In this document: one piece after another, positions 1-64,000 of the stretch
Layout of the letters: each line of letters starts with the position of its first letter
Numbering within the stretch: the stretch's first letter is position 1
Assembly: GCA_043800905.1 (NCBI GenBank)
Contig: JAZDMO010000007.1
Location: 1,627 to 65,626 of the forward strand
Source: Patescibacteria group bacterium
GTDB taxonomy: Bacteria; Patescibacteriota; Minisyncoccia; Phycocordibacterales; UBA12079
Direction of reading: 5' to 3'
Length of the DNA: 64,000 bases
Translations under genes and position numbers: made by a program
The notes under the pieces: generated by a model
What the model was told of the DNA's origin: nothing
Database searches by the model: none
Seen by the model: the letters and a program-made list of their open reading frames with translations, nothing else

Positions 1-986
1 CGTCTAAAATGCCAGAAGGTAACAATGATGAAGATAATATTACTATAAGAAGTTGGGGAGATATTCCAAAATTTAGTTTTGAAACAAAAACGCATGATAT
101 TTTAGGAAAAGAATTGGATATATTAGATACTGATAAAGCCACGGAGGTTTCTGGATCACGCTTTTATTATTTGAAAGGTGATTTGGTTTTGTTGCAATTC
201 GCTTTAACAATGTTTGCTTTTGAAACATTAACCAATGAAAAAATAATAAAGAAAATTATAAAACAAAAAGGGTTAAATCTTTCTTCAAAACCGTTTGTAC
301 CTATGTTGCCACCTGTTATGATTAAAAATACAGTTCAAAATGCTATACATCGAGTTTTCGGTGATCAAACTTATAAAATTGGAAATGATGAAGGTTTGAA
401 TTTGGTTGCTTCTGCAGAACACACTATGGCTCCTTATCATATGAACGAAGTTTTAGACGAAAAGGATTTACCAAAACGATATATTGGTTACTCAACCGCT
501 TTTAGAAAAGAAGCAGGGACATATGGTAAAGACATGCAAGGATTTTTTAGAAACCATCAGTTTGATAAATCAGAAATGGAAAGTTTTACTACTGCTGAGA
601 CTGGAGAAGATGAACAAGAGATGATTGTTGGATTACAAGAATATATGATGCAACAATTGAAAATTCCTTATCGTGTGCAACAAATTTGTACTGGAGATAC
701 TGGAAAACCAGACTACCAACAATATGATATTGAATGCTGGATGCCTGGTCAAGGAAAATATCGCGAAACTCACACATCAGACTACATGACCGATTTTCAA
801 ACACGCGGTATTAAATCTTTTTATAGAACAAAAGATGGAGAGAAAAAATTATTACATACCAATGATGCTACCGCTTTTGCTGGCCGCCCAATGATCGCGA
901 TAATGGAAAATTATCAGCAAAAAGATGGAACAATTAAAATACCTGATGTATTACAAAAATATATTGGAAAAAAAATAATAAAATAA
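1..986 (+). CDS. serS: seryl-tRNA synthetase, class II catalytic region; 5' end lies outside the window, so partial
   Basis: ORF 9..986 stays open back to the window edge. Translation carries the SerRS signature VSGSRFYYLKGD and a motif-2-like FRKEAGTYGKDMQGFFRNHQFDKSEM. The N-terminal coiled-coil arm is missing and should be upstream of the window. Confidence 0.8.
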   Translation, partial: SKMPEGNNDEDNITIRSWGDIPKFSFETKTHDILGKELDILDTDKATEVSGSRFYYLKGDLVLLQFALTMFAFETLTNEKIIKKIIKQKGLNLSSKPFVPMLPPVMIKNTVQNAIHRVFGDQTYKIGNDEGLNLVASAEHTMAPYHMNEVLDEKDLPKRYIGYSTAFRKEAGTYGKDMQGFFRNHQFDKSEMESFTTAETGEDEQEMIVGLQEYMMQQLKIPYRVQQICTGDTGKPDYQQYDIECWMPGQGKYRETHTSDYMTDFQTRGIKSFYRTKDGEKKLLHTNDATAFAGRPMIAIMENYQQKDGTIKIPDVLQKYIGKKIIK

Positions 987-1224
987 AATAAAATTAAAAT
1001 TAATTTATTTAATTTCCACAACTTTTTTAGTTATTATAATCTTAGATTTAAAACATCCCATCAACTCTCTTTTTTCTTCGTTAGTTCCATCTTTTAAAAT
1101 ATATTTAGCATAGGTTTTTAAATCTATGTCTTTGTGTTTTGTGTTTTTATCTTGAACACCCAAAACCCTCTATTTCTTCTTTTGTACAATATTTTTTATC
1201 TAAGACGATGGTGAAAATATAAAA

Positions 1225-1536
1225 TTGTTTGAAATGGATAATGACGGAAAAAAATTTGTAAAAATAAGGAAGTGTAATTTTGATGTCGAAATTTCAGTTG
1301 ATGCGATTAAAAAAATAGATAAGTATGATACCTTTTGTTTATTTTCAGGAGACGCTGATTTTGTTTATTTGAATAACTTTTTAAGAAAAAGGGGCAAAAA
1401 GGTTATTTTAATAAAAGGGGGTTATATTACAAGTAAATTACGGAAATCGACTGATTTAATTATAAACGCACAGAAAATCAAAAAACATATCGCTAGAATA
1501 GAACAAAGACCTGACAAGTCAGGTCTTTGTGGATAG
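1225..1536 (+). pseudogene. NYN (LabA-like PIN-fold RNase) domain C-terminal fragment, probable gene remnant
   Basis: 103-aa ORF with a TTG start. It matches the C-terminal half of NYN domains (DTFCLFSGDADFVYLNNFLRKRGKKVILIKG). The upstream in-frame sequence hits a stop at 1201 and no N-terminal NYN half (vfiDGeN motif) is found in any frame. Confidence 0.4.
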
Positions 1537-1678
1537 TTTTGCCGAATGACCTCGGCTAAGGTGTACTAATATACTATACCGAGAGGTCGCTAAAGTCAAC
1601 AAAAATCTTGGGGATAAATATATAGAATTTCAGGATATATGGTTTGAAAATAAAGATTAAAAGTTATATAAATAGCTT

Positions 1679-2770
1679 ATGAAAATAGAATTAAATAAGA
1701 TTAAAATAAGGGAAGTAATTGAGGGCTATAAGGATAGTGCTGAGGAGGGTGTTGTGGCTTACAAAGGAAAACTTGATATTCGTCCTAAATATCAAAGAGA
1801 ATTTGTTTATTCAGGAAAACAGAGAGATGCAGTGCTTGAAACTATCAAGCAAGGTTTCCCTTTGAATGTGATGTATTGGATGATACGCGATGACGGAGGT
1901 TTTGAATTATTGGACGGGCAACAAAGAACAATTAGTATTGGGCAATATGTGGCTGGAGATTTTTCTTTAGGTGATAGGTTTTTTCATAATTTAACAAAAG
2001 AAGAACAAGAGCAAGTTTTAGATTATGAATTGATGATTTATTTTTGTGAAGGAACAGACAAAGAGAGATTAGATTGGTTTAAAACAATTAATATTGCAGG
2101 AGAGAAATTAACTGATCAAGAATTGAGAAATGCAGTTTACACAGGATCATGGCTTTCCGATGCTAAATTGAAATTTAGTAAAACTCATTGCGCCGCATAT
2201 CTTTTGGCGAATGACGGAGGAGCTCTTTTGAAAGGTTCTCCAATCAGACAAGAATATCTTGAGACAGCTCTTGCTTGGATAAATAACGGGGAAGTAGCTG
2301 ATTATATGGCAAAACATCAACATAATAAAAATGCTGACGAATTGTGGAATTATTTTCAAGATGTGATTACTTGGGTGCGAAAAACTTTTGTAAATTATCG
2401 AAAAGAAATGACTGGTGTGAATTGGGGAGAACTATATAATTCATTCAAAGATAAAAAACTTAATGCGATAAAATTAGAAACAGAGATTGCTGAATTGATG
2501 CAAGACGAAGATGTCACCAAAAAGTCAGGGATTTATCCTTATGTTTTAACAAGACAAGAAAAATATCTTTCAATCCGAGCTTTTGATGATAAAACGAAAA
2601 GAGAAACTTATGAAAAACAAAAAGGAATTTGTGTGAAGTGTGGAGAGAAATTTGTGATAGATGAGATGGAGGCGGACCACATTACTCCTTGGTATGAGGG
2701 CGGAAAAACAATCACAGAAAATTGTCAGATGTTGTGTAAAGATTGCAATAGGAGAAAATCAGGAAAATAA
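1679..2770 (+). CDS. DUF262 (ParB-like NTPase, DGQQR motif) fused to a C-terminal HNH endonuclease; GmrSD/type IV restriction-like defence nuclease
   Basis: The N-terminus has KYQREFVYSGKQ and LLDGQQRT, typical of the DUF262/ParB-like nuclease-NTPase domain. The C-terminus has the CxxC...DHIxP...N...CxxCN pattern (CVKCGEKF..ADHITPW..ENCQMLCKDCNRRK) of an HNH nuclease. Confidence 0.6.
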   Translation: MKIELNKIKIREVIEGYKDSAEEGVVAYKGKLDIRPKYQREFVYSGKQRDAVLETIKQGFPLNVMYWMIRDDGGFELLDGQQRTISIGQYVAGDFSLGDRFFHNLTKEEQEQVLDYELMIYFCEGTDKERLDWFKTINIAGEKLTDQELRNAVYTGSWLSDAKLKFSKTHCAAYLLANDGGALLKGSPIRQEYLETALAWINNGEVADYMAKHQHNKNADELWNYFQDVITWVRKTFVNYRKEMTGVNWGELYNSFKDKKLNAIKLETEIAELMQDEDVTKKSGIYPYVLTRQEKYLSIRAFDDKTKRETYEKQKGICVKCGEKFVIDEMEADHITPWYEGGKTITENCQMLCKDCNRRKSGK

Positions 2771-2825
2771 TTTGATAAAATCCAACTATATTAAAAAAAC
2801 AGGGATTTAATAAAAAACCAAAATC

Positions 2826-3665
2826 ATGAAATTTAAATTATTTGATAGGGAGAGGGATAAAAAAGTTTTAAAGGCGGTTATTATTGCCGTTGTTGTGATA
2901 GGTTGTTCTATCACAATTAAAGATGAATTGGTTTGGCAATTTGGAGGAGAAAGTGATTACTATGATGATTATTCTTATACAGAAAATTATTTGGGTGAAT
3001 GTAATGTGGCTAAAATAGATATTAAGGGTTTCCTTGATGTTGAAGCTTATGAAGAAGGAGCTATTTCTTCTAGTGAAATTGTTGGGGCCATTGAAGATAT
3101 TCAAAATAATCCTGATCTTAAGGCCATTATTTTAGACATTGATTCTACTGGTGGAGTTCCTGTGGCTGGTGAAGAAATATCTAATGCTCTTAGCCGTATA
3201 GATAAGCCCACAGTGGCTTTGATTAGAGGTTTTGGTAATTCTTCTGCTTATTGGGTAGCTGTTGGTACAGATAAAATTTTTGCTTCTGCTAATTCTGATG
3301 TGGGATCTATTGGAGTGACAATGTCTTATTTAGATAATGCACAACAAAATCAAATTACAGGTTTGAATTATAATTCAATCAGTTCGGGAAAGTTTAAAGA
3401 CACTGGAGATCCTAATAAAACTTTAACTTGGGAAGAAAAACAATACCTAATGCGAGATGTGAATATCATCAATGATAATTTTATAAAAGCCGTAGCGGAA
3501 AAAAGAAATTTAGAGATTGCAAAAGTTAAAAAACTAGCTGATGGCTCTTCGATGTTAGGACAAATGGCTTTGGAGAATGGTTTGATTGATGAAATTGGTG
3601 ATATGTATGCTGTGAAAAAATATCTTGAAGACCTTATCGGCGAAGAAGTGATTTTGTGTGATTAA
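2826..3665 (+). CDS. sppA: signal peptide peptidase SppA (S49 family, ClpP/crotonase fold)
   Basis: N-terminal TM helix. Motifs KAIILDIDSTGGVPVAGEEI and RGFGNSSAYWVAVGTDKIFASANSDVGSIGV are typical of S49 protease IV. Confidence 0.7.
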   Translation: MKFKLFDRERDKKVLKAVIIAVVVIGCSITIKDELVWQFGGESDYYDDYSYTENYLGECNVAKIDIKGFLDVEAYEEGAISSSEIVGAIEDIQNNPDLKAIILDIDSTGGVPVAGEEISNALSRIDKPTVALIRGFGNSSAYWVAVGTDKIFASANSDVGSIGVTMSYLDNAQQNQITGLNYNSISSGKFKDTGDPNKTLTWEEKQYLMRDVNIINDNFIKAVAEKRNLEIAKVKKLADGSSMLGQMALENGLIDEIGDMYAVKKYLEDLIGEEVILCD

Positions 3666-3785
3666 ATGATATTTGGATATTTGGTTTTTTTAATTAGTAT
3701 ATTATTTTTTTTGAGTTTAATTTAGATGTCAAATTTACTAACATCTATGTTTGACTTTTTTACATCAAAAGATATACTATAAAAT

Positions 3786-4469
3786 ATGAGCAATAAATAT
3801 TCTATTCTCTTAAAAGATTTAAGACTTAAAAAAGGTTTAACTCAAAAGGAATTAGCTAAAAAATTAGGAATTTCTCGTCCTTCCTATATTGCTATCGAGC
3901 AAGGGAAGAGAGACATCACCCTGAATGAATTTGAAAAATTGTCAGGTGTTTTGAGTGTGTCTTTTGATGATTTTGAGAGAGGGGAATTGCCTGATTATGA
4001 AAAATATAAACAAATGATTTTAACCTTTTTGAGAATGAGTGATGGAATAACCAAAACTAAGTTAGCTAAGTTGGTGTATCTTTCTGATTTTGCTTGGTTT
4101 TATTTTAATTTAAAAAGCATGAGTGGAATGCCTTATAGGAAGATTCAATACGGTCCTGTTCCTGATGCTTACTTTAGAGCTATTGATGAATTAGAAAATA
4201 GTGGAAAAATTTTAATTAATTGTAAACAGAAAGATGATAAAGAAATGTTTATTATTTCTGAATCAGAGAGCAATAAAAACCAAAAGTTAGATTCCATTTT
4301 GAAAGATGAGGTTGATTTAATGAAAAATATTTTTAAAAAGTGGAAAAATAAAAAGACAGCAGAAATTGTTAATTTTACCCATAATCAATTGCCGTATTTA
4401 ATCGCAGAAGATGAAGAGATTATTTCTTATGGCCTTATAACTCAAGAAAATCCAGATGAAATCTATTAA
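3786..4469 (+). CDS. XRE-family HTH fused to a Panacea/DUF4065 (SocA/PanA-like) domain; antitoxin-like
   Basis: N-terminal LKKGLTQKELAKKLGISRPSYIAIEQGKRDITLNEFEKL is a Cro/C1-type HTH. The C-terminal ITKTKLAKLVYLSDFAWFY...YGPVPD resembles the DUF4065/Panacea antitoxin domain. It overlaps the next ORF by 14 bp. Confidence 0.55.
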   Translation: MSNKYSILLKDLRLKKGLTQKELAKKLGISRPSYIAIEQGKRDITLNEFEKLSGVLSVSFDDFERGELPDYEKYKQMILTFLRMSDGITKTKLAKLVYLSDFAWFYFNLKSMSGMPYRKIQYGPVPDAYFRAIDELENSGKILINCKQKDDKEMFIISESESNKNQKLDSILKDEVDLMKNIFKKWKNKKTAEIVNFTHNQLPYLIAEDEEIISYGLITQENPDEIY

Positions 4470-4854
4470 ATATGAAGTTGTTTTTAAGCCTTTTGCTGAA
4501 AAACATTTTATAAAAAGTTTTGCGAAAAAATATAAGAATACTTGGGATTTTACTTTTGAGATCATTATAGAAGAATTTAAAAGAATAGATGTTTTGTTTT
4601 TTAAAACTATTGCTGAAATAATTTCTGATCCAAATAAGAGCATCATTATTTGTAAGACTGAGTTTAAAATTGCAGGAACAAAAGATTCAAGACATCGTTC
4701 TGGAAACCGTTGTATTGTGGCTTTGCATAAAGAAATTAATGAAGTTCGGGTTTTACTTGTTTACCACAAGAAAGATTTAAAAGGGAATAATGAAACCGTA
4801 GCTTGGAAAAAAATAATTAAAGAAAATTATCCTGAATATAACGATTTAATTTAA
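4456..4854 (+). CDS. RelE/ParE-superfamily-like toxin candidate; cognate toxin of the upstream Panacea-HTH gene
   Basis: 132 aa, translationally coupled to the upstream gene by overlap. The C-terminal half (KIAGTKDSRHRSGNRCIVALHKEINEVRVLLVYHKKDL) follows the RelE/YafQ pattern: beta strands ending in a basic/His-containing tail. The N-terminus YEVVFKPFAEKHFIKSF resembles the RelE start. Confidence 0.4.
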   Translation: MKSIKYEVVFKPFAEKHFIKSFAKKYKNTWDFTFEIIIEEFKRIDVLFFKTIAEIISDPNKSIIICKTEFKIAGTKDSRHRSGNRCIVALHKEINEVRVLLVYHKKDLKGNNETVAWKKIIKENYPEYNDLI

Positions 4855-4881
4855 ACATTTATTTTGTGTTAAAATCTATCT

Positions 4882-6456
4882 ATGCAAAAGGTTATAGATT
4901 TTATTCAAAAACATACTAACTTAAGTTTTTTTATTTTAGCGCTAGTTTTGGTTTTGGTGATGTATGGTAGTAGTCTAGCCGGCTCTTTTGTTTTTGATGA
5001 TAGGTCTATTATTAGTTATCAAAGTTTTTTTCAAAATCCCGCAAATTGGTGGGAAGTTTTAAAGATGCCCTATTGGGGTTATGAAGCGGGGCTTTATCGT
5101 CCGGTGACAATTTTTTCCTATGGGCTAAATTTTGCTATTTTTGGTTCTGGAGCTTGGAGTTTTCATCTTATCAATATTCTTTTGTATGTTTTTTCGGGTT
5201 ATCTTTTATTTTTGTTTCTCAAAAAAGTTTTATGGGGAAAATATCGCAGGCAGATTGCTTGGGTGAGTGCACTTTTATTTTTGATTTTACCGATTCATAC
5301 CGAAGTGGTGGCAAATATTGTAGGGCGAGCGGAAATTTTTGCCTTAATGTTTTCTTTATTAGGTCTTCTTGAGCTGATTAAAAAAAATCCAAACAAATGG
5401 ATAACCGCTTTATGGTTTTTCTTAGCTATGGGTAGTAAGGAAACGGCTATCGCGGTTTTGCCTATTGCGTTTTTAGTGTGGTTTTCTCGATCTAAGTTTT
5501 TAGAAAAAAAGAAAATTACTCTTCGAGATTTAGAGTTTTATTTTTTCCCAGCTTTTTTGTCGGCTTTTGTTTATTTAAGTTTCCGTTTTCTGATTTTAGG
5601 TTTTTATTTTTTTTCCAATAACGCGAGTCTCGTAGAAAATCCTTTAAAATTTGTTTCTGTTTCAGAAAGAATTTTTACAGCTTTGAAAATTTTATCTATG
5701 TATGTTTATAAAAGTTTAGTGCCCTTCAATCTTTGTTCTGATTATTCTTATAATCAGATTGTAGTTAGTTCTAGTTTTTGGGAAAGCGGAGTAATCGTCG
5801 GTTTTCTGATTTTAGTTTTTTCTTTTGTGGGAATTTTCTATTTTTTTAAAAAGAATTTTAATTTTACTTTGGCGTTGATATTCTTCTTCTTTCCTTTTTT
5901 TATAGTTTCTAATTTATGGAATGCTATCGGGACAATTGCAGGGGAGAGGCTTTTCTTTTATCCTTCAGTGGGTTTATGTATTTTCTTAGGAATATTTTTT
6001 GTTTGGTTGTGGAACTTAGCTAAAAGCGAAAATATCAAAAAAATTTTAATCACTCTATTTGTGTTATTGAGTTTTTTTTATACAATCCGCAGTTTTGACC
6101 GAGCCTTAGATTGGATGAGCGAAGAAAAACTTTTTATTTCTGCAAGTCAGTGTGCACCTCAAAGTGTATTATCTCTTTCTAATTTAGCCACGGTTTATTA
6201 TTTTAAAGGAGATTATGAACAAGCAGAAAAGATTATTTTAGATTCTTATGAAATTTATGATGGTTATACAAAAGCTAATAATAATCTTGGTTTAATTTAT
6301 TGGAGAGGGGGAGAAATAGAAAAAGCTAAAGAGCAATTTTTTAAAACTTTTGAGCACTTTCCGCCCTATGAAGGGGTTTATGAAAATTTAGTTTTATTTT
6401 ATTTATCTCAAAATAATGAAAAAGAAGCTATGAAGTGGTATAAAATAGGTTATTAG
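4882..6456 (+). CDS. polytopic membrane protein with N-terminal GT-C-like (PMT/ArnT-type) glycosyltransferase region and C-terminal TPR repeats
   Basis: About 11 predicted TM helices. The early FVFDD loop motif is typical of GT-C aspartate-rich loops. The C-terminal approx. 120 aa has TPR-like repeats (ATVYYFKGDYEQAEKI, NNLGLIYWRGGEIEKAKEQF). Confidence 0.5.
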   Translation: MQKVIDFIQKHTNLSFFILALVLVLVMYGSSLAGSFVFDDRSIISYQSFFQNPANWWEVLKMPYWGYEAGLYRPVTIFSYGLNFAIFGSGAWSFHLINILLYVFSGYLLFLFLKKVLWGKYRRQIAWVSALLFLILPIHTEVVANIVGRAEIFALMFSLLGLLELIKKNPNKWITALWFFLAMGSKETAIAVLPIAFLVWFSRSKFLEKKKITLRDLEFYFFPAFLSAFVYLSFRFLILGFYFFSNNASLVENPLKFVSVSERIFTALKILSMYVYKSLVPFNLCSDYSYNQIVVSSSFWESGVIVGFLILVFSFVGIFYFFKKNFNFTLALIFFFFPFFIVSNLWNAIGTIAGERLFFYPSVGLCIFLGIFFVWLWNLAKSENIKKILITLFVLLSFFYTIRSFDRALDWMSEEKLFISASQCAPQSVLSLSNLATVYYFKGDYEQAEKIILDSYEIYDGYTKANNNLGLIYWRGGEIEKAKEQFFKTFEHFPPYEGVYENLVLFYLSQNNEKEAMKWYKIGY

Positions 6457-6496
6457 TTATCTAGTTGTTTAGGAAAAATTTACAAAGCAAATTTTT

Positions 6497-7057
6497 ATGT
6501 TTAAAAAAATTATTTATTTGTTGTTAATAATTGTAGGAATAGGTTTTTTAATATTGCTTTGGCAGTATTTTGATTTTTACAATTTCAAACCAGAACAAGA
6601 AATTCTTCTTTCAGAACAAAATGAAAAAAATAATTTAAATCCACAATTGAAAAAAACAATTGAAGATTATTTAGTGACTTTAGATGATTTAGCTTGGCAA
6701 ACAGAGGATGAAACTTCAAATATTTGTGTCTTCGAAAATTTAGATTCAGATAATGAATTATTCCCTTTATCTTTGTGGGTTTATTGTGTTGAATATCGGA
6801 TAGACGAAAGTGGAGAGATAGAAAAATTTAGTGGAGTTTCTTTACCTTTGTTACTGGATTATCCCAATGAACTTTCTTTTTATGATCTAGAAAAATTTAC
6901 TTTTAAGATTCCTCGTGATGGTGCTTTTTACGGCGCTGATATAAGGGAAATTTTTTCAGAAAATATTCAAGAAAAAATTCTTTCGCATAATTCGGTAGAA
7001 ATTTTGGAAACCAAATTGGATGAAAAGATAAAAGCGAAGAATATTTCTGAGGAGTAA
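6497..7057 (+). CDS. hypothetical membrane-anchored/secreted protein
   Basis: 186-aa ORF with a single N-terminal TM/signal-anchor (IIYLLLIIVGIGFLILLW). No recognisable domain. Confidence 0.3.
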   Translation: MFKKIIYLLLIIVGIGFLILLWQYFDFYNFKPEQEILLSEQNEKNNLNPQLKKTIEDYLVTLDDLAWQTEDETSNICVFENLDSDNELFPLSLWVYCVEYRIDESGEIEKFSGVSLPLLLDYPNELSFYDLEKFTFKIPRDGAFYGADIREIFSENIQEKILSHNSVEILETKLDEKIKAKNISEE

Positions 7058-7140
7058 TCGACTTGTATTTTCTTTTAATTAAAGCTAATATTTTAATTCG
7101 GATAGTAATTTAAACTAACACTTTTTAGGGGGGTTCTACA

Positions 7141-7401
7141 ATGAATGGAACAACTTCTTTGGGGGTGGCAGAATTAAACAAAACAAGCTTTTCTGAAACC
7201 TTGTCGGTGGATCTTGGCGACAAGGTTCAGCTAATGGGATTAAAACAGGCGGTTCTTTTCCTCGTGGATGTTTTACGTCGAGAAGAACCTGTTTTAAAGA
7301 AAATGCCGAGCGATTGGCCGGTCCAAGAATTAGAAAGACTATGTTTATCTATATGTAAAAAAATAGACGGGACAAAGGTTCCTCCTGTCGTTAGAAGATA
7401 G
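7141..7401 (+). CDS. hypothetical small protein (86 aa) in a GC-rich islet; a structured ncRNA is an alternative
   Basis: ATG is preceded by the SD-like aggggggttctaca. The segment is clearly more GC-rich than its flanks and contains several stable hairpins (accttgtcg..cgacaaggt; gttcttttcctcg..cgagaagaac). It ends in the intrinsic terminator ggggtggtctacggatcaccctttt at 7418-7444. Confidence 0.25.
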   Translation: MNGTTSLGVAELNKTSFSETLSVDLGDKVQLMGLKQAVLFLVDVLRREEPVLKKMPSDWPVQELERLCLSICKKIDGTKVPPVVRR

Positions 7402-7449
7402 TGTTTTGTTTTTAAGGGGTGGTCTACGGATCACCCTTTTGTTTTATTT

Positions 7450-8118
7450 TTAGTGAGCTACGGTGACACAAATAATTTGTTTTGGTTTATATTTTTTCAG
7501 TGTTCGCATAGCTTCTTTGAGAGTGGCTCCTGTGGTAATAACATCGTCTAATAAAATAATATTTTTATCTTTAATTAATTTAGGCATAATTACTTTAAAA
7601 CAATTTTTTAAATTAATTTCTCTTTCTTCTTTGGAATGAGTTCGAGATTGTGGGGTAGTGTGTTTGATTTTTTTTAAAATATTTTTTCTATATTCAAAAG
7701 ATAAACGCTTATCTAAATTGTTTAATTCTTGAGCAATTAATTCTGTTTGGTTATAGCCCCTTTCTTGAAGTTTTTTGTGAGAGATTGGAATTGGAATTAA
7801 AAGAGGATTATCAAAATTATGTGTTAATTTTAAATCGGCTAATTCTTCAATTAAATTATCATAAATTATTTTCGCAAAAATTTTTGCTATTTTCCGATTA
7901 TTTTTGAATTTTAAAGACCAAATACTTTGTCGTACTAATTCATTTTGATAACTCAAAAATGAAAAGGTATTTTTGAGTGGTGGTGGAGAATTTTTAATCG
8001 GTAAAGATAGTAGTGTTTCCGCAGTCATTTTTTCTATTTTTTTCTGGGTAGGGTTTAAGGGAAGTATGGCATTCAGGATAATTCCACAGATTTCTTTAAG
8101 AGACTTGTCAGTTTGCAT
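7450..8118 (-). CDS. comFC: ComF-family phosphoribosyltransferase-domain protein (competence protein ComFC)
   Basis: PRTase-type motif IILLDDVITTGATLKEA plus upstream LIPIPISHKKLQERGYNQTELIA, typical of ComFC/ComF. Confidence 0.7.
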   Translation of the reverse strand: MQTDKSLKEICGIILNAILPLNPTQKKIEKMTAETLLSLPIKNSPPPLKNTFSFLSYQNELVRQSIWSLKFKNNRKIAKIFAKIIYDNLIEELADLKLTHNFDNPLLIPIPISHKKLQERGYNQTELIAQELNNLDKRLSFEYRKNILKKIKHTTPQSRTHSKEEREINLKNCFKVIMPKLIKDKNIILLDDVITTGATLKEAMRTLKKYKPKQIICVTVAH

Positions 8119-8144
8119 ATATTATATGATATAATAATTGAATA

Positions 8145-9320
8145 ATGTTGGAAAATTTTTTAAGTAAAATTACGTTGCCGTCTTTTTTGCAAAAGAAAAA
8201 TAAAAGTTTTCTGGGTATTGATATTGGAAGCTCGGCGATTAAAATTGTGCAATTAAAGAAAGAAAAGGGTACGGCTGTTTTAGAAACTTATGGTGAACTA
8301 GCTTTGGGACCCAAAGCTGGTTTAGAAGTGGGGAGAGCTACTAATCTATCAGATAAGGAAATCAGTGTCGCTTTGATGGATTTAATTCAAGAATCAAGAG
8401 TGAGTGTAACTGAAAGTGGGGCTTCTATTCCGGTGCGTTCTAGTTTAGTTTTTGATATGGAAATTCCTGATATGCCTTTTGAACAATTAAAAAAAATTGT
8501 TCCCATTGAAGCTCGTCGTTATATTCCAGTTCCTATTTCAGAAGTAATGTTGGATTGGAGAATTGTTCCTAAGGAAATAAAAGAAGAGGATGAAGAAGAT
8601 CCTGAAGACAAGAGATTGGCCGCTCAAAGACCTGCTGATAATTTTGTTGATACTGACCAACAAAAGATAATTGGAAAAACAAAAGTTTTTGTGGTGGCTA
8701 TTCATAAAAATGCTCTGGAAAAGTGTCAGGGAATTATAAAAAACGCTCAATTAAATTTAAATTTTTTAGAAATAGAAATTTTCAGTACCATTCGTTCTGC
8801 AGTAAACCATAATATTGGAACGGTGGCACTTTTAGATATAGGGGCGGGGGTAAGTAAAATGTATATTGTAGAATATGGGGTGATTAAAGATTCTCATATT
8901 ATTAATCGTGGCTCACAAGATATTTCTTTGGCGATTTCTCATGCTATTGGTGTGTCTGTAGATGAGGCTGAAGAAAAAAAGAGAAGTATTGGGCTTACAG
9001 GGCAAGACGGAGTGCAGAAGGAGGTTTCTGATATTATCTCGGCTAATCTTAAATACATTTTAACGGAAGCCAATAACGCCATTAAGCATTATCAAACAAT
9101 CAATAATAAGAATATTAGTGAATTGATTTTTACTGGGGGAGGTTCTGTTATAAAAGGTTTACCAGCTTTTGCTTCTTCTGTTTTAGAAATTAATTCTGAA
9201 ATCGCCAATCCTTTTAGTAAGGTTAAAACACCAGCTTTTTTGGATGACGTGCTAAAAGAAATTGGTCCGGAGTTTGCTGTGGCAGTAGGTTTGGCTTTAA
9301 GAGGTTTAGAAGATAATTAA
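8145..9320 (+). CDS. pilM: type IV pilus assembly protein PilM (actin-like ATPase fold)
   Basis: LGIDIGSSAIKIVQL start, ALLDIGAGVSKMYIV, and a C-terminal FAVAVGLALRG, typical of PilM. First gene of a pilM-N-O arrangement. Confidence 0.8.
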   Translation: MLENFLSKITLPSFLQKKNKSFLGIDIGSSAIKIVQLKKEKGTAVLETYGELALGPKAGLEVGRATNLSDKEISVALMDLIQESRVSVTESGASIPVRSSLVFDMEIPDMPFEQLKKIVPIEARRYIPVPISEVMLDWRIVPKEIKEEDEEDPEDKRLAAQRPADNFVDTDQQKIIGKTKVFVVAIHKNALEKCQGIIKNAQLNLNFLEIEIFSTIRSAVNHNIGTVALLDIGAGVSKMYIVEYGVIKDSHIINRGSQDISLAISHAIGVSVDEAEEKKRSIGLTGQDGVQKEVSDIISANLKYILTEANNAIKHYQTINNKNISELIFTGGGSVIKGLPAFASSVLEINSEIANPFSKVKTPAFLDDVLKEIGPEFAVAVGLALRGLEDN

Positions 9321-9425
9321 TTAAAAAAAATAAAAGAGATCTTGAATTTTATTTTATTATCTTTTTATTTTTTCTTTGTCCACACTTTTATTGTGTTGGA
9401 TCTTTTTTTTGTTATATAATATTAA

Positions 9426-9998
9426 TTGATGGATACTTCTTTTATTCCAAAAAAAGATTTCACTCGTAAAGAAAATAGTAAGAATTATATTGGTTTTGCT
9501 ACCATAGTTTCTATTGTTATTTTTATTGTCGCATTATTTGCTGCGGGAGGGGTTTACTTTTATAAACAGTTTTTAATGGGAGAAATTGAAAATAAATCTA
9601 TTACTTTGACTCAAGAAAAAGGCGGTTTAGATTTAAATGTAATTCAAGAACTTTCTCGTTTCGATGAACGAATAGAATCTGCTACTAAATTATTAAATTC
9701 TCACGTTTCTTTGATTCCTCTTTTTGAATTTTTAGAAGAGAATACTTTAAAAGGGGTTCGTTACGAGCGTTTTACTTTTTCGGTAGAAAAAGGAGGCTTA
9801 GCTCTTGATTTAAAAGGTGAGGCAAGTAGCTACGCAACCGTAGCTTTACAGTCAGAAATTTTTGGAAGTAATAAAAATATTATTGATCCTATTTTTTCTG
9901 ATTTAGGAGTAAGCCCTTCTGGTAATATTACTTTTTCTTTTTCTTCTAAATTAGATCCACGATTAATTTCTTATCGAGATAATTTAACTACTGAATAA
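9426..9998 (+). CDS. pilN: PilN-like bitopic pilus alignment protein
   Basis: Position directly after pilM. A single TM helix near the N-terminus (FATIVSIVIFIVALFAAGGVYFY) followed by a periplasmic domain. No strong sequence signature. Confidence 0.5.
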   Translation: MMDTSFIPKKDFTRKENSKNYIGFATIVSIVIFIVALFAAGGVYFYKQFLMGEIENKSITLTQEKGGLDLNVIQELSRFDERIESATKLLNSHVSLIPLFEFLEENTLKGVRYERFTFSVEKGGLALDLKGEASSYATVALQSEIFGSNKNIIDPIFSDLGVSPSGNITFSFSSKLDPRLISYRDNLTTE

Positions 9999-9999
9999 T

Positions 10000-10536
10000 A
10001 TGTTTAAATTTGCATTACCAATTATATTAATAATAACTTCTGGGGGATTGTTTTTTTCCTATGTTGATCCTAATTATCAAGAAATCCAATCTTTAGAAGA
10101 TTTAAATGGGCAGTATGATGAAGCCTTAAATAAGTCTAAGGAATTACGAGATGTTCGTGATTCTTTGCTTTCTAAATTTACTGCTTTTAAAGTGGAAGAA
10201 ACTGAAAAATTAGAAAAATTATTACCAGATCATTTTGACAACATTAGATTAATTATGGATATTGATGCTATTGCTTCGAAATATAATGTTTTAATAAGAA
10301 AGGTTGACGTATCCAATGCAGGTTCGACTGAGAGTGGTTTAGGAAAAAATACTGATAGTTATAATTCTCTTAGTTTAGATTTTACCATTGAAGCTACCTA
10401 TGATAATTTCCAAAGATTTTTGGATGATTTAACTAATAGTCTTAGAATGGTGGATGTGACAAATCTTTCTTTTCAAGCTTCAAGTTTAAATTTATTTAGA
10501 TACAGTTTAAGTCTTAAAACATATTGGTTAAAATAA
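10000..10536 (+). CDS. pilO: PilO-like bitopic pilus alignment protein
   Basis: Abuts pilN with a 1-bp gap. N-terminal TM helix plus a coiled-coil-like segment, consistent with PilO. Confidence 0.5.
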   Translation: MFKFALPIILIITSGGLFFSYVDPNYQEIQSLEDLNGQYDEALNKSKELRDVRDSLLSKFTAFKVEETEKLEKLLPDHFDNIRLIMDIDAIASKYNVLIRKVDVSNAGSTESGLGKNTDSYNSLSLDFTIEATYDNFQRFLDDLTNSLRMVDVTNLSFQASSLNLFRYSLSLKTYWLK

Positions 10537-10542
10537 AAATTT

Positions 10543-10902
10543 ATGGAAAAAGTAAAAAATAAAAAAACAAATATATTTTCTTTGCTAGGTATTATGGCGG
10601 TTTTGTTTTTTGCTTATCTTTTTATGGCTTCGGCAGCGACTGGTGGTTCTCAATTAGTATCTTTGGGGGCTAAAAATACCAGTGGGGATGTGGGGAGAGA
10701 GACTCTTGAAACTTTATTAAAACTTAAATCTTTGAGATTGGATGGAACCATTTTTGAAGATCAGGTTTTTCTTTCTCTAAAAGATTTTAGCGTTGAATTA
10801 AAAGAACAGCCAAAGGGAAGAAATAATCCTTTTGCTGTTTTGGGAGATGATACTGATTATATTGTTTCGGACGAAGTGTCGGCGGATGAAGAATCAAACT
10901 AG
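10543..10902 (+). CDS. hypothetical small membrane protein with acidic C-terminus, in the pilus operon
   Basis: 119 aa, one TM helix (LLGIMAVLFFAYLFMA). Sits between pilO and pilB. Confidence 0.3.
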   Translation: MEKVKNKKTNIFSLLGIMAVLFFAYLFMASAATGGSQLVSLGAKNTSGDVGRETLETLLKLKSLRLDGTIFEDQVFLSLKDFSVELKEQPKGRNNPFAVLGDDTDYIVSDEVSADEESN

Positions 10903-10917
10903 CAGAAGATTACAATT

Positions 10918-12639
10918 ATGGGTTTTACAGATATTTTAATAAAGAAAAATATCATTTCTGCTTCTCAGCTAGCAGAGTTTCAAAAAGAAGTTGACTCCTC
11001 TAAAGATTTAGAGGAAGTTTTGGTTGAAAAAAATATTTCTCGTGAAGAAATAAATAAAGCCAAAGAAGAATATTATAATCTTCCCGTTAAAGATTTAAAT
11101 GTTGATAATTTTAATTATAAGGCTTTAAAATATGTTCCAGAAAAATCCGCGGTTCATTATGAATTTATTCCTTTGGGAGTTAAGGATGGTTTTTTAGAGG
11201 TGGGTATTGTTGATCCATCTAATATTGAAGCGAGAGATGCCATTGAATTTATTTCCTCAAAAGTTAAATTGCCTTTTAAACTTTTTTTGATTTCCAAGGC
11301 TAATTTTAGAATTGCTTTAGATGGCTATAAAGGTTTGCGAGGAGAAGTTTCTCAAGCTTTAACAGAACTAGAGTTGGAACTTAACGAAGAAGAAGAAAAG
11401 ATTAGTAACGCTGTTTCTAAAATAAAAAAAGGACATTCTGATTATGATGCTACGATTACTGAAGACGCACCAGTAACTAAGATTGTGGCAACTATTTTGA
11501 GATATGCTTCTGAGGGAGAAGCTTCTGATGTTCATATTGAACCTTCGGCAGAAAAAGTTCGAGTACGTTTTCGTGTTGATGGAATTTTGGATACTCATCT
11601 AGTTTTACCAACCAAAGTTCATGGGGCGGTGGTAGCTAGAATAAAAATTTTATCTCAGATGCGTTTGGATGAAAAAAGAAAACCGCAAGATGGAAGATTT
11701 TCTGCCAAAATAGATAGTCATAAAGTTGATTTTCGTGTTTCTACTTTTCCTACTTACTATGGAGAAAAAGTAGTTATGCGTCTTCTTGAAGCGGATAAAG
11801 GAGCAGGGCGATTGGAAGAAACTGGTTTGAGTGATAGTCATTTGAAAATTATTAAAAGATGTATTCAAAGACCGCATGGTTTAATTTTAATTTCTGGTCC
11901 GACTGGTTCAGGAAAAAGTACCACTTTATATTCTATTTTGAGTGAAATTGATCGTTTAAGTAAAAATGTGTTATCTCTGGAAGATCCTGTTGAAAGAAAT
12001 GTTGAAGGGGTTAGTCAGTCACAGGTGCGAGCTGAGATTGGTTACACTTTTGCTAGTGGATTAAGAACTATTTTGCGACAAGACCCAGATGTTATCATGG
12101 TGGGAGAGATTCGAGATAAGGAAACAGCTGGTTTGGCTATTCAAGCTGCCTTAACTGGTCACTTAGTTTTTTCGACCATTCACACCAATGACGCAGTGGG
12201 GGTAATTCCTCGTTTAATTGAAATGGATGTGGATCCTTATTTGATTGCCCCAACTCTTATTTTAGCTATGGCACAAAGACTAACTCGTCGTTTGTCTGAA
12301 GGCTCTGGCAAACCTTTACCAATAGAGGGGAGTATTAAGATGATGATAGATAAGGCTTTTGAAAGTTTGCCTCAAGAATTTAGAAAAGATATTGTTTTTC
12401 CAGAAAATGTTTATGAAGCTAGTCCGACTAAAGATAACCCTACTGGATTAAAGGGGAGAATTGGTGTTTATGAGTTGATTGAAATGGATAGAGATATTGA
12501 AGAAACTATTTTAAAAAACCCAGACAGTATGGATTTGGAAACTTTAGTTCGTCAGAAAGGAATGATTACCATGAAACAAGATGCTTTGATTAAGGCTTTT
12601 AATAAAATTATCCCTTTTGAAGAAGCTAATAAACTTTAA
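10918..12639 (+). CDS. pilB: type IV pilus assembly ATPase PilB (GspE family)
   Basis: Walker A GPTGSGKSTTLYS, Asp box, His box TIHTNDAVG. The N-terminal GSPII-like domain is typical of PilB. Confidence 0.85.
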   Translation: MGFTDILIKKNIISASQLAEFQKEVDSSKDLEEVLVEKNISREEINKAKEEYYNLPVKDLNVDNFNYKALKYVPEKSAVHYEFIPLGVKDGFLEVGIVDPSNIEARDAIEFISSKVKLPFKLFLISKANFRIALDGYKGLRGEVSQALTELELELNEEEEKISNAVSKIKKGHSDYDATITEDAPVTKIVATILRYASEGEASDVHIEPSAEKVRVRFRVDGILDTHLVLPTKVHGAVVARIKILSQMRLDEKRKPQDGRFSAKIDSHKVDFRVSTFPTYYGEKVVMRLLEADKGAGRLEETGLSDSHLKIIKRCIQRPHGLILISGPTGSGKSTTLYSILSEIDRLSKNVLSLEDPVERNVEGVSQSQVRAEIGYTFASGLRTILRQDPDVIMVGEIRDKETAGLAIQAALTGHLVFSTIHTNDAVGVIPRLIEMDVDPYLIAPTLILAMAQRLTRRLSEGSGKPLPIEGSIKMMIDKAFESLPQEFRKDIVFPENVYEASPTKDNPTGLKGRIGVYELIEMDRDIEETILKNPDSMDLETLVRQKGMITMKQDALIKAFNKIIPFEEANKL

Positions 12640-12679
12640 AAATTTAGGGATCGTTTAATAAATTATGTTTCTTTTTGTG

Positions 12680-12712
12680 AAGGATTTTGCAGAGCAAAAT
12701 CCTTCCGTTTGT
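12680..12712 (+). terminator. intrinsic terminator after pilB
   Basis: Hairpin gaaggattttgc-agag-caaaatccttc followed by a T-run. Confidence 0.5.
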
Positions 12713-12754
12713 TTTATTTATTATTACTAGATTACGAAGTAATTTAGTATTCAT

Positions 12755-12843
12755 CGTCTGTCTGTTCGTCATTACGAGGAAAAAATTAAGGTTCAAAAGT
12801 TTTAAAACTTTTGAACCTTAATTTTTGACGTGGTAATCCAGAA
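12755..12843. repeat. copy of an approx. 90-bp hairpin repeat (cgtcattacgagg..aaggttcaaaagttttaaaacttttgaacctt..gacgtggtaatccag)
   Basis: Near-identical to 19029-19132. The internal hairpin differs from that copy by compensatory changes (ggttc/gaacc here, gcctc/gaggc there). Confidence 0.6.
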
Positions 12844-12859
12844 TTATATATTAAGACTT

Positions 12860-13340
12860 AATGAAAAATTAATCAGGCTGTTTTATAAAATTCTTTCTGG
12901 ATTGCTTCGTCACTCCACTGCGTTCCGTTCCTCGCAATGACGGACGACGAAAAGCAAAACGTCTCTGCGAGATCAGATTTTTTAATAAAAATCTGATCGT
13001 GGCAGTCCAGACTTGTGAAATCACGAAGTGATTTAATTAAAAAACTAAAACCTCACTCGCAAAGACGAAAAACAAAGTTTTTCGTTACGTTTTGCGTTAA
13101 GCAAAACGTCTCTGCGAGGCACGAAGCAGTCCAGTAATAAAGTGTTTTTAGGAGGAGTGAAATAATATGATACTTGTCCGCCTTGCCTGCCCCTGCACGC
13201 CGGCAGGCGGGGGTAGACAGGTTGCTTCGTAAACTCGCAATGATGAATGACGAGATGCTGGGTTGATTTATAGACTTGTAATGATAAGTGAATGGATTTT
13301 TTAAAGTAAGATCCCCCTTCCTAAATTTATTCGCCGTGGC
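12860..13340. mobile_element. composite cluster of nested GC-rich MITE-like modules filling the pilB-pilT intergenic region
   Basis: No ORF. Contains atcaggctg..ctggattgcttcg (an inverted copy of the terminus seen at 16090-16129), cctcgcaatgacg, gtctctgcgag twice, cagtccag, and ccttgcctgcccctgcacgccggcaggcggg (an inverted copy of the 58556/63797 module). Modules recur at 15894, 19029, 25482, 31203, 58337 and 63775. Confidence 0.55.
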
Positions 13341-13461
13341 GGGTGGTGGTGAATTTGCGGGTTTTCCCCAGCAAGAGAATATATTTCTTTTCTGTTTTCT
13401 TGTATAATTATAATTAAGATTTGGGTTTTAAAAAATCCAATAGCTCAATAAATTAAATTTT

Positions 13462-14520
13462 ATGGAAAATAAAACTTTATTAAATGAATTAGTCGCTGAT
13501 GTCATCAAAGAAAATGCTTCTGATATTCACTTATCTGTAAATCAAAACCCGTCTATTCGAATTCATGGGGCTCTTTTTGAACTTAAAAAATATCCCGTGG
13601 TCACTGAAGAAAATTTAATTGGAATTATTGATGAAATTTTAACTCCGTCGTTTAAAGAAAGGTTTTTAAAAGAAAAAGAAATTGATTTTTCTTATGAAAT
13701 TGCCGAAGCACGATTTAGAGGAAGTTGTTTTTTTAGCCAGAAATCTATTTGTATTAGTCTGCGATTAATTCCCAAGGTGGTGGGGACTTTGGATGAACTT
13801 AATTTGCCCCCATCTTTACTTAATTTTACAAGAAAGGAACAAGGATTTTTTTTAGTGGTTGGTCCTATGGGTCATGGTAAATCCACAACCTTAGCATCTA
13901 TGATTGATTCTATAAATAAAGAAAGAACTGAACATATTGTGACCATTGAAGACCCTGTGGAATATGTTTATCTTAAAGATAAATCTCTTATTGATCAGAG
14001 AGAGGTGGGGGTTGATACTAAAGATTTTCCTACCGCTTTGAAATCAGCTTTTAGACAGGATGCTGATGTTATTATGATTGGTGAGATGCGAGGTTTGGAA
14101 ACTATTTCAACGGCTGTCACGGCTGCAGAAACAGGACATTTGGTTTTTTCAACTTTACATACCAATAACGCAGCTCAAACCGTTGATAGGATTATTGATG
14201 CTTTTCCTGCTAATCAACAGGATCAAATTAGAGTGCAGTTAGCAGGGTCGCTTTTGGGAATTTTTTCTCAAAGATTAATTCCTAGAATTTCTGGAGGAGT
14301 AATTCCAGCCTATGAACTACTAATTAATAATAACGCTATTTCTAATTTGATTCGTGAAGGTCGTTCTTTTGAAATTCAAAATGTTATTGAAACTTCTTCT
14401 AATGAAGGTATGGTAAGTTTAAATAGGTCTTTAGCTGAATTGGTTCGCTTAGGTGAGGTTACTATGGAGAATGCTAGAAAATATTCAACTACTGAAGGTG
14501 ATTTGGATAAATTGTTTTAG
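13462..14520 (+). CDS. pilT: twitching-motility/retraction ATPase PilT
   Basis: Walker A GPMGHGKSTTLAS, His box TLHTNNAAQT. Its 352-aa size is typical of PilT, shorter than PilB. Confidence 0.85.
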   Translation: MENKTLLNELVADVIKENASDIHLSVNQNPSIRIHGALFELKKYPVVTEENLIGIIDEILTPSFKERFLKEKEIDFSYEIAEARFRGSCFFSQKSICISLRLIPKVVGTLDELNLPPSLLNFTRKEQGFFLVVGPMGHGKSTTLASMIDSINKERTEHIVTIEDPVEYVYLKDKSLIDQREVGVDTKDFPTALKSAFRQDADVIMIGEMRGLETISTAVTAAETGHLVFSTLHTNNAAQTVDRIIDAFPANQQDQIRVQLAGSLLGIFSQRLIPRISGGVIPAYELLINNNAISNLIREGRSFEIQNVIETSSNEGMVSLNRSLAELVRLGEVTMENARKYSTTEGDLDKLF

Positions 14521-14532
14521 GAAAAAATAATT

Positions 14533-15738
14533 ATGTTATTTAAATATAAAGTTGTTGATAATAAAGGAATAGAAAAAGAAGGAAGTATTGAAGCTACCAG
14601 CGAGGAGGTGGCTATTGCTTCTTTGCAAGATCGAGCCTATGTTATTACTTATATTGCTCCAGTTAAGAATACAAACTTTTTAAATTTTGAATTCACTTTT
14701 TTTCAAAAAGTTTCTAATAAGGATGTTGTTATGTTGTCTAAACAAATGGCAACTTTGTTTGGAGCGCAAGTTTCCGCTTTGAGAATTTTTAGACTATTGG
14801 GAGATGAATCAGAAAACCCAATGTTAAAAAGGGTTTTGAAAAAAGTGGCGGATGATATTCAAGGAGGTAATCCGATTTCTCTGGCTTTATCTAAACACCC
14901 AAAGGTTTTTTCTGAATTTTACGTCAATATGGTTAAGTCGGGTGAGGAAGCGGGAACTTTAAACGATACTTTTGCTTATTTAGCAGAGCATCTTGATAGA
15001 AATTATGACTTGGTTTCAAAAGTAAAAAATGCTTTGATTTATCCTATTTTCGTGGTGATTGTTTTTTTTGTGGTTATGGTTTTGATGTTAACTATGGTTA
15101 TTCCTAAAATTAGCTTGATTTTGTTAGACGCTGGACAGGATTTACCTTTTCTTACTAGGGTAGTTATCGGAATTAGTAATTTTTTTGTTAATTACGGTAT
15201 TTTTTTGTTAGTGGCAGTTATCGTTGGTATTTTTATGTTTATTCGTTTTTCCAGAACTCAAGCGGGGAAAATGTCCATCGGTCGTTTTTCTCTAGCCGTT
15301 CCTTATATAGGAGACTTGTATAAAAAAATGTATTTAGCAAGAATTGCTGGAAATATGCAAACCATGTTGGCGAGCGGGGTTTCTATTGTTAAAGCTGTAG
15401 AAACCACGGCTGATGTAGTCGATAGTGTTATTTATCGTGAAATTTTGGAAAAAGCTGCTCAATCAATTAAAACAGGAATTTCTGTTTCTGGAGCTTTGAG
15501 TGGTTATGATGAGGTTCCTAATATCATGGTGCAAATGATTAAGATTGGAGAGGAAACAGGAGAATTAAGTAATATTTTAAGTACTCTTTCTCGTTTCTAT
15601 GAAAGAGAAGTTAACGGAGCGGTTGATATGTTAGTTGGAATGATTGAACCAGCGATGATTGTTTTTCTTGGCTTGGGAGTAGGGGGATTGATGGCAGCAG
15701 TGTTGATGCCAATTTACAATATCTCTTCAGCGATTTAA
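14533..15738 (+). CDS. pilC: type IV pilus inner-membrane platform protein PilC (GspF family)
   Basis: Two GspF-like repeats with TM segments. Approx. 400 aa, directly downstream of pilT. Confidence 0.8.
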   Translation: MLFKYKVVDNKGIEKEGSIEATSEEVAIASLQDRAYVITYIAPVKNTNFLNFEFTFFQKVSNKDVVMLSKQMATLFGAQVSALRIFRLLGDESENPMLKRVLKKVADDIQGGNPISLALSKHPKVFSEFYVNMVKSGEEAGTLNDTFAYLAEHLDRNYDLVSKVKNALIYPIFVVIVFFVVMVLMLTMVIPKISLILLDAGQDLPFLTRVVIGISNFFVNYGIFLLVAVIVGIFMFIRFSRTQAGKMSIGRFSLAVPYIGDLYKKMYLARIAGNMQTMLASGVSIVKAVETTADVVDSVIYREILEKAAQSIKTGISVSGALSGYDEVPNIMVQMIKIGEETGELSNILSTLSRFYEREVNGAVDMLVGMIEPAMIVFLGLGVGGLMAAVLMPIYNISSAI

Positions 15739-15800
15739 ACAGTTTTCAACTTTCAATTATCAGTTTTCATTAAATTTTCAATTGATAAATTATCAGTGAC

Positions 15801-16429
15801 ATGACCTATAATTTAGAGGAAAGAACCGCTAAATACTCTGAAAATGTTATTTCTTTGATTAAAAGTGTCAAAATAAGGCTTAATGAAAAAAATATCAGGC
15901 TGAAAATGATAAACTAGCTAGTCTTAATATTATTTAAAATGATTTTTAATTAAAAACTTAAATATTTAAATTATAAAGAATTTAATTGTTTTAAAAATTT
16001 CTAGACTGCTTCGCAAGCTCGCAGAGACGAATGATTTCATCGTCCATTCGTTATTGCGAGGAATAAGATGCAGAGAAACAGAATCTTATGACGAAGCAAT
16101 CCAGAAAGAATTTCATAAAATAGCCTGATTAATTTACTATTAAGCTCAAAATAACATTGTTAAACAAAAACATAGTTGAACAATTATCAAAATCAGCCAC
16201 AAGTATCGGGGTTAACTATCATGAAACGAATAACGCTAGTTCTAAGAAAGATTTTATAAATAAGATTTATTTTTGTAAAAAAGAGGCTAACGAAACAAGA
16301 TATTGGTTAGATTTATTAAATAAAAATGAAATAAAGTTTACAGAAGATATTGGTTTATTGAAAAAAGAGAATCAAGAACTAGTCATGATTTTCCAGAAAA
16401 TAATCAATACTTCAAACAACAAACATTGA
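15801..16429 (+). pseudogene. four-helix-bundle protein (23S-rRNA-IVS-protein family) gene, split into an N-fragment (15801-15920) and a C-fragment (16157-16429) by an inserted repeat element
   Basis: The N-fragment translation MTYNLEERTAKYSENVISLIKSVKIRLNEKNI... matches the family N-terminus and ends at a stop inside the inserted element. The C-fragment QLSKSATSIGVNYHETNNASSKKDFINKIYFCKKEANETRYWLDLL matches the family C-terminal half. Confidence 0.5.
15894..16129. mobile_element. 236-bp MITE-like element with 8-bp terminal inverted repeats (atcaggct/agcctgat), inserted into the four-helix-bundle gene
   Basis: Termini atcaggct (15894) and agcctgat (16122). Inside are ctcgcagagacg, cgttattgcgagg and gacgaagcaatccag modules. 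The same terminus plus adjoining approx. 35 bp occurs inverted at 12872-12906. Confidence 0.5.
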
Positions 16430-16574
16430 AAATTGAGAATTGTAAACTGAAAATTGTTTTGATTTATCCCCAGAAAGACTTTCTTTTCTTTGCTTTTTGG
16501 GAGTATAATCAAATAAACGCAAATTATATTTGTTATTAATTATTAGTTATTAATTTAATATTATTAAAAATAAT

Positions 16575-17069
16575 ATGAAGAAATTTATGAAAAAGGATAC
16601 AAAAGGTTTTTCTCTTATCGAACTTTTGATTGTGGTTGCGATCATGGGAATTCTATCCGCCGTTGTTTTAAGTTCTTTGGGAACTGCTCGACAAAAAGCG
16701 AGAGATGCTAGAAGAATTTCAGACGTAAAGGATGCCGCTAAGATTTTAGTTATTGCTTCTGATGTGGGAGGAATAAATATTTCAGGTTGTACCACCGCTA
16801 ACGTAGCTTTGAATACTTGTGGAGATGGAACTGATCAATTTATGGATTTAAGAAGTTATTCTGACCCATCAACAGCAACAGCTGTTTGTAGCGGTACAAC
16901 AACTGAAGGTCCTTGTGAATATGGTATTGCAAATATAGATGGAGACGCAAGAGCAACTACAGAAGATTACCAAATTTGTTTTTATCTTGAATATGGAGCA
17001 GGAGATCTTTCTTCTGGTTTAAATTCAGTTGTGGGTCCAATTGGAAACTTGGTAGCTGGTTGTAATTAA
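16575..17069 (+). CDS. type IV (major) pilin, paralog A
   Basis: Class III signal KKDTKG|FSLIELLIVVAIMGILSAVV with Glu at +5. Cys-rich C-terminal domain. The 5' flank and both ends are nearly identical to the gene at 18408. Confidence 0.75.
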   Translation: MKKFMKKDTKGFSLIELLIVVAIMGILSAVVLSSLGTARQKARDARRISDVKDAAKILVIASDVGGINISGCTTANVALNTCGDGTDQFMDLRSYSDPSTATAVCSGTTTEGPCEYGIANIDGDARATTEDYQICFYLEYGAGDLSSGLNSVVGPIGNLVAGCN

Positions 17070-17077
17070 TCTAAATT

Positions 17078-17500
17078 TTGATGATGTTTAATAAACAAAA
17101 TCAAATTGAAAAAGTAGAAACTCTGGGATGTTTAAAAACATCTCGGGGTTTTTCTTTGGTGGAATTGTTAGTATCTATTGCGATCATTGGTATTTTATCT
17201 TCCATTGTTTTAGTTTCTTTAGGAAGTGCTAGAGAAAAGGCCCGTTTAAGTAGAGTTCAAAGTCAAATGACCGCCTTACATCCTCATTTAATAATGTGTA
17301 TTAATGATGGAGTTTCTGTTGACTTTTCTTCTTCTGCTCCTACAGTTGGGGCATCTTTATGTTCTAGTACTAATGTTAATTTTCCAGAATTACCAGCGGG
17401 ATGGTCTTATGTTGTTAGTCCGGTTGGAAGTTATAGGGCTTCAGGAGAAGGGTATCAGGTTAATTGTACAGAAACTGGTTGTGTAACAACTACCCCTTAA
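17078..17500 (+). CDS. type IV pilin-like protein
   Basis: The prepilin motif SRG|FSLVELLVSIAIIGILSSIVLVSL lies after an approx. 20-aa leader. 140 aa. Confidence 0.6.
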   Translation: MMMFNKQNQIEKVETLGCLKTSRGFSLVELLVSIAIIGILSSIVLVSLGSAREKARLSRVQSQMTALHPHLIMCINDGVSVDFSSSAPTVGASLCSSTNVNFPELPAGWSYVVSPVGSYRASGEGYQVNCTETGCVTTTP

Positions 17501-18198
17501 TTATGTTTTTTAATTTTATAAAAAAAGAAAAGCAAGGTTTTCTAGAATATCAGACGGGGTTTACCCCATCAGAAATTTTTATGAAGATATTTGGTGATAT
17601 AAAGAAAAAAATAAGCAGTTTTTTAAAAAATGAAAAGCAAGGTTTTCTAGAATATCAGACGGGGTTTACCCCGTCAGGAATTTTTAATAGTTTGTTATCT
17701 ATAATAAGAAACAAAATGAAAAAAAATCTTTTTAATAAAAAACAAGATTCTTTGAAATTCCAATCGGGGTTTACTTTAACTGAACTTTTGGTGGCTATCG
17801 CGATTATTGGAATTTTATCTTCCATTGTTTTAACTTCAATGAGTGGGGCGAGAGAAAGGGCTAAGGATGGAAAAAGAATTTCTGATATTAAACAAATTCA
17901 GTTAGCTTTAGAATTATATTACGATGTAAATTCTGCTTATCCTGTAGATAATGGTTCTCAAAATATTTTGTATAACGATCCTAAACCTTTAACTAATTTT
18001 TTAAAAATTTCTCAAGACCCCGATGGAACTAATTACCATTATTGGAGTACGGGACAAGATTATCACCTAGGAGCTGTCTTACAACAAACAAATAATGCTT
18101 TAGATGACGACGATGATGCTACTGGTGGTTTTGAAGGTTCTAGTTCTGATTGTGGTTCTGTGACCGGAACAGATTTTTGTTACGATGTAACTCCTTAA
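17464..18198 (+). CDS. type IV pilin preceded by two tandem degenerate prepilin-leader cassettes; the functional start is probably the ATG at 17716
   Basis: The ORF contains two copies of an approx. 107-bp unit encoding KEKQGFLEYQTGFTPSEIF (17527-17580 and 17633-17687). These are followed by a canonical prepilin MKKNLFNKKQDSLKFQSG|FTLTELLVAIAIIGILSSIVL. Confidence 0.6.
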   Translation: MYRNWLCNNYPLIMFFNFIKKEKQGFLEYQTGFTPSEIFMKIFGDIKKKISSFLKNEKQGFLEYQTGFTPSGIFNSLLSIIRNKMKKNLFNKKQDSLKFQSGFTLTELLVAIAIIGILSSIVLTSMSGARERAKDGKRISDIKQIQLALELYYDVNSAYPVDNGSQNILYNDPKPLTNFLKISQDPDGTNYHYWSTGQDYHLGAVLQQTNNALDDDDDATGGFEGSSSDCGSVTGTDFCYDVTP

Positions 18199-18204
18199 AT
18201 TAAA

Positions 18205-18246
18205 AATGAAAAAAGCGGTGGGCTGGTGTCCACCGCTTTTTTTAAT
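18205..18246 (+). terminator. intrinsic terminator after the pilin at 17464
   Basis: aaaaagcggtgggctggtgtccaccgcttttttt: a GC hairpin plus a T-run. Confidence 0.6.
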
Positions 18247-18407
18247 AGAGTTATAAAAAGTAATCATTGTTTTGTTTAATTATTAATTATATTATTTAAA
18301 TGGGATAATTTTTAATCCTTTTAATTGAAGGTATTGTTTAATCAAATAGACACAAATTACATTTGTTATTAATTATTAGTTATTAATTTAATATTATTAA
18401 AAATAAG

Positions 18408-18917
18408 ATGAAGAAATTTATGAAAAAGGATATAAAAGGTTTTTCCCTTATTGAACTTTTGATTGTGGTTGCAATCATGGGAATTCTATCTGCTGTTGTT
18501 TTGAGTTCTCTAGGAACCGCTCGTCAAAAAGCAAGAGACGCTAGAAGAATTTCAGACGTAAAGGATGCCGCTAAGATTTTAGTTATTGCTTCTGATGTGG
18601 GAGGGGTGAGCATCTCAGGTTGTGGTTCTCCTGATGTCGCCTTAAAAACTTGTGGAGACCCTGATATTGAAAATGATCCTTTTATGGATTTAAGAAGTTA
18701 TTCTGACCCTTCTGTTTCTGAAGAAGTTTGTTCAAGTGGAAGAATTATTGCCGACGGTCCCTGTGAGTACGGAATATCTGATATGACTGGTGATGAAGCG
18801 CCCACCACAGAAGATTACCAAATCTGTTTTTTCCTTGAATATGGAGCGGGAGATCTTTCCGCTGGCCTAAATTCTGTTGTGGGTCCAATTGGAAACTTGG
18901 TAGCTGGTTGTAACTAA
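18408..18917 (+). CDS. type IV (major) pilin, paralog B
   Basis: The first approx. 60 aa and last approx. 35 aa are nearly identical to the gene at 16575. The central approx. 70 aa diverge. 78 bp of upstream sequence is conserved with 16497-16574. Confidence 0.75.
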   Translation: MKKFMKKDIKGFSLIELLIVVAIMGILSAVVLSSLGTARQKARDARRISDVKDAAKILVIASDVGGVSISGCGSPDVALKTCGDPDIENDPFMDLRSYSDPSVSEEVCSSGRIIADGPCEYGISDMTGDEAPTTEDYQICFFLEYGAGDLSAGLNSVVGPIGNLVAGCN

Positions 18918-18984
18918 ATTAATTTTTTAAGAAATTTAAGGTTTTTAATAACATAAATAATTATTATTTTCTTCTATTATTTAC

Positions 18985-19022
18985 TTATAAAGTAAAACCC
19001 GTCTTTAGGCGGGTTTTTATTA
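18985..19022 (+). terminator. intrinsic terminator after pilin paralog B
   Basis: gtaaaacccgtctttaggcgggtttttatt. Confidence 0.55.
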
Positions 19023-19028
19023 TCCTTT

Positions 19029-19132
19029 CTCGCAATGACGGTCCGCTTAGGGCGGACCGTCATTGCGAGGAAAAAATTAAGCCTCAAAAGTTTTAAAACT
19101 TTTGAGGCTTAATTTTTGACGTGGCAATCCAG
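19029..19132. repeat. palindromic repeat element (ctcgcaatgacggtccgc..gcggaccgtcattgcgagg + aagcctcaaaagttttaaaacttttgaggctt + gacgtggcaatccag)
   Basis: Two perfect hairpins in series. Same family as 12755-12843 and 31203-31302. Confidence 0.6.
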
Positions 19133-19225
19133 TAAAAATTTAAGTCTTTAAATCTAACCGAAACTATTTTTCAGATGGAAGGGTTTTGTTTTAATGTTCT
19201 GGTGTTTTAATGCTATAATATTTTT

Positions 19226-20050
19226 ATGGAAAAATACCTACTTTATTTTTTTGTTTTTGTTTTGGGAACTATTATTGGTTCTTTTTTGAATGTAGTGATT
19301 TTACGTTTTAAAAAAAATTCTTTAAATGGAAGTTCTTCTTGTCCCCGATGTAAAAAAAATTTAAGATGGTTTGAATTGATTCCAGTTTTAAGCTTCCTTT
19401 TTTTGAAGGGCAGATGTCGCTATTGTCAAAAGAAAATTTCTTGGCAGTATCCTTTAGTAGAAATAGCAACAGGATTATTATTTTTATTTTCTTTTATTTT
19501 TTCCGCCCAAGGCGGATCCGCCTTGGGCGGACAATTTTTCATTAACCTTATTATTTTATGGGTTGTTTTTAGTTTATTGGTAGTAATTTTTGTTTATGAT
19601 TTATACCATAAAATTATTCCTAATATTTTTGTATATCTTTTTATATTATTTTCTTTTTTAAAAGTCATCATAACTTTTCAAAATTTTTCTTTCGGGGCTG
19701 ATATTTGGGCGGGGTTTTTAGTCTCTTTTCCTTTTGCTTTTTTATGGTTTGTTTCAGGAGGAAGGTGGCTTGGTTTTGGAGATGTAAAATTAGCCTTAGG
19801 TATTGGTTGGTTTTTAGGTTTAGTTCAGGGTTCTACTGCAGTTATTTTAGCTGTTTGGATGGGAGCCTTGGTTGGTTTGATTTTGGTTGGTTTAACAAAG
19901 TTATCCGAAAAACATAGATTGTTTTTTAGGCTTAATAATTTTACAATTAAAAGTGAATTACCTTTTGCCCCCTTTTTAATATTAGGTATTGTGATCACTT
20001 TTTTCTTTGACTTAGATGTTTGGGGCTTGGGAGCTTTGCTTCATGGTTAA
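19226..20050 (+). CDS. pilD: prepilin peptidase PilD (A24 family) carrying an in-frame palindromic insertion
   Basis: N-terminal zinc-ribbon CPRC...CRYC, a polytopic membrane domain, and the C-terminal GFGDVKL catalytic Asp region. 19503-19530 is the perfect palindrome ccgcccaaggcggatccgccttgggcgg, which encodes SAQGGSALGGQ in frame. Confidence 0.8.
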   Translation: MEKYLLYFFVFVLGTIIGSFLNVVILRFKKNSLNGSSSCPRCKKNLRWFELIPVLSFLFLKGRCRYCQKKISWQYPLVEIATGLLFLFSFIFSAQGGSALGGQFFINLIILWVVFSLLVVIFVYDLYHKIIPNIFVYLFILFSFLKVIITFQNFSFGADIWAGFLVSFPFAFLWFVSGGRWLGFGDVKLALGIGWFLGLVQGSTAVILAVWMGALVGLILVGLTKLSEKHRLFFRLNNFTIKSELPFAPFLILGIVITFFFDLDVWGLGALLHG

Positions 20051-20055
20051 TCTTT

Positions 20056-20631
20056 ATGAAATTTAAATTCTCCAAAATTTTTTTAGGAAATAATCAGAGA
20101 GGATTTTCTTTGATGGAACTTTTAGTGACCATTGCTATTTTAATGGTGGTTTCTGGTTTAGTTTTTTTTAATCAATCACAATTTAATAATAGTACTTTGA
20201 TAGAAAATTTGGCTTATGAAATGTCCTTAGCTATTCGACAAGCCCAGTCTTTCGGCTTACAAGTAAAAGGAATTGGGGCAGATTTTGATAATGGTTATGG
20301 TGTTTATTTTGAAAAGGACTCTGATGAATTTTTAATTTTTTCTGATACCTATCCTGTAACCCCTAATTTTGTTTATGATGACGGTTATGATGAGATTATT
20401 GATCGCTTGAAGATGACCAACAAAAATCGTATAGACTATTTATGTATTGATGAAAATTGTTTAGTTGATACCTTGAATATTAGTTTTAAAAGACCAAATC
20501 CCAATGCAATTATTAAAGTTGATGATTCGGGAACAGAAGGTTCAGAGGGATCCATTCATATTATTTCACCGAAGGGTTTAGAAAAGAATATTAATGTGAA
20601 TGGCGTTGGCCAAATTTATATAGGATCGTAA
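20056..20631 (+). CDS. pseudopilin/minor pilin (prepilin-type N-terminus)
   Basis: MKFKFSKIFLGNNQRG|FSLMELLVTIAILMVVSGLVFF. The ATG at 20056 is taken as the start because the tracked ORF's 5' end overlaps the pilD stop. Confidence 0.6.
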   Translation: MKFKFSKIFLGNNQRGFSLMELLVTIAILMVVSGLVFFNQSQFNNSTLIENLAYEMSLAIRQAQSFGLQVKGIGADFDNGYGVYFEKDSDEFLIFSDTYPVTPNFVYDDGYDEIIDRLKMTNKNRIDYLCIDENCLVDTLNISFKRPNPNAIIKVDDSGTEGSEGSIHIISPKGLEKNINVNGVGQIYIGS

Positions 20632-20651
20632 AAGTCAAAAAACATTAAAGC

Positions 20652-21371
20652 ATGAAAATATTAAAACAAAAATTAAAAAGAATTAATTCTCTAGAATATC
20701 AGATGGGGTTTATCCTGTCAGTAATTTTTAAAAATATGATTAATTTTTTAAAAAACAAAACGACTAAAATATTCAAAGATAAAAAAGAGGGTTCTTTGAA
20801 ATTTCAAACAGGGTTTACATTGGTGGAAATGATTACAGCTGTAGCAATTTTTGCTTTGGTGATGGTTGTGGCTATGGGTTCTTTATTGAATGTCCTATCT
20901 GCTAATAGACAAAGCCAAGCAATTCAAACCGCAGTGAATAACCTTAATCTTGCAATGGAAACCATGTCTCGTGAGATTAGAACAGGTTACAATTATCATT
21001 GTGGTTCCTGTTTTGGGTCAGATTGTACTACTGATAATGACTGCCCCGCAGGTGATTCTTCTATTGCCTTTGAACCTTATAATGGGAATCCCTCTTCTTA
21101 TAGTGATCAAGTAATTTTTATGTTTGATCAGGATAATCAACAGATTCTAAAATCGACTAACAACGGAGATGATTATTTAGGATTAACTTCTCCTGAATTA
21201 CATGTGGAAGATTTGACTTTTATTGTAGTCGGTTCGGATCCTAGTGATACTAGACATCCTAAGGTCTTAATTACCGCTAGCGGTTATGTTCAAAGCGATT
21301 CTAATACTCAAACTTCTTTTAACTTACAAACAACAGTTTCTCAAAGGTTAATTGATTTTGATTTATGGTAA
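20652..21371 (+). CDS. pseudopilin with one upstream degenerate leader cassette; probable true start at the ATG at 20736
   Basis: Upstream cassette NSLEYQMGFILSVIF, then MINFLKNKTTKIFKDKKEGSLKFQTG|FTLVEMITAVAIFALVMVV. Confidence 0.55.
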   Translation: MKILKQKLKRINSLEYQMGFILSVIFKNMINFLKNKTTKIFKDKKEGSLKFQTGFTLVEMITAVAIFALVMVVAMGSLLNVLSANRQSQAIQTAVNNLNLAMETMSREIRTGYNYHCGSCFGSDCTTDNDCPAGDSSIAFEPYNGNPSSYSDQVIFMFDQDNQQILKSTNNGDDYLGLTSPELHVEDLTFIVVGSDPSDTRHPKVLITASGYVQSDSNTQTSFNLQTTVSQRLIDFDLW

Positions 21372-22219
21372 AAATAATGAATTTAAAAAATAAAAAACAA
21401 GATTCTTTGAAATTCCAATCGGGGTTTACCCCGTCAGAAATTTTTAGTAGTTTGCTATCTATAATAAGAAACAAAATGAAAAAAAATCTTTTTAATAAAA
21501 AACAAGATTCTTTGAAATATCAGACGGGGTTTACCCCATCAGAAATTTTTATAAAGATATTTGGTAATATAAAGAAAAAAATAAGCAGGTTTTTAAAAAA
21601 TGAAAAGCAAGGTTTTGTAGAATATCAGACGGGGTTTACCCTGTCAGTAATTTTTAAAAATATGATTAATTTTTTAAAAAACAAAACGACTAAAATATTC
21701 AAAGATAAAAAAGTGGGTTCTTTGAAATTTCAAACAGGGTTTACCCTGATAGAAACTTTTGTGGCTGTTACGGTTTTGTTGATTGCCATCACCGGTCCTT
21801 TGTATTTAGTAGCAAAAGGTTTGTCAGTTTCTAAATCTGCTAAAAATCAGGTGACAGCTATGTATTTGGCTCAAGAAGCTGTTGAATATATTCGAAATAT
21901 TCGAGATGAAAATATTTTAAAAGGTCAGGATTGGCTGACTGGTTTAGATTATTGTTTAAATGGTAGTAAGTGTGCTATTGATTCGCCTCAAGAAGAAATC
22001 CTCTTGTGTTCGGGAGTTTGTAATTTTTTGAAATATGATGAAGATAAATATCTTTATACCTATTCCAGCGGGACAGCTAGTCCTTTTCGTCGAGAAATTA
22101 GTCTTTTACCTATTGGCAACACTGGGACAGAGGTAGAAATTTTAGTTGATATGTATTGGAATGATGGACCAAATCAAAAAGATTTTGAGGTTAGAGAACA
22201 TTTGTTGAATTGGCAATAA
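21365..22219 (+). CDS. pseudopilin whose 5' region is a mosaic of four prepilin-leader cassettes
   Basis: Encoded cassettes: KKQDSLKFQSGFTPSEIF, KKQDSLKYQTGFTPSEIF, KQGFVEYQTGFTLSVIF, and finally VGSLKFQTG|FTLIETFVAVTVLLIAITG. DNA blocks are near-identical to 17583-17680, 17700-17760 and 20736-20820. Confidence 0.55.
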   Translation: MVKIMNLKNKKQDSLKFQSGFTPSEIFSSLLSIIRNKMKKNLFNKKQDSLKYQTGFTPSEIFIKIFGNIKKKISRFLKNEKQGFVEYQTGFTLSVIFKNMINFLKNKTTKIFKDKKVGSLKFQTGFTLIETFVAVTVLLIAITGPLYLVAKGLSVSKSAKNQVTAMYLAQEAVEYIRNIRDENILKGQDWLTGLDYCLNGSKCAIDSPQEEILLCSGVCNFLKYDEDKYLYTYSSGTASPFRREISLLPIGNTGTEVEILVDMYWNDGPNQKDFEVREHLLNWQ

Positions 22220-22275
22220 GGTTAGTAGATTAGAGAACTTAGATAAATTTAGAGAATTAGGATAAAAAATAAAAA

Positions 22276-22833
22276 ATGTTTAATTTAAGAAAAATATTAA
22301 AACAAAATAAAAAAATAAACAAAGAAAATTTACGAAGTAAATTTTCTCCTTTACGAAATTTCAACTTTATGAACCTTAAGACTAGTTCTGGATTTGTTTC
22401 TATGATTGCCTTATTATTAGCAAATATTTTTTTGATAATTGGTTTGTCCGTTTTTAATATTGCTTTAAGAGAATTTACTCTTTCCTCTGGCTCGCGGGAA
22501 TCTCTTTTTGCTTTTTATGCAGCTGATGGAGGAATGGAATGTGCTTTATATTGGGATTTAAAAGAAGGTGTTTTTGCTACTAGTACTTCTGCTACAGAAT
22601 TAAATTGTAATAACCAGACTATTGCCATAACCTCTGATAGGTCTGTGGCTGGAGATGGAAGAGAGAATTCTTTTAGCTATAGTTTTATAGAAGGTGAGTT
22701 AAATTCACCTTGTGTTACTGTTTATTTAAATAAAAAAGATGATGGAGGGACTGTTATCCGCTCTTATGGTAAAAATTCTTGTGATGAAAGCAATAATCGA
22801 CGAGTAGAAAGAGCTTGGCAAGTGACTTATTAA
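22276..22833 (+). CDS. hypothetical PilX-like minor pilin/pilus-associated protein
   Basis: N-terminal basic leader, then a hydrophobic helix SSGFVSMIALLLANIFLIIGLSVF and a Cys-containing C-domain. Last gene of the pilus block. Confidence 0.35.
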   Translation: MFNLRKILKQNKKINKENLRSKFSPLRNFNFMNLKTSSGFVSMIALLLANIFLIIGLSVFNIALREFTLSSGSRESLFAFYAADGGMECALYWDLKEGVFATSTSATELNCNNQTIAITSDRSVAGDGRENSFSYSFIEGELNSPCVTVYLNKKDDGGTVIRSYGKNSCDESNNRRVERAWQVTY

Positions 22834-22903
22834 ACAAAAGATCTTAAAATATAAAAATATGGCGAACGGAGTTTCAGCTTCGTTCGTCTTGTTTTTAGCT
22901 TAA

Positions 22904-24943
<2,040 letters not shown>

Positions 24944-24947
24944 ATAA

Positions 24948-24986
24948 AAAGACGGGCGAGGCTTTAGCCTCGCCCGTCTTTTTATT
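24948..24986 (+). terminator. intrinsic terminator after ligA
   Basis: aaaaagacgggcgaggctttagcctcgcccgtcttttt. Confidence 0.65.
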
Positions 24987-25186
24987 TCTATCGTTTTTTT
25001 GAATCTACTATTTTTTGATTGTTTTAATAATAGATTCTGAAAAATGTATAAATTGTTGTTGAGATGATATAAATTGTTTCCATAATTTTTATAGATATTT
25101 AAGTATCTATAATATATATTATATAACAGTATGCTTGTGTTTGTCAAGTGTTTTAAAAACAATGGTTTTGGGCTATAATTAGAACT

Positions 25187-25465
25187 ATGGAAATACAAAA
25201 TATAGAGAATTTAGCTAATTTGTGTCGAATAAAATTATCTGAAAGTGAAAAACAAGAGCTCTTAAATGAAATGGGCTCTATTCTTAATTTTATTGAACAA
25301 ATTCAACAGGTGAAGACTGAAGATCTAAAAAATGAAGCGGGAGAACTAAGAAATGTGATGCGAGATGATGAAGCTTTAAATAAAGGAGGTGAATTTACTG
25401 ATGCTATTTTAGCTGAAGCACCGAATCGAGAAGGACAATATATTAAAGTAAAAAAAATACTTTAA
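25187..25465 (+). CDS. gatC: aspartyl/glutamyl-tRNA amidotransferase subunit C
   Basis: 92 aa. IENLANLCRIKLSESEKQELLNEMGSILNFIEQIQQV is typical of GatC. Directly upstream of gatA. Confidence 0.75.
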   Translation: MEIQNIENLANLCRIKLSESEKQELLNEMGSILNFIEQIQQVKTEDLKNEAGELRNVMRDDEALNKGGEFTDAILAEAPNREGQYIKVKKIL

Positions 25466-25481
25466 CATATTTTTCAAATGT

Positions 25482-25618
25482 TGGATTGCCACGATTAAAT
25501 TTTTATTAAAAAATTTAATCTCGCAAAGACGGATTTTGCAAAGCAAAATTCGTTAGGAAAATCAAAGATTTTCGTCTTTGCGAGGAGTGAAGTGAAACGG
25601 AACGACGAAGCAATCCAG
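25482..25618. repeat. MITE-like element with ctggattgcc / gcaatccag ends between gatC and gatA
   Basis: Termini ggattgcc (25483-25490) and gcaatccag (25610-25618). Interior palindrome ctcgcaaagacg...cgtctttgcgag. The tracked gatA ORF start at 25592 lies inside it, so the real start is probably downstream. Confidence 0.55.
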
Positions 25619-25642
25619 TATAAAAATAAATTAAATACAATT

Positions 25643-27070
25643 ATGAAAATAGACTTACAAAACTTAACAATCAAAAAAGCGCATGAGGCCATGAAAGCTG
25701 GCGAATATACGGCTCAAGATTTAGCTCAAGCTTATTTAGACAATATTGATGAAAGTCTAAATGCTTTCCTTGTGGTTTTTGATGATGTTTTAGAACAAGC
25801 TAAAAAAGCGGATGAAAAATTTAAAGATGGAACAGCCGAGTTATTGACAGGAATCCCGATGGCAATTAAAAATAATATTTTGATTGAAGGGAAAAAAACC
25901 ACAGCTGGTTCAAAAATTTTAGAAAATTATCGTGCCACTTATGATGCTACTGTCATTAAAAAATTAAAAAGAGCGGGAGTGGTATTTATTGGCGGAACTA
26001 ACTTAGATGAATTTGCTATGGGTTCTTCCACAGAAAATTCAGCTTTTGGTGTGGTAAAAAATCCTTATGACATTACACGAGTTCCGGGAGGTTCTTCGGG
26101 TGGATCAGCAGTGGCAGTCGCAGCTAATATGGCTTTAGTAGCTTTAGGAACTGATACGGGTGGTTCTATTCGTCAGCCAGCTGGTTTTACTGGTCTTTAT
26201 GGTTTAAAGACTACCTACGGACGAGTTTCTCGTTATGGAGCGATTGCTATGGGATCTTCTTTGGATCAAATAGGACCTTTTGCTAAAAATATTGATGATT
26301 TAAAAATTGTTTATGATTGTATTAAAGGTGAAGACAAAAATGACAGCACCTCATTGTCTAAAAGAATAATAGAAAAAGAAGAAATAAAAATTGATTTAGC
26401 TAAAATTAAAACTATCGGAGTGCCAATGTCATTTTTGGAAGGAGTGGATGAAGATGTCAAAAAAAACTTTGAAAAATCAGTGGAAAAATTAAAAACTCTT
26501 GGTTACGAAATTAAGAATATAGATTTGCCAAATGTGAATCATATTTTGGCTGTTTATTATATAGTGATGTTTGCAGAGGTTTCTACTAACTTAGCGCGTT
26601 TTGACGGGGTGCGTTATGGTTTGCATGTGGAAGGAGAAAATCTTTTAGAGAATTACAAAAAAACTAAAGGACAGGGTTTTGGAAAGGAGGTGCGTCGCAG
26701 AATTATGTTGGGAACCTATATTTTATCGGCAGGTTATAAAGATGCTTATTACAAAAAAGCTCAAGCCTTGAGAGAACTAATTAAAAGAGATTTTAAAAAA
26801 GCTTTTGAAGGAGTAGGCGCTATAATAACTCCGACTTCACCTACTCCGGCTTTTAAAATTGGAGAAAAAGCGAGTGACCCTTTGCAAATGTATTTAGCTG
26901 ATGTATTTACTGTGCCTGCAAACGTGGTTGGTATTCCAGCAATTTCTGTACCAGAAGGAGAAGTAGAGCGAGATGGAAAAAAATTACCGACTGGCTTATT
27001 GGTGAGTGCTCCTTATTTGCATGAAAATGTTTTATTTAAGATAAGCGAAGACTTACAAAATATTTCTTAA
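25643..27070 (+). CDS. gatA: glutamyl-tRNA(Gln)/aspartyl-tRNA(Asn) amidotransferase subunit A (amidase signature family)
   Basis: Amidase signature GGSSGGSAVAVAAN with a Ser-cisSer-Lys arrangement. Start placed at ATG 25643 (MKIDLQNL), in frame with the tracked ORF and outside the repeat element. Confidence 0.9.
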   Translation: MKIDLQNLTIKKAHEAMKAGEYTAQDLAQAYLDNIDESLNAFLVVFDDVLEQAKKADEKFKDGTAELLTGIPMAIKNNILIEGKKTTAGSKILENYRATYDATVIKKLKRAGVVFIGGTNLDEFAMGSSTENSAFGVVKNPYDITRVPGGSSGGSAVAVAANMALVALGTDTGGSIRQPAGFTGLYGLKTTYGRVSRYGAIAMGSSLDQIGPFAKNIDDLKIVYDCIKGEDKNDSTSLSKRIIEKEEIKIDLAKIKTIGVPMSFLEGVDEDVKKNFEKSVEKLKTLGYEIKNIDLPNVNHILAVYYIVMFAEVSTNLARFDGVRYGLHVEGENLLENYKKTKGQGFGKEVRRRIMLGTYILSAGYKDAYYKKAQALRELIKRDFKKAFEGVGAIITPTSPTPAFKIGEKASDPLQMYLADVFTVPANVVGIPAISVPEGEVERDGKKLPTGLLVSAPYLHENVLFKISEDLQNIS

Positions 27071-27210
27071 GAAATACTTTGAATTATAAATTTAAAATTT
27101 TAAATTATAAAATGGCGAGGCTTTAACTTTTCCTCCTTTTGTCTTTTTAAATATACTTTTTCACTTTTAGCTTTTCCTTTTTAGTTTTTGGTTGTGTTAT
27201 AATTTATTAT

Positions 27211-27795
27211 ATGGAGCATATTGACTTTTTAAATATTCAGCAAATATATTATTGGATTTATCTTTTAATTAAAAATATTTTTTATTTTTTAAATCCGGCT
27301 CACTTAATTGAGTTTTTTTATGAATACTGGCCTATATTCATGTTCTATTCTTTTTTTATTTCAGGGGCTTTGTTTTTGGGAATTATTTATACTTATAAAA
27401 AAAGAGCGATTGTTCTTGAGGCTAACGCAAAAATATTTGATACTGTAATTTCAGGAGCTGGTTTTTCAAACGGTGAAATTAAAAATGAACGTTGGGAAAA
27501 GATTTTACAACAGATTAATTCTGAATCACAGTCTGATTGGAAAATGGCCATTATTGATGCCGATGTAATTTTGGATGAAATTTTAGTTAGTTCTGGATAT
27601 CATGGAGATTCTTTAGGAGAAAGATTGAGGAGTGTTGAGATTAGCGATTTTACAACTTTGAATAGTGCTTGGGAAGCCCACAAAATAAGAAATATGATAG
27701 CTCATGGAGGAGCTGATGCTATGTTGACTAGTCGAATGGCAAAAAGAGCAATTTCTTTATATAAAGAAGTTTTTGAAGAATTTGAATATATCTAA
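27211..27795 (+). CDS. hypothetical membrane protein
   Basis: 194 aa with two N-terminal TM helices and a soluble C-domain ending HKIRNMIAHGG. No confident family. Confidence 0.3.
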   Translation: MEHIDFLNIQQIYYWIYLLIKNIFYFLNPAHLIEFFYEYWPIFMFYSFFISGALFLGIIYTYKKRAIVLEANAKIFDTVISGAGFSNGEIKNERWEKILQQINSESQSDWKMAIIDADVILDEILVSSGYHGDSLGERLRSVEISDFTTLNSAWEAHKIRNMIAHGGADAMLTSRMAKRAISLYKEVFEEFEYI

Positions 27796-27998
27796 ATTAG
27801 TAAGTTAGTTATTAGATAAACTTAGTTTTTAGGAGGCGAGCTGTAGGTCCGCCTCCATACTTTTCAATATTTTTTGTTTGATTTTTCACGTTTTTTGTTA
27901 TATATTACATAGGTTAGTTAAAAGTTTTGAGGCAAGAAAAATCACAAAGTAATTTTTTCTAATTCTCTAAAAACTAAAAGCTAATCTACTAAACATAT

Positions 27999-28065
27999 CG
28001 CGGGATGGTGTAGTGGTCGCACGCATGAGTCTTATGACTCATAACCTCAAAGGAGGTTAGATTGT
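27999..28065 (+). pseudogene. degenerate partial duplicate of the downstream tRNA-Met gene (pseudo-tRNA)
   Basis: The first 30 nt (catatcgcgggatggtgtagtggtcgcacg) are identical to the 5' part of the tRNA at 28095. The rest (catgagtcttatgactcataacctcaaaggagg...) is rearranged and cannot form a T-arm or acceptor stem. Confidence 0.4.
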
Positions 28066-28094
28066 TTATAAAATTGAAAGTTGAAAACATATAT

Positions 28095-28165
28095 CGCGGG
28101 ATGGTGTAGTGGTCGCACGGGAGGCTCATAACCTCCAGGGGTTTGTTCGATTCAAACTTCCGCAA
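28095..28165 (+). tRNA. tRNA-Met (anticodon CAU), initiator-like with a C1·A72 mismatch
   Basis: Manual fold: acceptor cgcggga/ttccgca with 1-72 C·A; D-stem gtgt/gcac; anticodon stem ggagg/cctcc with loop ctCATaa; 4-nt variable loop; T-arm gtttg-ttcgatt-caaac. CCA is not encoded. Followed by terminator aaaaccaccttaattaaggtggtttt (28170-28205). Confidence 0.6.
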
Positions 28166-28261
28166 CAAGTAAACAAAACCACCTTAATTAAGGTGGTTTT
28201 GTTTTGGGAAGTATTTAAAATTTTTTGTAAATATGTTATATTGTTTTTCGTATTAATAAAT

Positions 28262-28335
28262 GTCGGCGTAGCTCAGTTGGTTAGAGCGCAGCACTCATAA
28301 AGCTGAGGTCGAAGGTTCAACTCCTTCCGTCGACA
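28262..28335 (+). tRNA. tRNA with CAU anticodon: elongator Met or Ile2 (lysidine)
   Basis: Acceptor gtcggcg/cgtcgac; D-arm gctc-agttggtta-gagc; anticodon loop ctCATaa; T-arm gaagg-ttcaact-ccttc. Confidence 0.65.
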
Positions 28336-28387
28336 CACAGATTGTTGAGAAAATTAAGGATATCTGTTAAAGTATGTGTGCACTTTG

Positions 28388-28460
28388 CGGGTGTAGCTCA
28401 GCTGGTTAGAGCGTCCGCCTGTCACGCGGAAGGTCGAGGGTTCAAGTCCCTTCACTCGCG
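28388..28460 (+). tRNA. tRNA-Asp (GUC)
   Basis: Acceptor gcgggtg/cactcgc; anticodon stem tccgc/gcgga with loop ctGTCac; T-arm gaggg-ttcaagt-ccctt. A terminator hairpin follows at 28470-28500. Confidence 0.75.
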
Positions 28461-28551
28461 CAAAATTAAAAAACTGAAACTTTTTGTTTCGGTTTTTTAA
28501 TTTATATTGAAAATATATAGTTTTTCATATATTATTTAAATTGGTTTAAAA

Positions 28552-28627
28552 GCCAATGTAGCTCAGTTGGTAGAGCACCCCCATGGTCAGGGGGAGGTCT
28601 GCGGTTCAATCCCGCACATTGGCTCCA
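28552..28627 (+). tRNA. tRNA-Thr (GGU), CCA encoded
   Basis: Acceptor gccaatg/cattggc; anticodon stem ccccc/ggggg with loop atGGTca; T-arm tgcgg-ttcaatc-ccgca; 3' tcca. Confidence 0.75.
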
Positions 28628-28648
28628 ATTATAGAGGAGATGAGTTTC

Positions 28649-28721
28649 GCCCTCTTAGCTCATCTGGTAGAGCAACGGTATCGTAAATCGTAGGTGGTCG
28701 GTTCAAGTCCGACAGAGGGCT
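28649..28721 (+). tRNA. tRNA-Thr (CGU)
   Basis: Acceptor gccctct/agagggc; D-arm gctc-atctggta-gagc; anticodon stem acggt/atcgt with loop atCGTaa; T-arm gtcgg-ttcaagt-ccgac. Confidence 0.65.
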
Positions 28722-28807
28722 CAATAGATATTTTGGTAGTCGCCTCATCGGCGACCCGCTGGAGAGGAGGGTTCAATTCTGCGAGGTGACTCATGAGTTT
28801 TAATTAT

Positions 28808-28841
28808 ATATTTCAGAATGACATTCTATCATTCTATAGAA
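28808..28841. promoter_or_regulatory. perfect 17-bp-arm palindrome between the tRNA cluster and rsmI; candidate operator or terminator
   Basis: gacattctatcattcta|tagaatgatagaatgtc. AT-rich, approx. 60 bp upstream of the rsmI start. Confidence 0.35.
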
Positions 28842-28899
28842 TGATAGAATGTCTTTAAATTAGCTGGATACAAAATACCAAATACTATATACTAATTTC

Positions 28900-29592
28900 A
28901 TGAATAATTTTTATATTGTCGCTACACCCATAGGAAATTTAGAAGATATTACTTTGCGAGCTTTGAGAATTCTTAAAGAAGTGGATTTAATATTGTGCGA
29001 AGATACTCGGGTGACCAAAAAACTTTTAGATAAATATGAAATACAAACTCCGACTCTTTCTTATCATTCTTTTAGCGGGAAAATTAAAACAGATAAAATT
29101 TTAGATTTGTTGGGAGAAGGAAAAAATTTAGCTTTGGTTTCTGATGCGGGAACTCCAACAATTTCTGATCCCGGATTTCAATTAGTTAAAGAGGTTAAGG
29201 AAAAATTTGGTGAAAAGGTTGTGATTTTACCAATCCCTGGTCCTAGTGCTGTGGTTTCTGCGCTTTCAGTTAGTGGTTTACTAGCGGATTCTTTTACCTT
29301 TTTAGGATTTCTTCCTCATAAAAAAGGGAAACAAACTTTAATTCAAGAAATTTTTGATTCAAAGCGAACTATGGTTTTTTATGAATCTCCACATCGAGTT
29401 TTAAAAACTTTGAAAATGTTGGAAGCAGTAGATGAGCAAAAAGAAAAAAAGATTGTAGTTGCTCGAGAGTTAACTAAAATGTTTGAACAAATCGTTTCTG
29501 GAAATATTTCGGAAGTAATTTTATATTTTGAACAAAATCCAGATAAAGTAAAAGGAGAGTTTGTTGTTTTGGTTGGAGCGATAAAGCATTAA
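28900..29592 (+). CDS. rsmI: 16S rRNA (cytidine1402-2'-O)-methyltransferase RsmI (tetrapyrrole-methylase fold)
   Basis: FYIVATPIGNLEDITLRALRILKEVDLILCEDTRVTKKLL is the canonical RsmI N-terminus. 230 aa. Confidence 0.85.
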   Translation: MNNFYIVATPIGNLEDITLRALRILKEVDLILCEDTRVTKKLLDKYEIQTPTLSYHSFSGKIKTDKILDLLGEGKNLALVSDAGTPTISDPGFQLVKEVKEKFGEKVVILPIPGPSAVVSALSVSGLLADSFTFLGFLPHKKGKQTLIQEIFDSKRTMVFYESPHRVLKTLKMLEAVDEQKEKKIVVARELTKMFEQIVSGNISEVILYFEQNPDKVKGEFVVLVGAIKH

Positions 29593-29610
29593 AACACAAA
29601 AACATAAAAA

Positions 29611-29630
29611 CCTGCCTGCCGGCAGGCAGG
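29611..29630. repeat. 20-bp perfect palindrome cctgcctgccggcaggcagg
   Basis: The same 20-mer occurs at 37292-37311 (inside a CDS) and 58439-58458. Partial copies at 13185 and 63945. Confidence 0.7.
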
Positions 29631-29741
29631 CATTAAAACAAAGACGGTTGCAAAATGACAGTTTTTGTTTTTTGTTCTCGTGCTTTAATGTTCTTGTGTC
29701 TCTAATTTTGTATTCTAAAACAAATACAGTATAATACGGCT

Positions 29742-29957
29742 ATGAAGAAGATAATTTTACTATCATTTATAATAATGGTCACTCCATTTTTAGGGATTCC
29801 AAGTCTTTGGAAAAATGTAATTTTTGTTTTTGCTGGTTTAATTATCATTTTGAATACTTTTTCTGAAAATAAAAAAAATACATCTCATAGTCGTGAAGAA
29901 GTGAAAGATAATGTTTATGTTGAAAATGATAGTTCTGCAGAAATTAAAACAGAATAA
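29742..29957 (+). CDS. hypothetical small membrane protein
   Basis: 71 aa, two TM helices. Overlaps the start of the next ORF. Confidence 0.25.
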   Translation: MKKIILLSFIIMVTPFLGIPSLWKNVIFVFAGLIIILNTFSENKKNTSHSREEVKDNVYVENDSSAEIKTE

Positions 29958-31116
29958 GAAAAAAACTTTTGGTTTTATTGGCATTGGTGCTCTTTTTATG
30001 GGAGTGCTTTTATTGTTTTTCTTAACAGATTTATTTGATTTAACTATTAATTTTAAAAATTCTCGAATTATTGTTGAAAGTAAAACTGAAGAGGTAAAAG
30101 AAGCTTCTCATGTTGAATTACCAAATTCAGTTAGGGGTTTATATATGACTAGTTGGGTAGCTGGAACTAAAAGTATTCGAACTCCTTTGGTGCAATTAAT
30201 TGAAGACACAGAAATTAACGCTATTGTAATTGATATTAAAGACTATACAGGTAAGATCGCTTTTGAGGTGGAAGATGAATATTTGAAAAAATTTGATGCG
30301 GTGGAAAATCGTATTCCTGATATTAAAGAATTTTTGGAATATTTGCATAGCAAAGGTATTTATGTGATTGGGAGAATTTCTGTTTTTCAAGACCCCAACC
30401 TTGTAGCCTTAAGACCAGATTTAGCTGTTAAACAGTCAAAAAATGGACCGGTATGGAAAGATCGAAAAGGGATTTCTTGGCTAGATGCTGGTTCTCAGGA
30501 TGTTTGGGATTATGTAATTGCCATAGCGCATGAATCCTATAAGTTTGGTTTTGATGAATTAAATTTTGATTATATTCGTTTTCCTTCAGATGGCGATATG
30601 AATAATATTTATTATCCTATCAGTGAAGAACGGGTAGAGGCTGATCCTGAAAAAGGAAAAGCTAAAGTAATGCAAGAGTTCTTTGTTTATTTAGATAATA
30701 AAATGAGTGACATTGATGCAGTAATTTCAGCAGATTTATTTGGAATGGTAACAACCAATTCAGATGATTTAAATATCGGTCAGGTTTTGGAATATGCTTT
30801 GCCATTTTTTGATTTCATTTGTCCCATGGTTTACCCTTCACATTATCCAACTGGTTTTATTGGTTTGAAGAATCCAGCTGAACATCCCTATGAAGTAGTT
30901 AAATATTCTATGGAGAGAGCAGTGGGGAAAGCTTTGAATGCTAGTTCAACTCCAAGTAAATTAAGACCATGGTTACAAGATTTTGATTTAGGCGCCGATT
31001 ATACAGCCTCTATGGTACGAGCCCAAATTCAAGCGACTTATGATGTTGGATTAAATTCTTGGTTATTGTGGTCGGCGTCGAACAAATATACTAAAGAAGC
31101 TCTCTACGATAAATAA
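29911..31116 (+). CDS. putative glycoside-hydrolase-like TIM-barrel protein (DUF4015/GHL-type), membrane anchored
   Basis: N-terminal TM helix. NAIVIDIKDYTGKIAFE...GIYVIGRISVFQD...ISWLDAGSQDVWDYVIAIAHESYKFGFDELNFDYIRFP is characteristic of the DUF4015 putative glycosyl hydrolase family. Confidence 0.45.
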   Translation: MFMLKMIVLQKLKQNKKKTFGFIGIGALFMGVLLLFFLTDLFDLTINFKNSRIIVESKTEEVKEASHVELPNSVRGLYMTSWVAGTKSIRTPLVQLIEDTEINAIVIDIKDYTGKIAFEVEDEYLKKFDAVENRIPDIKEFLEYLHSKGIYVIGRISVFQDPNLVALRPDLAVKQSKNGPVWKDRKGISWLDAGSQDVWDYVIAIAHESYKFGFDELNFDYIRFPSDGDMNNIYYPISEERVEADPEKGKAKVMQEFFVYLDNKMSDIDAVISADLFGMVTTNSDDLNIGQVLEYALPFFDFICPMVYPSHYPTGFIGLKNPAEHPYEVVKYSMERAVGKALNASSTPSKLRPWLQDFDLGADYTASMVRAQIQATYDVGLNSWLLWSASNKYTKEALYDK

Positions 31117-31123
31117 AAATTAA

Positions 31124-31162
31124 AATAAAAGGCTCGGCGCTAAAGCGCTGAGCCTTTTATTT
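31124..31162 (+). terminator. intrinsic terminator
   Basis: aaaataaaaggctcggcgctaaagcgctgagccttttatttt. Confidence 0.6.
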
Positions 31163-31202
31163 TAGTATATAGTATTCGGTATTTTGTATTTTGTATAAAT
31201 AA

Positions 31203-31302
31203 GTGACGGTCGCCGAAGGCGACCGTCATTGCGAAATATTTTTAGAGAATTTTTTTGAAAAAATTTTTCAAAAAAATTCTCTAAAAATATTGTGGCAATC
31301 CA
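31203..31302. repeat. palindromic repeat element (gtgacggtcgccgaaggcgaccgtcattgcg + long AT palindrome + gtggcaatccag)
   Basis: gacggtcgccgaaggcgaccgtc hairpin; tagagaatttttttgaaaaaatttttcaaaaaaattctcta palindrome; family terminus gcaatccag. Confidence 0.55.
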
Positions 31303-31404
31303 GAAAAAACTCTTAAATTTTAAACGGCTCAACCTGTTGAGCCGTTTAACAAGGCTATATTGCTTGTTATTTTATGAAAGAAAGTTATTTTTAAAAATTC
31401 ACAC

Positions 31405-31440
31405 TAATGTTGGTTTAACATTGGTGTGTTGTGTTATAAT
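31405..31440 (+). promoter_or_regulatory. candidate sigma70-type promoter with extended -10 (TGtTATAAT) for the ATPase gene
   Basis: ttggtg (31411-31416) ...18 bp... tgttataat (31432-31440). This lies inside the 5' end of the tracked ORF, so the real start codon is probably downstream (possibly GTG 31450, leaderless). Confidence 0.3.
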
Positions 31441-33234
31441 TACAAGAACGTGGAAGAAGAAAAAAACCCAATTACATATTTTGCTGAAGTTGATCGACGA
31501 AATAGGAAAACCCCTTTCGGAATTAAAGCTTCCGATAGAACTCGTCATGTCTATGTCATCGGAAAAACCGGAATGGGAAAATCTACTATGTTGGAAAACA
31601 TGGCTGTGCAAGATATTCAACAAGGAAATGGCCTATGTTTTATTGACCCGCACGGTAGTTCAGTAAAAAAATTTTTAGATTATGTGCCTGAAAATAGAAT
31701 TGATGATGTAATCTATTTTGCCCCTTTTGATGTGGATCACCCCATTGCTTTTAATGTAATGGAAGACGTGGGAGCAGACAAAAGACACTTAGTAGCTCAG
31801 GGTTTGCTTTCGGCTTTCAAGAAAATCTGGGGTGAAGAAACTTTTTCAGACAGAATGGAACACATTACTAATAATACTTTATTGGCTCTTTTGGAATATC
31901 CAGGATCTACCATGTTGGGAATGACTAAAATATTTACCGATGCTAAATATCGAAAGAAGGTGGTGGATAATGTAACTGACCCTTCGGTAAAAGCTTTTTG
32001 GACAGAGGAGTTTGCTGGTTGGGATGATCGTTACCGAAAAGATGCCTATGCCGCTATTTTGAACAAGGTGGGGCAATTTACTTCTAATCCTTTGATTCGA
32101 AATATTATTGGACAAGAAAAATCTTCTTTTGATTTTAGGGATATTTTAGATTCAAAAAAAATTTTGTTGGTGAATCTTTCTATTGGGCAAATTGGTGAAG
32201 CTAACGCAGATTTGTTGGGTTCTATGTTGACTACCAAAATTTATTTAGCCGCCATGAGCCGTGCCGATGTGCGTTCAGCTGAATTACATAATTTACCGAA
32301 TTTTTATTTATATATTGATGAATTTCAAAATTTAGCCAATGATTCTTTTGCTGATATTCTTTCACAGGCGAGAAAGTATAAATTAAATTTAACTTTAGCT
32401 CACCAGTATATTGAACAGATGCCAGAGAAGGTCGCTGCTGCTGTCTTTGGAAACGTGGGGACCATGATTACTTTTAGAGTTGGTGCTACTGATGCAGAAG
32501 TTTTAGAAAAAGAATTTGCGCCTGAATTTACTGCTGAAGATTTAGTTAATCTTGGTTTTGCTCAAATATATCTAAAATTAATGATAGATGGAATTGGTTC
32601 TAATCCTTTTTCAGCAAAAACTTTACCACCAATTCAAGTTCCAAATTTGTCTTTTAAAAATGAAATTCTGGAAGCTTCTCGAAAAAGTTTTACTGTACCA
32701 AGAGAAGAAATCGAAAAGAAAATTATGGAATGGCATGCTTCTGGTGATCCTGCTGGGAAAAAACAAAATCAACCAGTTGTGCCTGTTCCGGTTCAAGAAA
32801 GAAAAGAAATTCCTAATAAAAATTTTAAACCAAGAGATTTTTCTTCAAAAAACAATATTAATCAAGCAAATTCAGCTCCGGTTCGCACTCCAGAAAAACG
32901 TCTAAGTTTAAATGAATTAGGAAATCAGTCCAAAAACATTCGTCAATCAAAATTTGTTAAGCCTAAAATAATTATGCCAGATACTAAGGATTTGAGAACG
33001 GCATTGTCTGAAGCCTTACAAAATGTACAAAATAATTCTTTGAAAAAAGAGAATGAAATGAAAGTTGAAGTAAAGGCGCAGGAAGATACTACTCCAAAAA
33101 CAATTATTAACCCTCCTACAGAAGTAAAAAAGGAAATCAAAGAAAGAGATGAAAGAAAATTGGTGGTACAAGAAATTCCTAAAGATCGGTTGGAAAAACT
33201 TTTGTATGTAAAAAGTCCCGATGAGGAAAAATAG
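31426..33234 (+). CDS. TraD/VirD4/TraG-like (type IV coupling protein family) or DUF87 HerA-like P-loop ATPase with a long K/E-rich low-complexity tail
   Basis: Walker A VIGKTGMGKST; CFIDPHG; Walker B/DE IDEFQNL; the ARKY(K/G)..L.LAHQ motif shared by T4CP and DUF87 ATPases. The C-terminal approx. 170 aa are low-complexity and charged. Confidence 0.55.
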   Translation: MLCYNYKNVEEEKNPITYFAEVDRRNRKTPFGIKASDRTRHVYVIGKTGMGKSTMLENMAVQDIQQGNGLCFIDPHGSSVKKFLDYVPENRIDDVIYFAPFDVDHPIAFNVMEDVGADKRHLVAQGLLSAFKKIWGEETFSDRMEHITNNTLLALLEYPGSTMLGMTKIFTDAKYRKKVVDNVTDPSVKAFWTEEFAGWDDRYRKDAYAAILNKVGQFTSNPLIRNIIGQEKSSFDFRDILDSKKILLVNLSIGQIGEANADLLGSMLTTKIYLAAMSRADVRSAELHNLPNFYLYIDEFQNLANDSFADILSQARKYKLNLTLAHQYIEQMPEKVAAAVFGNVGTMITFRVGATDAEVLEKEFAPEFTAEDLVNLGFAQIYLKLMIDGIGSNPFSAKTLPPIQVPNLSFKNEILEASRKSFTVPREEIEKKIMEWHASGDPAGKKQNQPVVPVPVQERKEIPNKNFKPRDFSSKNNINQANSAPVRTPEKRLSLNELGNQSKNIRQSKFVKPKIIMPDTKDLRTALSEALQNVQNNSLKKENEMKVEVKAQEDTTPKTIINPPTEVKKEIKERDERKLVVQEIPKDRLEKLLYVKSPDEEK

Positions 33235-34675
33235 TTTACAAAAAAACACAGAGAAGTTTATTTTTATGATCGCTCTGTGTTTTTTATTGCCTATTATTTC
33301 TATGGCTCAAGTTGAAATCGTGGAAATTATGTATGACTTACCTGAAGGAAGTGATAGTGGAAGGGAGTGGATAAGAATTTATAATAATGATTCAGAAAGT
33401 GTTAATTTGGATGGTTGGAGACTTTTTGAAGCAGAGACTAATCATAAAATAGTTTCCAGTATTGAAGGCGATTCTATGATTTTGGCAGGAAATACTTCAG
33501 CAATTATTGTAGATAATGTGGAAAAATTTAAAATAGATTGGCCTAATTTTAGTGGTTTAATTTTTGATAGTGCTTTTTCACTTTCCAATACCGGTGAACA
33601 ATTAATTTTAAGAAATATGGATTTAGAAGATGTAGATTCTGTTTCCTACCAAAAAGAGGATGGAGCCAATGGTGATGGAAATACTTTGCAAAAAATTAAT
33701 GGATTTTGGTCCTCTGCTTTGCCCACCTTAGGAACACCTAGCCCCTCCGACTCAGAAGAACAAGACTTGGAGATAGTATCTCCAAGTGATGAAAGTTCGG
33801 GTGAGGAAGAGGTTTCTTTTTCAAATCAGTCTGGAGTTTCTTATTTTCAGCCAAAAATAAAAGCTCATATTTTAGTTTCTCCAAATTTACCAACAGCAGG
33901 AGCAGATTTTTTATTTGAAGGCGAGTCTGTTGGTTTGAATAATTTTCCTTTGGAAAATGAAAAATATATTTGGTCTTTCGGAGATGGGGCTAGAGTGGAA
34001 GGTCAGAAAGTTTTACATGCTTTTGTTTATCCAGGAGATTATTTAGTAACTCTAGAAGTGGTTTCTGGAAAATATTCAGCTATAGATAGAATTAAAATGA
34101 AGGTGGTTGCTCCTGAAATTTTTATTTCGAATGTTTCTAGAGAAATGAATAATTCGTTTATAGAATTAAATAATCCTTCAAAAAATAATATTGATTTATC
34201 GTGGTGGCGTTTTCGGATAGATAATCAATTTTTTACTTTACCTAAAAATACAATACTTTTAGCCAATACTAAAATTGCTTTTTCATCCAAGGTTACTAAC
34301 CTGTATCCACAAATAGGACAGATGGTCTATTTGCTTTATCCTAACGGAGAAATTTTTTATAATTATTTAGAAAATAAAATTGCTGAAGTTCTTCCTCAAT
34401 CAAGTGTCGCTGTTAAAGTTTCTGAACCAATTCAAAAAGAAAACATTATTCCAGAAATAAAAAACACTCAAACCCAAACAGCTTCGGTGGCGGGGAGCCT
34501 TTCTTTTTTGGGAACTTCAACCGAGCAAAAAATAGATGAAGAAAAATTAGATTTTTCTTCTGAAGAGCCTACAGAAAAATCAAAACTATTAAATAAATGG
34601 AGATTGCTTACTATTGCCATCGCTACCATGGCCGTGGGTGGAACAATTTTTGTTTCGGCTATCGATTCAAAATAG
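33221..34675 (+). CDS. secreted/anchored protein with two lamin-tail domains (LTD)
   Basis: Signal peptide. LTD-like repeat 1 EIVEIMYDLPEGSDSGREWIRIYNNDSESVNLDGWRLFE; repeat 2 EIFISNVSREMNNSFIELNNPSKNNIDLSWWRFRI. C-terminal TM anchor TIAIATMAVGGTIFV. Confidence 0.55.
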   Translation: MRKNSLQKNTEKFIFMIALCFLLPIISMAQVEIVEIMYDLPEGSDSGREWIRIYNNDSESVNLDGWRLFEAETNHKIVSSIEGDSMILAGNTSAIIVDNVEKFKIDWPNFSGLIFDSAFSLSNTGEQLILRNMDLEDVDSVSYQKEDGANGDGNTLQKINGFWSSALPTLGTPSPSDSEEQDLEIVSPSDESSGEEEVSFSNQSGVSYFQPKIKAHILVSPNLPTAGADFLFEGESVGLNNFPLENEKYIWSFGDGARVEGQKVLHAFVYPGDYLVTLEVVSGKYSAIDRIKMKVVAPEIFISNVSREMNNSFIELNNPSKNNIDLSWWRFRIDNQFFTLPKNTILLANTKIAFSSKVTNLYPQIGQMVYLLYPNGEIFYNYLENKIAEVLPQSSVAVKVSEPIQKENIIPEIKNTQTQTASVAGSLSFLGTSTEQKIDEEKLDFSSEEPTEKSKLLNKWRLLTIAIATMAVGGTIFVSAIDSK

Positions 34676-34711
34676 CTTAAAAAACAAGATTTTTTATAGT
34701 ATTATAGGGGA

Positions 34712-35581
34712 ATGAAAAAGAAAATAGTTTTAGTGACCGGCGGTGCTGGTTTTATAGGTTCTCATCTAATTGAAGAGTTAGTTAAAGATGAAAATAACCG
34801 AGTTATCTCTCTTGATAATTATTTTACTGGTAAAAAAGAAAATCATATTGTTGGGGCTGAATATATCGAAGGGCATACTAAAGATATTGAATTCCTTGTG
34901 ACTGAAATTCCCGACATTGTTTATCATTTAGGTGAATATTCTCGGGTGTTAACCTCTTTTGAAGATATTGCTTTGGTTTGGGAAATGAATAAATTGGGAA
35001 CTTTTAAAGTTTTAGAATTTTGTCGTAAGAATAAAATTCGTTTGATTTACGCGGGATCAAGTACTAAATTCGGAGAATTCAGTGATAATAATGGAAATGG
35101 TAAAGATCAAAGTCCCTATGCTTGTTTTAAGGCATCGAATACTGATTTGGTAAATAATTATGGAAATTGGTTTGGTTTGGATTATGCGATTACTTATTTT
35201 TATAATGTTTCTGGTGGGCGAGAAATGCGTACTGGAAAATATGCAACTTTGATTGGAATTTTTACTGATAAAAAATTAAAAGGCGAAAAACTTTCAGTGG
35301 TGGCTCCAGGGACACAAAAAAGAGCTTTTACTCATGTGGAAGATACTGTTCGTGGACTTATCTTAGTCGGAGAGAAAGGTCAGGGTGATGGTCACTGTAT
35401 TAGTTCTGAAAAAGAATATTCTATTTTAGAAATTGCTCAAATGTTTGGAGGAGAAATAGAAATGTTGCCAGAAAAAAGAGGTGATAGAAATTTTTCAAAA
35501 ATGGATTTAACTAAAATGAAAGAGTTAGGCTGGGTTGCTGAAAAAGATATAAAAGATTATATTCAAAATATAATTAAATAA
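34712..35581 (+). CDS. NAD-dependent epimerase/dehydratase (extended SDR; UDP-glucuronate decarboxylase/UXS-like)
   Basis: Rossmann VLVTGGAGFIGSHL, DNYFTGKKEN, catalytic YACFK (YxxxK). Confidence 0.7.
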   Translation: MKKKIVLVTGGAGFIGSHLIEELVKDENNRVISLDNYFTGKKENHIVGAEYIEGHTKDIEFLVTEIPDIVYHLGEYSRVLTSFEDIALVWEMNKLGTFKVLEFCRKNKIRLIYAGSSTKFGEFSDNNGNGKDQSPYACFKASNTDLVNNYGNWFGLDYAITYFYNVSGGREMRTGKYATLIGIFTDKKLKGEKLSVVAPGTQKRAFTHVEDTVRGLILVGEKGQGDGHCISSEKEYSILEIAQMFGGEIEMLPEKRGDRNFSKMDLTKMKELGWVAEKDIKDYIQNIIK

Positions 35582-35586
35582 CATAT

Positions 35587-36753
35587 ATGCGAAAAAAGAT
35601 TTTAATATTTTCAACAGCCTACGAGCCCTTTATGTCTGGGGCAGAAGTGGCTGTTAAAGAAATCACTGATCGTTTAGGCGAAAGCTGTGAATTTTTCATG
35701 ATTACAGCACGGATGGATAAAAATTTGTCTAAGAAAGAAAAAATAGGAAATATAAATGTTTTTCGTGTGGGTTTTGGTTTTAAAAATCTGGATAAATTTC
35801 TCCTGCCTTTTTGCGGATTGTGGGTGGCTTTAAAAAATTATAAGAAAGAGAATTATCAAATTGTTTGGTCTATTATGGCAAGTCAGGCGAGTATCGGAGC
35901 TTCTTTTTTTAAGATTTTAAAACCACAGGTTAAATTATTGTTAACTTTGCAAGAAGGAGATGAAGAGGAATATTTAAAAAGATATGTTGGGGGGAGTGAT
36001 TTTTTGTATCGATTTTTAATTCAACCATGGCATCTTTTGGTTTTTCATAAGGCGGATTTGATTCAGACTATTAGTTTTGATTTAAAAAATAGAGCTTTGA
36101 AAAATGAGGTTGTTTGTCCTATTGAGGTTATTCCTAACGGAGTAGATATTGAAAATTTTAGTCAAAAATATTCGGTGACGGAATTAGATTCTTTAGCGAA
36201 AAGTTTAGGTAAAGAAGAAGACGACATTTTTTTAGTACACACGGGGCGTTTTAATTATAAAAATGGTTTAGAAGATTTGATCAAGTCTTTAATTTATTTA
36301 CCCCTTAATATTAAATTACTTTTATTGGGTGGGGGGATTGATGAAGAAAAATTAAAGGAGGTTGTGATGGAACGAAGTTTGGAAAAAAGAGTTAAGTTTT
36401 TGGGTTTTATTAATCATCAAGAATTACCAAAGTATTTGAGAATATCAGATATCTTTGTTCGTCCTTCTTTATCGGAAGGTTTGGGAAATTCTTTTTTGGA
36501 AGCCATGGTGGTTAAATTAGCAGTGATTGCTACCCCAGTGGGAGGTATTCCTGATTTTTTAAAAGACGAAGAAACCGGTTTATTTTGTATCGTACATAAT
36601 CCGGAATCCATAGCCGAAAGAGTGAAGAAAATTTTGGCTGATAAAAAATTGAAAGATTATATAGTTGAAAAAGCTTATAAAATGGTTATTAAAAAATATG
36701 ATTGGAATTTGATTGCTGTTGATATGGGAAAAATATTTGATTCTTTGGTATGA
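35587..36753 (+). CDS. glycosyltransferase family 4 (GT-B, group 1)
   Basis: C-terminal PSLSEGLGNSFLEAMVVKLAVIATPVGGIPDF (EX7E-type motif). Confidence 0.7.
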   Translation: MRKKILIFSTAYEPFMSGAEVAVKEITDRLGESCEFFMITARMDKNLSKKEKIGNINVFRVGFGFKNLDKFLLPFCGLWVALKNYKKENYQIVWSIMASQASIGASFFKILKPQVKLLLTLQEGDEEEYLKRYVGGSDFLYRFLIQPWHLLVFHKADLIQTISFDLKNRALKNEVVCPIEVIPNGVDIENFSQKYSVTELDSLAKSLGKEEDDIFLVHTGRFNYKNGLEDLIKSLIYLPLNIKLLLLGGGIDEEKLKEVVMERSLEKRVKFLGFINHQELPKYLRISDIFVRPSLSEGLGNSFLEAMVVKLAVIATPVGGIPDFLKDEETGLFCIVHNPESIAERVKKILADKKLKDYIVEKAYKMVIKKYDWNLIAVDMGKIFDSLV

Positions 36754-37859
36754 AAAATATTTTAATTACAACTGGGGTTTATCCTCCAGAAATAGGTGGT
36801 CCTGCGACTTATTCTAAGTTACTTTTTGATGAATTGCCTAAACGAGGCTATGAAGTAGAAGTTTTGCCTTTTAATGAAGTCCGCCATTTACCAAAAGGGA
36901 TTCGTCATATTGTCTATTTTTTTAAAATTTTAAAAAAGGCTAAGGGTGTTGATATTATTTATGCCCAAGATCCAGTTAGTGTTGGTTTCCCTTCAATGTT
37001 GATGGCTAGAATTTTAAACAAAAGATTTTTTGTGAGAATTGCTGGTGATTATGCTTGGGAACAGGGAGTTCAGAGATTTGGGATTACGGAAGATTTAGAT
37101 TCTTTTGCTGAAAAAGAAAAAGGTTATAATTTTTTTGTAAAAATATTTAAAACAATTCAAACTTGGGTGGCTGGAGATGCTGAAAATGTCATTGTCCCTA
37201 GTTATTATTTTAAAGGAATTATTGAAAAATGGGGAATAGATTCTGAAAAAATAAAGGTAATTTACAACGGAATTAGATTAAACGAGTCAAACCTGCCTGC
37301 CGGCAGGCAGGAGTCGAAAGTCCATAATGTCGAAGGGAAGGTTTTGTTGTCAGTGGGGAGATTGGTTCCATGGAAAGGTTTTAAAGTTTTAATTGAATGT
37401 ATACCAGAGCTTTTGAAAGAAATTCCGAATTTAAAATTAAAAATTGTGGGAAGTGGTCCGCAAAAAGAAGAATTAGAAAATTTAATTAATGAATTGGATT
37501 TAAACGAAAGTGTGGTTTTGGCAGGGCAATTATCTAGAGAGGAATTGTTGGAAGAAAAGAAAAGGGCTGATATTTTTGTTTTTAATACTAATTGGGAATC
37601 TTTTTCTTTTGATACTGTGGAAGCCATGTCTTTGGGTTTGCCTGTGATTGCAACAGAAGTGGGGCCTTTGCCTGAATTGATAGAAAATGGAAAAGAAGGA
37701 ATTTTAGTTGAACCGAATAATAAAGACCAGATTATAGAATCGATTCTGTTTGTTCTAAAAAATAATAAATTTAGAGAAAAAATTATTAAAAATGCGAGAT
37801 TAAAAGTTCAGCGATTTTCTATTGAAAATACTTTGGATGAATTAGAAAAAGTTCTTTAA
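36750..37859 (+). CDS. glycosyltransferase family 4 carrying an in-frame copy of the 20-bp palindrome
   Basis: GT4 C-domain SFDTVEAMSLGLPVIATEVGPLPELI. 37292-37311 cctgcctgccggcaggcagg is translated as LPAGRQ in the interdomain region. Confidence 0.7.
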   Translation: MKNILITTGVYPPEIGGPATYSKLLFDELPKRGYEVEVLPFNEVRHLPKGIRHIVYFFKILKKAKGVDIIYAQDPVSVGFPSMLMARILNKRFFVRIAGDYAWEQGVQRFGITEDLDSFAEKEKGYNFFVKIFKTIQTWVAGDAENVIVPSYYFKGIIEKWGIDSEKIKVIYNGIRLNESNLPAGRQESKVHNVEGKVLLSVGRLVPWKGFKVLIECIPELLKEIPNLKLKIVGSGPQKEELENLINELDLNESVVLAGQLSREELLEEKKRADIFVFNTNWESFSFDTVEAMSLGLPVIATEVGPLPELIENGKEGILVEPNNKDQIIESILFVLKNNKFREKIIKNARLKVQRFSIENTLDELEKVL

Positions 37860-37898
37860 TTTTAAATACTGGATACCAAATACTGAATACTATATACT

Positions 37899-39029
37899 AT
37901 GTATATGAGGCTTTTATTGCTTAGTACTGATAAAAAAATATTGGAGGAAAATAGTGCTGTTCGTCAAAGAATGCTTGATTACGCTGGTTTAGTGGACCAT
38001 TTAGATATAACTGTTTTTAATTTGGCCGATAAAGATAAGGAGATTAAGGATAAAATTAAAATTGCCCAGAATGCTTTTGTTTATCCCACTAATTCAAAAT
38101 TTAAGTTAAATTACTACAAAGACGCCATCAACATTGCCATTGAAGAACTAGACGAAATTGACTTAGTGAGTGCTCAAGATCCTTATGAAACAGGTTTTAT
38201 TGCTTATAAAATTTCAGAGAAGATAAATACAAAATTAGAATTACAAATTCATACAGATATTTTTAATCCTAATTTTATTAGATTTTCTTGGGGAAATCGT
38301 TTCCGTTATTTTGTGGCAAAATTTTTATTGGATAAAGCGGATTCTATTCGGGTAGTTTCTAAAAGAATTAAATTGTCTTTACCAGAAAAATATCAAAGTA
38401 GAATAACTGTTTTACCAATTTTTATTGATCCTTTTTTTATTTCTAATCAAAAAGTTGGTTTTGACTTACATAAAAAATATCCACGTTTTAAATTTATTAT
38501 TGTGATGATAAGTCGTTTATCTCGGGAAAAAAACATTGGTTTAGCTTTGTACGCTTTGAAAGATGTTTTAAAAATTCTTCCTAAAACTGGTTTAGTAATT
38601 GTAGGAGACGGTCCTGAAAGAAAAAATTTAAAGAGGATCGCTAGAAAAACAGGAGTAGAAGAAAATGTTATTTTTAAATCTTGGGTAGAAAATCCTGTGC
38701 CTTATTACAAGAGTGCGAATTTATTTTTAAACACTTCTTTTTATGAAGGCTATGGAATGTCTTTAGTTGAAGCAACTTTATCAGGTTGCCCAGTGATGAC
38801 CACTAAGGTTGGAATTGTGGGGGAAATTTTGAGTAGTAATAATGCTTTCTTGGTGGAAATGAATAATCGAAAAAATTTAGCGAAAAATATAATCAATGCA
38901 CAACAACATCCTGAATTATTGGAAGCTTGTGCTAAAAAAGCTCAACAAGATTATATGAACAAATCTTTTCATTCAAGAAATGAATATTTAAGAGGTTTTA
39001 AAGAAATGTGGGAGAAAACTTCCCTATAA
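37899..39029 (+). CDS. glycosyltransferase family 4
   Basis: TSFYEGYGMSLVEATLSGCPVMTTKVGIVGEIL. Confidence 0.7.
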   Translation: MYMRLLLLSTDKKILEENSAVRQRMLDYAGLVDHLDITVFNLADKDKEIKDKIKIAQNAFVYPTNSKFKLNYYKDAINIAIEELDEIDLVSAQDPYETGFIAYKISEKINTKLELQIHTDIFNPNFIRFSWGNRFRYFVAKFLLDKADSIRVVSKRIKLSLPEKYQSRITVLPIFIDPFFISNQKVGFDLHKKYPRFKFIIVMISRLSREKNIGLALYALKDVLKILPKTGLVIVGDGPERKNLKRIARKTGVEENVIFKSWVENPVPYYKSANLFLNTSFYEGYGMSLVEATLSGCPVMTTKVGIVGEILSSNNAFLVEMNNRKNLAKNIINAQQHPELLEACAKKAQQDYMNKSFHSRNEYLRGFKEMWEKTSL

Positions 39030-39035
39030 AAAGAA

Positions 39036-39078
39036 AAGGCCCTACAAGGACGAAACCTTGTAGGGTGATCTTTTCCGT
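39036..39078 (+). terminator. intrinsic terminator
   Basis: aaggccctacaaggacgaaaccttgtagggtgatctttt. Confidence 0.55.
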
Positions 39079-39120
39079 TGGTGATTACTACTATAATATA
39101 CTACTATAATATACAAGTCA

Positions 39121-40203
39121 ATGAAATTATTAATCGTAACGCAAAAAGTAGATAAGAATGATGATGTACTCGGTTTTATGCACGGGTGGATTTCTGAATT
39201 TGCAAAACATTGTGAAAAGGTGACAGTAATTGCTTTAGGTGTGGGTGAATATGATTTACCTCGAAATGTAAAAGTCTTATCCTTGGGAAAGAATAATTTG
39301 TTATTGCGAGGAGTGAAGCGAAGCGGAACGACGTGGCAATCCAGCAACAAAAGTCGTAAAAAATATATTTTTAATTTTTATAAATATATCTGGCAGGAGC
39401 GAAAAAATTACGATAATGTGTTTGTTCACATGAACCCCGAATACGTGGTTCTAGGGTCAATTTTATGGCGATTTTGGGGTAAAAGGGTGGGACTTTGGTA
39501 CACACATAAGGCTGTTAATTTAAAGTTAAGGATAGCTGAGAAAATGGCTAATTTGGTGTTCTCGGCTAGTTCAGAATCTTTTGGTTTAAAAAGCAAAAAA
39601 CTTCATATTACGGGTCATGGAATTAATTTAGAACAGCTTAAAATTAAGAAAGATAAAATTCAAAATGAGATTTTCAAAATGATTTTAGTCGGAAGGATTG
39701 CTCCCATAAAAAATCAAGACATCTTGATTAAATCGGCGGTAATTTTAAAAAATAAATATCTGGATTTTAAATTTAAAATTGATTTAATTGGTGGGGCTGA
39801 TTCATATGTTCAAAGAGAATATAAAGTGCTTCTTGAAAGTTTGGTTAAAACAAATAATTTAGAAAATGAAATTAGTTTCGTTTCTCCTGTCGCTAATAAA
39901 GAAATCAATGCTATTTATGAAAAAGCGAATTTAAGTTTAAATTTGTGTCCCACAGGAGGAGCTGACAAAGTGGTTTTGGAATCAATGGCTTGTGAATTGC
40001 CTGTTATAGTTTTTAATAAAACCTTTGAGAATATTTTACCCGAAGAATTAATTTTAGAAAAATTAGAACCAGAACTTTTAGCAGAAAAAATTTATGAAAT
40101 TTCTCAGAAGAAAAATTTGAATTTTGGATTAAGAGAAAGGGTTGAAAAAAGTCATAATTTGAAAAAATTAATCATTAAGATTTTAAATTTATATTATGCT
40201 TAA
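39121..40203 (+). CDS. GT-B glycosyltransferase (GT4-like) carrying an in-frame repeat-element fragment
   Basis: GT-B C-domain features (CPTGGADKVVLESMACELPVIVF). 39301-39344 ttattgcgaggagtgaagcgaagcggaacgacgtggcaatccag is a family half-element, translated as LLRGVKRSGTTWQSS. Confidence 0.5.
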   Translation: MKLLIVTQKVDKNDDVLGFMHGWISEFAKHCEKVTVIALGVGEYDLPRNVKVLSLGKNNLLLRGVKRSGTTWQSSNKSRKKYIFNFYKYIWQERKNYDNVFVHMNPEYVVLGSILWRFWGKRVGLWYTHKAVNLKLRIAEKMANLVFSASSESFGLKSKKLHITGHGINLEQLKIKKDKIQNEIFKMILVGRIAPIKNQDILIKSAVILKNKYLDFKFKIDLIGGADSYVQREYKVLLESLVKTNNLENEISFVSPVANKEINAIYEKANLSLNLCPTGGADKVVLESMACELPVIVFNKTFENILPEELILEKLEPELLAEKIYEISQKKNLNFGLRERVEKSHNLKKLIIKILNLYYA

Positions 40204-41225
40204 AGTTTGTTTTTTTGGAATTTATAATCCTGAGTATTCGAGAAACCGGGTGTTGATGAACGGTTTACGTCAAAACGATGTGGTTGTTTTAGAATGTCGT
40301 TCAGAAAAGACTGGTTTTAAAAAATATATTGATTTAATTAAAAAACATTGGAAGATAAGAAAAGATTATAATGTTTTGTTCGTGGCGTTTCCGGGTTTCC
40401 AAACAATGATTTTAGCTCGTTTTCTTACTAGAAAGAAAATAATTTTTGATTCCTTTGCCCCCATTTATGAATCTGAAGTTTTGGATAGAAAAAATATAAA
40501 AAAAGAAAGTTTAAAAGCTAAATATTATTGGTTGCTTGATTGGGCTTCTTTTAAATTAGCAGATATTGTTTTAGTTTTTACTGATGAATACAGAAAATAC
40601 TTTATAGAAAGTTTTAATATTGATGAAAAAAAAGATAAGAAAAATTTTATTGGGGACTTCGACTGATTTATTTTTTCCCCAAAATGCTATTGAAGACGGA
40701 AAGTTTAAGATTTATTTTTATGGACATTTGATTCCCTTACAAGGACAGGAATATATTCTTGAGGCAGCTTGTTTGTTAGAAAAACACGATGATATTGTTT
40801 TTTTGATGGGTGGGTCGGTTGCTAAGAAAAAATATGATGACGGTTCTTTCAAAAATGTAATTTTTAAAGAAAATGTTTTTAAAGAAAAATTGGCCGAGGA
40901 TATTCAAGGAAGTGATGTTTGTTTAGGAATTTTTGGTGACACAATAAAATCAAAAAGAGTTATTCCGAATAAAATTTATGATTATGTCGCTTGTAGAAAA
41001 CCAGTAATTACAGCCGATACACCTGCTATTAGAGAATTATTTGACGAGAATGATTTATATTTAGTGCCAACCGCTAATTCAGAGGCTTTAGCTAAAGCTA
41101 TTTTGAAATTAAAAGAAGATTCTGACTTAAGAGAAAAATTAGCTGAAAATAGTTATAATAAGTTTACTCAAAACTGTACTCCCAAAATATTAGGTAAAGA
41201 ATTGTTAAAGATTATCTCTTTTTAA
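40196..41225 (+). pseudogene. WcaI-like group 1 glycosyltransferase, split into two ORFs (40196-40666 and 40620-41225) by a +1 frameshift at or near an A8 tract
   Basis: ORF1 is a GT-B N-domain and ORF2 a GT-B C-domain (RVIPNKIYDYVACRKPVITADTPAIRELF). They overlap in different frames around gatgaaaaaaaagat (A8, 40626-40633). Confidence 0.5.
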
Positions 41226-41229
41226 AATA

Positions 41230-42258
41230 ATGAAAATTTATATAAGTAAAATTTTAGATTTACCATACCTTCCAATTTTGTACCCCAATTTAGGATTTCA
41301 AACAAAAGGAGGTTTTTTATTTTTAAATAAAGGTCAAAACTTTTTTGATAAAACTTTTTTTGATTTAGTTTTTGAACCTGAAGAAGCTGATTTTTTAATG
41401 TTGCCCCATAATTACCCTTTGATAAAAAATCAAGAAAATTATTTAAAAGAAATAATAGACCTTTCTAAAAAATTACAAAAGAAAATTATTGTTTTTGTAT
41501 ATGGAGATTCAGACGGGGAAGTTAATATAGAAAATTCTGTGGTTTTTAGAACTTCACAATATAAATTTAAAAAGAAATTTAATGAAATTATCGCCCCTCC
41601 TTTTATAGAAGATTTGTTAGAAAATACAAATATTTCTTTGCGAGAGAAAAAAGAAAAACCAAGAGTTGGTTTTTGTGGTTTTGCTGATATCAGAGGTTGG
41701 AAAGGAAAATTAAAATTTTGGATTAAAACTTTTTTTGCTTCAAGAGAAGTTTATCGGCAAGGAATTTTCTTTAGGAAAAAAGCTATTAAGGTTTTAGAAA
41801 AATCTAATTTAGTAAAAACTAATTTTATTTTAAGGGACTTTTATTCAGGAAATTTAAAAACGATTAAAATTCTTCCTGAAATTGCAAGAAATGAATATAT
41901 AAATAACCTTTTAAATTCTGATTTCGTCTTAGCTCCTAAAGGTGACGGTAATTTTTCTTTGAGATTTTTTGAAGCTCTTTCTCTTGGAAGAATCCCTGTG
42001 TTAATTGATACTGAGTGTATTCTTCCTTTGGAAGAAGTAGCTAATTATGATGATTTTGTTTTAAGAATTGACTATAAGAATATCTCTAACTTAGATAAGA
42101 TTATTTTTGATTTTTATGATAAATTATCTGATAAGGATTGGGAAAATATGCAAAAAATGGCGAGAGAAAGTTTTGTTAATTATCTTAATGTGAAAAGCTT
42201 TTACCAACTCTTTTTTTCTGATAACGGTTTTTTGATGAAAAATTATTTGAATCTATGA
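41230..42258 (+). CDS. exostosin-like (GT47-type) putative glycosyltransferase
   Basis: C-terminal DFVLAPKGDGNFSLRFFEALSLGRIPVLIDTECILPLEEVANYDDFVL resembles the exostosin/GT47 C-terminal motif. Confidence 0.45.
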   Translation: MKIYISKILDLPYLPILYPNLGFQTKGGFLFLNKGQNFFDKTFFDLVFEPEEADFLMLPHNYPLIKNQENYLKEIIDLSKKLQKKIIVFVYGDSDGEVNIENSVVFRTSQYKFKKKFNEIIAPPFIEDLLENTNISLREKKEKPRVGFCGFADIRGWKGKLKFWIKTFFASREVYRQGIFFRKKAIKVLEKSNLVKTNFILRDFYSGNLKTIKILPEIARNEYINNLLNSDFVLAPKGDGNFSLRFFEALSLGRIPVLIDTECILPLEEVANYDDFVLRIDYKNISNLDKIIFDFYDKLSDKDWENMQKMARESFVNYLNVKSFYQLFFSDNGFLMKNYLNL

Positions 42259-43292
42259 AATATAAAAATTTAATTTATTTTCAAAACGGGTCCATGGGGG
42301 ATTTTTTAATGACAATTTTCTTCTTGGAAAATGTTTATTTAAATAATCCTGAATTGAATCTTTATGTCGTGGTGCCAAAAAGTGAAAAGCTTCTACAACA
42401 ATTTTTAGAAAAATATTCTTACATTAAAATAATTTTAGTAAATCGTAAATCCTATAAGGGGATTTCGGGAATGATAAAATTATTAAAATTTTATTTTTCT
42501 TCTAATTTGGTTTTAACAGCTCCCACCCCAGGAAAACTTTCCTTGTTGGTAAAGTTGCAAGCTAAAATGATAGCTTTGATGCCATATTCTAAATTGGTAG
42601 GTTTTGACGATGGAGAGAAAATAAATGAAACTATTTATAATGAAGTTTTAGACTATCATACAGATATAATTTATCCCGAATTTTTAAAACAAGTTTTGCT
42701 TTCACTAGGTTTTGAAATCAAAATAGAAAATCCTTTATTTAGATATCAAAAAGACGAAAACATCTTGAAAAGAATGGATTTAACAGAAAATAGTTTTGTG
42801 GTAATTAATCCTTTGGCGGCTACACAAGGAAGAAGTTTAAACGGAAAAGAAATGTCAGATTTTATAAAAGAAATTAAAAAAATAAATAATAATTTAAAAA
42901 TTGTTTTAACTGGAGGAGGAAATGATAGCGAAATTCTTCAAAATTTCTCTAAAATTTTTGACAATGTTTTTGTTTTTGTTAATTTAAGAATAACTGATTT
43001 ATGTAATTTAATTGAGGGAGCAAATTTATTTGTGGGGGTAGACACGGGGACTACTCACCTTGCTTCTTTTTTAAATAAAAAATCTTTGGTTATCGCTAAA
43101 AACGGAACTCCAAATTGGTTGCCTTATTACAATAAAAATGCTCGTATTTTATTTTCAATTAACAATTGCAACCAAGTGATTTATGAAGGAAGAGATTTTT
43201 TGGAAAAAAATAGGGGTAGTAAATTAAGATGTTTAGAAAATGTTCCTGTTGAGGTTGTTAAAAGATCTTTAGGCGAAATATTAACAAAATAA
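42255..43292 (+). CDS. glycosyltransferase family 9 (heptosyltransferase-like)
   Basis: VVINPLAATQGRSLNGKEMSDFIKEI and NLFVGVDTGTTHLASFLNKKSLVI match GT9 signatures. Confidence 0.6.
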   Translation: MKYKNLIYFQNGSMGDFLMTIFFLENVYLNNPELNLYVVVPKSEKLLQQFLEKYSYIKIILVNRKSYKGISGMIKLLKFYFSSNLVLTAPTPGKLSLLVKLQAKMIALMPYSKLVGFDDGEKINETIYNEVLDYHTDIIYPEFLKQVLLSLGFEIKIENPLFRYQKDENILKRMDLTENSFVVINPLAATQGRSLNGKEMSDFIKEIKKINNNLKIVLTGGGNDSEILQNFSKIFDNVFVFVNLRITDLCNLIEGANLFVGVDTGTTHLASFLNKKSLVIAKNGTPNWLPYYNKNARILFSINNCNQVIYEGRDFLEKNRGSKLRCLENVPVEVVKRSLGEILTK

Positions 43293-44444
43293 ATGGAAAA
43301 AGAAACATATTCAAAAAGAATAGCTTTTTATACGATTGCTTTGCATAGCGGTGGTGGTGAAAGAGTGCTTTTGGATTTGGCACAGGGATTTGTGGAAGAC
43401 GGTTTTAAGGTGGATTTGCTTTTATTTCGTCGCGAAGGTTCGTTAAAAGATAAAGTAGACTCTAGAATAAATATTATTGAACTAGAATCTTCTCGGATTG
43501 CTTTTTCTATTTTCCCAATAATAAAATATCTGAGAGAAAAAAAACCTTTGTTTATTTTAGGAACCTCCGAGCATGCTAACTTGATTTTAATTTTAGCTAA
43601 AATGATTTCTATGACTAAGACAAAAATTTTTGTTAGAGTTGGAATGACTTTTTCTGATTTATTTAAGCAGTATAAAAATAAACGAGACAGATTAATCCCT
43701 TTTTTGATTAAATTTTTGTATCCCTATGCGGATAAAATAATTGCTAATTCTCAAAATGTAGCTTTTGATTTAGAAAGGGTTTCTAAAATTCCAAAAAATA
43801 AAATACAGGTTATTTATAATCCAAAGTTTATTTCAGAGATAGAAAAAAGAGCAGTTCAGGGAGAGTGGAAATATTCTGATAAATTTACTATTTTGGCTAT
43901 TGGAAGATTACAAAAACAAAAAGATTTTGAAACCTTAATTAAAGCTTTTTCTTTAGTAAAACAAAAAATAGATGCTCAACTAATTATTTTAGGGGAGGGA
44001 GGGGAAAAAGATAATTTAAATAATTTAATTTATGAATTGAATTTGAGAGGATATGTTTATTTGGTTGGTTTTGTGGAAAATCCTTATTTGTATATGAAAA
44101 ACGCAGATGTTTTTGTTTCCTCTTCACTTTGGGAAGGCTTTTCTAATGCTCTAGTAGAAGCCGGTATTTTATCTTTGCCGATTATCGCTACTGATTGCGG
44201 ATCCGGGTCAAGGGAATTATTGGCCCCTCGCTCTGACTTTAATAAAACCTTAGAAAAAGGTAAAATAGAATATGTACAAAATGGAATCTTGGTAGCAAAA
44301 CAAGATATAGAAAAAATAGCGGAAGCTATTATTTGTCTTTTTGAGGATGAAGTTTTAAGAAAAAAATATTCAGAAAGAATTCAAAAACAAAGTCAAAAAT
44401 TTGAAATAAAGAAAATATTAGAAGAGTATAAAAAATTAATTTAA
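43293..44444 (+). CDS. glycosyltransferase family 4
   Basis: FVSSSLWEGFSNALVEAGILSLPIIATDCGSGSRELL. Confidence 0.7.
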   Translation: MEKETYSKRIAFYTIALHSGGGERVLLDLAQGFVEDGFKVDLLLFRREGSLKDKVDSRINIIELESSRIAFSIFPIIKYLREKKPLFILGTSEHANLILILAKMISMTKTKIFVRVGMTFSDLFKQYKNKRDRLIPFLIKFLYPYADKIIANSQNVAFDLERVSKIPKNKIQVIYNPKFISEIEKRAVQGEWKYSDKFTILAIGRLQKQKDFETLIKAFSLVKQKIDAQLIILGEGGEKDNLNNLIYELNLRGYVYLVGFVENPYLYMKNADVFVSSSLWEGFSNALVEAGILSLPIIATDCGSGSRELLAPRSDFNKTLEKGKIEYVQNGILVAKQDIEKIAEAIICLFEDEVLRKKYSERIQKQSQKFEIKKILEEYKKLI

Positions 44445-44445
44445 A

Positions 44446-45117
44446 GTGAAAGTATTTATATTAAAATTAATAGTAAAATACAGAAAATTAGAAAGTATAT
44501 TCTTGTGGTTGTTAAAAGATATTACTGTAAAAGTTCATGATGTAAGAATTAAAACCCATATTACTGATATGTCAGATGCTCAAACTTTTAGGGAAATATT
44601 TTTAAAAGGAGAATATGATAGAGAATTAGGAACTCCAAAAACAATTTTAGACTTAGGTTCTAATGTTGGTTATTCAATATTATTTTTTAAGGCAAAATAT
44701 CCGGATGCTGTGATTTGTGGATATGAGGCAAACCCCGAAACTTTTAAAAAATTAAAAAGAAATGTGGGCCATTTAAATAATGTAAAGATTTTTAATAAGG
44801 CCATAAGTGACAAAAACGGTTTTGAAAAAATGTATTTAGGTAGTAGTTCAGCATCATCTTCTTTAGTGGATAGATTTGATGAAAATTTTCCTACAGCGCA
44901 AGTAGAATGTATAGAGTTACCCAAGCAAGATTTTGATTTAATTAAATTTGATATAGAGGGAGGGGAACATAAGGTTATAAAGAACCCAACAAATACTAAA
45001 TATATTATAGGAGAGGTTCATTATGATTTAGGGAGTGGATTTAAATTAGATAATTTTGATTTAAAAATTATTAAAATATCAAGGTACCGAGAAGTTGTAT
45101 GGGGTTATCTTAAATAA
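44446..45117 (+). CDS. FkbM-family methyltransferase
   Basis: ILDLGSNVGYSILFF...GYEANPETFKKLKRN...IKFDIEGGEHKV, the FkbM pattern. The true start may be the internal ATG near 44569. Confidence 0.6.
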   Translation: MKVFILKLIVKYRKLESIFLWLLKDITVKVHDVRIKTHITDMSDAQTFREIFLKGEYDRELGTPKTILDLGSNVGYSILFFKAKYPDAVICGYEANPETFKKLKRNVGHLNNVKIFNKAISDKNGFEKMYLGSSSASSSLVDRFDENFPTAQVECIELPKQDFDLIKFDIEGGEHKVIKNPTNTKYIIGEVHYDLGSGFKLDNFDLKIIKISRYREVVWGYLK

Positions 45118-45756
45118 ATGATCAAAATTAAAATATATAAATCAAAAGAAAAGTTAATTAAAGATAAAATTTCTAAAGATGATGTAGTTTTGGATGTGGG
45201 TTTTTGGGGGCAGAATACGAATATAGATAGTAAAGATTGGGTGCATAAAATTTTATTATCTCAGAGTAGTAATGTTTTTGGTGTTGATTTAAATTTCGAT
45301 GGTGGTCGATTGAGAAATCTTGGAAATTATAGAAAACAATCAGCTGAAAATTTTGATTTTGATAAAAAATTTGATGTAATTTTTGCCGGAGATTTAATTG
45401 AGCACCTTTCAAATTTAGGTTTATTTTTGGATTCTTGTAAGAGAAATTTAAAAGATGAAGGAACATTGATAATTACTACCCCAAACGCTTTTGGTCTTTT
45501 TAATATAATGGAAAAACTTTTAAAAAAAGAGCCAAGTGTAAATAGTGATCATACTGTCTATTTTAATTTTATAGTTCTTAAAAAATTATTAGAAAAGAAT
45601 GGCTGGGAAGTTACAGAAGAAAGTTATTTAGATGATGTGTGGCCTAAATATAGACAAAGTCTAAAAAGAAAATTTCTCTATTTGATTTATAAATTTTTTA
45701 ATTTTTTTACTGATAAGTTTGTGGAAAATCTAGTAATTATTGTTAAAAAAAAATGA
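45118..45756 (+). CDS. class I SAM-dependent methyltransferase
   Basis: VLDVGFWGQ (motif I), FDVIFAGDLIEHLSN (motif II/III), TPNAF. Confidence 0.6.
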   Translation: MIKIKIYKSKEKLIKDKISKDDVVLDVGFWGQNTNIDSKDWVHKILLSQSSNVFGVDLNFDGGRLRNLGNYRKQSAENFDFDKKFDVIFAGDLIEHLSNLGLFLDSCKRNLKDEGTLIITTPNAFGLFNIMEKLLKKEPSVNSDHTVYFNFIVLKKLLEKNGWEVTEESYLDDVWPKYRQSLKRKFLYLIYKFFNFFTDKFVENLVIIVKKK

Positions 45757-46475
45757 AAAATAAAGTTGTAATTTATACAGCCATTTTTGGCGGAAAAGAT
45801 AACTTGATTGAACCGGAATTTATTCCTGAAGGATGTGATTTTGTGTGTTTTACTGATTCAGATTTTGTTTCGGGTGTTTGGGAAGTTAGAAAAGTAAAAC
45901 CTGAGTTTGAAGATCCAAACAGAAGCGCAAAAATTTACAAAATTTTGCCTCATAAATATTTTCCAGAATATGAAATTAGTATTTGGATTGATGGAAATAT
46001 GTTGGTGAAAGGGGATGTGAGTGAGTTAATAAAAAAATATTTAAAAGATGTTAACTTTTCAGCTTTTGACCATACCCCCTATAGAAAATTTTGGAAAAAG
46101 TTTTTTCCTTTGAAATTCGAAGAATATCGTGATTGTGTTTACGATGAAGCAAGATTCATTTTAGAGCTTGGTAAAAAGAGAGTGAAATATAAAGATGATC
46201 CTGAATTAATTAAATTTCAAATAGAAAAATATCGTAAAGAAAATTATCCCAAACATAGTGGTTTAATAGTGGGGATGGTTTTGTTGAGAAGACATAATGA
46301 AGAAGATGTCATACAAACAATGGAAGCTTGGTGGCAAGAAATTCAAAATGGAAGTTGTAGAGACCAATTAAGTTTTAATTATGTCGCTTGGAAAAATAAT
46401 TTTAATTTTTGTTATATAGAACAAAGTTCTAGAAAAAACAGGTGGTTTCTACATACACAACACAGGTTAAAATAG
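45753..46475 (+). CDS. DUF616/TOD1-like putative glycosyltransferase
   Basis: VIYTAIFGGKDNL...CFTDSDF...IWIDGNM. Confidence 0.45.
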   Translation: MKNKVVIYTAIFGGKDNLIEPEFIPEGCDFVCFTDSDFVSGVWEVRKVKPEFEDPNRSAKIYKILPHKYFPEYEISIWIDGNMLVKGDVSELIKKYLKDVNFSAFDHTPYRKFWKKFFPLKFEEYRDCVYDEARFILELGKKRVKYKDDPELIKFQIEKYRKENYPKHSGLIVGMVLLRRHNEEDVIQTMEAWWQEIQNGSCRDQLSFNYVAWKNNFNFCYIEQSSRKNRWFLHTQHRLK

Positions 46476-46484
46476 AGCTTTAAA

Positions 46485-47342
46485 TTAAATTTTAAGTATC
46501 TTTTTTAAGATGAGTTTAATTTTCTTTTTAATGCTTGTTTTTTGCCCATAAAACCATTTGTTTTCTCTTTCTGCATATAGTCCTGCATTCAAATATTTTT
46601 TAATATTAATTCTTTCTTTATATTTTTTCCTTTGCTGTTTTAATCTTTCCCCTGTTATGTTTGTGTGGAAGACTGTCCAGTCTTCATCTTCTTCCTTCAT
46701 CAAAGTATAAACTTTGTGTTTTTGAATGTAATTTTCCCAAGCTACCTCGACAGTTCTTCTTTGGTTTGGTTCAGGATTATTTTCTCTAAAACCGGAATCA
46801 ATAAAATCACCTGCATATTCTCGCATAGCTTTTGTGTGAGTGTCTCTTTTTATAAGCGCGAAGTTTTCGCTTAATCTGTCGCTGAAATAATAACCGTCCC
46901 AAGCATTATGATGTTTTGCTTTATAGTTAGAAGAACCGCCAAAGGCAAAAATTTCTCCTTTATTAAGAAAGGAAATTGCTTTTTCTAACCAGCCATCATT
47001 TTTTTGACAATAAGGGAGAGTATCAAATTTAAAAAATAACAAATATTTTTTTCGTGACAAATTGGCAACATGATATTCTCGTATATGAGCAAAATCTTTT
47101 CCTTTTTCTGGATGATTTTCTTTATTTAATGAGAGAGTATCTATTAATCCTTGATCTAATAATTCAAGATAGGCTTTTTTTGTGTTTTGATTGCTTCCTG
47201 CGTCCATAATAATAACTTCTGCTGGTTTTCCACCAAGGAATTTAAACCAGTCCAAAAGAACATCTTTTAAATTTTCATGATTGCCATAATTGGCACAAAC
47301 CATAGAAATTTCATTTAGAATATTTTGTTTATTTTCGCTCAT
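46485..47342 (-). CDS. hypothetical protein, possibly a GT-A-like nucleotide-sugar transferase
   Basis: 285 aa. The VIIMDAGSNQNT segment is only weakly reminiscent of the GT-A DxD region. No firm family. Confidence 0.3.
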   Translation of the reverse strand: MSENKQNILNEISMVCANYGNHENLKDVLLDWFKFLGGKPAEVIIMDAGSNQNTKKAYLELLDQGLIDTLSLNKENHPEKGKDFAHIREYHVANLSRKKYLLFFKFDTLPYCQKNDGWLEKAISFLNKGEIFAFGGSSNYKAKHHNAWDGYYFSDRLSENFALIKRDTHTKAMREYAGDFIDSGFRENNPEPNQRRTVEVAWENYIQKHKVYTLMKEEDEDWTVFHTNITGERLKQQRKKYKERINIKKYLNAGLYAERENKWFYGQKTSIKKKIKLILKKILKI

Positions 47343-47349
47343 AAGTTTA

Positions 47350-48249
47350 TTATTTTTCTATCCATGCAAATAATTTGGTTTTGGTTTTGTATATTGTGTA
47401 TTTCGGAACAAACAATTTTATTTTACTTTCAATTATTTCAGGGTCGTCTGGGAGGTGATAGGTACAAATAGCTATTTTCGGTTTATACTTTTGAATGGTA
47501 TTTCTCGCCCCATCTAGAAATTTTCTTTCAGCTCCCTCTATATCTATTTTTATAAAGTCTATTTTAGTTATAGTTTGATTTTTTTCAATAAAAGAATCTA
47601 GAGTAATTTGTTGTACTTCTTCAATTTCTGTATTTTTCCCTTGTCTTTCGCTAGAGCTACTAACCAATTTATCTTTATTTACAAAAAAATTAATATTTGT
47701 ATTGATATCACCCAGTGCATATGGGAGATATTGAATATTAGTTATATTATTTGTTTTTATATTTTTGTTTAAAAAAATACCCGTTTCTTTTATTGGTTCA
47801 AAGGAAAAAATTTTTCCACCACCTCCTATTTGTTGTGACGCAAATATAGAAAAAAGTCCTATATTTGATCCTGCATCAATGACAACATCATCTTTTTCTA
47901 AAAATACTCCGTTTTCTTCATAGGGGCCTTCAAAATCTAAAAGTAAATTATTATTTAATATGTTCTTTTTTATAAATTCATTTTTAGACAGTAATATTGA
48001 AACAATATCACCCACAGGAAGGTGATTATTGTAAAAAAAAGTATAACCCATACAGACAAAGTTTTTTTCGTTCTGATTATAATCAATGAGATTTCTTTTT
48101 TTTAAAATATTAGGAATCCAATTTCTTTTTTTTAATCTTTTAAAAACAAGATTAGGAGATATTGAGTAAATAATAATAAAAATATTTTTCCCCCAGGATT
48201 CTTTAATAAGAAAATTTATTCTTGGAATTATCTTTTTTAATAAATTCAT
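47350..48249 (-). CDS. FkbM-family methyltransferase
   Basis: VIDAGSNIGLFSIFASQQIGGGGKIFSFEP and IKIDIEGAERKFL. Confidence 0.6.
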   Translation of the reverse strand: MNLLKKIIPRINFLIKESWGKNIFIIIYSISPNLVFKRLKKRNWIPNILKKRNLIDYNQNEKNFVCMGYTFFYNNHLPVGDIVSILLSKNEFIKKNILNNNLLLDFEGPYEENGVFLEKDDVVIDAGSNIGLFSIFASQQIGGGGKIFSFEPIKETGIFLNKNIKTNNITNIQYLPYALGDINTNINFFVNKDKLVSSSSERQGKNTEIEEVQQITLDSFIEKNQTITKIDFIKIDIEGAERKFLDGARNTIQKYKPKIAICTYHLPDDPEIIESKIKLFVPKYTIYKTKTKLFAWIEK

Positions 48250-48328
48250 AAAATTATTATATCATAAAGTTGGGTTCGTTGAGAAAACCTTTATTTTAAG
48301 TGCATATTTGTTTATACTTTAGTTAAAT

Positions 48329-49249
48329 ATGTCTTTAAATCCTAAAATTAGTGTTATTATTCCAACTCACAATAGACCTGAATTATTGGAAAGGGCTATT
48401 CAAAGTGTTTTATGTCAAACATTTCAAGACTTTGAAATTATTGTTATTGATGATGGTTTAGAGAAACGAGCGGATAAAATTATTAGCCAAATTTCAGATG
48501 AAAGAATCCAATATATTCAGAATATTAAAAATTTAGGGGCTTCTGCTTCAAGAAATGTTGGTATTAACAAAGCGAAGGGTAAATACATTACTTTTTTAGA
48601 TGATGATGACGAATTCTATCCAGAGAAAATAGAAAAACAGTATCAAATTATTGAAGCTAGTTTTGAAAAAATAGATTTTGTGTATTGTATTGTTGATGTT
48701 TATTCTCAACAGAGTGGTGATTTTATTTACACACAAAAACATGATTTCAAAGAAGGTGTGCAATCTTTTTTTGAAGAAGCTCTTTCTTTGAAAATGGCAG
48801 TAGCTACCCCTTCAATTTTTTGTAAAAAGAAGAAGGTTTTGGAAATAGGGGGTTTTGATGAAAATTTTCCTAATGCAGAAGATAAAGATTTTTTTATAAG
48901 ATTGTCAAAAAATAGTCAGGGATTTTTTATAAATCAGTCTTTGGTCAAGGTTAATTTTTTTGATGAAAAAGAAAATCGTTTAAGTGGAAATTTAAAATCT
49001 AGAATTATAGGTCGTGAAATGTTAATAAAAAAATATAATACTGATTTATTTAAAAGACCAAAGATTTTAGGTAAACATCTTTTTCTATTAGCTTTTCTTT
49101 ATCAAGAAGATGGTAATTTAAAGAAAACTCAGGAATTGTTTTTTCAGGCGTGGAAATTAGATAAAACAAACTTTATTTTTTTGAAACAGATTTTAAAGAA
49201 TTTATATCTAAGATTTTTTCAAAAGACATTTAATAAAAAATCTAGATAG
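48329..49249 (+). CDS. glycosyltransferase family 2
   Basis: ISVIIPTHNRPELLERAIQSVLCQTFQDFEIIVIDDG...DDDD. Confidence 0.75.
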   Translation: MSLNPKISVIIPTHNRPELLERAIQSVLCQTFQDFEIIVIDDGLEKRADKIISQISDERIQYIQNIKNLGASASRNVGINKAKGKYITFLDDDDEFYPEKIEKQYQIIEASFEKIDFVYCIVDVYSQQSGDFIYTQKHDFKEGVQSFFEEALSLKMAVATPSIFCKKKKVLEIGGFDENFPNAEDKDFFIRLSKNSQGFFINQSLVKVNFFDEKENRLSGNLKSRIIGREMLIKKYNTDLFKRPKILGKHLFLLAFLYQEDGNLKKTQELFFQAWKLDKTNFIFLKQILKNLYLRFFQKTFNKKSR

Positions 49250-50254
49250 AGTTTTCCAGTTTCGCCATTCTTTTAAATCTAATTTTCTTCGTAAAGATGA
49301 CTTCCAAAATTTTTTCCAAATTACCCAGTTTTGATTTGAATTTATACTGCATATTTGTAGCCAGCGTTGAGAAATCATTTCTGAAAATATAGGTTCTTTA
49401 TAAAAATTTGTTATTTTATTTTGAGCTATTAATTTAGATAACCAAAGTTCTTCTTTTTTGAGAAAATCATGGGTTTTATAATTTTCTGGCTTGTATACCT
49501 CTCCATGAATTAAGAGATTTTCTTCTGTTGGTGTAATGTCGAGATTATCTTTCAGTAGGGTGGTTCTTAATTGTGCAATTGCCATTTTTTGTTTTGCAGA
49601 TTGAATTTTACCTGTGTTAGAATCATGAATTCTATATTGAATTAAAGCTTTTTTGATGTTTGTTATAGGAAAATATTTAACAGCATTGCTCCATAAACCA
49701 TAATCTTCTGCATGTTCGTAATTAATGTTATATCTTAAATTATATTTTTCTAGAATATTTTTTCGGGTTATTATTGATGGATGAATTATTATGCATCTAA
49801 ATAACAGAGCAATTTTGATTTTTTCTGGATGAGAAATGGGTTTTGAATATTTATTTATTTTTTTATTTCCTATAATTATTTTTGCCCAAGATCCAGCAAT
49901 ACCAATGTGTGGGTTTTTCTTCATGAATTTTATTTGAATTTCTAGTCTTTTAGGGAAACTAATATCATCTGCATCCATTCTTGCGATGTATTCCCCCCTT
50001 GCTTGATCAAGTCCTTTGTTTAACGATTTAATGACCCCTAAATTAACCTCGTTACTGATGAGTTTAATTCTAGAGTCATTATAGGATTTGATTATTTTTT
50101 CGCTGTTATCGGTTGAGCCATCATTGATAATTAAAAATTCAAAATCAGTGAAGGTTTGGTTAAGAATACTTTCAATTGATTTTTTTAGATATTTTTCACT
50201 ATTATAAACAGGCATTAAGACTGTTATTTTGGGGTTTTTGATATTATTATCCAT
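49208..50254 (-). CDS. glycosyltransferase family 2
   Basis: ITVLMPVYNSEKYLKKSIESILNQTFTDFEFLIINDGSTDNS...ARMDADD. Confidence 0.75.
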   Translation of the reverse strand: MDNNIKNPKITVLMPVYNSEKYLKKSIESILNQTFTDFEFLIINDGSTDNSEKIIKSYNDSRIKLISNEVNLGVIKSLNKGLDQARGEYIARMDADDISFPKRLEIQIKFMKKNPHIGIAGSWAKIIIGNKKINKYSKPISHPEKIKIALLFRCIIIHPSIITRKNILEKYNLRYNINYEHAEDYGLWSNAVKYFPITNIKKALIQYRIHDSNTGKIQSAKQKMAIAQLRTTLLKDNLDITPTEENLLIHGEVYKPENYKTHDFLKKEELWLSKLIAQNKITNFYKEPIFSEMISQRWLQICSINSNQNWVIWKKFWKSSLRRKLDLKEWRNWKTLSRFFIKCLLKKS

Positions 50255-50450
50255 GTTGTTTTAATTTATAGTAATTATTAAAGCATTTTTTAACAATGAC
50301 AGCAATTTTGTTTGAATTCAGGAATTAATTTGTGGGATGAGTCTTAATATTTTTGAGTAAAATATATTGCTATTTTGGGATAAAGGGTGTAGTTTGATAG
50401 GTAGACTGTTCTTTAATTTCAAAATAAAAAAACTAAAAGAGGAGGCAAAA

Positions 50451-51752
50451 ATGAGGAAAAGAATATTACTTATAGATCCGCCCTTTCAAAGATTTATGGG
50501 ATTTTCCAAAACAGGAATTCCTCTCGGGCTGTTGTCTTTGGCAGGAGTTTTGAAAAAAAGAGGTCATTGGGTTGAAGTTCTGGATTCGGATTATAATCCA
50601 AATGGAACCCCTTACCCTTTTATGGATAAAATAGGCCACTATGATGAATACCTTGATAATTTAAATAATGGAAACCATTTAATTTGGGAGGACATTTCTT
50701 CCCAGATTGAGAAATCAAAACCAGATGTGGTTGGTATTTCTTTTATTTCTACCAAATTAAGGAGCGGATTAAGGGTCGCGCAAATTGCAAAAAAGATGGG
50801 TGTAAAAAGAATTGTGGGAGGGGGTCCTCATGTAATAATTCGTCCAGATGATGTTGCTGGCAAAGGTAGTGCTGTTGATTATTTAATTATTGGAGAGGCT
50901 GAAGAACAATTGGATGTTTTTGAAGGAAGCCCTTCTAATAGCGTTATAAAAGCAAGCAGAATAAAAAATTTAGATTCATTGCCTTGGATGGCCAGGGAAA
51001 GTCTTGTGGGGATTCACCATTATCGACCTTCTGATCTTGGTTTTATGATAACCTCAAGAGGGTGTTCTGGGTCTTGCAATTTTTGCTGTTCTGAGAAATT
51101 GTGGGGCAAAAAAGTCAGATTCAGGAGTATTCAAGATGTCATTGCAGAAATGGTTTATGTTAACAAAAAATATGGTACCAAAAAGTTTTATATGACAGAT
51201 GATACTTTTACAATGAATAGAAAAAGAGTTTTTGAATTTACTGACGGGCTTCTTGGAAAAAAATATGAATGGGGTTGTTTGACTCGAGTAGATAGAATAA
51301 ATAGTAAAATGCTTGAACAAATGGTTTTGTCTGGTTGTAATATGATTAAAGTCGGTGTTGAGAGTGGAAGTCAGAGGGTATTAAATTTAATGAACAAGGG
51401 AACAACCCTCAGTCAGGCAAGAGCTGTTGCAAAGTTGCTTAATGATTTTTCTGTAACTTGGCTAGCTTATATAATGGTTGGAGTTCCTGGGGAAACCTCT
51501 GAAGATGTTGATGCCACTATGAAGTTTGTCGATGAAATCAAACCCACTTATGTTAGTGCTTCAATTTATACTCCGTATGTTGGAACTGGTTTTTACAAAA
51601 ACGGTTACGACCATTTATTAAAAGGGAAAATTATGGGCGATTATGCTATCGAAGAAGCAAATCACCACAGTTTAAAAGTTATAGCGGGAGATGTTCCTCG
51701 TGAAAAGATTGTTGAATTCATGAGATTTGCGGATAGTTATAATTCACCCTAG
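50451..51752 (+). CDS. B12-binding-domain radical SAM enzyme (class B radical SAM methylase-like)
   Basis: The N-terminal RILLIDPP...GIPLGLLSLAGVLKKRGHWVEVLD is a B12-binding Rossmann. It is followed by a CSGSCNFCC (Cx3Cx2C) radical SAM cluster motif. The start is placed at the ATG after the aggagg SD (frame of the tracked ORF). Confidence 0.7.
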   Translation: MRKRILLIDPPFQRFMGFSKTGIPLGLLSLAGVLKKRGHWVEVLDSDYNPNGTPYPFMDKIGHYDEYLDNLNNGNHLIWEDISSQIEKSKPDVVGISFISTKLRSGLRVAQIAKKMGVKRIVGGGPHVIIRPDDVAGKGSAVDYLIIGEAEEQLDVFEGSPSNSVIKASRIKNLDSLPWMARESLVGIHHYRPSDLGFMITSRGCSGSCNFCCSEKLWGKKVRFRSIQDVIAEMVYVNKKYGTKKFYMTDDTFTMNRKRVFEFTDGLLGKKYEWGCLTRVDRINSKMLEQMVLSGCNMIKVGVESGSQRVLNLMNKGTTLSQARAVAKLLNDFSVTWLAYIMVGVPGETSEDVDATMKFVDEIKPTYVSASIYTPYVGTGFYKNGYDHLLKGKIMGDYAIEEANHHSLKVIAGDVPREKIVEFMRFADSYNSP

Positions 51753-51901
51753 TGAGTATTTTTGAGAGGGGTCCTTTTATTTTTTTATTTCGAATTATTA
51801 TTGTATTAATGAGTTTTTTGAGACAAAGCGAGATTGGTTTATTCAATCTCGCTTTTCAATTTTCGTAAAATTTTAACAAAAAACTGTTTTTAAAAAATAA
51901 C

Positions 51902-52807
51902 CTAGATTTTCATCCAAGTTAAGGGTATTGGATTATATTTATTTTTTTCTAAATCAGTAAACCACTTTTCAGGGGCTATTACTATTTTGTCAGGGTTTGG
52001 GTTTAACCAAGCTCCCCACCAACTAAAAGAACTGTTAGCAATAACATTGTGTTTACACAAGCTCATCAATATTAAATCTTCATAATTTTTGTTTTCTTCA
52101 ACAAAGGTAATAGAGAATTCGGTTTTAAAATTTTCTTTTGCCCACCAGATATCATCAGAAAAAACAAAGATTTTTAGATCTTTGAATTTTTCTGAAATTT
52201 TTTGGATAGCGTTTTGATAATAATCTAAAGAACAGATTTCATAAATTTTGTTTGTTTTTTTATTATTGATATAATCGCTTCTGCGAATATGGATAGAAAT
52301 TGAATTTGTGTTTTCAATAATCCCTTTTAATTTTTGATTTTTAATTGAGAATTCATTTTTTAAAGTAAATTCTTCACGAATAATATTTTTAATATTTTTT
52401 CCGTTCGAGATAAATCCGTCTTGGGCGGAAAAATATTTTTCGTTTTGCCAATAACCATCTAGATAAATATCTTTGTTGGAATTTTCTAGTATTTTTTTAT
52501 TAAAATTATTCGGCTTTTCAGTAATATAAATTGAATTATCTGAAAAAAATAAATTATAAAAAAGATATTTCCAATTATTTATTTTTTTATATTTCTTTAA
52601 CTTTTTTATTTCGTCATTGTTCGCTATCTTTTCAACTATATTAAAAATTCCTAATTCATATTTGCGAGGAGTCGTGTTTTTTTTAATGTGATTAAACCAA
52701 GAGATATCTAATTTTAATTCGGTTTTATTTTTTTCAGCCAAAGCACGTCCAATTGCATATTGGAACATTTGATTTCCTAAACCGCCTGTTAATTTAACAA
52801 TAATCAT
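51902..52807 (-). CDS. glycosyltransferase family 11 alpha-1,2-fucosyltransferase (FutC-like)
   Basis: GGLGNQMFQYA at the N-terminus, HIRRSDY, CKHNVIANSSFSWWGAWL, KIVIAPEKWF: all four GT11 hallmarks. Confidence 0.7.
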   Translation of the reverse strand: MIIVKLTGGLGNQMFQYAIGRALAEKNKTELKLDISWFNHIKKNTTPRKYELGIFNIVEKIANNDEIKKLKKYKKINNWKYLFYNLFFSDNSIYITEKPNNFNKKILENSNKDIYLDGYWQNEKYFSAQDGFISNGKNIKNIIREEFTLKNEFSIKNQKLKGIIENTNSISIHIRRSDYINNKKTNKIYEICSLDYYQNAIQKISEKFKDLKIFVFSDDIWWAKENFKTEFSITFVEENKNYEDLILMSLCKHNVIANSSFSWWGAWLNPNPDKIVIAPEKWFTDLEKNKYNPIPLTWMKI

Positions 52808-52808
52808 A

Positions 52809-53393
52809 TTATTTATTTTTCAAACCGAGAGTCTCTGCGGCTGTTGTTTTTTGCCTGAATCCTACCACTTTTGCTGGGGCCCCGACAGCAATAGCATATT
52901 CGGGAATATCTTTGGTTACAACACTGCCAGCTCCGATAACGGCGCCTTTTTCTATGGTGACACCGTCTAGTATAGATGAATTTCCTCCTATCCAGACTTC
53001 GTCTTTTATTATGGTTCCTTTCATTTCGTTTCCGCTTGTTTTTATTGACTCTGTTGTTTTTATGTTGTGGTTAGCCCCGGGGATATTTACATTTGGGCCT
53101 ATTGAAACATTATTTCCTATCTTTACTTTTCCACAAATAAAGTTATTAACCCCTAAATCACAATTATCTCCAACAGTTAATTCAATAGGTGATATGAAAC
53201 AATTATGGTAAATCGTTATGTTTTTACCAAATTTAATTTTGTTTTTGTTCCTTATAAAAGTATTGTTGAAAAGCGTAATAGGGAGTTCTATTTTTTCAAA
53301 TTTATTTTTGTTTAAAAAATAAAAAAATAAACCATAAAGTTTTTGTTTGTTCTTAGAATATTTATATAAATAAAACAATCTTTTTCTTAACAT
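52809..53393 (-). CDS. hexapeptide-repeat (left-handed beta-helix) O-acetyltransferase
   Basis: Repeated [LIV]G..xx[IV] hexads (IGNNVSIGPNVNI, IGGNSSILDGVTIEKGAVIGAGSVV). Confidence 0.65.
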   Translation of the reverse strand: MLRKRLFYLYKYSKNKQKLYGLFFYFLNKNKFEKIELPITLFNNTFIRNKNKIKFGKNITIYHNCFISPIELTVGDNCDLGVNNFICGKVKIGNNVSIGPNVNIPGANHNIKTTESIKTSGNEMKGTIIKDEVWIGGNSSILDGVTIEKGAVIGAGSVVTKDIPEYAIAVGAPAKVVGFRQKTTAAETLGLKNK

Positions 53394-55006
53394 ATTGATA
53401 TAATATCATTTTTAACCTTGAATTTTAAGTTTTTGTTTTTATTTTTAATAAATTCTTTTAGTTTGCTTATTGTTGGATAATCATTTTCCCCCACAAAACA
53501 TCTTGCGTCATCAATGAGAATAACATGGTTTTTAATTGGATGATTAAAAATAGCAGTTAACTCTTTGAAGATTGGTGTGTTTAAATTACCTTTGGCGGTA
53601 ATATCTCCAGAATAATGACCGTCAAGCCAAAAAAGGCAAGGTTCATTTATCTCTTTTAAAATACTAGGAAGTATTTCTCCGCTATCCCCGTTTAAAATTA
53701 AAATATTGGTGTTTTGTTTAAACTTATCAACGGCTTTTCTATATAAAGAGATGTCTAATTCAATTGAATAAATCTTTTTAAACATTTTTTCCATTGCCTC
53801 CACCATTTTACCTTTATAGGTGCCCGTTTCTATGAAAGTTTTTATTCTATATTTTCTGGCATATTTTTTTATATTTTTTTGTTTGATTACGTGGGGAGGG
53901 GGGGTTGGTTTGCCTCTAGTTAACCAAATTAAAATAATTAATTGATTTTTTAGATAATTAGCAAATTTATTAAAAAGTATTTTTTTTACAAAAAGTTTAG
54001 ATATTAATTTTATTTTTAATAAAAATAGTTTTAGTTTTTTTAACATAATTTCTTTAATCGTGGGCGGATAGTTATTTTCTGGATTAATTTCTAAAATCTC
54101 ATACCGCAGAGGTTCACCACTCGATGTTTTTTTAATAATTTTTGTAATCATGGGAAAAAGATTATATTCGTCCAAAATCAATTCTTTCGATTGGATAATT
54201 TCTCCTTTCGATTTTTCATAAGTATTATTTTTTAGGGTGTCTTCAATAATTTTTATAGCTTCTCTTGGTTTTTTTATATCAATTACTGACAATGAATTTT
54301 TAGGAAAATATTCGTAAATATTTGAACACCCATAATAAAGTGGGTAACTTTCTCCTAAAAATGCATCAGAGAGTTTTTCTGACCAATAATCTCTATTAGA
54401 ACTATTTTCTAGAACAATATGATATTTATATGGGGCAATAATATCCCATTTATCAGTGAAATCTTTTATATCTTTACCCAAAATATCTATTTTATTTCCA
54501 AAATGTTTTTTTAATTTATTTATGAATTTTAATCTTTGACGGTGTCCTTTTGTGGAGTTTTTATTTGATGAAATTACTGAAATCAACCTACTTTTCTTTA
54601 TTTCTTGGGAACTTTTTAAATTGTCGTAATTTTTAGAAAAGTTTCCCCATGTGTTTATTTCTTTATTATACTCAGCACCAATCATCCATGGCAATGACTC
54701 TTGTTTGTTTAGTATATTTGGATGTTTGATGTTTCTTTGTGACGTAATAATAGTTTCAAATTGTTTTAAAAAATTAGAGTTATATTTTTTTATGTTTTTC
54801 GGTTCCGTTGTAATGAAAATTGTGTTTTTTTTAGGACAAATACAGCTCTCTTTTTGTACTAAACCGCCCAAAATAATCCAGTAATCACATTTTTCAATGT
54901 TTTTGTTTATTGAAAAATGGTAATTCTCCCAGATCCCTTTCGAATTTGGTGTCTGTCTTTCTATAGGCCATTCTGGGGAAGCTGTTGTTAATTTAATTTT
55001 TTGCAT
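53387..55006 (-). CDS. bifunctional: N-terminal GT10 alpha-1,3/4-fucosyltransferase-like domain fused to a C-terminal methyltransferase-like domain
   Basis: The N-domain has YKYHIVLENSSNRDYWSEKLSDAFLGESYPLYYGCSNIYEYFPKNSLSVIDI (GT10 FxLxFENSxxxDYxTEK..P.Y.G motif). The C-domain (approx. residues 340-539) has FIETGTYKG...LFWLDGHYSG...ILIDDARCF and is paralogous to ORF 54993-55709. Confidence 0.55.
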   Translation of the reverse strand: MQKIKLTTASPEWPIERQTPNSKGIWENYHFSINKNIEKCDYWIILGGLVQKESCICPKKNTIFITTEPKNIKKYNSNFLKQFETIITSQRNIKHPNILNKQESLPWMIGAEYNKEINTWGNFSKNYDNLKSSQEIKKSRLISVISSNKNSTKGHRQRLKFINKLKKHFGNKIDILGKDIKDFTDKWDIIAPYKYHIVLENSSNRDYWSEKLSDAFLGESYPLYYGCSNIYEYFPKNSLSVIDIKKPREAIKIIEDTLKNNTYEKSKGEIIQSKELILDEYNLFPMITKIIKKTSSGEPLRYEILEINPENNYPPTIKEIMLKKLKLFLLKIKLISKLFVKKILFNKFANYLKNQLIILIWLTRGKPTPPPHVIKQKNIKKYARKYRIKTFIETGTYKGKMVEAMEKMFKKIYSIELDISLYRKAVDKFKQNTNILILNGDSGEILPSILKEINEPCLFWLDGHYSGDITAKGNLNTPIFKELTAIFNHPIKNHVILIDDARCFVGENDYPTISKLKEFIKNKNKNLKFKVKNDIISIC

Positions 55007-55709
55007 AAATGATTTTTCTCAGTATCTTTTTAATCTTGCGATAATTAAAGCTCGCTTTTTGTCTGAACGGCTCTTTGTATGATTTTGATTTGATATATTT
55101 TATATTATCACACGGGACTATCCTTATAATATCGTTAGAAACTTTAAAATTGATATTACTATTTATTTTTTTTATAAAAGAGAATAGTTCTTTAACAGTT
55201 GGGTATTCATTTTCTCCCGTAAAACATCTTGCGTCATCGATAAGGATTATATGATTTTTAATACGATGATTTAATATAATTTCTAGTTCTTTTAAAATCG
55301 GGGTATTAAGATTACCTCTTGCTGTTATTCCTCCAGAGTAGTGGCCATCTAGCCAAAAAAGTGTGGGTTGATATAAAGTGGGAGTAACCACTTTTAAAAT
55401 ATCAGAACTATCTCCTTGAAGTATTGTTATATGGGTATTATAAATGAATTTTTCTTTTGATTTTTTATATAGATCTTTGTCTAATTCGATTGATATTAAT
55501 TTTTTGAATTTGTTTTTTAAAGCTTCCACTGTTTCTCCTAAGAAAGTACCGGTTTCAATAAAAATATCAATAGAAAATTCCTTAGCATAGTTTTCTATTG
55601 TTTGCCTTTTTATGGTATAGAGGGGAGGACTGATTGGCTTGCCAATAATAAATTTATATAGTTTATTATCAATAGTGTTTAATATCTTTTTAATTTGTTT
55701 TTTTACCAT
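54993..55709 (-). CDS. standalone paralog of the methyltransferase-like domain (TylF/MycF-like fold suspected)
   Basis: FIETGTFLGETVEAL...LFWLDGHYSGGITARGNLNTPILKELEIILNHRIKNHIILIDDARCF. Collinear with the C-domain of the upstream gene over approx. 190 aa. Confidence 0.5.
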   Translation of the reverse strand: MVKKQIKKILNTIDNKLYKFIIGKPISPPLYTIKRQTIENYAKEFSIDIFIETGTFLGETVEALKNKFKKLISIELDKDLYKKSKEKFIYNTHITILQGDSSDILKVVTPTLYQPTLFWLDGHYSGGITARGNLNTPILKELEIILNHRIKNHIILIDDARCFTGENEYPTVKELFSFIKKINSNINFKVSNDIIRIVPCDNIKYIKSKSYKEPFRQKASFNYRKIKKILRKIIYAKN

Positions 55710-56975
55710 TTAGCTATATTTATCTGTTGAATAATCTAAAACCGTAGCAATTTGTCCTTCACTTGACCCTTTAAATATTAGTGATTTTGGGTTGTTTACA
55801 TCAGTTATTTCAAAATAAATATCTTTTTTATGATCAAAAGATTCTATGCAAGGTTCGTGGATAGCAGTAGTGAAATTATAATTTCCTACATTAAACAAAA
55901 ATGACGGGATCTCAACAACGGTTGCGTATTTTCCTGGAGAATAGGTTTTTAGTTTTTTTGTTTTGTCTGATTCAGAAGATTTTAATAGTAGTGTATTTGA
56001 TGAGTAAAATAAGATAGAAAAAAGAGCATTCTCAACCTTTTTAAGAACTTTGTATTCTGTTTTAATAAAAAAGTTTTGGCTAATAGGTATATTGGTTGTT
56101 GGCTTTTTATTTTTATCTAGAATGGAAACTCTTGTGATTTGTGCTTTCTTTTTTTGATCAACTTCAAATTCAGTAACGGCTTTTTTTTCTTTTATCTTGT
56201 TTAAATAATGACTGATAACTTTTTTCGTTTCTCCGATCATTTTTATTTTTCCGTTTTCGATTAGAATACACCTTTTGCAAAGTTTTTTAACGGCTTCTAG
56301 GTTATGGCTTACGAATAGAATAGTTCTTCCTGCTTGGCTGGTGACCTCGTCCATTTTACCAAGGCATTTTTTTTGGAATTCTGCGTCGCCGACAGCAAGA
56401 ACTTCATCTACCAAAAGAATATCAGGTTCCATATGAGCTGCCACAGAAAAACCAAGACGCACTAGCATTCCAGAAGAATATCTTTTTACGGGCGTATCAA
56501 TAAATTTTCCTACTCCTGAAAATTCTACGATAGCATCAAATTTTTCAGCAATTTCTTTTTTAGTCATTCCTAAAATAGCTCCATTAAGAAAAATATTTTC
56601 TCGTCCAGTTAATTCAGAATGAAAACCGGTCCCAACTTCTAGAAGAGAGGCCACTTTTCCGTGCATTCTGATTTCTCCTGTGGTTGGTGGTGTGATTCCT
56701 GTTAAAATTTTAAGTAAAGTAGACTTACCCGCTCCATTGGCTCCGATAATTCCAACAGCTTCTCCTGCTTGAATTTCAAAATCAATGTCTTTTAATGCCC
56801 AAAATTCTTCATTAGTATTTCTCCCTGTAATTTGTTCAGCTTTCTTTTTTAGAAAAGAAAAAGGTTTTTTAGCTATATTGGTTAAAACATCGCGCATTGC
56901 AACATAACTACCTCGTTCATGAGTGATATTGTATTTTTTTGAAATGTTTTTAACAATTATTATTGGTTTATTCAT
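55710..56975 (-). CDS. wzt: ABC transporter ATP-binding protein of the glycan-export (Wzt/TagH) type with a C-terminal glycan-binding domain
   Basis: Walker A GANGAGKST, signature YSSGMLVRL, Walker B ILLVDE. An extra approx. 160-aa C-terminal beta-rich domain is typical of Wzt_C. Confidence 0.8.
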   Translation of the reverse strand: MNKPIIIVKNISKKYNITHERGSYVAMRDVLTNIAKKPFSFLKKKAEQITGRNTNEEFWALKDIDFEIQAGEAVGIIGANGAGKSTLLKILTGITPPTTGEIRMHGKVASLLEVGTGFHSELTGRENIFLNGAILGMTKKEIAEKFDAIVEFSGVGKFIDTPVKRYSSGMLVRLGFSVAAHMEPDILLVDEVLAVGDAEFQKKCLGKMDEVTSQAGRTILFVSHNLEAVKKLCKRCILIENGKIKMIGETKKVISHYLNKIKEKKAVTEFEVDQKKKAQITRVSILDKNKKPTTNIPISQNFFIKTEYKVLKKVENALFSILFYSSNTLLLKSSESDKTKKLKTYSPGKYATVVEIPSFLFNVGNYNFTTAIHEPCIESFDHKKDIYFEITDVNNPKSLIFKGSSEGQIATVLDYSTDKYS

Positions 56976-56987
56976 AATATTTTATAT

Positions 56988-57815
56988 TCATACAACGTCT
57001 GCAAAATATCTTTCGGTTTTTTTGAAAAAATAAAATCCTATTAATAAGACTATTAGACAAACAGTTCCTGAAATTGTTAAAAGTGTCCAATTTATTGGGG
57101 CATTTCCTAATAGAGCTGCACGAGAGGCTTTAATTACTCCAGTCATAGGATTTAAGGCCAAAAGCCATGAATATTTTCCTACAATACTAGCTGGATAAAT
57201 TACTGGGGTGACAAACATCATTATGGAAATGAAAAAAGGTAAAGCATAACGAACATCGCGATATTTAACATTTATAGAAGCAAGAAATAGACCACCTCCT
57301 ACTGAAGCCATAAAAGTAATAAATAGAAGTAGGGGAATAATTAAAAGCCCAATTAAATTTGGTGTGTATTGATAATAAATCATCATTCCAACTAAAATAG
57401 TGGAGGCTATGAAAAAATCAACAAATTTTGTGATTGTAGATGAAATAGGTAAAATTATTCTTGGAAAGTAAACCTTAGTGATAATTCCTTGATTAGAAAT
57501 TAAACAATTACTTACATCTGATAAAGAAGCAGAAAAAAATTGCCAAAATAAAAGTCCAGAGTAAACAAAGATTGGGTAAGGAATTCCGTCTGAAGGCATT
57601 TTAGCAAAGTTTCCGAAAAATATGGTGAAAACAACCATCGTCATGAAAGGTTGAAAAAGAGCCCATAAAATTCCTATGGCTGTTTGTTTGTAGCGAACTT
57701 TAATATCTCTCCAAGTTAGGAAATACAATAATTCTTTGTATTGCCAGATTTCTTTTAAATCGTTAAAACTAAAAGTTTTTTTCGGTTTAATTATGGTTGT
57801 CTTTGAGTTATACAT
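56988..57815 (-). CDS. wzm: ABC-2 type polysaccharide export permease
   Basis: Six TM helices, 275 aa, immediately upstream of and co-oriented with the ATPase. Confidence 0.75.
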   Translation of the reverse strand: MYNSKTTIIKPKKTFSFNDLKEIWQYKELLYFLTWRDIKVRYKQTAIGILWALFQPFMTMVVFTIFFGNFAKMPSDGIPYPIFVYSGLLFWQFFSASLSDVSNCLISNQGIITKVYFPRIILPISSTITKFVDFFIASTILVGMMIYYQYTPNLIGLLIIPLLLFITFMASVGGGLFLASINVKYRDVRYALPFFISIMMFVTPVIYPASIVGKYSWLLALNPMTGVIKASRAALLGNAPINWTLLTISGTVCLIVLLIGFYFFKKTERYFADVV

Positions 57816-57901
57816 AAATTGTTTGTTTATGAAATAATAACAATTTATTCATTTTTTTTCCACTGTTTGTCTGAAAATGGCTGTGATATAATTTTGATAT
57901 T

Positions 57902-58306
57902 ATGCTTGATAAAAAAAGATTTTCTATTGTTTTAATGGTTTTAATCTATGTAATTTTGATTATGGATATACTGGCTTTTAGATTTTTCCTTTATTGGCGC
58001 TTTTGGTGGTTTGATATAGTAATGCATTTTTTGGGTGGAATTTGGATAATGTTGGTGAGTTATTATATTTTTTATCTTTCGGATTATGCTGAGTATGTAA
58101 GACATTTGAGTAAAAAATATTCTCCTTTTATTTTATCTTTGTCTTCAATTGCTTTTGTGGGAATTTTTTGGGAATTGTTTGAATTGACAACTAAAGTTTC
58201 TATTCAATCAAATTATGTTTTAGACACAAGTTTAGACTTGTTTATGGATATGAGTGGTTGGATAGTGGCTTATACCTATGTGGAAAAAAGAACAAGAAAG
58301 CGTTGA
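57902..58306 (+). CDS. hypothetical integral membrane protein
   Basis: 134 aa, four predicted TM helices. Confidence 0.3.
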   Translation: MLDKKRFSIVLMVLIYVILIMDILAFRFFLYWRFWWFDIVMHFLGGIWIMLVSYYIFYLSDYAEYVRHLSKKYSPFILSLSSIAFVGIFWELFELTTKVSIQSNYVLDTSLDLFMDMSGWIVAYTYVEKRTRKR

Positions 58307-58336
58307 TATTTTTTAAATTAAAAAATTAAAACTTTA

Positions 58337-58641
58337 TTCGCAATGATATTTATTTACTGGATTGCCACACCGAGCGCCAAAAACTTTAATTAAAGTTTTT
58401 GGTGCTCGGCTCGCAATGACGAACGAACGGATGTTGGACCTGCCTGCCGGCAGGCAGGTTGCCATGATATCGCTCGCAATGACGAGATGCTGGGTTGCTT
58501 CGTAAACTCGCAATGACGAACTGACGAATAAACACTGGATTCCTCCCAAGCCTACCTGCCCCCGCCTGCCGGCGTGCAAGGGCAGGCAGGGCGGACAAAT
58601 GCCACAGAATTTTTTAAAACAAAAAATTCTTCGCAATGACG
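58337..58641. mobile_element. approx. 300-bp cluster of nested GC-rich repeat modules
   Basis: Contains ctggattgcc, ctcgcaatgacg three times, the 20-bp palindrome 58439-58458, gacgagatgctgggttgcttcgtaaactcgcaatgacg (inverted at 13215-13260), and tggattcctcccaagcctacctgcccccgcctgccggcgtgcaagggcaggcagggcgg (copy at 63775-63835). The ORFs tracked here on the minus strand are translations of the repeats. Confidence 0.6.
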
Positions 58642-58838
58642 ATAATTTTTTGGGATGTTTTTTCTTTGTTTTTTATGTTGTTTTTTGGTATAATTTTTCG
58701 GTTATACTTAACAGAGTTGCAAGTTTTTAAAGTTTATAAAATTCGTAAAGTTTATCTGTAGGTAGATAGAAAATTACTTTGTAATTTTTTCGAAATATTT
58801 TTTGACTTTAAATCTGTATTAGAAATTAAAATACTTTT

Positions 58839-60554
58839 ATGTTAAACAAAATAGGTTTAGGTAGTGTCCAAAATAGAATAATGAGGATCAAGGAACTTCG
58901 TCGCAATCAAAGAATTTTGATTTTATTAGTAATATTGATTTTGGCGGTGGTGTTATATCAACAGGTAGTCATCAAAGATATTTTAGAAGAAACTGTAATG
59001 ACTTCAGAGGCAAGACTGGTAGAAGTTTCTTCTGTTAAAGATTTAACACTTGATAATACTCCTTTACCTTTATTGGGAAAGGTTCAGTCTCAATCATCGG
59101 CAATAATTTATTCTCAGAGTGCTGGGGAGGTAATTGGTTTGTATAAAAAAGAAGGAGATTTTGTTTGGGCAGATCAAATCATCGGAGAAATAGATAATTG
59201 GGCTCAAAGATCAACTGTAATTCAAGCTGAAGCAAATGTTGAAATGGCAACTGCCCAACTGGAAAAAATTAAAAAAGGTGCTAGGGAAGAACAAATTTCT
59301 ATTCTAAAAGCCACTTTGAATAATTCCCAAAATTCTTTAAACGAAACTAAGGCATCGGTTATCAATACTTTAAATGATGCCTACGGAAAATCAGATGATG
59401 CTATTCGTAATAAAATAGATCCTATGTTTCGAGACCCTCGCAACGAGGCTCCGCAGTTACTTTTTTCTGTGAATGATTCTCAGTTAGAGATTGATTTGGA
59501 ATGGGGAAGAAGAATAATTGAAGAAATGTTGAAAGTTTGGGAAAAAGAATTAAGTGTTTTAAACACGGAAGCGGATTTAATTAAAGCTTTGAACACTGCA
59601 AAAGATAACGTGGATTCGGTGAGAACTTTTTTGGATAAAATGGCGACGGCTGTTAATGTGCTAACTCCTAATTCTAATTTATCAGAAACAACAATTGCTA
59701 CATGGAAAGCAAATGTAAGTGCTAGCCGATCGGTTATTAATTTGGTGGTGGCAAGTATTCCGGCTTCTATTAATTCTTTAAATGGAGCTAATTCATCTTT
59801 AAGTATCGCTCAATTAAATTATGAACAAGCTCTTTCTGGAGAGAGAACAGAAGATATCATCAGTGCTGAAGCTCAGTTAAAACAAGCGCAGGCAGGTTTA
59901 CAGGTGGCTTATTCTTCTTTAGAAAAAACTATTTTAAGAGCTCCGATTAGTGGAACCATTAATGATCTTGGTTTTGAAAAAGGTGACTTTGTATCAACCT
60001 ATGCTCCTTTGGTAACAATTGCGAATAATGCGAAACTTGAAATTGTTTCTTATATTACAGAAGTAGATCGAAGTGATATTCAGGTTGGAGCAAACGTTTT
60101 AGTTGGTAAAAAATGGAAGGGAACGGTAAAGACTATTGCTCCCGCTTTAGATTCTCAAACTAAAAAAATTAAAGTAGAAATTTCTTTGATTGATTCTGAT
60201 GTTCCTTTAACTAATGGACAATCTATTGCTTTGTTGGTTGAGAGGTTTGTTAAGAAAGAAGGTTCCTTAAGTGAATTTTCGGTGCCGATTTCTGCTATTA
60301 AAATTGGAGCTGATAACACGGTAGTTTTCACTATTAACAATGAAAATCGTTTGGTGGCCCATCCTGTTTTAACCGGTCCAATTTTAGGGGAAAAAATTAC
60401 TATTTTAGATGGAGTAACTGAAGATATGGTTATTGTGACGGACGCTCGTGGTTTGCGGGAAGGACAAGAGGTCGTTTTAGCTCCTTCTTTAGGAACCTCT
60501 AATCCAGAGAAAAAAGAAACAGATTCGACATTAAATAATCTAAATCAAAATTAA
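58839..60554 (+). CDS. HlyD-family membrane fusion (periplasmic adaptor) protein
   Basis: N-terminal TM anchor, long coiled-coil region, and a C-terminal beta-barrel/lipoyl-like segment (APISGTINDLGFEKGDFVS). Confidence 0.7.
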   Translation: MLNKIGLGSVQNRIMRIKELRRNQRILILLVILILAVVLYQQVVIKDILEETVMTSEARLVEVSSVKDLTLDNTPLPLLGKVQSQSSAIIYSQSAGEVIGLYKKEGDFVWADQIIGEIDNWAQRSTVIQAEANVEMATAQLEKIKKGAREEQISILKATLNNSQNSLNETKASVINTLNDAYGKSDDAIRNKIDPMFRDPRNEAPQLLFSVNDSQLEIDLEWGRRIIEEMLKVWEKELSVLNTEADLIKALNTAKDNVDSVRTFLDKMATAVNVLTPNSNLSETTIATWKANVSASRSVINLVVASIPASINSLNGANSSLSIAQLNYEQALSGERTEDIISAEAQLKQAQAGLQVAYSSLEKTILRAPISGTINDLGFEKGDFVSTYAPLVTIANNAKLEIVSYITEVDRSDIQVGANVLVGKKWKGTVKTIAPALDSQTKKIKVEISLIDSDVPLTNGQSIALLVERFVKKEGSLSEFSVPISAIKIGADNTVVFTINNENRLVAHPVLTGPILGEKITILDGVTEDMVIVTDARGLREGQEVVLAPSLGTSNPEKKETDSTLNNLNQN

Positions 60555-60558
60555 TTTC

Positions 60559-63500
60559 ATGAAAGATTTTTGGACTTTTTTTATAAGAAAAAGAGCGTTC
60601 ACTAGTTTATTAGTTATTTCTTTAACAATTGCTGGGATTTTTTCTTTGGTTAAAATTACCAAAGAGTCATCTCCTGAAATTCAAATTCCTTTAGCGATTG
60701 TTTCTACTTTTTTACCAGGGTCTTCTGCTTACGATACGGAAAGATTAATTACGGATAAGATTGAAGACCAATTGATTAATAATCTTGATACTGTAAGTAA
60801 GGTATCTTCTACTTCGGGGGAAGGAATTTCTTCAATTACAGTAGAATTTAATGCTGATGCTGATATTCCTAGTTCAATTCAAAAGGTTAAAGATGAGGTA
60901 GATAAAGTTAAGGGAGAATTGCCAACTGAAGCTGAGGATCCTATTATTTCTGATATTAATTTTGCCGATCAGCCGATTTTAATGTTTTCTATTTCTAGCG
61001 ATTTACCAACAACCGAGTTTATTAAATTAGCTGATAATGTTGAAGCAAAATTAAAAACTGTTAGTGGTGTTTCTAAGTTAGGTATTAGTGGTATTCAAAA
61101 AAGAGAGGTACAAGTTATCGTTGATAAGGCAGCCTTATCTAAATTTAATTTAGGGATTTCTGATTTAGTTTCTGCTATTTCTCGCGCCAATAGTTCTATT
61201 CCGGTAGGAAATATTGAAATTTCTGGAATTAAATATCCGTTAAAATTTAAAGGAGATATTACCGATACCGCCGTGATTAAAGATATTCCGGTTTTGAATT
61301 TGGGAGGGGAAGTTATTTATGTTAGAGATTTAGCCTTTGTTTCAGATGGGGTTTCCCAACAAAATTCTTATTCTCGTATTAGCTTGGACGGAGAGCCTTC
61401 TCAACAAGCGGTTTCTTTCTCTGTTTATAAAAAACGTGGTGGAGATATTACTTCTATTGTGAATGGAGTAAAAAAATCTATAGAAGAAATGCAAAACGGT
61501 GGAATTTTAGAGGGATCCGAAGTTTTGTATTCGGTGGATATGGCAGAATATTTGAAAGACGATTTAAATAATCTTTCGGGTTCTGGTTTGGTAACCGTCT
61601 TTCTGGTGGTGATGATTTTGTATTTATCTATCGGTTGGCGAGAAGCTTTAATCGCTGGTTTAGCTATTCCATTTTCCTTCTTAATTGCCTTTATCGGTTT
61701 GTATTCTAGTGGAAACACTATTAATTTTATTTCTTTGTTTGCTTTGATTTTAGCGGTCGGAATTTTGGTCGATTCTGCCATTGTGGTAACGGAAGCGATG
61801 CACACCAAAATTAAAGATGGAATGGGTGGAAAAGAATCAGCTATCGCAACTATAAAAGAATTTTATATGTCTTTGACCTCAGGGACCATGACTACGGTGG
61901 CCGCTTTTTTCCCTTTATTTTTTCTGTCAGGAATTATGGGTAAGTTTGTGAGTGGAATTCCTTATACTTTGATTTTTGTTTTGTTTGCTTCTTTGTTTGT
62001 TGCTTTAGGAATTGTGCCTTTAATTGCCATGTTAGTTTTGAAAAAAAATGGAAATTCAAATGGTAAGTTGTTTAAATTCCAAACTAAATACAATAATCTT
62101 CTTAAAGATTGGTATGAAGTTCGCTTGAAAAATATTATTTTAAATCGAAAATTTCAAAATAAATTTTTATGGGCTATGGGAATAGCTTTGGTGTTATCTT
62201 TTATTTTACCTTTAAGTGGTTTATTAAAAACGACCTTATTTCCAGATGAAGATCAAAAGTTTATTTATGTAGATGTGGAGATGCCTCAAGGAACTGTTTT
62301 GGCAGAAACTGATATGGCGGTGCGAGCAGTAGAGGAAATTCTTTATAATCAACCTTTTATAGAATCTTTTGAAACTAGTGTTGGGGCAACAAATTCTTTC
62401 AGTAATTCAGGATCTAGTTCTGGTGAAAAATTTGGAAATATGACGGTGATTTTGCGTAAGGATAGGAGTAAAACCAGTTACGAAATTGTTGAAGTTTTAA
62501 GAAAAGAATTGGCTCCTATTAAAATTGCAAAGGTAATTGTTGCTCAGCCAGGAAGCGGGCCTCCTTCAGGAGCACCGATTACAATTAAATTTTTTGGAGA
62601 TGATTTAGATAATTTGGAAAAGGTTGTTTTTCAAGCAGGTGAGGTTTTGAAAGAAATTTCTGGGACTGTTGATGTGACCAATAGTATGGAAAATAATGTA
62701 ATTGAATTTGTTTTATCTATTGATAGGGCAAAGCTGGCAGAAAATAATCTTTCTCCTGTTTCTTTAGCACAGGTTTTAAGAACTTCTATTTATGGTGTCG
62801 ATGCTACAACTATTAAAACAGCTGGGGAAGATATTGATGTTTTGGTTAAATTAAATTTAAATTCAGAAAATATTGATCCCAGCTTAACTTCTCAAACAAC
62901 AGTAGATGCTATTCGCCAAATGGAAATTAGTACACCACAAGGAAAGGTTTTGTTGGGTTCTTTGCTGGATATTAGTTTAAGTAAAAATAATTCTTCGATT
63001 ATTCATGAAGATGGAGATCGAGTAGCGACTGTTTCCAGTCAGTTGGCAAAGGGGGCAAACGCTGTAGAAATTAATAAAGAATTTCAAAAAAAGATTGATG
63101 ATGGAACCTTATCTATTCCAGAAGGGATTAGGTTGAAGACTGGAGGAGAAAATGAAGATATTATGAAAACTTTTACTGAAATGTTAATGGCTTTAGTTGC
63201 TGGATTGCTTTTGGTGATTGTGGTTTTGATTTTACAATTTGATTCTTTCAAACAAACTTTCTTTATTGTGGTGGGAGTGATGATGTCATTGATCGGAGTT
63301 TTGGTCGGTTTGACTATTACAGGAAATGCTTTTTCTTTCCCTTCTTTTATTGGAGTGATTGCTTTGGCTGGAATTGTGGTAAATAATGCTATTATTTTGA
63401 TTGATACCATGAATTCTATGCGAATGGAAAAACCAGATTTAGAATTAGTTGAGGTGGTAATTCAATCTTCAATTACACGTTTGCGTCCAATTTTGTTAAC

Positions 63501-63651
63501 GACCTTAACTACTGTGATTGGTATGGTACCTTTGATTTTTGCTTCTAGTATGTGGGCTCCTTTGTCATTTTCAATTATCTTTGGACTTTCTTTTGCAACT
63601 GTGATTACTTTAATTTTGGTACCAGTTTTGTATGTGAGATATACGAAATAA
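60559..63651 (+). CDS. RND superfamily efflux permease (AcrB/HAE-type, 12 TM, 1030 aa)
   Basis: Two large periplasmic loops and the duplicated 6-TM architecture. Conserved TM4-like GLAIPFSFLIAFIGLY and TM10-like segments. Confidence 0.85.
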   Translation: MKDFWTFFIRKRAFTSLLVISLTIAGIFSLVKITKESSPEIQIPLAIVSTFLPGSSAYDTERLITDKIEDQLINNLDTVSKVSSTSGEGISSITVEFNADADIPSSIQKVKDEVDKVKGELPTEAEDPIISDINFADQPILMFSISSDLPTTEFIKLADNVEAKLKTVSGVSKLGISGIQKREVQVIVDKAALSKFNLGISDLVSAISRANSSIPVGNIEISGIKYPLKFKGDITDTAVIKDIPVLNLGGEVIYVRDLAFVSDGVSQQNSYSRISLDGEPSQQAVSFSVYKKRGGDITSIVNGVKKSIEEMQNGGILEGSEVLYSVDMAEYLKDDLNNLSGSGLVTVFLVVMILYLSIGWREALIAGLAIPFSFLIAFIGLYSSGNTINFISLFALILAVGILVDSAIVVTEAMHTKIKDGMGGKESAIATIKEFYMSLTSGTMTTVAAFFPLFFLSGIMGKFVSGIPYTLIFVLFASLFVALGIVPLIAMLVLKKNGNSNGKLFKFQTKYNNLLKDWYEVRLKNIILNRKFQNKFLWAMGIALVLSFILPLSGLLKTTLFPDEDQKFIYVDVEMPQGTVLAETDMAVRAVEEILYNQPFIESFETSVGATNSFSNSGSSSGEKFGNMTVILRKDRSKTSYEIVEVLRKELAPIKIAKVIVAQPGSGPPSGAPITIKFFGDDLDNLEKVVFQAGEVLKEISGTVDVTNSMENNVIEFVLSIDRAKLAENNLSPVSLAQVLRTSIYGVDATTIKTAGEDIDVLVKLNLNSENIDPSLTSQTTVDAIRQMEISTPQGKVLLGSLLDISLSKNNSSIIHEDGDRVATVSSQLAKGANAVEINKEFQKKIDDGTLSIPEGIRLKTGGENEDIMKTFTEMLMALVAGLLLVIVVLILQFDSFKQTFFIVVGVMMSLIGVLVGLTITGNAFSFPSFIGVIALAGIVVNNAIILIDTMNSMRMEKPDLELVEVVIQSSITRLRPILLTTLTTVIGMVPLIFASSMWAPLSFSIIFGLSFATVITLILVPVLYVRYTK

Positions 63652-63677
63652 ATATATAAAAGCTTGATAAAAAATAA

Positions 63678-63712
63678 AAAAGCGATAATTTTAAATTATC
63701 GCTTTTTTATTA
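63678..63712 (+). terminator. intrinsic terminator after the RND gene
   Basis: aaaaagcgataattttaaattatcgcttttttatt. Confidence 0.6.
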
Positions 63713-63774
63713 TTCCATTTTTAGAAGTAAAACCTTCGCCTTTAGGTGATTATTCAAACATTTTTTTAAAATCT

Positions 63775-63965
63775 GGATTCCACCCAAGCCTACCTGCCCC
63801 CGCCTGCCGGCGTGCAGGGGCAGGCAAGGCGGACAGGTGCCACACAAGGTTTTTTGATTTTTCTTCAAAAATCAAAAAACTGTATAATTATGACGACCGT
63901 CATAATTATACAGTTTGTTTTTTTTGCTAGACCTGTCTACTGGCAGGCAGGCTTGGGTGGAATTC
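63775..63965. mobile_element. approx. 190-bp MITE-like element with approx. 25-bp terminal inverted repeats and nested internal palindromes; further family modules run to the window end
   Basis: Left end ggattccacccaagcctacctgcc, right end ggcaggcaggcttgggtggaattcc. Internal cctgccggcgtgcaggggcaggc, the hairpin ttgatttttcttcaaaaatcaa, and the perfect 16-bp-arm palindrome ctgtataattatgacg-a-ccgtcataattatacag (63880-63913). Confidence 0.6.
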
Positions 63966-64000
63966 CGCCTCTAACCGTCTCTGCGAGCTTGCGAAGCAGT

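What the first reader, a model, noticed from the sequence alone, without database searches (positions are those of the whole stretch)
51902..55006. Helicobacter-like GT11 (alpha-1,2) and GT10 (alpha-1,3/4) fucosyltransferase pair in the glycan locus: possible Lewis-like fucosylated glycan
The GT11 protein has all four FutC hallmarks (GGLGNQMFQYA, HIRRSDY, CKHxxIANSxxSWWxAWL, KIVIAPEKW). The N-domain of the 539-aa protein has the GT10 FxLxFENSxxxDYxTEK...PxYxG motif. Co-occurrence of these two families is what builds H/Lewis-type determinants in Helicobacter. In a putative episymbiont it could signal host-glycan mimicry or a fucose-rich cell-surface glycan. No GDP-fucose synthesis genes (gmd/fcl) are visible in the window.
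Basis: partly seen in the sequence, partly recalled or inferred. Interest (0 to 1): 0.65.

Follow-up and report, generated by a model that had tools for sequence, protein, structure and literature searches.

The report
Fucose-adding, methylating glycan export cassette
The two fucosyltransferase genes are real, but they belong to a conserved six-gene unit in a tiny Patescibacteria genome that most likely adds fucose to a surface sugar chain, methylates it and exports it, rather than imitating human-type Lewis blood-group sugars.

Summary
51902..52807(-) is a GT11 (Pfam E 1.7e-30, all four quoted motifs present). The N-half of 53387..55006(-) is a GT10: above Pfam's cut-off, donor-site residues N201/Y207/E210/K211 conserved, and a confident model that best matches H. 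pylori FucT, FUT9 and plant FUT11/13. NCBI already names both genes this way.

The Lewis/mimicry reading is not supported. The pair sits in a tightly packed operon: wzm, wzt with a C-terminal carbohydrate-binding domain, a methyltransferase, GT10 fused to a paralogous methyltransferase, a hexapeptide acetyltransferase, and GT11. This order is conserved in three or four other Patescibacteria loci, one with gmd-fcl directly upstream.

Across 77 metagenomic loci of this GT10 clade, methyltransferases are 5-fold enriched as immediate neighbours (p 2e-8). The clade has fused independently to at least five methyltransferase families.

Best reading: a module that adds fucose and O-methylates (and acetylates) it. 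In this CBD-bearing Wzm/Wzt context it probably makes the non-reducing-end cap that licenses export, as with WsaE or WbdD.

No gmd/fcl is in the window, and the rest of the genome could not be searched. This is a new variant of a known kind, of moderate interest.

The parts
56988..57815 (-). wzm, ABC-2 permease; first gene of the operon
   Evidence: Pfam ABC2_membrane E 1.6e-17. 67-78% identical to the wzm of L001, L003 and L006.
55710..56975 (-). wzt, ABC ATPase with a C-terminal carbohydrate-binding domain (about residues 275-387, nt 55815..56153)
   Evidence: Pfam ABC_tran E 6.7e-22 and Wzt_C E 5.8e-11, 43 bits against a cut-off of 30.4. Best solved relative is full-length Aquifex aeolicus Wzt 8dku, E 2e-72, aligned over residues 47-396 including the CBD. 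56-61% identical over full length to the wzt of L001, L003, L006 and L011.
54993..55709 (-). Stand-alone methyltransferase (238 aa) of an unnamed class I SAM-MT family
54107..55006 (-). GT10 fucosyltransferase domain (residues 1 to about 300) of the 539-aa fusion protein
   Evidence: as given in the observation check. E200, N201, E210, K211 and R158 are invariant across 33 clade members.
53912..54106 (-). Basic, hydrophobic helical linker (residues about 301-365) between the GT10 and MT domains
   Evidence: The model has helices 317-338 and 343-363 with lower pLDDT. Residues 316-363 contain at least 12 Lys and no Asp or Glu. A role in membrane association is inferred, not shown.
53387..53911 (-). 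C-terminal methyltransferase domain (residues 366-539) of the fusion, paralogous to the 238-aa gene
   Evidence: 59% identity over 176 residues to 54993..55709, E 1e-69. 73% identical to the free-standing 208-aa gene that follows a GT10 gene in L011. All SAM-motif residues are retained.
53898..53904 (-). C7 tract on the coding strand, in the interdomain linker (codons 368-370)
   Evidence: It is the only G/C run of 7 or more in the 64-kb window. A +/-1 slip gives stops at codon 373 or 387, that is a GT10 without the MT domain. It is not conserved in relatives and its frequency is near chance expectation, so a role in phase variation is speculative.
52809..53393 (-). Hexapeptide-repeat (left-handed beta-helix) sugar O-acetyltransferase
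   Evidence: Pfam Hexapep E 5.4e-14. Best NCBIfam resemblances are WbbJ, WcaF and NeuD-type polysaccharide acetyltransferases, all below cut-off. It is in the same position in L001/L002 and L003 and absent in L006 and L011.
51902..52807 (-). GT11 (alpha-1,2-fucosyltransferase family); last gene of the operon
   Evidence: Pfam E 1.7e-30 and motifs confirmed. The identical protein is named 'alpha-1,2-fucosyltransferase' by NCBI. Orthologues are 36-67% identical in the same cassette in L001, L003, L006 and L011.
51825..51855 (.). 13-bp-stem hairpin flanked by A and T runs, between the convergent 3' ends of GT11 and the radical-SAM gene; likely a bidirectional terminator
   Evidence: Terminator scan. 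This is a consensus match only.
50367..51752 (+). B12-binding radical-SAM enzyme, inserted between GT11 and the conserved GT2
   Evidence: Pfam B12-binding plus Radical_SAM. It resembles class B rSAM methylases, below cut-offs. It is absent at this position in L001, L003, L006 and L011. B12-rSAM genes are immediate neighbours of clade GT10 genes in 3 of 134 positions.
49208..50254 (-). GT2 glycosyltransferase, a conserved partner that follows GT11 in all related cassettes
   Evidence: Pfam Glycos_transf_2 E 3.6e-39. 38-79% identical to the GT2 next to GT11 in L001, L003, L006 and L011.
34712..49249 (.). Remainder of the glycan locus: an SDR, GT4 genes (one of them split), a GT47-like gene, a GT9-like gene, two FkbM MTs, one Methyltransf_23, a TOD1/MUCI70-like gene, an unknown 285-aa gene and a GT2
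   Evidence: Pfam. The block 42255..50254 is collinear with L011 at 59-87% identity.

Best explanation
The minus-strand operon wzm - wzt(CBD) - MT - GT10::MT - acetyltransferase - GT11 is the export-and-finishing cassette of an ABC-transporter-dependent, lipid-linked surface glycan. The upstream GT4, GT2 and GT9-like enzymes build the chain on the cytoplasmic face. The GT10 domain and the GT11 transfer L-fucose (or a close GDP-6-deoxyhexose) onto it. By family precedent these linkages are alpha-1,3/4 and alpha-1,2. The methyltransferase fused to GT10 and its free-standing paralogue O-methylate that residue straight away, and the acetyltransferase can O-acetylate it. The resulting methylated fucose at the non-reducing end stops elongation and is the cap that the Wzt carbohydrate-binding domain recognises before export. 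Shown here: the family memberships, the domain architecture, the operon packing, the conserved synteny, the statistical coupling of GT10 with methyltransferases, and the gmd/fcl linkage in relatives. Inferred: fucose as the actual sugar in this organism, O- (not N- or C-) methylation of that sugar, the terminal position of the residue, and its recognition by the CBD.
For: Operon packing: intergenic gaps are 12, 0, -14, -7 and 1 nt.

Synteny: the same gene order has orthologous proteins in L001/L002, L003 and L006 (wzm 67-78%, wzt 56-61%, GT10 46-51%, GT11 36-48%, GT2 38-41%), and in L011.

Fucose supply: gmd (578 bits against a cut-off of 415) and fcl (479 bits, E 6e-144) lie immediately upstream of wzm in L001. 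gmd/fcl occur in 7 of 34 clade loci of at least 8 kb and directly abut GT10 in L070, L072 and L076.

Coupling to methyltransferases: in 77 metagenomic loci, MTs make up 35 of 134 immediate neighbours against 24 of 367 genes three or more positions away (odds ratio 5.05, p 2e-8). An unbiased Pfam census of the neighbours agrees.

Independent fusions: the clade is fused to this unnamed MT family (P0002-4, P0361), FkbM (P0008, P0079, P0395, P0428, P0452, P0463, P0480, P0485, P0508), Methyltransf_24 (P0362), Methyltransf_11/23 (P0013) and DUF268 (P0107). There is also a GT10::FkbM::this-MT protein, P0487. A GT11::Methyltransf_24 fusion also exists (P0309).

L011: a divergent GT10 has replaced the orthologue but still sits beside the same MT at 73% identity.

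Transporter: the Wzt carries a Wzt_C domain and is most similar to A. aeolicus Wzt, whose CBD binds a 3-O-methyl sugar cap (PMC9445017). CBD-bearing Wzt proteins export only terminated chains (PMC9445017, PMC11231755).

Precedent: the gene order wzm-wzt-terminator and an MT-GT fusion that makes a methyl cap are known in G. stearothermophilus WsaE, a Gram-positive S-layer glycan system (PMC2943079).

MT fold: it is nearest to O-methyltransferases, including the sugar O-MT SpnH.
Against: No gmd/fcl is present in the 64-kb window or in the 19 kb of the closest related locus, L011, so GDP-fucose supply in this organism is unproven.

The same GT10 clade also occurs in Wzx-type loci (Geotalea L005, Phycisphaerales L008), where no cap logic applies. 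The GT10+MT pair is therefore a general methyl-sugar module and need not be terminal.

Only 42% of clade loci show a recognisable adjacent MT.

Characterised terminators carry a coiled-coil ruler (PMC11231755). The 45-residue helical linker here shows no evidence of one.

The Trp that stacks on the methyl group in the A. aeolicus CBD aligns with Glu in this Wzt (alignment), so cap chemistry cannot be read off by homology.

The MT substrate is unknown, and nothing here has been tested biochemically.
Confidence: 0.5

Rival explanations
1. GT10 and GT11 are chain-building or branching enzymes. They place internal alpha-1,3 and alpha-1,2 fucose residues in the repeat unit of a fucose-rich polymer. 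The methyl and acetyl groups are internal decorations, and the cap read by the Wzt CBD is made by another enzyme, for example the stand-alone MT acting on a different terminal sugar.
For: ABC-transporter-dependent glycans are typically polymerised by a few GTs with alternating linkages, encoded right after wzm-wzt-terminator (PMC11231755, PMC2943079). GT11 and a GT2 are conserved together downstream of GT10::MT. GT10::GT2 fusions exist (P0426 and P0502). The clade also occurs in Wzx-type loci where the residue must be part of a repeat unit.
Against: The repeated, independent fusion of the GT10 itself to methyltransferases, and the presence of two to four MT domains beside it, suggest heavy methylation of the transferred sugar. 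Heavy methylation would block further extension at those hydroxyls.
Confidence: 0.3
2. This is the first reader's reading: a Helicobacter-type GT10/GT11 pair that builds Lewis/H-like determinants for host-glycan mimicry.
For: Both families are present and adjacent. In Helicobacter these two families make Lewis x/y and H antigens (established knowledge of FutA, FutB and FutC).
Against: Similarity to the Helicobacter enzymes is only at family level. There is no identifiable LacNAc-building galactosyl- or GlcNAc-transferase, no heptad-repeat ruler, and no Helicobacter-type poly-C tract in the 5' region. Fused and adjacent methyl- and acetyltransferases would destroy a Lewis epitope. The cassette is shared by environmental Patescibacteria, and its relatives come from sediment, groundwater and soil metagenomes. 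The presumed hosts of such episymbionts are prokaryotes, which carry no Lewis antigens (general knowledge).
Confidence: 0.04
3. The transferred sugar is not L-fucose but another GDP-linked 6-deoxy or dideoxy hexose (for example colitose, 6-deoxytalose or D-rhamnose). Alternatively, the enzymes depend on nucleotide sugar scavenged from a host because the genome makes none.
For: No gmd/fcl is present in the window or in L011. L011 carries a split transketolase and two non-Gmd SDRs between wzt and GT10, which hints at a different sugar pathway there. GT11 contains at least one colitosyltransferase (own knowledge, not checked here).
Against: All structurally characterised GT10 members use GDP-fucose, and the fucose- and GDP-contacting residues are conserved. 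gmd plus fcl, the specific GDP-L-fucose pair, are the nucleotide-sugar genes found beside clade members.
Confidence: 0.12

Closest known systems
Geobacillus stearothermophilus NRS 2004/3a S-layer glycan system (wzm-wzt-wsaE; WsaE = methyltransferase + two rhamnosyltransferase domains)
   Same: It is a monoderm-type cell envelope and an ABC-transporter-dependent lipid-linked glycan. Its wzm, wzt and the next gene are tightly packed or overlapping. A single polypeptide combines a glycosyltransferase with the O-methyltransferase that makes the chain-terminating methyl cap (PMC2943079).
   Different: The sugar there is L-rhamnose from dTDP-Rha, the GT domains are not GT10, the MT is N-terminal, and the MT family differs. 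Here a second paralogous MT, an acetyltransferase and a GT11 accompany the fusion. No cap has been demonstrated here.
E. coli O9a/O8 and K. pneumoniae O3/O5/O7/O12 polymerase-terminator systems (WbdA/WbdD, ORF6-O7, WbbB) with CBM-bearing Wzt
   Same: The gene order is wzm-wzt-terminator-polymerase. The Wzt C-terminal CBM recognises a non-reducing-end modification, and the proteins that mix MT and GT modules are multidomain (PMC3482155, PMC11231755).
   Different: The known terminators are a methyl group, a methyl-phosphate or Kdo, placed on mannose or rhamnose chains, and the terminator proteins carry a long coiled-coil ruler. No fucose-based terminator and no GT10 module has been described in the papers examined. 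The linker here is only about 45 residues.
Aquifex aeolicus WzmWzt (8dku, 7k2t)
   Same: It is the closest solved relative of this Wzt over both the NBD and the CBD (E 2e-72). Its CBD binds a 3-O-methyl-mannose or -rhamnose cap (PMC9445017).
   Different: The CBD is divergent: alone it gives no PDB hit, and the methyl-stacking Trp is not conserved in the alignment. Ligand specificity is unknown.
Helicobacter pylori FutA/FutB (GT10) and FutC (GT11) Lewis-antigen system
   Same: It uses the same two CAZy families. The GT10 GT-B fold and the donor-site residues Asn, Tyr, Glu and Lys are conserved, as are the GT11 motifs.
   Different: Identity is 15-18%. There are no heptad repeats and no LacNAc context. 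The system here is fused to a methyltransferase, is in a Wzm/Wzt operon rather than scattered loci, and the product is probably methylated or acetylated rather than a Lewis epitope.
Rhizobium etli CE3 / R. tropici O-antigens (ABC-transporter-dependent, fucose-rich, methylated or acetylated)
   Same: The R. tropici operon holds wzm, a CBM-bearing wzt, gmd and fcl, and rhizobia methylate and acetylate 6-deoxyhexose O-antigens (PMC12595478). From my own knowledge, not verified here, the R. etli CE3 O-antigen is capped by 2,3,4-tri-O-methyl-fucose.
   Different: The rhizobial fucosyltransferase characterised so far (WrtF) is a GT-A/GT2 enzyme, not GT10. The organisms are diderm Proteobacteria. The R. 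etli papers were not available to check which GT adds the cap.
Cation-dependent class I O-methyltransferases (COMT, CCoAOMT, TrmR; sugar O-MT SpnH of the TylF type)
   Different: Identity is 10-17%. No Pfam or NCBIfam model captures the family, and its substrate and metal dependence are untested.

Membership tests
CAZy/Pfam GT10 (alpha-1,3/4-fucosyltransferases) | Match to the family profile above the curated threshold | tested here: met
   PF00852 at 40.3 bits against a cut-off of 23.9, E 3.5e-10, residues 137-256.
CAZy/Pfam GT10 (alpha-1,3/4-fucosyltransferases) | Donor-site motif FxLxFENSxxxxYxTEK, with the Asn, Tyr, Glu and Lys that contact GDP-fucose in H. pylori FucT (N240, Y246, E249, K250), plus a conserved upstream Arg | tested here: met
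   The phmmer alignment to 2nzw places N201, Y207, E210 and K211 opposite those residues, and R158 aligns with the Arg of FUT9. These residues are invariant or nearly invariant in 33 clade members.
CAZy/Pfam GT10 (alpha-1,3/4-fucosyltransferases) | Two-domain GT-B fold resembling solved GT10 structures | tested here: met
   For the pLDDT-89 model, the top Foldseek hits are 2nzx/2nzy/2nzw (E 5e-9, about 345 columns), 8d0o, 9s6a and 7yro. All are GT10 enzymes.
CAZy/Pfam GT10 (alpha-1,3/4-fucosyltransferases) | Catalytic base Glu in the N-terminal (acceptor) domain (E95 in H. pylori FucT) | tested here: inconclusive
   A nearly invariant Glu (E68, in the 'GEPPS' motif) follows a beta-strand in the N-domain. 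No residue-level superposition could be made.
CAZy/Pfam GT10 (alpha-1,3/4-fucosyltransferases) | GDP-L-fucose-dependent inverting transfer that gives an alpha-1,3/4 linkage | not testable with these tools
   This needs an enzyme assay. Indirect support comes from gmd/fcl lying next to clade members.
CAZy/Pfam GT11 (alpha-1,2-fucosyltransferases) | Profile match above threshold, and the conserved motifs (HxRRxDY and the others) | tested here: met
   PF01531 at 106.7 bits against a cut-off of 23.9. The four motifs are located exactly. NCBI names the identical protein alpha-1,2-fucosyltransferase.
CAZy/Pfam GT11 (alpha-1,2-fucosyltransferases) | Alpha-1,2 transfer of fucose from GDP-fucose | not testable with these tools
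   No solved GT11 structure was found by sequence, and activity needs an assay.
ABC-transporter-dependent, cap-gated glycan export (Wzm/Wzt-CBD polymerase-terminator systems) | Wzm ABC-2 permease plus Wzt ATPase | tested here: met
   Pfam ABC2_membrane and ABC_tran. The best PDB relatives are O-antigen and teichoic-acid exporters.
ABC-transporter-dependent, cap-gated glycan export (Wzm/Wzt-CBD polymerase-terminator systems) | Carbohydrate-binding domain fused to the C-terminus of Wzt | tested here: met
   Pfam Wzt_C at 43 bits against a cut-off of 30.4, residues 275-387. The alignment with A. aeolicus Wzt runs through its CBD.
ABC-transporter-dependent, cap-gated glycan export (Wzm/Wzt-CBD polymerase-terminator systems) | A terminator activity (methyl-, phospho-methyl- or capping-sugar transferase) encoded with the transporter | tested here: inconclusive
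   Two MT domains and a GT10 lie immediately downstream of wzt, in conserved order. Their terminator role is inferred only.
ABC-transporter-dependent, cap-gated glycan export (Wzm/Wzt-CBD polymerase-terminator systems) | Coiled-coil molecular ruler in the terminator protein | tested here: inconclusive
   There is only a helical, Lys-rich linker of about 45 residues (317-363) with modest hydrophobic moment. No coiled-coil prediction tool was available.
ABC-transporter-dependent, cap-gated glycan export (Wzm/Wzt-CBD polymerase-terminator systems) | A modified residue at the non-reducing end that the CBD binds and that is required for export | not testable with these tools
   This needs the glycan structure and binding assays.
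Helicobacter-type Lewis/H antigen synthesis | Close relationship to FutA, FutB and FutC beyond family level | tested here: not met
   E 1e-6 over 86 residues and 15-18% structural-alignment identity to H. pylori FucT, against E 1e-80 to 1e-170 to environmental clade members.
Helicobacter-type Lewis/H antigen synthesis | Enzymes that build the Gal-GlcNAc (type 1/2) acceptor | tested here: inconclusive
   Only generic GT2, GT4, GT9-like and GT47-like genes are present. None can be assigned as a beta-galactosyl- or GlcNAc-transferase.
Helicobacter-type Lewis/H antigen synthesis | An unmodified fucose epitope | tested here: not met
   The GT10 is fused to an MT, flanked by a paralogous MT and followed by an acetyltransferase. 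The MT association is statistically supported for the clade. That the fucose itself is modified is inferred.
Class I SAM-dependent methyltransferases (cation-dependent O-MT subgroup) | Rossmann-like MT fold with a glycine-rich SAM loop and an acidic residue at the end of strand 2 | tested here: met
Class I SAM-dependent methyltransferases (cation-dependent O-MT subgroup) | Membership of a named sequence family (Pfam Methyltransf_3, Methyltransf_24, TylF, FkbM and so on) | tested here: not met
   The best hits are RrnaAD at 21.6 bits (cut-off 24) and Methyltransf_24 at 12.7 bits (cut-off 26.3). Nearly all of the 120 listed homologues carry no Pfam domain.

The most novel reading that the evidence does not exclude
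GT10::methyltransferase proteins are single-polypeptide 'add-and-methylate' terminators. They install a (poly-)O-methyl-fucose cap that a dedicated Wzt carbohydrate-binding domain reads before export. This would be the first fucose-based chain terminator and the first GT10 module in a polymerase-terminator pathway. It would also give a first mechanistic handle on how Patescibacteria build their surface glycan. The C-terminal domain would define a large (more than 5000 members), so far unnamed family of sugar O-methyltransferases. The C7 tract in the interdomain linker could additionally switch the methyltransferase domain on and off.
Probability: 0.35. Interest if true: 0.55.

Novelty: new variant of a known kind. 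Interest (0 to 1): 0.4.

Why it matters
Almost nothing is known experimentally about the cell-surface glycans of Patescibacteria (CPR), although their surfaces mediate attachment to host cells. This cassette gives a concrete, testable prediction: a methylated, possibly acetylated, fucose-bearing glycan exported by a cap-reading ABC transporter. It also offers a compact two-domain enzyme that could be expressed and assayed. More broadly, the recurrent fusion of one GT10 clade with at least five methyltransferase families flags a widespread 'methyl-fucose module' in environmental bacteria, and it points to a large unannotated methyltransferase family. It does not reveal a new kind of system. The logic is that of known polymerase-terminator pathways, and automated annotation already names both fucosyltransferases.

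Tried and rejected
- Looking up the exact 539-aa protein in the gene-position index found nothing on record.
- The scan of species-representative genomes found only three distant loci and not the source MAG. So the rest of the 82-kb contig and of the genome could not be searched for gmd, fcl or fkp.
- Literature searches for the R. etli CE3 tri-O-methyl-fucose cap genes (wre genes) and for the Mann/Kimber/Whitfield survey of terminators found that these papers are not held. That analogy therefore rests on my own knowledge.
- The promoter scan was uninformative: 36 sites against 35.9 expected.
- The Wzt CBD alone gave no PDB hit by sequence, so cap chemistry could not be inferred from binding-site residues.
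- The hydrophobic moment of the linker is unremarkable: 0.30-0.36 against a protein-wide 0.24 +/- 0.13. I therefore do not claim an amphipathic membrane anchor or a coiled-coil ruler.
- I considered that the 289-aa SDR at 34712..35581 might be Fcl or Gmd and rejected it. It scores 32-35 bits against cut-offs of 415-500 and is 25% identical to the real enzymes.
- My first impression that every clade member has an adjacent methyltransferase (8 of 8 hand-picked contexts) did not survive the larger sample, which gave 42%. The enrichment at the adjacent position did survive.
- I considered phase variation through the C7 tract and demoted it to an aside, because the tract is not conserved and is near chance frequency.

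Full report
**1. The observation**

The window is low-GC (about 0.27-0.35). It carries type IV pilus genes, a tRNA cluster and a large glycan locus. NCBI labels the identical proteins as coming from a 'Patescibacteria group bacterium' MAG, on an 82,274-bp contig.

- **GT11.** The 301-aa product of 51902..52807(-) is a clear GT11: PF01531, E 1.7e-30. It contains all four quoted motifs at residues 8-18, 173-179, 251-268 and 274-282.
- **GT10.** The 539-aa product of 53387..55006(-) matches the GT10 profile above Pfam's cut-off (40.3 against 23.9 bits, residues 137-256). By sequence alone it finds human FUT9, H. pylori FucT, Arabidopsis FucTA and mango FUT13 among solved structures.
- **Donor site.** In the alignment to H. 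pylori FucT, the residues known to contact GDP-fucose (N240, Y246, E249, K250; numbering from my knowledge of that structure, positions read from the alignment) correspond to N201, Y207, E210 and K211. These are invariant or nearly so in 33 clade members.
- **Fold.** A pLDDT-89 model of the whole protein has H. pylori FucT, aligned over about 345 columns, as its best structural match, followed by FUT9 and plant GT10 enzymes.

It is also not new at the annotation level: NCBI already calls these proteins 'glycosyltransferase family 10' and 'alpha-1,2-fucosyltransferase'.

**2.

Residues 365-539 of the 539-aa protein are a separate domain. It is 59% identical (E 1e-69) to the adjacent upstream 238-aa ORF, 54993..55709(-).

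Between the GT10::MT gene and the GT11 lies a hexapeptide-repeat acetyltransferase resembling polysaccharide O-acetyltransferases.

Upstream on the same strand are wzm and wzt. The Wzt carries a C-terminal Wzt_C carbohydrate-binding domain. Over its full length it is most similar to Aquifex aeolicus Wzt (E 2e-72).

The six genes are separated by 12, 0, -14, -7 and 1 nt. They end at a strong hairpin shared with a convergent gene. They therefore form one operon: wzm - wzt(CBD) - MT - GT10::MT - AcT - GT11. It sits at the end of a glycan locus of about 23 kb (34.7-57.8 kb) that is rich in GT4 and GT2 genes and in further methyltransferases.

**3. Conservation**

The same gene order, with orthologous proteins, occurs in other Patescibacteria contigs.
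- L001/L002: fusion protein 51% identical.
- L003: fusion protein 50% identical.
- L006: the GT10 is fused to an FkbM-type methyltransferase instead.
- Across these loci, wzm is 67-78% identical, wzt 56-61%, GT11 36-48%, and the following GT2 38-41%.

In L001 a clear gmd (578 bits, cut-off 415) and a near-cut-off fcl (479 bits against 500, E 6e-144) lie immediately upstream of wzm.

L011, a Pacebacteria MAG, carries the same large locus at 59-87% identity gene for gene. Its GT10 slot, however, holds a divergent GT10 that matches only around the donor motif. That GT10 is directly followed by a free-standing gene 73% identical to the window's fused methyltransferase domain, then by two more methyltransferases and the orthologous GT11. 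So the fusion in the window corresponds to adjacent genes elsewhere, and the GT10-MT-GT11 arrangement is kept even when the GT10 is replaced.

**4. Is the GT10-methyltransferase link more than anecdote?**

- **Exhaustive search.** A search of 1.84 billion representative proteins found 1600 hits at E below 1e-30. Only two 50%-identity clusters share the exact GT10 + this-MT architecture.
- **Longer clade members.** Among those examined by Pfam:
  - Nine carry a C-terminal FkbM domain.
  - One each carries Methyltransf_24, Methyltransf_11/23 or DUF268.
  - Two carry a GT2 domain.
  - One (P0487) has GT10 + FkbM + this-MT.
  - The unnamed MT family is itself found fused to FkbM (P0385) and to DUF268 (P0488).
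- **A second fucosyltransferase family.** A GT11 fused to Methyltransf_24 also exists, in a wzm-wzt(Wzt_C) locus.
- **Larger sample.** I fetched 80 further metagenomic loci of the clade, called genes locally and classified the neighbours.
  - A recognisable methyltransferase is fused or immediately adjacent in 32 of 77 loci (42%, a lower bound).
  - Methyltransferases make up 35 of 134 immediate neighbours (26%) against 24 of 367 genes (6.5%) three or more positions away (odds ratio 5.05, Fisher p 2e-8).
- **Unbiased census.** A Pfam census of the 134 immediate neighbours gives the same picture: FkbM 12, the Methyltransf_11/25/12/23/31 group about 11, DUF268 3, B12-radical-SAM 3, GT2 13, GT4-type about 11.
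- **GDP-fucose genes.** gmd/fcl occur in 7 of the 34 loci of at least 8 kb and directly abut the GT10 in three.
- **Other neighbours.** wzm/wzt (9 of 77) and GT11 (12 of 77) are occasional partners, not obligatory ones. Some clade members sit in Wzx-type loci.

**5. Mechanism**

The literature establishes the following.
- A Wzt with a C-terminal carbohydrate-binding domain exports only chains whose non-reducing end has been capped. Known caps are a methyl group, a methyl-phosphate or a special sugar such as Kdo (PMC9445017, PMC11231755, PMC3482155).
- The terminator is typically encoded right after wzm-wzt.
- MT-GT fusion proteins do this job in, for example, the Gram-positive S-layer glycan system of G. 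stearothermophilus. There WsaE makes a 2-O-methyl-rhamnose cap, and wzm, wzt and wsaE overlap (PMC2943079).

On that basis the best-supported reading is as follows. The GT10 domain adds a fucose. The fused and neighbouring methyltransferases O-methylate it, and the acetyltransferase may acetylate it. This modified terminal residue is what the Wzt CBD recognises. GT11 adds a second, alpha-1,2-type fucose, either as part of the cap structure or of the repeat.

The robust part of this reading is that a fucosyl (GDP-6-deoxyhexosyl) transferase is functionally coupled to methyltransferases. I put that at roughly 0.65-0.7. The cap-and-gate part is inference by analogy. I put the whole statement at about 0.5.

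The main rival (0.3) is that GT10 and GT11 are polymerising or branching enzymes for internal, decorated fucose residues.

**6.

Nothing ties this pair to Lewis/H determinants.
- Similarity to the Helicobacter enzymes is family-level only.
- There is no identifiable LacNAc-building enzyme and no heptad-repeat ruler.
- The predicted modifications would abolish a Lewis epitope.
- The cassette is shared by environmental Patescibacteria. The relatives recovered here all come from genome and metagenome assemblies of uncultured organisms.

No gmd/fcl is in the window, nor in the 19 kb examined of the nearest related locus. The rest of the MAG could not be reached. A different GDP-sugar or a scavenged precursor therefore remains possible (about 0.12).

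**7. Novelty and verdict**

The system follows known logic (ABC-transporter-dependent glycan assembly with terminal modification), and both fucosyltransferases are already named by automated annotation. Three things appear new:
- the use of a GT10 module fused to a methyltransferase in such a cassette;
- the breadth of independent GT10-MT fusions;
- the unannotated methyltransferase family.

I rate it a new variant of a known kind, with moderate interest (0.4). If the methyl-fucose cap were demonstrated, it would be the first fucose-based terminator and a useful entry point into Patescibacteria surface biology (interest about 0.55, probability about 0.35).

Noticed in passing
window 53898-53904: The only G/C homopolymer of 7 or more bases in the 64-kb window (C7 on the coding strand) lies in the disordered linker between the GT10 and MT domains. 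A +/-1 slip would end the protein at residue 372 or 386, giving a stand-alone GT10. The tract is not conserved in L001, L003 or L011, and about 0.6 such runs are expected by chance.
   Followed up: partly
window 50367-51752 (+): A B12-binding radical-SAM enzyme (class B rSAM methylase-like) is inserted between GT11 and the conserved GT2, on the opposite strand. It is absent at this position in L001, L003, L006 and L011. B12-rSAM genes are, however, immediate neighbours of clade GT10 genes in 3 of 134 positions. It might C-methylate a sugar. The listed TTG start gives a 27-residue leader before an internal Met.
   Followed up: partly
window 40196-40666 and 40620-41225 (+): Two overlapping ORFs (156 aa with no Pfam hit, and 201 aa with only the C-terminal half of a GT4/Glycos_transf_1 domain) look like one GT4 gene split by a frameshift. 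This could be a pseudogene, an assembly error or a programmed shift.
   Followed up: no
window 46485-47342 (-): This 285-aa protein has no Pfam or NCBIfam match, yet it is the most conserved gene of the locus (87% identical to its L011 counterpart, against 59-79% for the flanking GTs and MTs). It is an unknown but strongly constrained component of the glycan pathway.
   Followed up: partly
window 17464-18198 and 20652-22219 (+): Several pseudopilin-like ORFs in the type IV pilus cluster carry two to four tandem, degenerate copies of a prepilin-leader-like segment ('KKQDSLKFQ(S/T)GFT(P/L)SEIF...') upstream of the real 'GFTL(I/V/T)E' cleavage-site helix. This is an unusual repeated N-terminal extension.
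   Followed up: no
window 4882-6456 (+): A multi-pass membrane protein with C-terminal TPR repeats and a weak TMTC/DUF1736 match is a GT-C-type (protein O-mannosyltransferase-like) enzyme, far from the glycan locus. No Wzy_C-type ligase or oligosaccharyltransferase and no initiating phosphoglycosyltransferase were found in the window, whereas L003 has a Wzy_C+TPR protein and L001 a Bac_transf gene near the cassette.
   Followed up: partly
L011 1205-4920: In the closest related locus, a split transketolase (N and C halves) and two non-Gmd SDR genes sit between wzt and the GT10. This suggests a different or additional sugar-nucleotide pathway, possibly for a branched or chain-extended sugar, in that organism.
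   Followed up: no
window 31426-34675 (+): A VirD4/TraG-like coupling ATPase is followed by a secreted protein with two lamin-tail domains and a PKD domain, directly upstream of the glycan locus. A GmrSD/HNH-type nuclease (1679-2770) and an HTH/toxin-like pair (3786-4854) lie near the window start.
   Followed up: no
window 58839-63651 (+): An HlyD-type membrane-fusion protein and an AcrB-family RND transporter (E 3e-176) lie immediately beyond the operon. An RND pump with a periplasmic adaptor is notable in a lineage generally regarded as having a single membrane.
   Followed up: no

What the first reader, a model, noticed from the sequence alone, without database searches (positions are those of the whole stretch)
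53387..55709. Fucosyltransferase fused to a methyltransferase-like domain, with a standalone paralog of that domain next door
Residues approx. 340-539 of the GT10-like protein and the whole adjacent 238-aa ORF are collinear paralogs (FIETGT..G....LFWLDGHYSG.ITA.GNLNTPI.KEL..I.NH.IKNH.ILIDDARCF). I could not assign the domain confidently; the fold is SAM-MTase-like (TylF/MycF sugar O-methyltransferases are suspected). A transferase-modifier fusion predicts a coupled add-and-modify step, for example a methylated fucose. The tandem duplicate suggests recent domain capture.
Basis: partly seen in the sequence, partly recalled or inferred. Interest (0 to 1): 0.6.

Follow-up and report, generated by a model that had tools for sequence, protein, structure and literature searches.

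The report
Glycan-capping fucosyltransferase–methyltransferase fusion plus paralog
Two adjacent genes in a Patescibacteria surface-sugar export operon encode a fucosyltransferase-type enzyme fused to a methyltransferase domain and a free-standing copy of that domain; together they most likely add and methylate the end-cap sugar that licenses the sugar chain for export. The domain belongs to a very large family that no curated database describes.

Summary

Both genes sit in a tight wzm–wzt(CBM)–MT–GT10::MT–acetyltransferase–GT11 operon. The block recurs across phyla. Relatives put curated FkbM methyltransferases in the standalone copy's slot, fuse the same GT10 subfamily to three other methyltransferase families, and encode Gmd/Fcl next to wzm. 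The Wzt carbohydrate-binding module co-varies with this capping gene set rather than with the ATPase core.

Most likely function: add and O-methylate a terminal 6-deoxyhexose (probably fucose) cap that Wzt recognises. This is analogous to WsaE and to PBCV-1 A064R/A061L, but not homologous to the PBCV-1 pair (homology to WsaE was not tested). "Recent domain capture" is not supported: the two copies are not each other's closest relatives. Interest is moderate.

The parts
56988..57815 (-). wzm: ABC-2 permease of the glycan exporter; first gene of the operon
   Evidence: Pfam ABC2_membrane, E 1.6e-17. It is 67-92% identical to the Wzm of syntenic loci L001, L003, L011 and L034.
55710..56975 (-). 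wzt: ABC ATPase with a C-terminal carbohydrate-binding module (Wzt_C, residues ~275-387, about nt 55815-56153)
   Evidence: Pfam ABC_tran 79 bits and Wzt_C 43 bits (cutoff 30.4). NCBIfam matches TagH and galactan Wzt/RfbE exporters. CBM similarity is retained only in L001, L003 and L011 (40-49%).
54993..55709 (-). Standalone 238-aa class I SAM-dependent methyltransferase of an uncurated family. It has an N-terminal amphipathic helix (2-21), a catalytic core (~30-199) and a basic C-terminal amphipathic helix (215-237).
54107..55006 (-). GT10-family glycosyltransferase module (residues 1-300) of the 539-aa fusion protein
   Evidence: Pfam Glyco_transf_10 above threshold. PDB sequence matches to FUT9 and H. 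pylori FucT. N201/Y207/E210/K211 align with the GDP-Fuc-binding residues N240/Y246/E249/K250 of hpFucT. pLDDT is mostly 93-99 (one block 87) across the module.
53894..54106 (-). Linker (residues ~301-371): a short strand followed by a hairpin of two long helices (317-338, 342-363). It is lysine-rich, hydrophobic and has net charge +11.
   Evidence: AF2 secondary structure. Hydrophobicity and charge scan. It is too short to be a WbdD-type coiled-coil ruler.
53390..53893 (-). C-terminal methyltransferase domain (residues 372-539) of the fusion; paralog of the standalone ORF
   Evidence: BLASTP E 1e-69. It retains all 24 family-invariant residues (row 2 of A1). It has the same strand/helix order as the standalone model.
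52809..53393 (-). Hexapeptide-repeat acetyltransferase (WbbJ/WcaF-like); overlaps the end of the fusion gene by 7 nt
   Evidence: Pfam Hexapep. NCBIfam WbbJ 6.6e-22, WcaF 4e-19. It is conserved in the same position in L001, L003, L005, L006 and L089.
51902..52807 (-). GT11-family (alpha-1,2-fucosyltransferase family) glycosyltransferase; last gene of the tight operon
   Evidence: Pfam Glyco_transf_11, 106.7 bits. It is conserved downstream in L001, L003, L005, L006 and L089. A GT11 lies within 10 kb of the MT domain in 17 of 80 species loci.

Best explanation
The two ORFs are capping enzymes of an ABC-transporter-dependent (Wzm/Wzt) surface-glycan pathway in a Patescibacteria bacterium.

The 539-aa protein is bifunctional. 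Its N-terminal GT10 (GT-B, inverting) module transfers a GDP-activated 6-deoxyhexose, most likely L-fucose, onto the non-reducing end of the lipid-linked glycan. Its C-terminal class I SAM-dependent O-methyltransferase domain then methylates that terminal residue in cis.

The adjacent 238-aa paralog is a second active methyltransferase. It adds a further methyl group, at another hydroxyl or on a neighbouring residue.

The basic amphipathic helices of both proteins hold them at the cytoplasmic membrane face.

The methylated, possibly also O-acetylated, end group blocks further elongation and is the epitope read by the carbohydrate-binding module of Wzt, which licenses export.

Shown: the paralogy, the GT10 assignment, the methyltransferase fold and SAM motifs, the operon structure and the conserved synteny. 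Inferred: O-methylation as opposed to other methyl acceptors, fucose as the sugar, metal dependence (D121/D158/D159), the order of reactions, and the cap/termination role.
For: Fold and motifs:
- AF2 models are confident: 86.3 for the standalone and 93.0 for the fusion.
- The family profile hits Erm (E 1.5e-4) and PIMT (3.5e-4) exactly over motif I (ETGTxxG), the beta2 acidic residue (SIELD) and the beta3 GD.
- Both window copies keep all 24 invariant residues, including E52, G54, G58, E75, D100 (nearly invariant), D121, H123, D158 and D159.
- A homolog's domain reaches 25.4 bits on Methyltransf_24 (cutoff 26.3).

Coupling to the GT:
- The fusion recurs in P0122, P0123 and P0124.
- The same GT10 subfamily is fused to FkbM, to Methyltransf_11/23/31, and to DUF268 plus MT_11.
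- In L089 the nearest GT10 relative is followed, with a 4-nt overlap, by a protein carrying this domain.
- In L091 the nearest relative of the standalone copy precedes an unfused GT10 with the same 14-nt overlap.

Slot equivalence: in L001 and L003 a curated FkbM methyltransferase occupies the position between wzt and the fusion that the standalone paralog holds here.

Sugar:
- hpFucT GDP-Fuc ligands N240/Y246/E249/K250 align with N201/Y207/E210/K211, and R158 aligns with the conserved Arg of FUT9.
- A GT11 lies in the operon.
- Gmd and Fcl lie directly upstream of wzm in L001 and L005, and Gmd is present in L089.

Cap role:
- Wzt carries a Wzt_C CBM.
- In all characterised cases such CBMs bind a terminal cap, which can be a plain O-methyl sugar (PMC11231755, PMC9445017).
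- The CBM type is retained with the fusion in L001 and L003 (ATPase domain only 68-73% identical). It is lost in L034, L089 and L090 (ATPase domain 84-92% identical), which have different capping gene sets.
- Standalone family members abut wzt in Bacteroidota (L005), the assembly labelled Inquilinus sp. KBS0705 (L006), an Azospirillum plasmid (L172), a Woesearchaeota MAG (L010) and Paceibacterota (L011).

Precedents for the logic: WsaE (PMC2943079) and PBCV-1 A064R-D3 plus A061L (PMC9614988).
Against: - No member of this methyltransferase family has been characterised, and every source name seen is 'hypothetical protein'.
- No Gmd/Fcl is encoded in the 64-kb window, so the donor sugar is unproven. 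The closest GT10 relatives (L089, L090) sit beside Gmd plus an aminotransferase, which suggests a GDP-amino-6-deoxyhexose there.
- The cluster contains three more methyltransferases and a B12-radical SAM enzyme, so methyl groups may also, or instead, decorate internal residues.
- There is no coiled-coil ruler of the kind found in every characterised terminator (PMC11231755).
- Only 12-13 of 80 species loci carrying the domain have Wzm/Wzt within 10 kb by tblastn, so capping cannot be the family's only role.
- Domain orientation in the fusion model is uncertain (pTM 0.68).
Confidence: 0.55

Rival explanations
1. The methyltransferase domains decorate internal repeat-unit residues or side branches of the glycan rather than making the export-licensing terminal cap. 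The Wzt CBM reads some other end group, such as an acetylated or otherwise distinct terminal sugar.
For: The cluster holds three other methyltransferases (two FkbM, one Methyltransf_23), a B12-radical SAM enzyme and an acetyltransferase, so a heavily methylated polymer is likely. Most family members in 80 species loci are not next to Wzm/Wzt. No coiled-coil ruler is present.
Against: The two genes are the first genes after wzt in a tightly overlapping operon. Family members abut wzt(CBM) in five further distant lineages. The CBM type co-varies with this gene set, not with the ATPase core. Fusion to a single-addition GT suits a terminal add-and-block step.
Confidence: 0.2
2. The chemistry differs from methyl-fucose. 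The GT10 module transfers another GDP-6-deoxyhexose (for example a perosamine-like amino sugar, or rhamnose/6-deoxytalose). Or the domain methylates a nitrogen, a phosphate or the nucleotide-sugar before transfer, rather than a glycan hydroxyl after transfer.
For: No Gmd/Fcl is in the window. The nearest GT10 relatives are flanked by Gmd, a DegT-type aminotransferase and a small unknown protein. Methyl-phosphate caps are known (PMC11231755). The fold alone does not specify the acceptor atom.
Against: The GDP-Fuc-contacting residues of hpFucT are conserved. Gmd plus Fcl flank wzm in L001, the locus of fusion ortholog P0123. No kinase domain or gene is present in the operon. The best structural neighbours are O-methyltransferases. 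GT-MT fusions characterised so far methylate after transfer.
Confidence: 0.15
3. One or both copies are non-catalytic. For example, the standalone paralog could be a structural or regulatory partner that heterodimerises with the fused domain, or a SAM or sugar sensor.
For: Many COMT/TylF-type methyltransferases are dimers (general knowledge). The standalone gene is translationally coupled to the fusion gene. No activity data exist for the family.
Against: Both copies retain every invariant residue of a family with over 10,000 cluster representatives, including the SAM-loop glycines, the beta2 Glu and the D121/H123/D158/D159 cluster. In syntenic loci the standalone slot is filled by curated FkbM methyltransferases. 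The standalone form is the commonest architecture of the family.
Confidence: 0.05

Closest known systems
WsaE of Geobacillus stearothermophilus NRS 2004/3a (S-layer glycan; PMC2943079)
   Same: It combines glycosyltransferase and O-methyltransferase domains in one polypeptide. It is encoded directly after wzm-wzt with overlapping codons. Its methyltransferase domain forms the 2-O-methyl cap that terminates the chain, and Wzt is predicted to bind that cap. The host is also a monoderm.
   Different: WsaE has two rhamnosyltransferase domains and an N-terminal methyltransferase. Here a single GT10 module precedes a C-terminal methyltransferase of an uncurated family, and a paralogous free methyltransferase is added. 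Homology to WsaE's methyltransferase domain was not tested because no sequence was available.
Chlorovirus PBCV-1 A064R (GT-GT-MT) with the free methyltransferase A061L (PMC9614988)
   Same: The logic is identical: a C-terminal methyltransferase domain methylates O-2 of the terminal 6-deoxyhexose that its own GT domain added. A ~209-aa stand-alone methyltransferase encoded nearby then adds a second methyl (O-3), and only after the first is in place.
   Different: It is not homologous. The chlorovirus enzymes are absent from the close BFVD matches; the only close viral relatives are uncharacterised Solumvirus and iridovirus proteins. The sugar is rhamnose on an N-glycan, and no ABC exporter is involved.
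WbdD (E. coli O8/O9a) and ORF6 of K. pneumoniae O7: chain terminators of ABC-transporter-dependent O-antigens (PMC3482155, PMC11231755)
   Same: A SAM-dependent methyltransferase creates the non-reducing-end cap, and a Wzt CBM must recognise the cap before export.
   Different: Those terminators carry a long coiled-coil molecular ruler and, in O9a/O3/O7, a kinase. The window proteins have neither, only a two-helix hairpin of about 45 residues. Here the cap sugar is probably added by the same polypeptide.
Cation-dependent class I O-methyltransferases (COMT, CCoAOMT, TrmR; Pfam Methyltransf_3/Methyltransf_24) and the TylF/MycF/SpnH sugar O-methyltransferases
   Different: The window proteins hit none of these HMMs at E<=0.1. 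Sequence identity is 10-17%. A long conserved insert (HYSGGITAKGxLxTPIxxEL) follows beta4. Metal binding is unverified.
GT10 alpha-1,3/4-fucosyltransferases (H. pylori FucT, human FUT9)
   Same: The Pfam GT10 C-terminal domain scores above threshold. The alpha-1,3-FucT motif YKYxxxxENSxxxDYxxEK and the donor-binding residues are conserved.
   Different: Identity is low outside the donor-binding half. The acceptor is a bacterial polymer. No H. pylori-type heptad repeats are present. It is fused to a methyltransferase.
FkbM-family methyltransferases (PF05050; the family includes NoeI, the Nod-factor fucose 2-O-methyltransferase, from my own knowledge)
   Same: They occupy the same gene slot between wzt and the GT10 fusion in L001 and L003. 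They are also fused to the same GT10 subfamily in P0128 and P0199.
   Different: It is an unrelated sequence family. The window domain does not match PF05050.

Membership tests
Class I (Rossmann-fold) SAM-dependent methyltransferase superfamily | Alternating beta/alpha fold with a seven-stranded sheet whose last two strands form a hairpin | tested here: met
Class I (Rossmann-fold) SAM-dependent methyltransferase superfamily | Glycine-rich motif I (E/DxGxGxG) after beta1, and an acidic residue at the end of beta2 that binds the SAM ribose | tested here: met
   ETGTxxG (E52, G54, G58) and SIELD (E75) are invariant in 43 sequences. They align with the corresponding motifs of Erm, KsgA and PIMT.
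Class I (Rossmann-fold) SAM-dependent methyltransferase superfamily | Binds SAM and transfers a methyl group | not testable with these tools
   Needs biochemistry or a co-crystal structure.
Cation-dependent O-methyltransferases (COMT/CCoAOMT/TrmR; Pfam Methyltransf_3, Methyltransf_24) | Match to the family HMM above its threshold | tested here: not met
   The window proteins have no hit at E<=0.1. A homolog (P0241) reaches 25.4 bits on Methyltransf_24 against a cutoff of 26.3.
Cation-dependent O-methyltransferases (COMT/CCoAOMT/TrmR; Pfam Methyltransf_3, Methyltransf_24) | Mg2+-binding triad: Asp after beta4 and Asp plus Asp/Asn after beta5 | tested here: inconclusive
   Invariant D121 follows beta4 (116-120), and D158/D159 end beta5 (154-158). 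No residue-level superposition or coordinates were available. The hhalign comparison with a TylF/MT_24 protein lines up the same landmarks but is weak (E 0.034).
TylF/MycF macrocin-type sugar O-methyltransferases (PF05711) | Match to the TylF HMM | tested here: not met
CAZy GT10 fucosyltransferases | GT10 C-terminal (donor-binding) domain above the Pfam threshold | tested here: met
   PF00852: 40.3 bits against a cutoff of 23.9, residues 137-256. All 14 subfamily members tested match.
CAZy GT10 fucosyltransferases | Conserved GDP-fucose-binding residues (hpFucT N240, Y246, E249, K250, R195) | tested here: met
   N201, Y207, E210 and K211 align with them in the phmmer alignment to 2nzw. The residue roles come from PMC7826918. 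R158 aligns with the conserved Arg of FUT9. E200, N201, E210, K211 and R158 are invariant in the subfamily. Y207 is His in the two closest relatives.
CAZy GT10 fucosyltransferases | Uses GDP-L-fucose as donor | not testable with these tools
   Indirect evidence only: Gmd/Fcl lie beside wzm in L001 and L005, but none is in the window.
WbdD-type chain terminators of ABC-transporter-dependent glycans | Terminator module carried on a protein with a long coiled-coil molecular ruler | tested here: not met
   Only two 22-residue helices (317-338, 342-363) lie between the modules, and the standalone protein has none. The feature is as defined in PMC11231755.
WbdD-type chain terminators of ABC-transporter-dependent glycans | Cognate Wzt carries a C-terminal carbohydrate-binding module | tested here: met
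   Wzt_C: 43 bits against a cutoff of 30.4.
GT-methyltransferase bifunctional capping enzymes (WsaE-like, by architecture) | GT and methyltransferase domains in one polypeptide, encoded adjacent to wzm/wzt | tested here: met
   Sequence homology to WsaE itself was not tested.

The most novel reading that the evidence does not exclude
This uncurated methyltransferase family (at least 10,455 clusters at 50% identity) may define a widespread chain-termination mode for Wzm/Wzt glycans that has no molecular ruler. A GT10 module adds one unique terminal 6-deoxyhexose. A cis-fused methyltransferase blocks its hydroxyls at once, and a paralog completes a di-O-methyl epitope in obligatory order, as A064R/A061L do in chloroviruses. 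The Wzt CBM would be specific for that methyl-fucose cap. It would be the first defined surface-glycan capping system in Patescibacteria (CPR). The repeated fusions of the same GT10 subfamily would also mark DUF268 as a candidate for the still-unknown fucose O-methyltransferase of nematodes.
Probability: 0.3. Interest if true: 0.55.

Novelty: new variant of a known kind. Interest (0 to 1): 0.4.

Why it matters
A methyltransferase domain with over 10,000 sequence clusters across bacteria, archaea and giant viruses has no Pfam or NCBIfam model and no characterised member. Public records call it 'hypothetical protein', and the fusion is annotated only as 'glycosyltransferase family 10'. The comparative evidence here gives it a specific, testable job: methylating the end cap of exported glycans. 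It also provides a compact two-protein system (GT10::MT plus MT, with the matching Wzt CBM) for studying how cap chemistry and transporter specificity co-evolve. It is one of the few concrete predictions about cell-surface glycan structure in uncultivated Patescibacteria. The mechanism is still a variation on a well-established theme (WbdD, WsaE, A064R/A061L), so it would interest specialists without overturning anything.

Tried and rejected
1. Membership in TylF, Methyltransf_3 or Methyltransf_24. There is no HMM hit for the window proteins. hhalign against a TylF/MT_24 protein from L007 was weak (E 0.034), so I kept these only as structural neighbours.
2. Homology to the characterised chlorovirus methyltransferases A064R-D3 and A061L. 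The BFVD fold search returned only uncharacterised giant-virus relatives (34%, 28% and 23% identity) and no chlorovirus enzyme among the close hits. I rejected homology and kept the analogy.
3. Recent tandem duplication. I rejected this from domain identities and an NJ tree. Bootstrap values are low (19-75%), so only 'the two copies are not sisters and are no closer than cross-organism homologs' is claimed.
4. GDP-fucose genes in the window. tblastn with L001 Gmd/Fcl found only weak similarity to the 289-aa SDR at 34712..35581. NCBIfam does not call that protein Gmd or Fcl.
5. An initiating transferase or a ligase/oligosaccharyltransferase in the window. None was found among the ORFs scanned.
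6. Annotated homologs. The plasmid collection gave two hits, 'hypothetical protein' in each case, so no functional name.
7. Literature on fucosyltransferase-methyltransferase fusions or methyl-fucose capping enzymes. Nothing relevant was found in the searchable library. The R. etli CE3 tri-O-methylfucose cap and NoeI are cited from my own knowledge only.
8. A structured RNA in the odd 58.3-58.7 kb spacer. There was no Rfam hit at gathering threshold.
Full report
**Observation**

The two ORFs are real and lie exactly where stated: 53387..55006 (539 aa) and 54993..55709 (238 aa), both on the minus strand. They overlap by 14 nt, ATGCAAAAAATTAA.

BLASTP aligns residues 365-539 of the long protein with residues 23-198 of the short one. 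Identity is 59% with a single gap, E 1e-69. A family profile extends the relationship to 333-539 versus 2-232. The last ~40 residues of the short protein are a basic amphipathic helix with no counterpart in the fusion.

The N-terminal part of the long protein passes Pfam's threshold for Glyco_transf_10 (40.3 bits against 23.9). It also matches solved GT10 enzymes by sequence: FUT9 at E 1e-7 and H. pylori FucT at E 1e-6.

**What the repeated domain is**

No Pfam or NCBIfam model claims it. There are only sub-threshold matches to the SAM-binding N-terminal half of Erm/KsgA rRNA methyltransferases.

It belongs to a very large family:
- At least 5,028 proteins in the word-indexed database. Nearly all are 200-215 aa and standalone, and every name a source gives is 'hypothetical protein'.
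- 10,455 representatives at the 50%-identity level with E<=1e-3, and 2,404 with E<=1e-30.
- 592 hits among species genomes spanning most bacterial phyla and some archaea.
- 371 hits in viral contigs, including giant-virus MAGs.

An alignment of 43 members has 24 invariant positions, all present in both window copies. They form ETGTxxG, SIELD, GDS, WLDGHYS, TPIxxEL and IDDARCF.

A profile search against PDB sequences gives significant hits (Erm 1.5e-4, PIMT 3.5e-4) confined to beta1-beta3. These align ETGTxxG with the SAM glycine loop, and the Glu of SIELD with the ribose-binding acidic residue.

The invariant D121 (after beta4) and D158/D159 (end of beta5) sit where COMT-type enzymes bind Mg2+. 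I could not superpose coordinates, so metal dependence remains an inference. One homolog's domain nearly reaches the Methyltransf_24 threshold (25.4 against 26.3 bits).

**Context in the window**

The two genes are the third and fourth genes of a tightly packed minus-strand operon:
- wzm (56988..57815)
- wzt (55710..56975), which carries a Wzt_C carbohydrate-binding module at 43 bits against a cutoff of 30.4
- the standalone MT
- the GT10::MT fusion
- a hexapeptide acetyltransferase (52809..53393)
- a GT11 (51902..52807)

The operon closes a low-GC glycan cluster (35.5-57.8 kb). The cluster has about a dozen glycosyltransferases, two FkbM methyltransferases, a Methyltransf_23 and a B12-radical SAM enzyme.

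The source is a Patescibacteria MAG.

**Comparative evidence for a coupled add-and-methylate step**

1. The same fusion covers 99-100% of the query in three other clusters: P0122, P0123 and P0124.
2. The same GT10 subfamily is fused to unrelated, curated methyltransferase families elsewhere: FkbM (P0128, P0199), Methyltransf_11/23/31 (P0133), and DUF268 plus MT_11 (P0227).
3. In L001 and L003, the loci of P0123 and P0122, the gene order is wzm - wzt(CBM) - FkbM methyltransferase - GT10::MT - hexapeptide acetyltransferase - GT11 - GT2. A curated methyltransferase therefore occupies exactly the slot that the standalone paralog holds in the window.
4. In L091 (Kaiserbacteria), the closest relative of the standalone copy precedes an unfused GT10 with the same 14-nt overlap.
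5. In L089, the closest relative of the GT10 module (65% identity) is followed, with a 4-nt overlap, by a 464-aa protein whose C-terminus is this domain. A 39-aa remnant of the domain lies just upstream of that locus's acetyltransferase.

GT10-to-MT adjacency is thus conserved whether the two are fused or split, and the methyltransferase modules at this spot are frequently exchanged. Family-wide, the domain is also fused to GT2 (on either side), to GT1-like plus TPR, and to other methyltransferases.

**Which sugar**

In the phmmer alignment to H. pylori FucT, N201, Y207, E210 and K211 align with N240, Y246, E249 and K250. PMC7826918 describes those residues as the GDP-Fuc ligands, with Lys-250 and Arg-195 neutralising the phosphates. 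R158 aligns with the conserved Arg of FUT9. These residues are invariant in the subfamily, except that Y207 is His in the two closest relatives.

- L001 encodes Gmd (578 bits, cutoff 415) and an Fcl-like protein (479 bits, cutoff 500) immediately upstream of wzm.
- L005 has both above their cutoffs.
- L089 has Gmd plus an aminotransferase.

A GDP-6-deoxyhexose donor is therefore well supported, and fucose is the most likely one. The window itself has no Gmd/Fcl, so the donor is not proven here.

**Why a cap**

According to PMC11231755, every characterised terminated O-polysaccharide system has a CBM on Wzt that binds the terminal epitope and admits only terminated chains. According to PMC9445017, the cap can be a simple O-methyl sugar, and the A. 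aeolicus CBD binds 3-O-methyl-mannose but not mannose.

Family members lie directly beside wzt(CBM) in five further lineages:
- a Chitinophagaceae genome (L005)
- the genome assembly labelled Inquilinus sp. KBS0705 (L006)
- an Azospirillum plasmid (L172)
- a Woesearchaeota MAG (L010)
- a Paceibacterota MAG (L011)

Among 80 species loci, single-query tblastn (an undercount) finds a GT11 within 10 kb in 17 loci, within 3 kb in 12, and Wzm/Wzt within 10 kb in 12-13.

The CBM tracks the capping genes rather than the transporter core:
- L034, L089 and L090 have ATPase domains 84-92% identical to the window's, but their CBMs are undetectable or about 20% identical, and their capping gene sets differ.
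- L001 and L003 have ATPase domains only 68-73% identical, yet they keep a 40-43% identical CBM together with the GT10::MT fusion.

This is indirect but specific support for the CBM reading the product of these enzymes.

**Mechanistic picture (inferred)**

The full-length model (pLDDT 93.0, pTM 0.68) shows a GT module (residues 1 to ~300), a hairpin of two 22-residue helices, and the methyltransferase domain (372-539). The linker has net charge +11. The termini of the standalone protein have net charges +6 and +11. All are amphipathic, and none is a transmembrane segment. That suits peripheral membrane enzymes acting on a lipid-linked glycan.

I propose the following sequence:
1. The GT10 module adds one terminal 6-deoxyhexose.
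2. The fused domain O-methylates it.
3. The paralog adds a further methyl, and the acetyltransferase may add an acetyl.
4. The blocked end stops elongation and is bound by the Wzt CBM.

There is no coiled-coil ruler, which is a defining feature of WbdD-type terminators, so I do not file it under that family.

**Comparison with known systems**

The closest in architecture and context is WsaE of G. stearothermophilus. It is a GT-GT-MT protein encoded right after wzm/wzt, and its methyltransferase domain makes the terminating 2-O-methyl-rhamnose cap (PMC2943079).

The closest in logic is PBCV-1 A064R, whose C-terminal methyltransferase domain methylates O-2 of the rhamnose its own GT added. The nearby 209-aa A061L then methylates O-3, and only afterwards (PMC9614988). 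The BFVD fold search shows this is analogy, not homology.

**The 'recent domain capture' idea**

It is not supported. Over the trimmed domain the two copies are 57% identical.
- The standalone copy is closer to P0002 (66%), P0004 (63%) and P0005 (62%), which share its C-terminal tail.
- The fused copy is closer to P0241 (63%) and P0023 (60%).
- The fused domains of P0122, P0123 and P0124 do not group with it.

Bootstrap support is low, so the only firm conclusion is that the pair is old and not a sister pair.

**Verdict**

The finding is a new architectural variant of a known theme, GT-methyltransferase capping enzymes of ABC-transporter-dependent glycans. It is built from an uncurated but very large methyltransferase family. 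Interest is moderate (0.4). The mechanism is unsurprising to specialists, but the family deserves a curated model, and the system gives a concrete, testable prediction for CPR surface glycans.

Noticed in passing
window 58338-58641; also 12932, 13235, 19030, 19058(-), 31224(-): An 11-nt motif, TCGCAATGAYR, occurs 10 times in the window (0.06 expected by chance), always in intergenic spacers. Five copies lie in the 300-bp spacer next to the operon. There they alternate with GC-rich perfect palindromes (58370-58409, 58438-59), in an otherwise AT-rich genome. This looks like a dispersed intergenic repeat element. There is no Rfam match at gathering threshold.
   Followed up: partly
P0227, P0252; L089 10395-11144: DUF268 (PF03269, 'Caenorhabditis protein of unknown function') is fused to the same GT10 subfamily in P0227. 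It is fused to MT_11 plus this new domain in P0252, and it lies two genes after GT10 in L089. PMC7614267 states that the C. elegans fucose-modifying methyltransferase is unidentified and that DUF268 genes sit in glycosylation gene clusters. DUF268 is therefore a candidate fucose/6-deoxyhexose O-methyltransferase.
   Followed up: no
window 55815-56153 (Wzt CBM), compared with L034, L089, L090, L001, L003, L011: The Wzt carbohydrate-binding module is exchanged independently of the ATPase core. ATPase domains 84-92% identical to the window's go with unrecognisable CBMs (L034, L089, L090). ATPase domains 68-73% identical go with CBMs that are 40-49% identical (L001, L003, L011).
   Followed up: partly
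L089 11166-11282: A 39-aa remnant of the new methyltransferase domain's C-terminus lies just upstream of the hexapeptide acetyltransferase. This suggests that an ancestral fused or adjacent copy was displaced by the DUF268 gene now found there.
   Followed up: no
window 50367-51752 (+): A B12-binding radical SAM enzyme is encoded on the opposite strand, in the middle of the glycan cluster. It may be a C-methyltransferase or another radical sugar-modifying enzyme.
   Followed up: no
window 41230-42258, 42255-43292, 45753-46475: The bacterial glycan cluster contains eukaryote-typical glycosyltransferase families: a GT47/exostosin-like domain and a TOD1/MUCI70-like domain. It also contains a GT9 heptosyltransferase-like protein, in an organism expected to lack LPS.
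   Followed up: no
window 44446-45117, 45118-45756, 47350-48249: Three further curated methyltransferases (FkbM, Methyltransf_23, FkbM) lie in the same cluster, which implies a heavily methylated glycan.
   Followed up: no
window 8145-22219; 1679-2770; 28095-28722; 31426-33234: The rest of the window holds type IV pilus genes (PilM, two T2SSE ATPases, T2SSF, prepilin peptidase, pilin-like proteins). It also holds a GmrSD-HNH restriction enzyme, a cluster of five tRNA genes and a TrwB/TraG-like coupling protein.
   Followed up: no

Follow-up and report, generated by a model that had tools for sequence, protein, structure and literature searches.

A compound palindromic repeat, probably of the REP kind, downstream of an RND pump gene in a Patescibacteria genome

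The repeats described in the literature that are closest to those considered here are the CGTC-tagged REPs (Di Nocera, De Gregorio & Rocco 2013, BMC Genomics 14:522, PMC3733652), in which an unpaired CGTC tag is followed by a stem of 8-9 bp, with A and T as its first two positions and with a loop of 4-5 nt, and then by a CCA tail. They are present mostly as inverted dimers, some of which are 1-2 bp apart, are located between unidirectional or convergent ORFs, have some intragenic copies and have no linked transposase (PMC3733652). In the same 2013 survey they are not linked to RAYTs and are reported in Proteobacteria, Chlorobi, Bacteroidetes, Spirochaetes and Thermotogae, with Patescibacteria not listed, while Neisseria dRS3 is assigned to CGTC-1 and the Rickettsia RPE-4 and RPE-6 to CGTC families (PMC3733652). 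The sequence of Neisseria dRS3 is ATTCCCNNNNNNNNGGGAAT, i.e., ATTCCCN8GGGAAT (PMC1797815).

The element studied here lies near the end of the window, by which we mean the whole stretch of 64,000 nt of a Patescibacteria genome that was analysed, and follows an ORF of an RND pump (60559-63651; ACR_tran, E = 3e-176; 100% identical to MFH0846046.1). The original prediction, made from the sequence alone, took it to be a MITE-like element with 25-bp terminal inverted repeats (TIRs). By contrast, we consider, with a probability of about 0.65, that it belongs, as a compound member, to the non-autonomous palindromic repeats of the REP/BIME/NIME kind and is not a transposon with TIRs and target-site duplications (TSDs). 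The element comprises two inverted units of the main repeat family of the genome, the CGTC ends of which face each other across 2 nt at 63896/63897.

Anatomy of the element

The features of the element and of its immediate surroundings are given below, one per line.

63673..63711, no strand: terminator of the MFP-RND operon, intrinsic and bidirectional (terminator-like on both strands), with A and T runs on either side of an 18-bp stem
63773..63798, minus strand: left terminal arm, CTGG-ATTCCACCCAAGCCTACCTGCC; the minus strand ends ...GGTGGAAT-CCAG
63775-63798: left TIR of the original prediction, GGATTCCACCCAAGCCTACCTGCC
63793-63824: GC-rich imperfect palindrome, 16-nt arms, 81%
63797..63835, plus strand: core of the GC-rich module, CCCCCGCCTGCCGGCGTGCAGGGGCAGGCAAGGCGGACA, with no counterpart in the right arm
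63836..63848, minus strand: segment containing GCCAC, GGTGCCACACAAG; GCCAC is the complement of the canonical tail segment GTGGC
63849..63880, no strand: perfect AT-rich hairpin, arms 63849-63862 and 63867-63880 (14 nt, 100%), 4-nt loop
63880..63913, no strand: central palindrome, 16+2+16, CTGTATAATTATGACG-AC-CGTCATAATTATACAG; two CGTC-AT heads facing across 'AC'
63929..63951, no strand: right-arm palindrome of the P type, degenerate, AGACCTGTCTACTGGCAGGCAGG; 83% to AAACCTGCCTGCCGGCAGGCAGG, the P palindrome present at 29608, 37289 and 58436
63942..63966, plus strand: right terminal arm, GGCAGGCAGGCTTGGGTGGAAT-TCC, in which the stem of the right unit ends and is followed by a degenerate tail
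63976..64000, plus strand: next canonical unit, CGTCTCTGCGAGCTTGCGAAGCAGT.., cut by the end of the window; compare 16001-16029 and 13107-13134

The element begins 122 nt past the stop codon of the pump and 62 nt past the terminator at 63673..63711, which, being upstream of the element, is context and not repeat. Its true left edge is the CTGG at 63773, the complement of the CCAG tail of the family, and the left terminal arm at 63773..63798, when read on the minus strand, is a REP-type stem end followed by the CCAG tail. On the other side the outer limit of the element is at or before 63975, because the next canonical unit starts at 63976.

The terminal inverted copies that had been predicted are indeed present, at 63775-63798 and 63942-63966, with the end of the right arm corrected. 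Compared ungapped, 63775-63798 and 63942-63965 agree as inverted copies at 22/24 positions, and with the right arm extended to 63966 there are 1 mismatch and 1 indel relative to the left arm (22-24/25 positions). A search of the window with the terminal arm gave 3 matches, and 0/100 shuffles reached three. The GC-rich imperfect palindrome and the AT hairpin that had been noticed inside the element are also found, at 63793-63824 and 63849-63880, respectively. The central palindrome, which had been described as a perfect one of 34 bp, is located at 63880-63913 and is not perfect, having the form 16 + AC + 16, and its arms can be extended to 28 nt at 89%. Two features had been missed, namely an inverted match of 39 nt at 13175-13213, which is discussed below, and the palindromy over the whole length. 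When the left half is aligned to the reverse complement of the right half, the whole of 63767-63975 proves to be a single long palindrome, imperfect and with its centre at 63896/63897, and only two inserts in the left arm break the symmetry, i.e., ~32 extra GC-rich nt and the AT hairpin. Folded as single-stranded DNA the element has -61.2 kcal/mol with z = -12.0 (as RNA, z = -11.3), and in the DNA folding its two halves pair with each other and not inside a unit.

At the centre, the left half ends with ..ATTATGACG and the right half begins with CGTCATAAT..., the CGTC tags occupying 63898-63901 (plus strand) and 63895-63892 (minus strand), with AT coming next in both halves. The heads of both halves are degenerate (CGTCATAATTATAC versus the canonical CGTCATTGCGAG). 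At the outer ends, the tail of the left half is AAT-CCAG (the complement of 63773-63779) and that of the right half is a degenerate TCC. Both units bear at the tail end a GC-rich module composed of ATTCCACCCAAGCC and a CCTGCC..GGCAGG palindrome. The left unit has two extras, namely the AT hairpin and, nested in the GC palindrome at its dyad, a palindrome of 20 nt. In the core at 63797..63835 the nested one is the P-like palindrome CCCGCCTGCCGGCGTGCAGG, which has 17/20 positions in common with the P palindrome. A second P-like palindrome, CCTACCTGCC|GGCAGGCAAGG, has this nested one precisely at its dyad, giving the form CCTACCTGCC|..|GGCAGGCAAGG. The AT hairpin at 63849..63880 occupies the variable-hairpin position of the left unit and is without counterpart in the right arm. 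The module of the right unit is simpler, with a degenerate copy of the 20-bp palindrome CCTGCCTGCCGGCAGGCAGG, which is also present at 29608, 37289 and 58436, followed by CTTGGGTGGAAT.

The repeat family and the sister copies

On one strand the consensus of the family is CGTC-ATTGCGAG, then a variable segment that is usually a perfect hairpin, then (AC)GWRGCAAT-CCAG. About 20 units of this type (CGTCATTGCGAG..variable hairpin..GCAATCCAG) are present in the 64-kb window, 11 of which are strict units of 28-80 nt and about 10 of which are degenerate or partial. All of the canonical units start with CGTC, save two with TGTT/CGTT, and they end with CCAG, with an interior of 3-56 nt that is usually a perfect AT-rich palindrome. 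The units are present in both orientations, often alternating, and nearly all are intergenic. They account for 1,171/6,719 nt (17%) of the intergenic DNA and have a GC content of 47.6%, compared with 25.0% for the remaining intergenic DNA and about 31% for the whole window. Not counting the flagged pair, at least six further pairs have their CGTC ends facing, with spacers of 13-41 nt: 12942/12960 and 19040/19058 with 17 nt, 16029/16049 with 19 nt, 25531/25573 with 41 nt, 13067/13107 with 39 nt, and a sixth pair at 31205/31224.

The only conserved pairing inside a unit is that of 5 bp between ATTGC and GCAAT, and the minimal units of 28-29 nt fold no better than their shuffles. The idea that the minimal units are true hairpins was thus rejected, and it follows that the conserved head and tail act as sequence motifs and not as a stem. 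A separate observation is that the two 75-nt units at 12767-12841 and 19058-19132, which are of one subtype, are 92% identical, with paired differences (GGTT..AACC versus GCCT..AGGC) that keep both palindromes perfect.

Two other loci of the window carry parts of the left unit.

58535..58641, minus strand: sister unit, CGTC-ATTGCGAAG, AT hairpin, CTGTGGC, 58-nt GC module, AAT-CCAG
13175..13213, minus strand: third copy of the core of the GC module, inverted, 39 nt 100% identical to 63797-63835

The left ~75 bp of the element had been predicted to be nearly identical to 58536-58610, and the identity is 93% over 72 nt (58535-58606), or, compared ungapped with the sister, 89% over 87 nt. The arrangement CTGG-ATT|module|GCCAC at the start of the element is the same as that in the sister. 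In the canonical units GTGGC is joined straight to AATCCAG, whereas in the sister unit the GC module stands between GTGGC and AATCCAG. As GTGGC directly abuts AATCCAG in the canonical units, the GC module is seen to be inside the canonical tail. The third copy adjoins a degenerate canonical unit at 13218-13247. The so-called TIRs are thus the tail-end modules of two inverted units, pairing together. The sister has the left TIR, has no right TIR and ends in TCGCAATGACG, which is the canonical end of the main repeat family of the window. It follows that the termini of the family, for the definition of which this element had been proposed as the clearest unit, are not the 25-mers but the CGTC... 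head and the ...AATCCAG tail.

Some of the repeats are exceptions to the intergenic placement and lie in-frame in genes, namely one canonical unit and two short GC palindromes. The canonical CGTC-type unit of 46 nt at 39299-39344 is in a glycosyltransferase gene (39121-40203) and encodes LLLRGVKRSGTTWQSS; the 20-bp palindrome CCTGCCTGCCGGCAGGCAGG at 37289-37311 is in another, a GT4 glycosyltransferase gene (36750-37859), and encodes NLPAGRQE; and the perfect 30-bp GC-rich palindrome TCCGCCCAAGGCGGATCCGCCTTGGGCGGA at 19502-19531 is in the prepilin peptidase gene (19226-20050) and encodes SAQGGSALGG. The CCGCCCAAG motif of the last one resembles the flagged TIR and a motif of Omnitrophota described below. 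The in-frame palindrome and unit in the glycosyltransferase genes behave in this respect like the Rickettsia palindromic elements (RPEs). In a related Patescibacteria contig a minimal unit of 28 nt, CGTCATTGCGAGGGACGAGGCAATCCAG, lies inside the pheT coding region (L012, 18851-18878). On the other hand, the ORFs called at 58334-58636 (minus strand, 100 aa) and 63664-63930 (plus strand, 88 aa) consist almost entirely of repeat units and are likely spurious; a Pfam scan of the 88-aa ORF gave no match. For annotation this means that the repeats yield spurious ORFs, add in-frame peptides to real genes and can mislead MITE and ncRNA calls.

It is also noted that repeat clusters, at 12767-13290, 16001-16104 and 19029-19132, are interspersed in the type IV pilus cluster at 8145-20050 (pilM, pilO, pilB, pilT, pilC, several pilins and prepilin peptidase), which recalls the Neisseria NIME arrays near pilus genes. 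In this region a truncated ORF of a 23S-rRNA-intervening-sequence protein (16157-16429) adjoins a repeat pair, and a pilin block is duplicated (16503-16802 versus 18336-18635, 89%). Several type IV pilin-like genes with Pfam N_methyl matches contain tandem repeats with a 105-bp period, or have them at their 5' parts (17526-17810, 20675-20850, 21391-21800).

Beyond this genome, at least 120 IMG/VR contigs (L018-L137) contain the pattern CGTCATTGCGAG-N3-33-GCAATCCAG, and therefore the canonical family is of an already known, very widespread kind. Among the matches listed there are 190 units, mostly of 30 or 36 nt, many with small variable hairpins between the head and the tail, and the median GC content of the loci is 65%. 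That the exact 12-nt head and 9-nt tail are common to this AT-rich window and to loci of such GC content points to a sequence-specific trans-acting partner. Among the same listed matches, the CCAG ends face each other in 39/41 close pairs, often across spacers of 16-18 nt, an orientation opposite to that seen in this window.

The GC-rich module has its own distribution. A scan of IMG/VR with its core gave no match. The 22-mer ATTCCNCCCAAGCCTNCCTGCC was found at 3 loci in 185,579 GTDB species genomes and at 5 in the JGI metagenomes, all of which, except one locus judged to be chance, belong to a different, three-hairpin element of ~100-125 nt in Omnitrophota. This locus, L006 in the JGI metagenomes, and L017, the single match in IMG/VR, were both judged to be chance, both being on contigs of 65% GC and L017 apparently in coding sequence. 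The Omnitrophota element is multi-copy, occurs in MAGs and metagenome contigs (L001-L005, L007 and L008; e.g., L003 7800-7900) and has the form ACATTCGC, variable hairpin, TCAGTATTCCGCCCAAGCCTGCCTGCC, loop, GGCAGGGAA, hairpin, GGCTCCATTT. It shares 21/22 nt with the flagged arm and module and has a few compensatory pairs; no Rfam family was found for it.

Genomic setting and alternative explanations

In the relatives L010, L012 and L015, the pumps of which are 74-78% identical, the next conserved gene downstream is relA/spoT, convergent on the pump. Based on this synteny, the element is probably located between convergent genes, the window ending at 64000. At the orthologous loci of relatives with pumps 74-88% identical, different CGTC units or none are present downstream of the pump. 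The repeat content at the pump locus turns over between relatives, and there is no clean empty site among them. The central palindrome together with its A and T runs (63877-63916) is terminator-like on both strands; among its 18 pairs only 4 are G-C, and the terminator of the pump at 63673-63711 is stronger-placed than it. At the repeat clusters at 12767, 19029 and 63773, the neighbouring genes have their own terminators upstream of the clusters, at 12679-12705, 18994-19017 and 63673-63711, respectively.

In the preferred explanation, a REP-type compound repeat, the element would have arisen by inverted duplication of one unit, or by the pairing of two units, together with the gain of nested palindromes, and it would spread by the same process as the CGTC-tagged REPs. 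A trans-acting enzyme would presumably recognise the hairpins in single-stranded DNA and the unpaired CGTC and CCAG motifs, with gene conversion helping the spread, and the perfection of the palindromes would be maintained by gene conversion or by intrastrand templating. To our knowledge, no mobilising enzyme is known for CGTC REPs. The element would most probably act as an additional stem-loop, effective in both directions, against read-through or for the protection of RNA 3' ends; failing that, it may be neutral, tolerated DNA. Against the assignment to the REPs it should be noted that the stem and loop depart from the published definition, that the heads are degenerate and the right tail is TCC and not CCA, and that the close pairs among the IMG/VR matches listed are mostly CCAG-facing, unlike those of the window.

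The first alternative is that the element is a purely local product, i.e., that a single unit was once duplicated in inverted orientation, or amplified as a palindrome, and that the result has been retained as a bidirectional terminator between convergent genes and is immobile as a unit. This would explain why it is a singleton in all of the data searched and why its palindromy extends over the whole length, and it is also consistent with the central palindrome and T runs being terminator-like on both strands and with the convergent relA/spoT downstream in the relatives. However, the pump operon already has a strong terminator about 60 nt upstream, and the modules recur at 58535 and 13175 with 93-100% identity, so that at least parts of the element have been copied around the genome. 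We thus regard this alternative as unlikely, though deserving of some weight. It overlaps the preferred explanation and differs from it only on whether parts of the element still spread.

A second and more speculative proposal, which we hold to be rather improbable, concerns the GC-rich module (ATTCC-R-CCCAAGCCT-CCTGCC..GGCAGG hairpin). The module might be a putative recognition site of a recombinase or nuclease, common to phyla or horizontally transferred, by which palindromes would be inserted into existing ones at their dyads. Compatible with this are the 21/22 match of the module to the Omnitrophota element, the position of the module within the tail of a REP, where the dyad of one palindrome is exactly the place of another, of 20 nt, and the short GC-rich palindromes in-frame in the prepilin peptidase and glycosyltransferase genes, one of them with CCGCCCAAG. 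If this proposal were true, it would mean an active, transposase-independent system of palindrome propagation in the reduced CPR genomes.

The original prediction corresponds to a classical MITE, i.e., a deletion derivative of an IS that is moved in trans by a DDE transposase binding the 25-bp TIRs and inserts with a TSD. The TIRs match at 22-24/25 positions, and the size of ~190 bp, the intergenic place and the strong hairpin potential all fit; what stands of this prediction is that the element is a member of a repeat family, has inverted termini and is a plausible non-autonomous repeat. If it were a MITE, however, its boundaries would be expected to have a direct repeat, and there is none: the flanks are ..TTAAAATCT| and |GCCTCTAACC, and the likeness outside the TIRs is inverted (TTA/TAA), not direct. 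No second full-length copy was found in the 64-kb window, the 185,579 GTDB species genomes, the JGI metagenomes or IMG/VR. The original prediction had itself named a lack of further full-length copies or TSDs as the sign of a local inverted duplication in place of a mobile unit, and within these data no such copies or TSDs were found. Moreover, the sister copy has only one TIR, and the inverted symmetry spans the whole element and not the ends alone. With regard to a transposase, none of the 62 ORFs called in the 64-kb window (0/62) matches a transposase family, and no Y1_Tnp or other HUH domain is present among them. RAYT genes are normally single-copy, and one could be located elsewhere in the genome. 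An inverted pair of REP-type units with nested palindromes fits the structure better than a TIR/TSD transposon, and we consider the MITE reading very unlikely. As a partner of the repeats, a GIY-YIG or other nuclease beside the repeat clusters was also considered and was dropped because the small ORFs there are GatC and the fragment of the 23S-rRNA-IVS protein. The window also contains a GmrSD_N + HNH endonuclease gene (1679-2770) and an HTH + SocA/Panacea antitoxin-like gene (3786-4469).

The last alternative, that the element is a structured non-coding RNA gene or a cis-regulatory RNA with the nested helices as its functional product, is hardly credible, in spite of the RNA folding and of the 22-nt motif and adjacent CCTGCC/GGCAGG hairpin common to the Omnitrophota element with its few compensatory pairs, given that Rfam 15 gave no match at gathering score across the window and only two microRNA-model matches at chance level (E about 0.2) in 58300-64000 at E <= 1, that the helices are near-perfect DNA palindromes typical of DNA-level repeats, that the element is not kept at the orthologous locus in relatives and that no promoter is predicted for it.

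Comparison with known repeat systems

The Correia elements and other bacterial MITEs resemble the flagged element in having a length of 100-200 bp, terminal inverted repeats of ~25 bp, an intergenic location and the potential to form hairpin RNA. They differ in that the interior of Correia elements is conserved, that their full-length copies number in the hundreds and that a TA target is duplicated; nothing of this kind is seen for the flagged element. The Rickettsia palindromic elements and the GC clusters of yeast mitochondria are short GC-rich palindromes scattered in an AT-rich genome, sometimes in-frame in genes, and the in-frame examples of the window at 19502-19531, 37289-37311 and 39299-39344 are like the former. 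The RPEs are longer (about 100-150 bp) and in defined families, and the yeast clusters are without sequence relationship to the repeats of the window.

With the REPINs and their RAYT transposases (Bertels & Rainey 2011, PMC3116915) the element has in common that two inverted REP-type units form one long hairpin as a possible replicative unit and that it is non-autonomous. By contrast, the REPINs are made of GTAG-type REPs flanking a single-copy RAYT gene, and there is no RAYT or Y1 transposase in the window. With regard to dRS3 and the NIMEs, the flagged stem ATTCCACCC...GGGTGGAAT resembles ATTCCC...GGGAAT, as judged by inspection of the consensus only. In addition, inverted GC-richer repeats bracket AT-richer segments of 50-150 bp, clusters lie near pilus genes and the array content turns over. 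The difference is that here the outer stem has 22 bp, compared with 6 bp, and the interior is itself palindromic. We know of no phage or recombinase that targets the flagged dRS3-like stem.

The closest comparison is with the CGTC-tagged REPs. The units of the window differ from these in having a 5-bp stem and an interior of 3-56 nt that is usually a perfect AT-rich hairpin, where the published families have a stem of 8-9 bp and a loop of 4-5 nt. In addition, the tail of the flagged element contains a GC-rich module of 58 nt, and the host phylum is outside the five listed. Such repeats in Patescibacteria are reported neither in the 2013 survey nor in the other literature searched, where the sequence strings matched nothing but unrelated primers, so if the assignment is right the superfamily of CGTC-tagged REPs would extend to the Patescibacteria (CPR), which have small genomes and few mobile elements. 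Although elaborate, the flagged element is in itself an ordinary representative of its class, the points of note being the architecture of nested palindromes, the module common to Omnitrophota and the in-frame palindromes in genes. The element agrees with the CGTC-tagged REPs in being an inverted dimer and in its location, the convergent partner gene being predicted from synteny. The units of the window share with the CGTC-tagged REPs the CGTC tag, the AT start, the CCA(G) tail, the inverted dimers, the intergenic place after genes, the occasional in-frame intragenic copies and the lack of a linked transposase.
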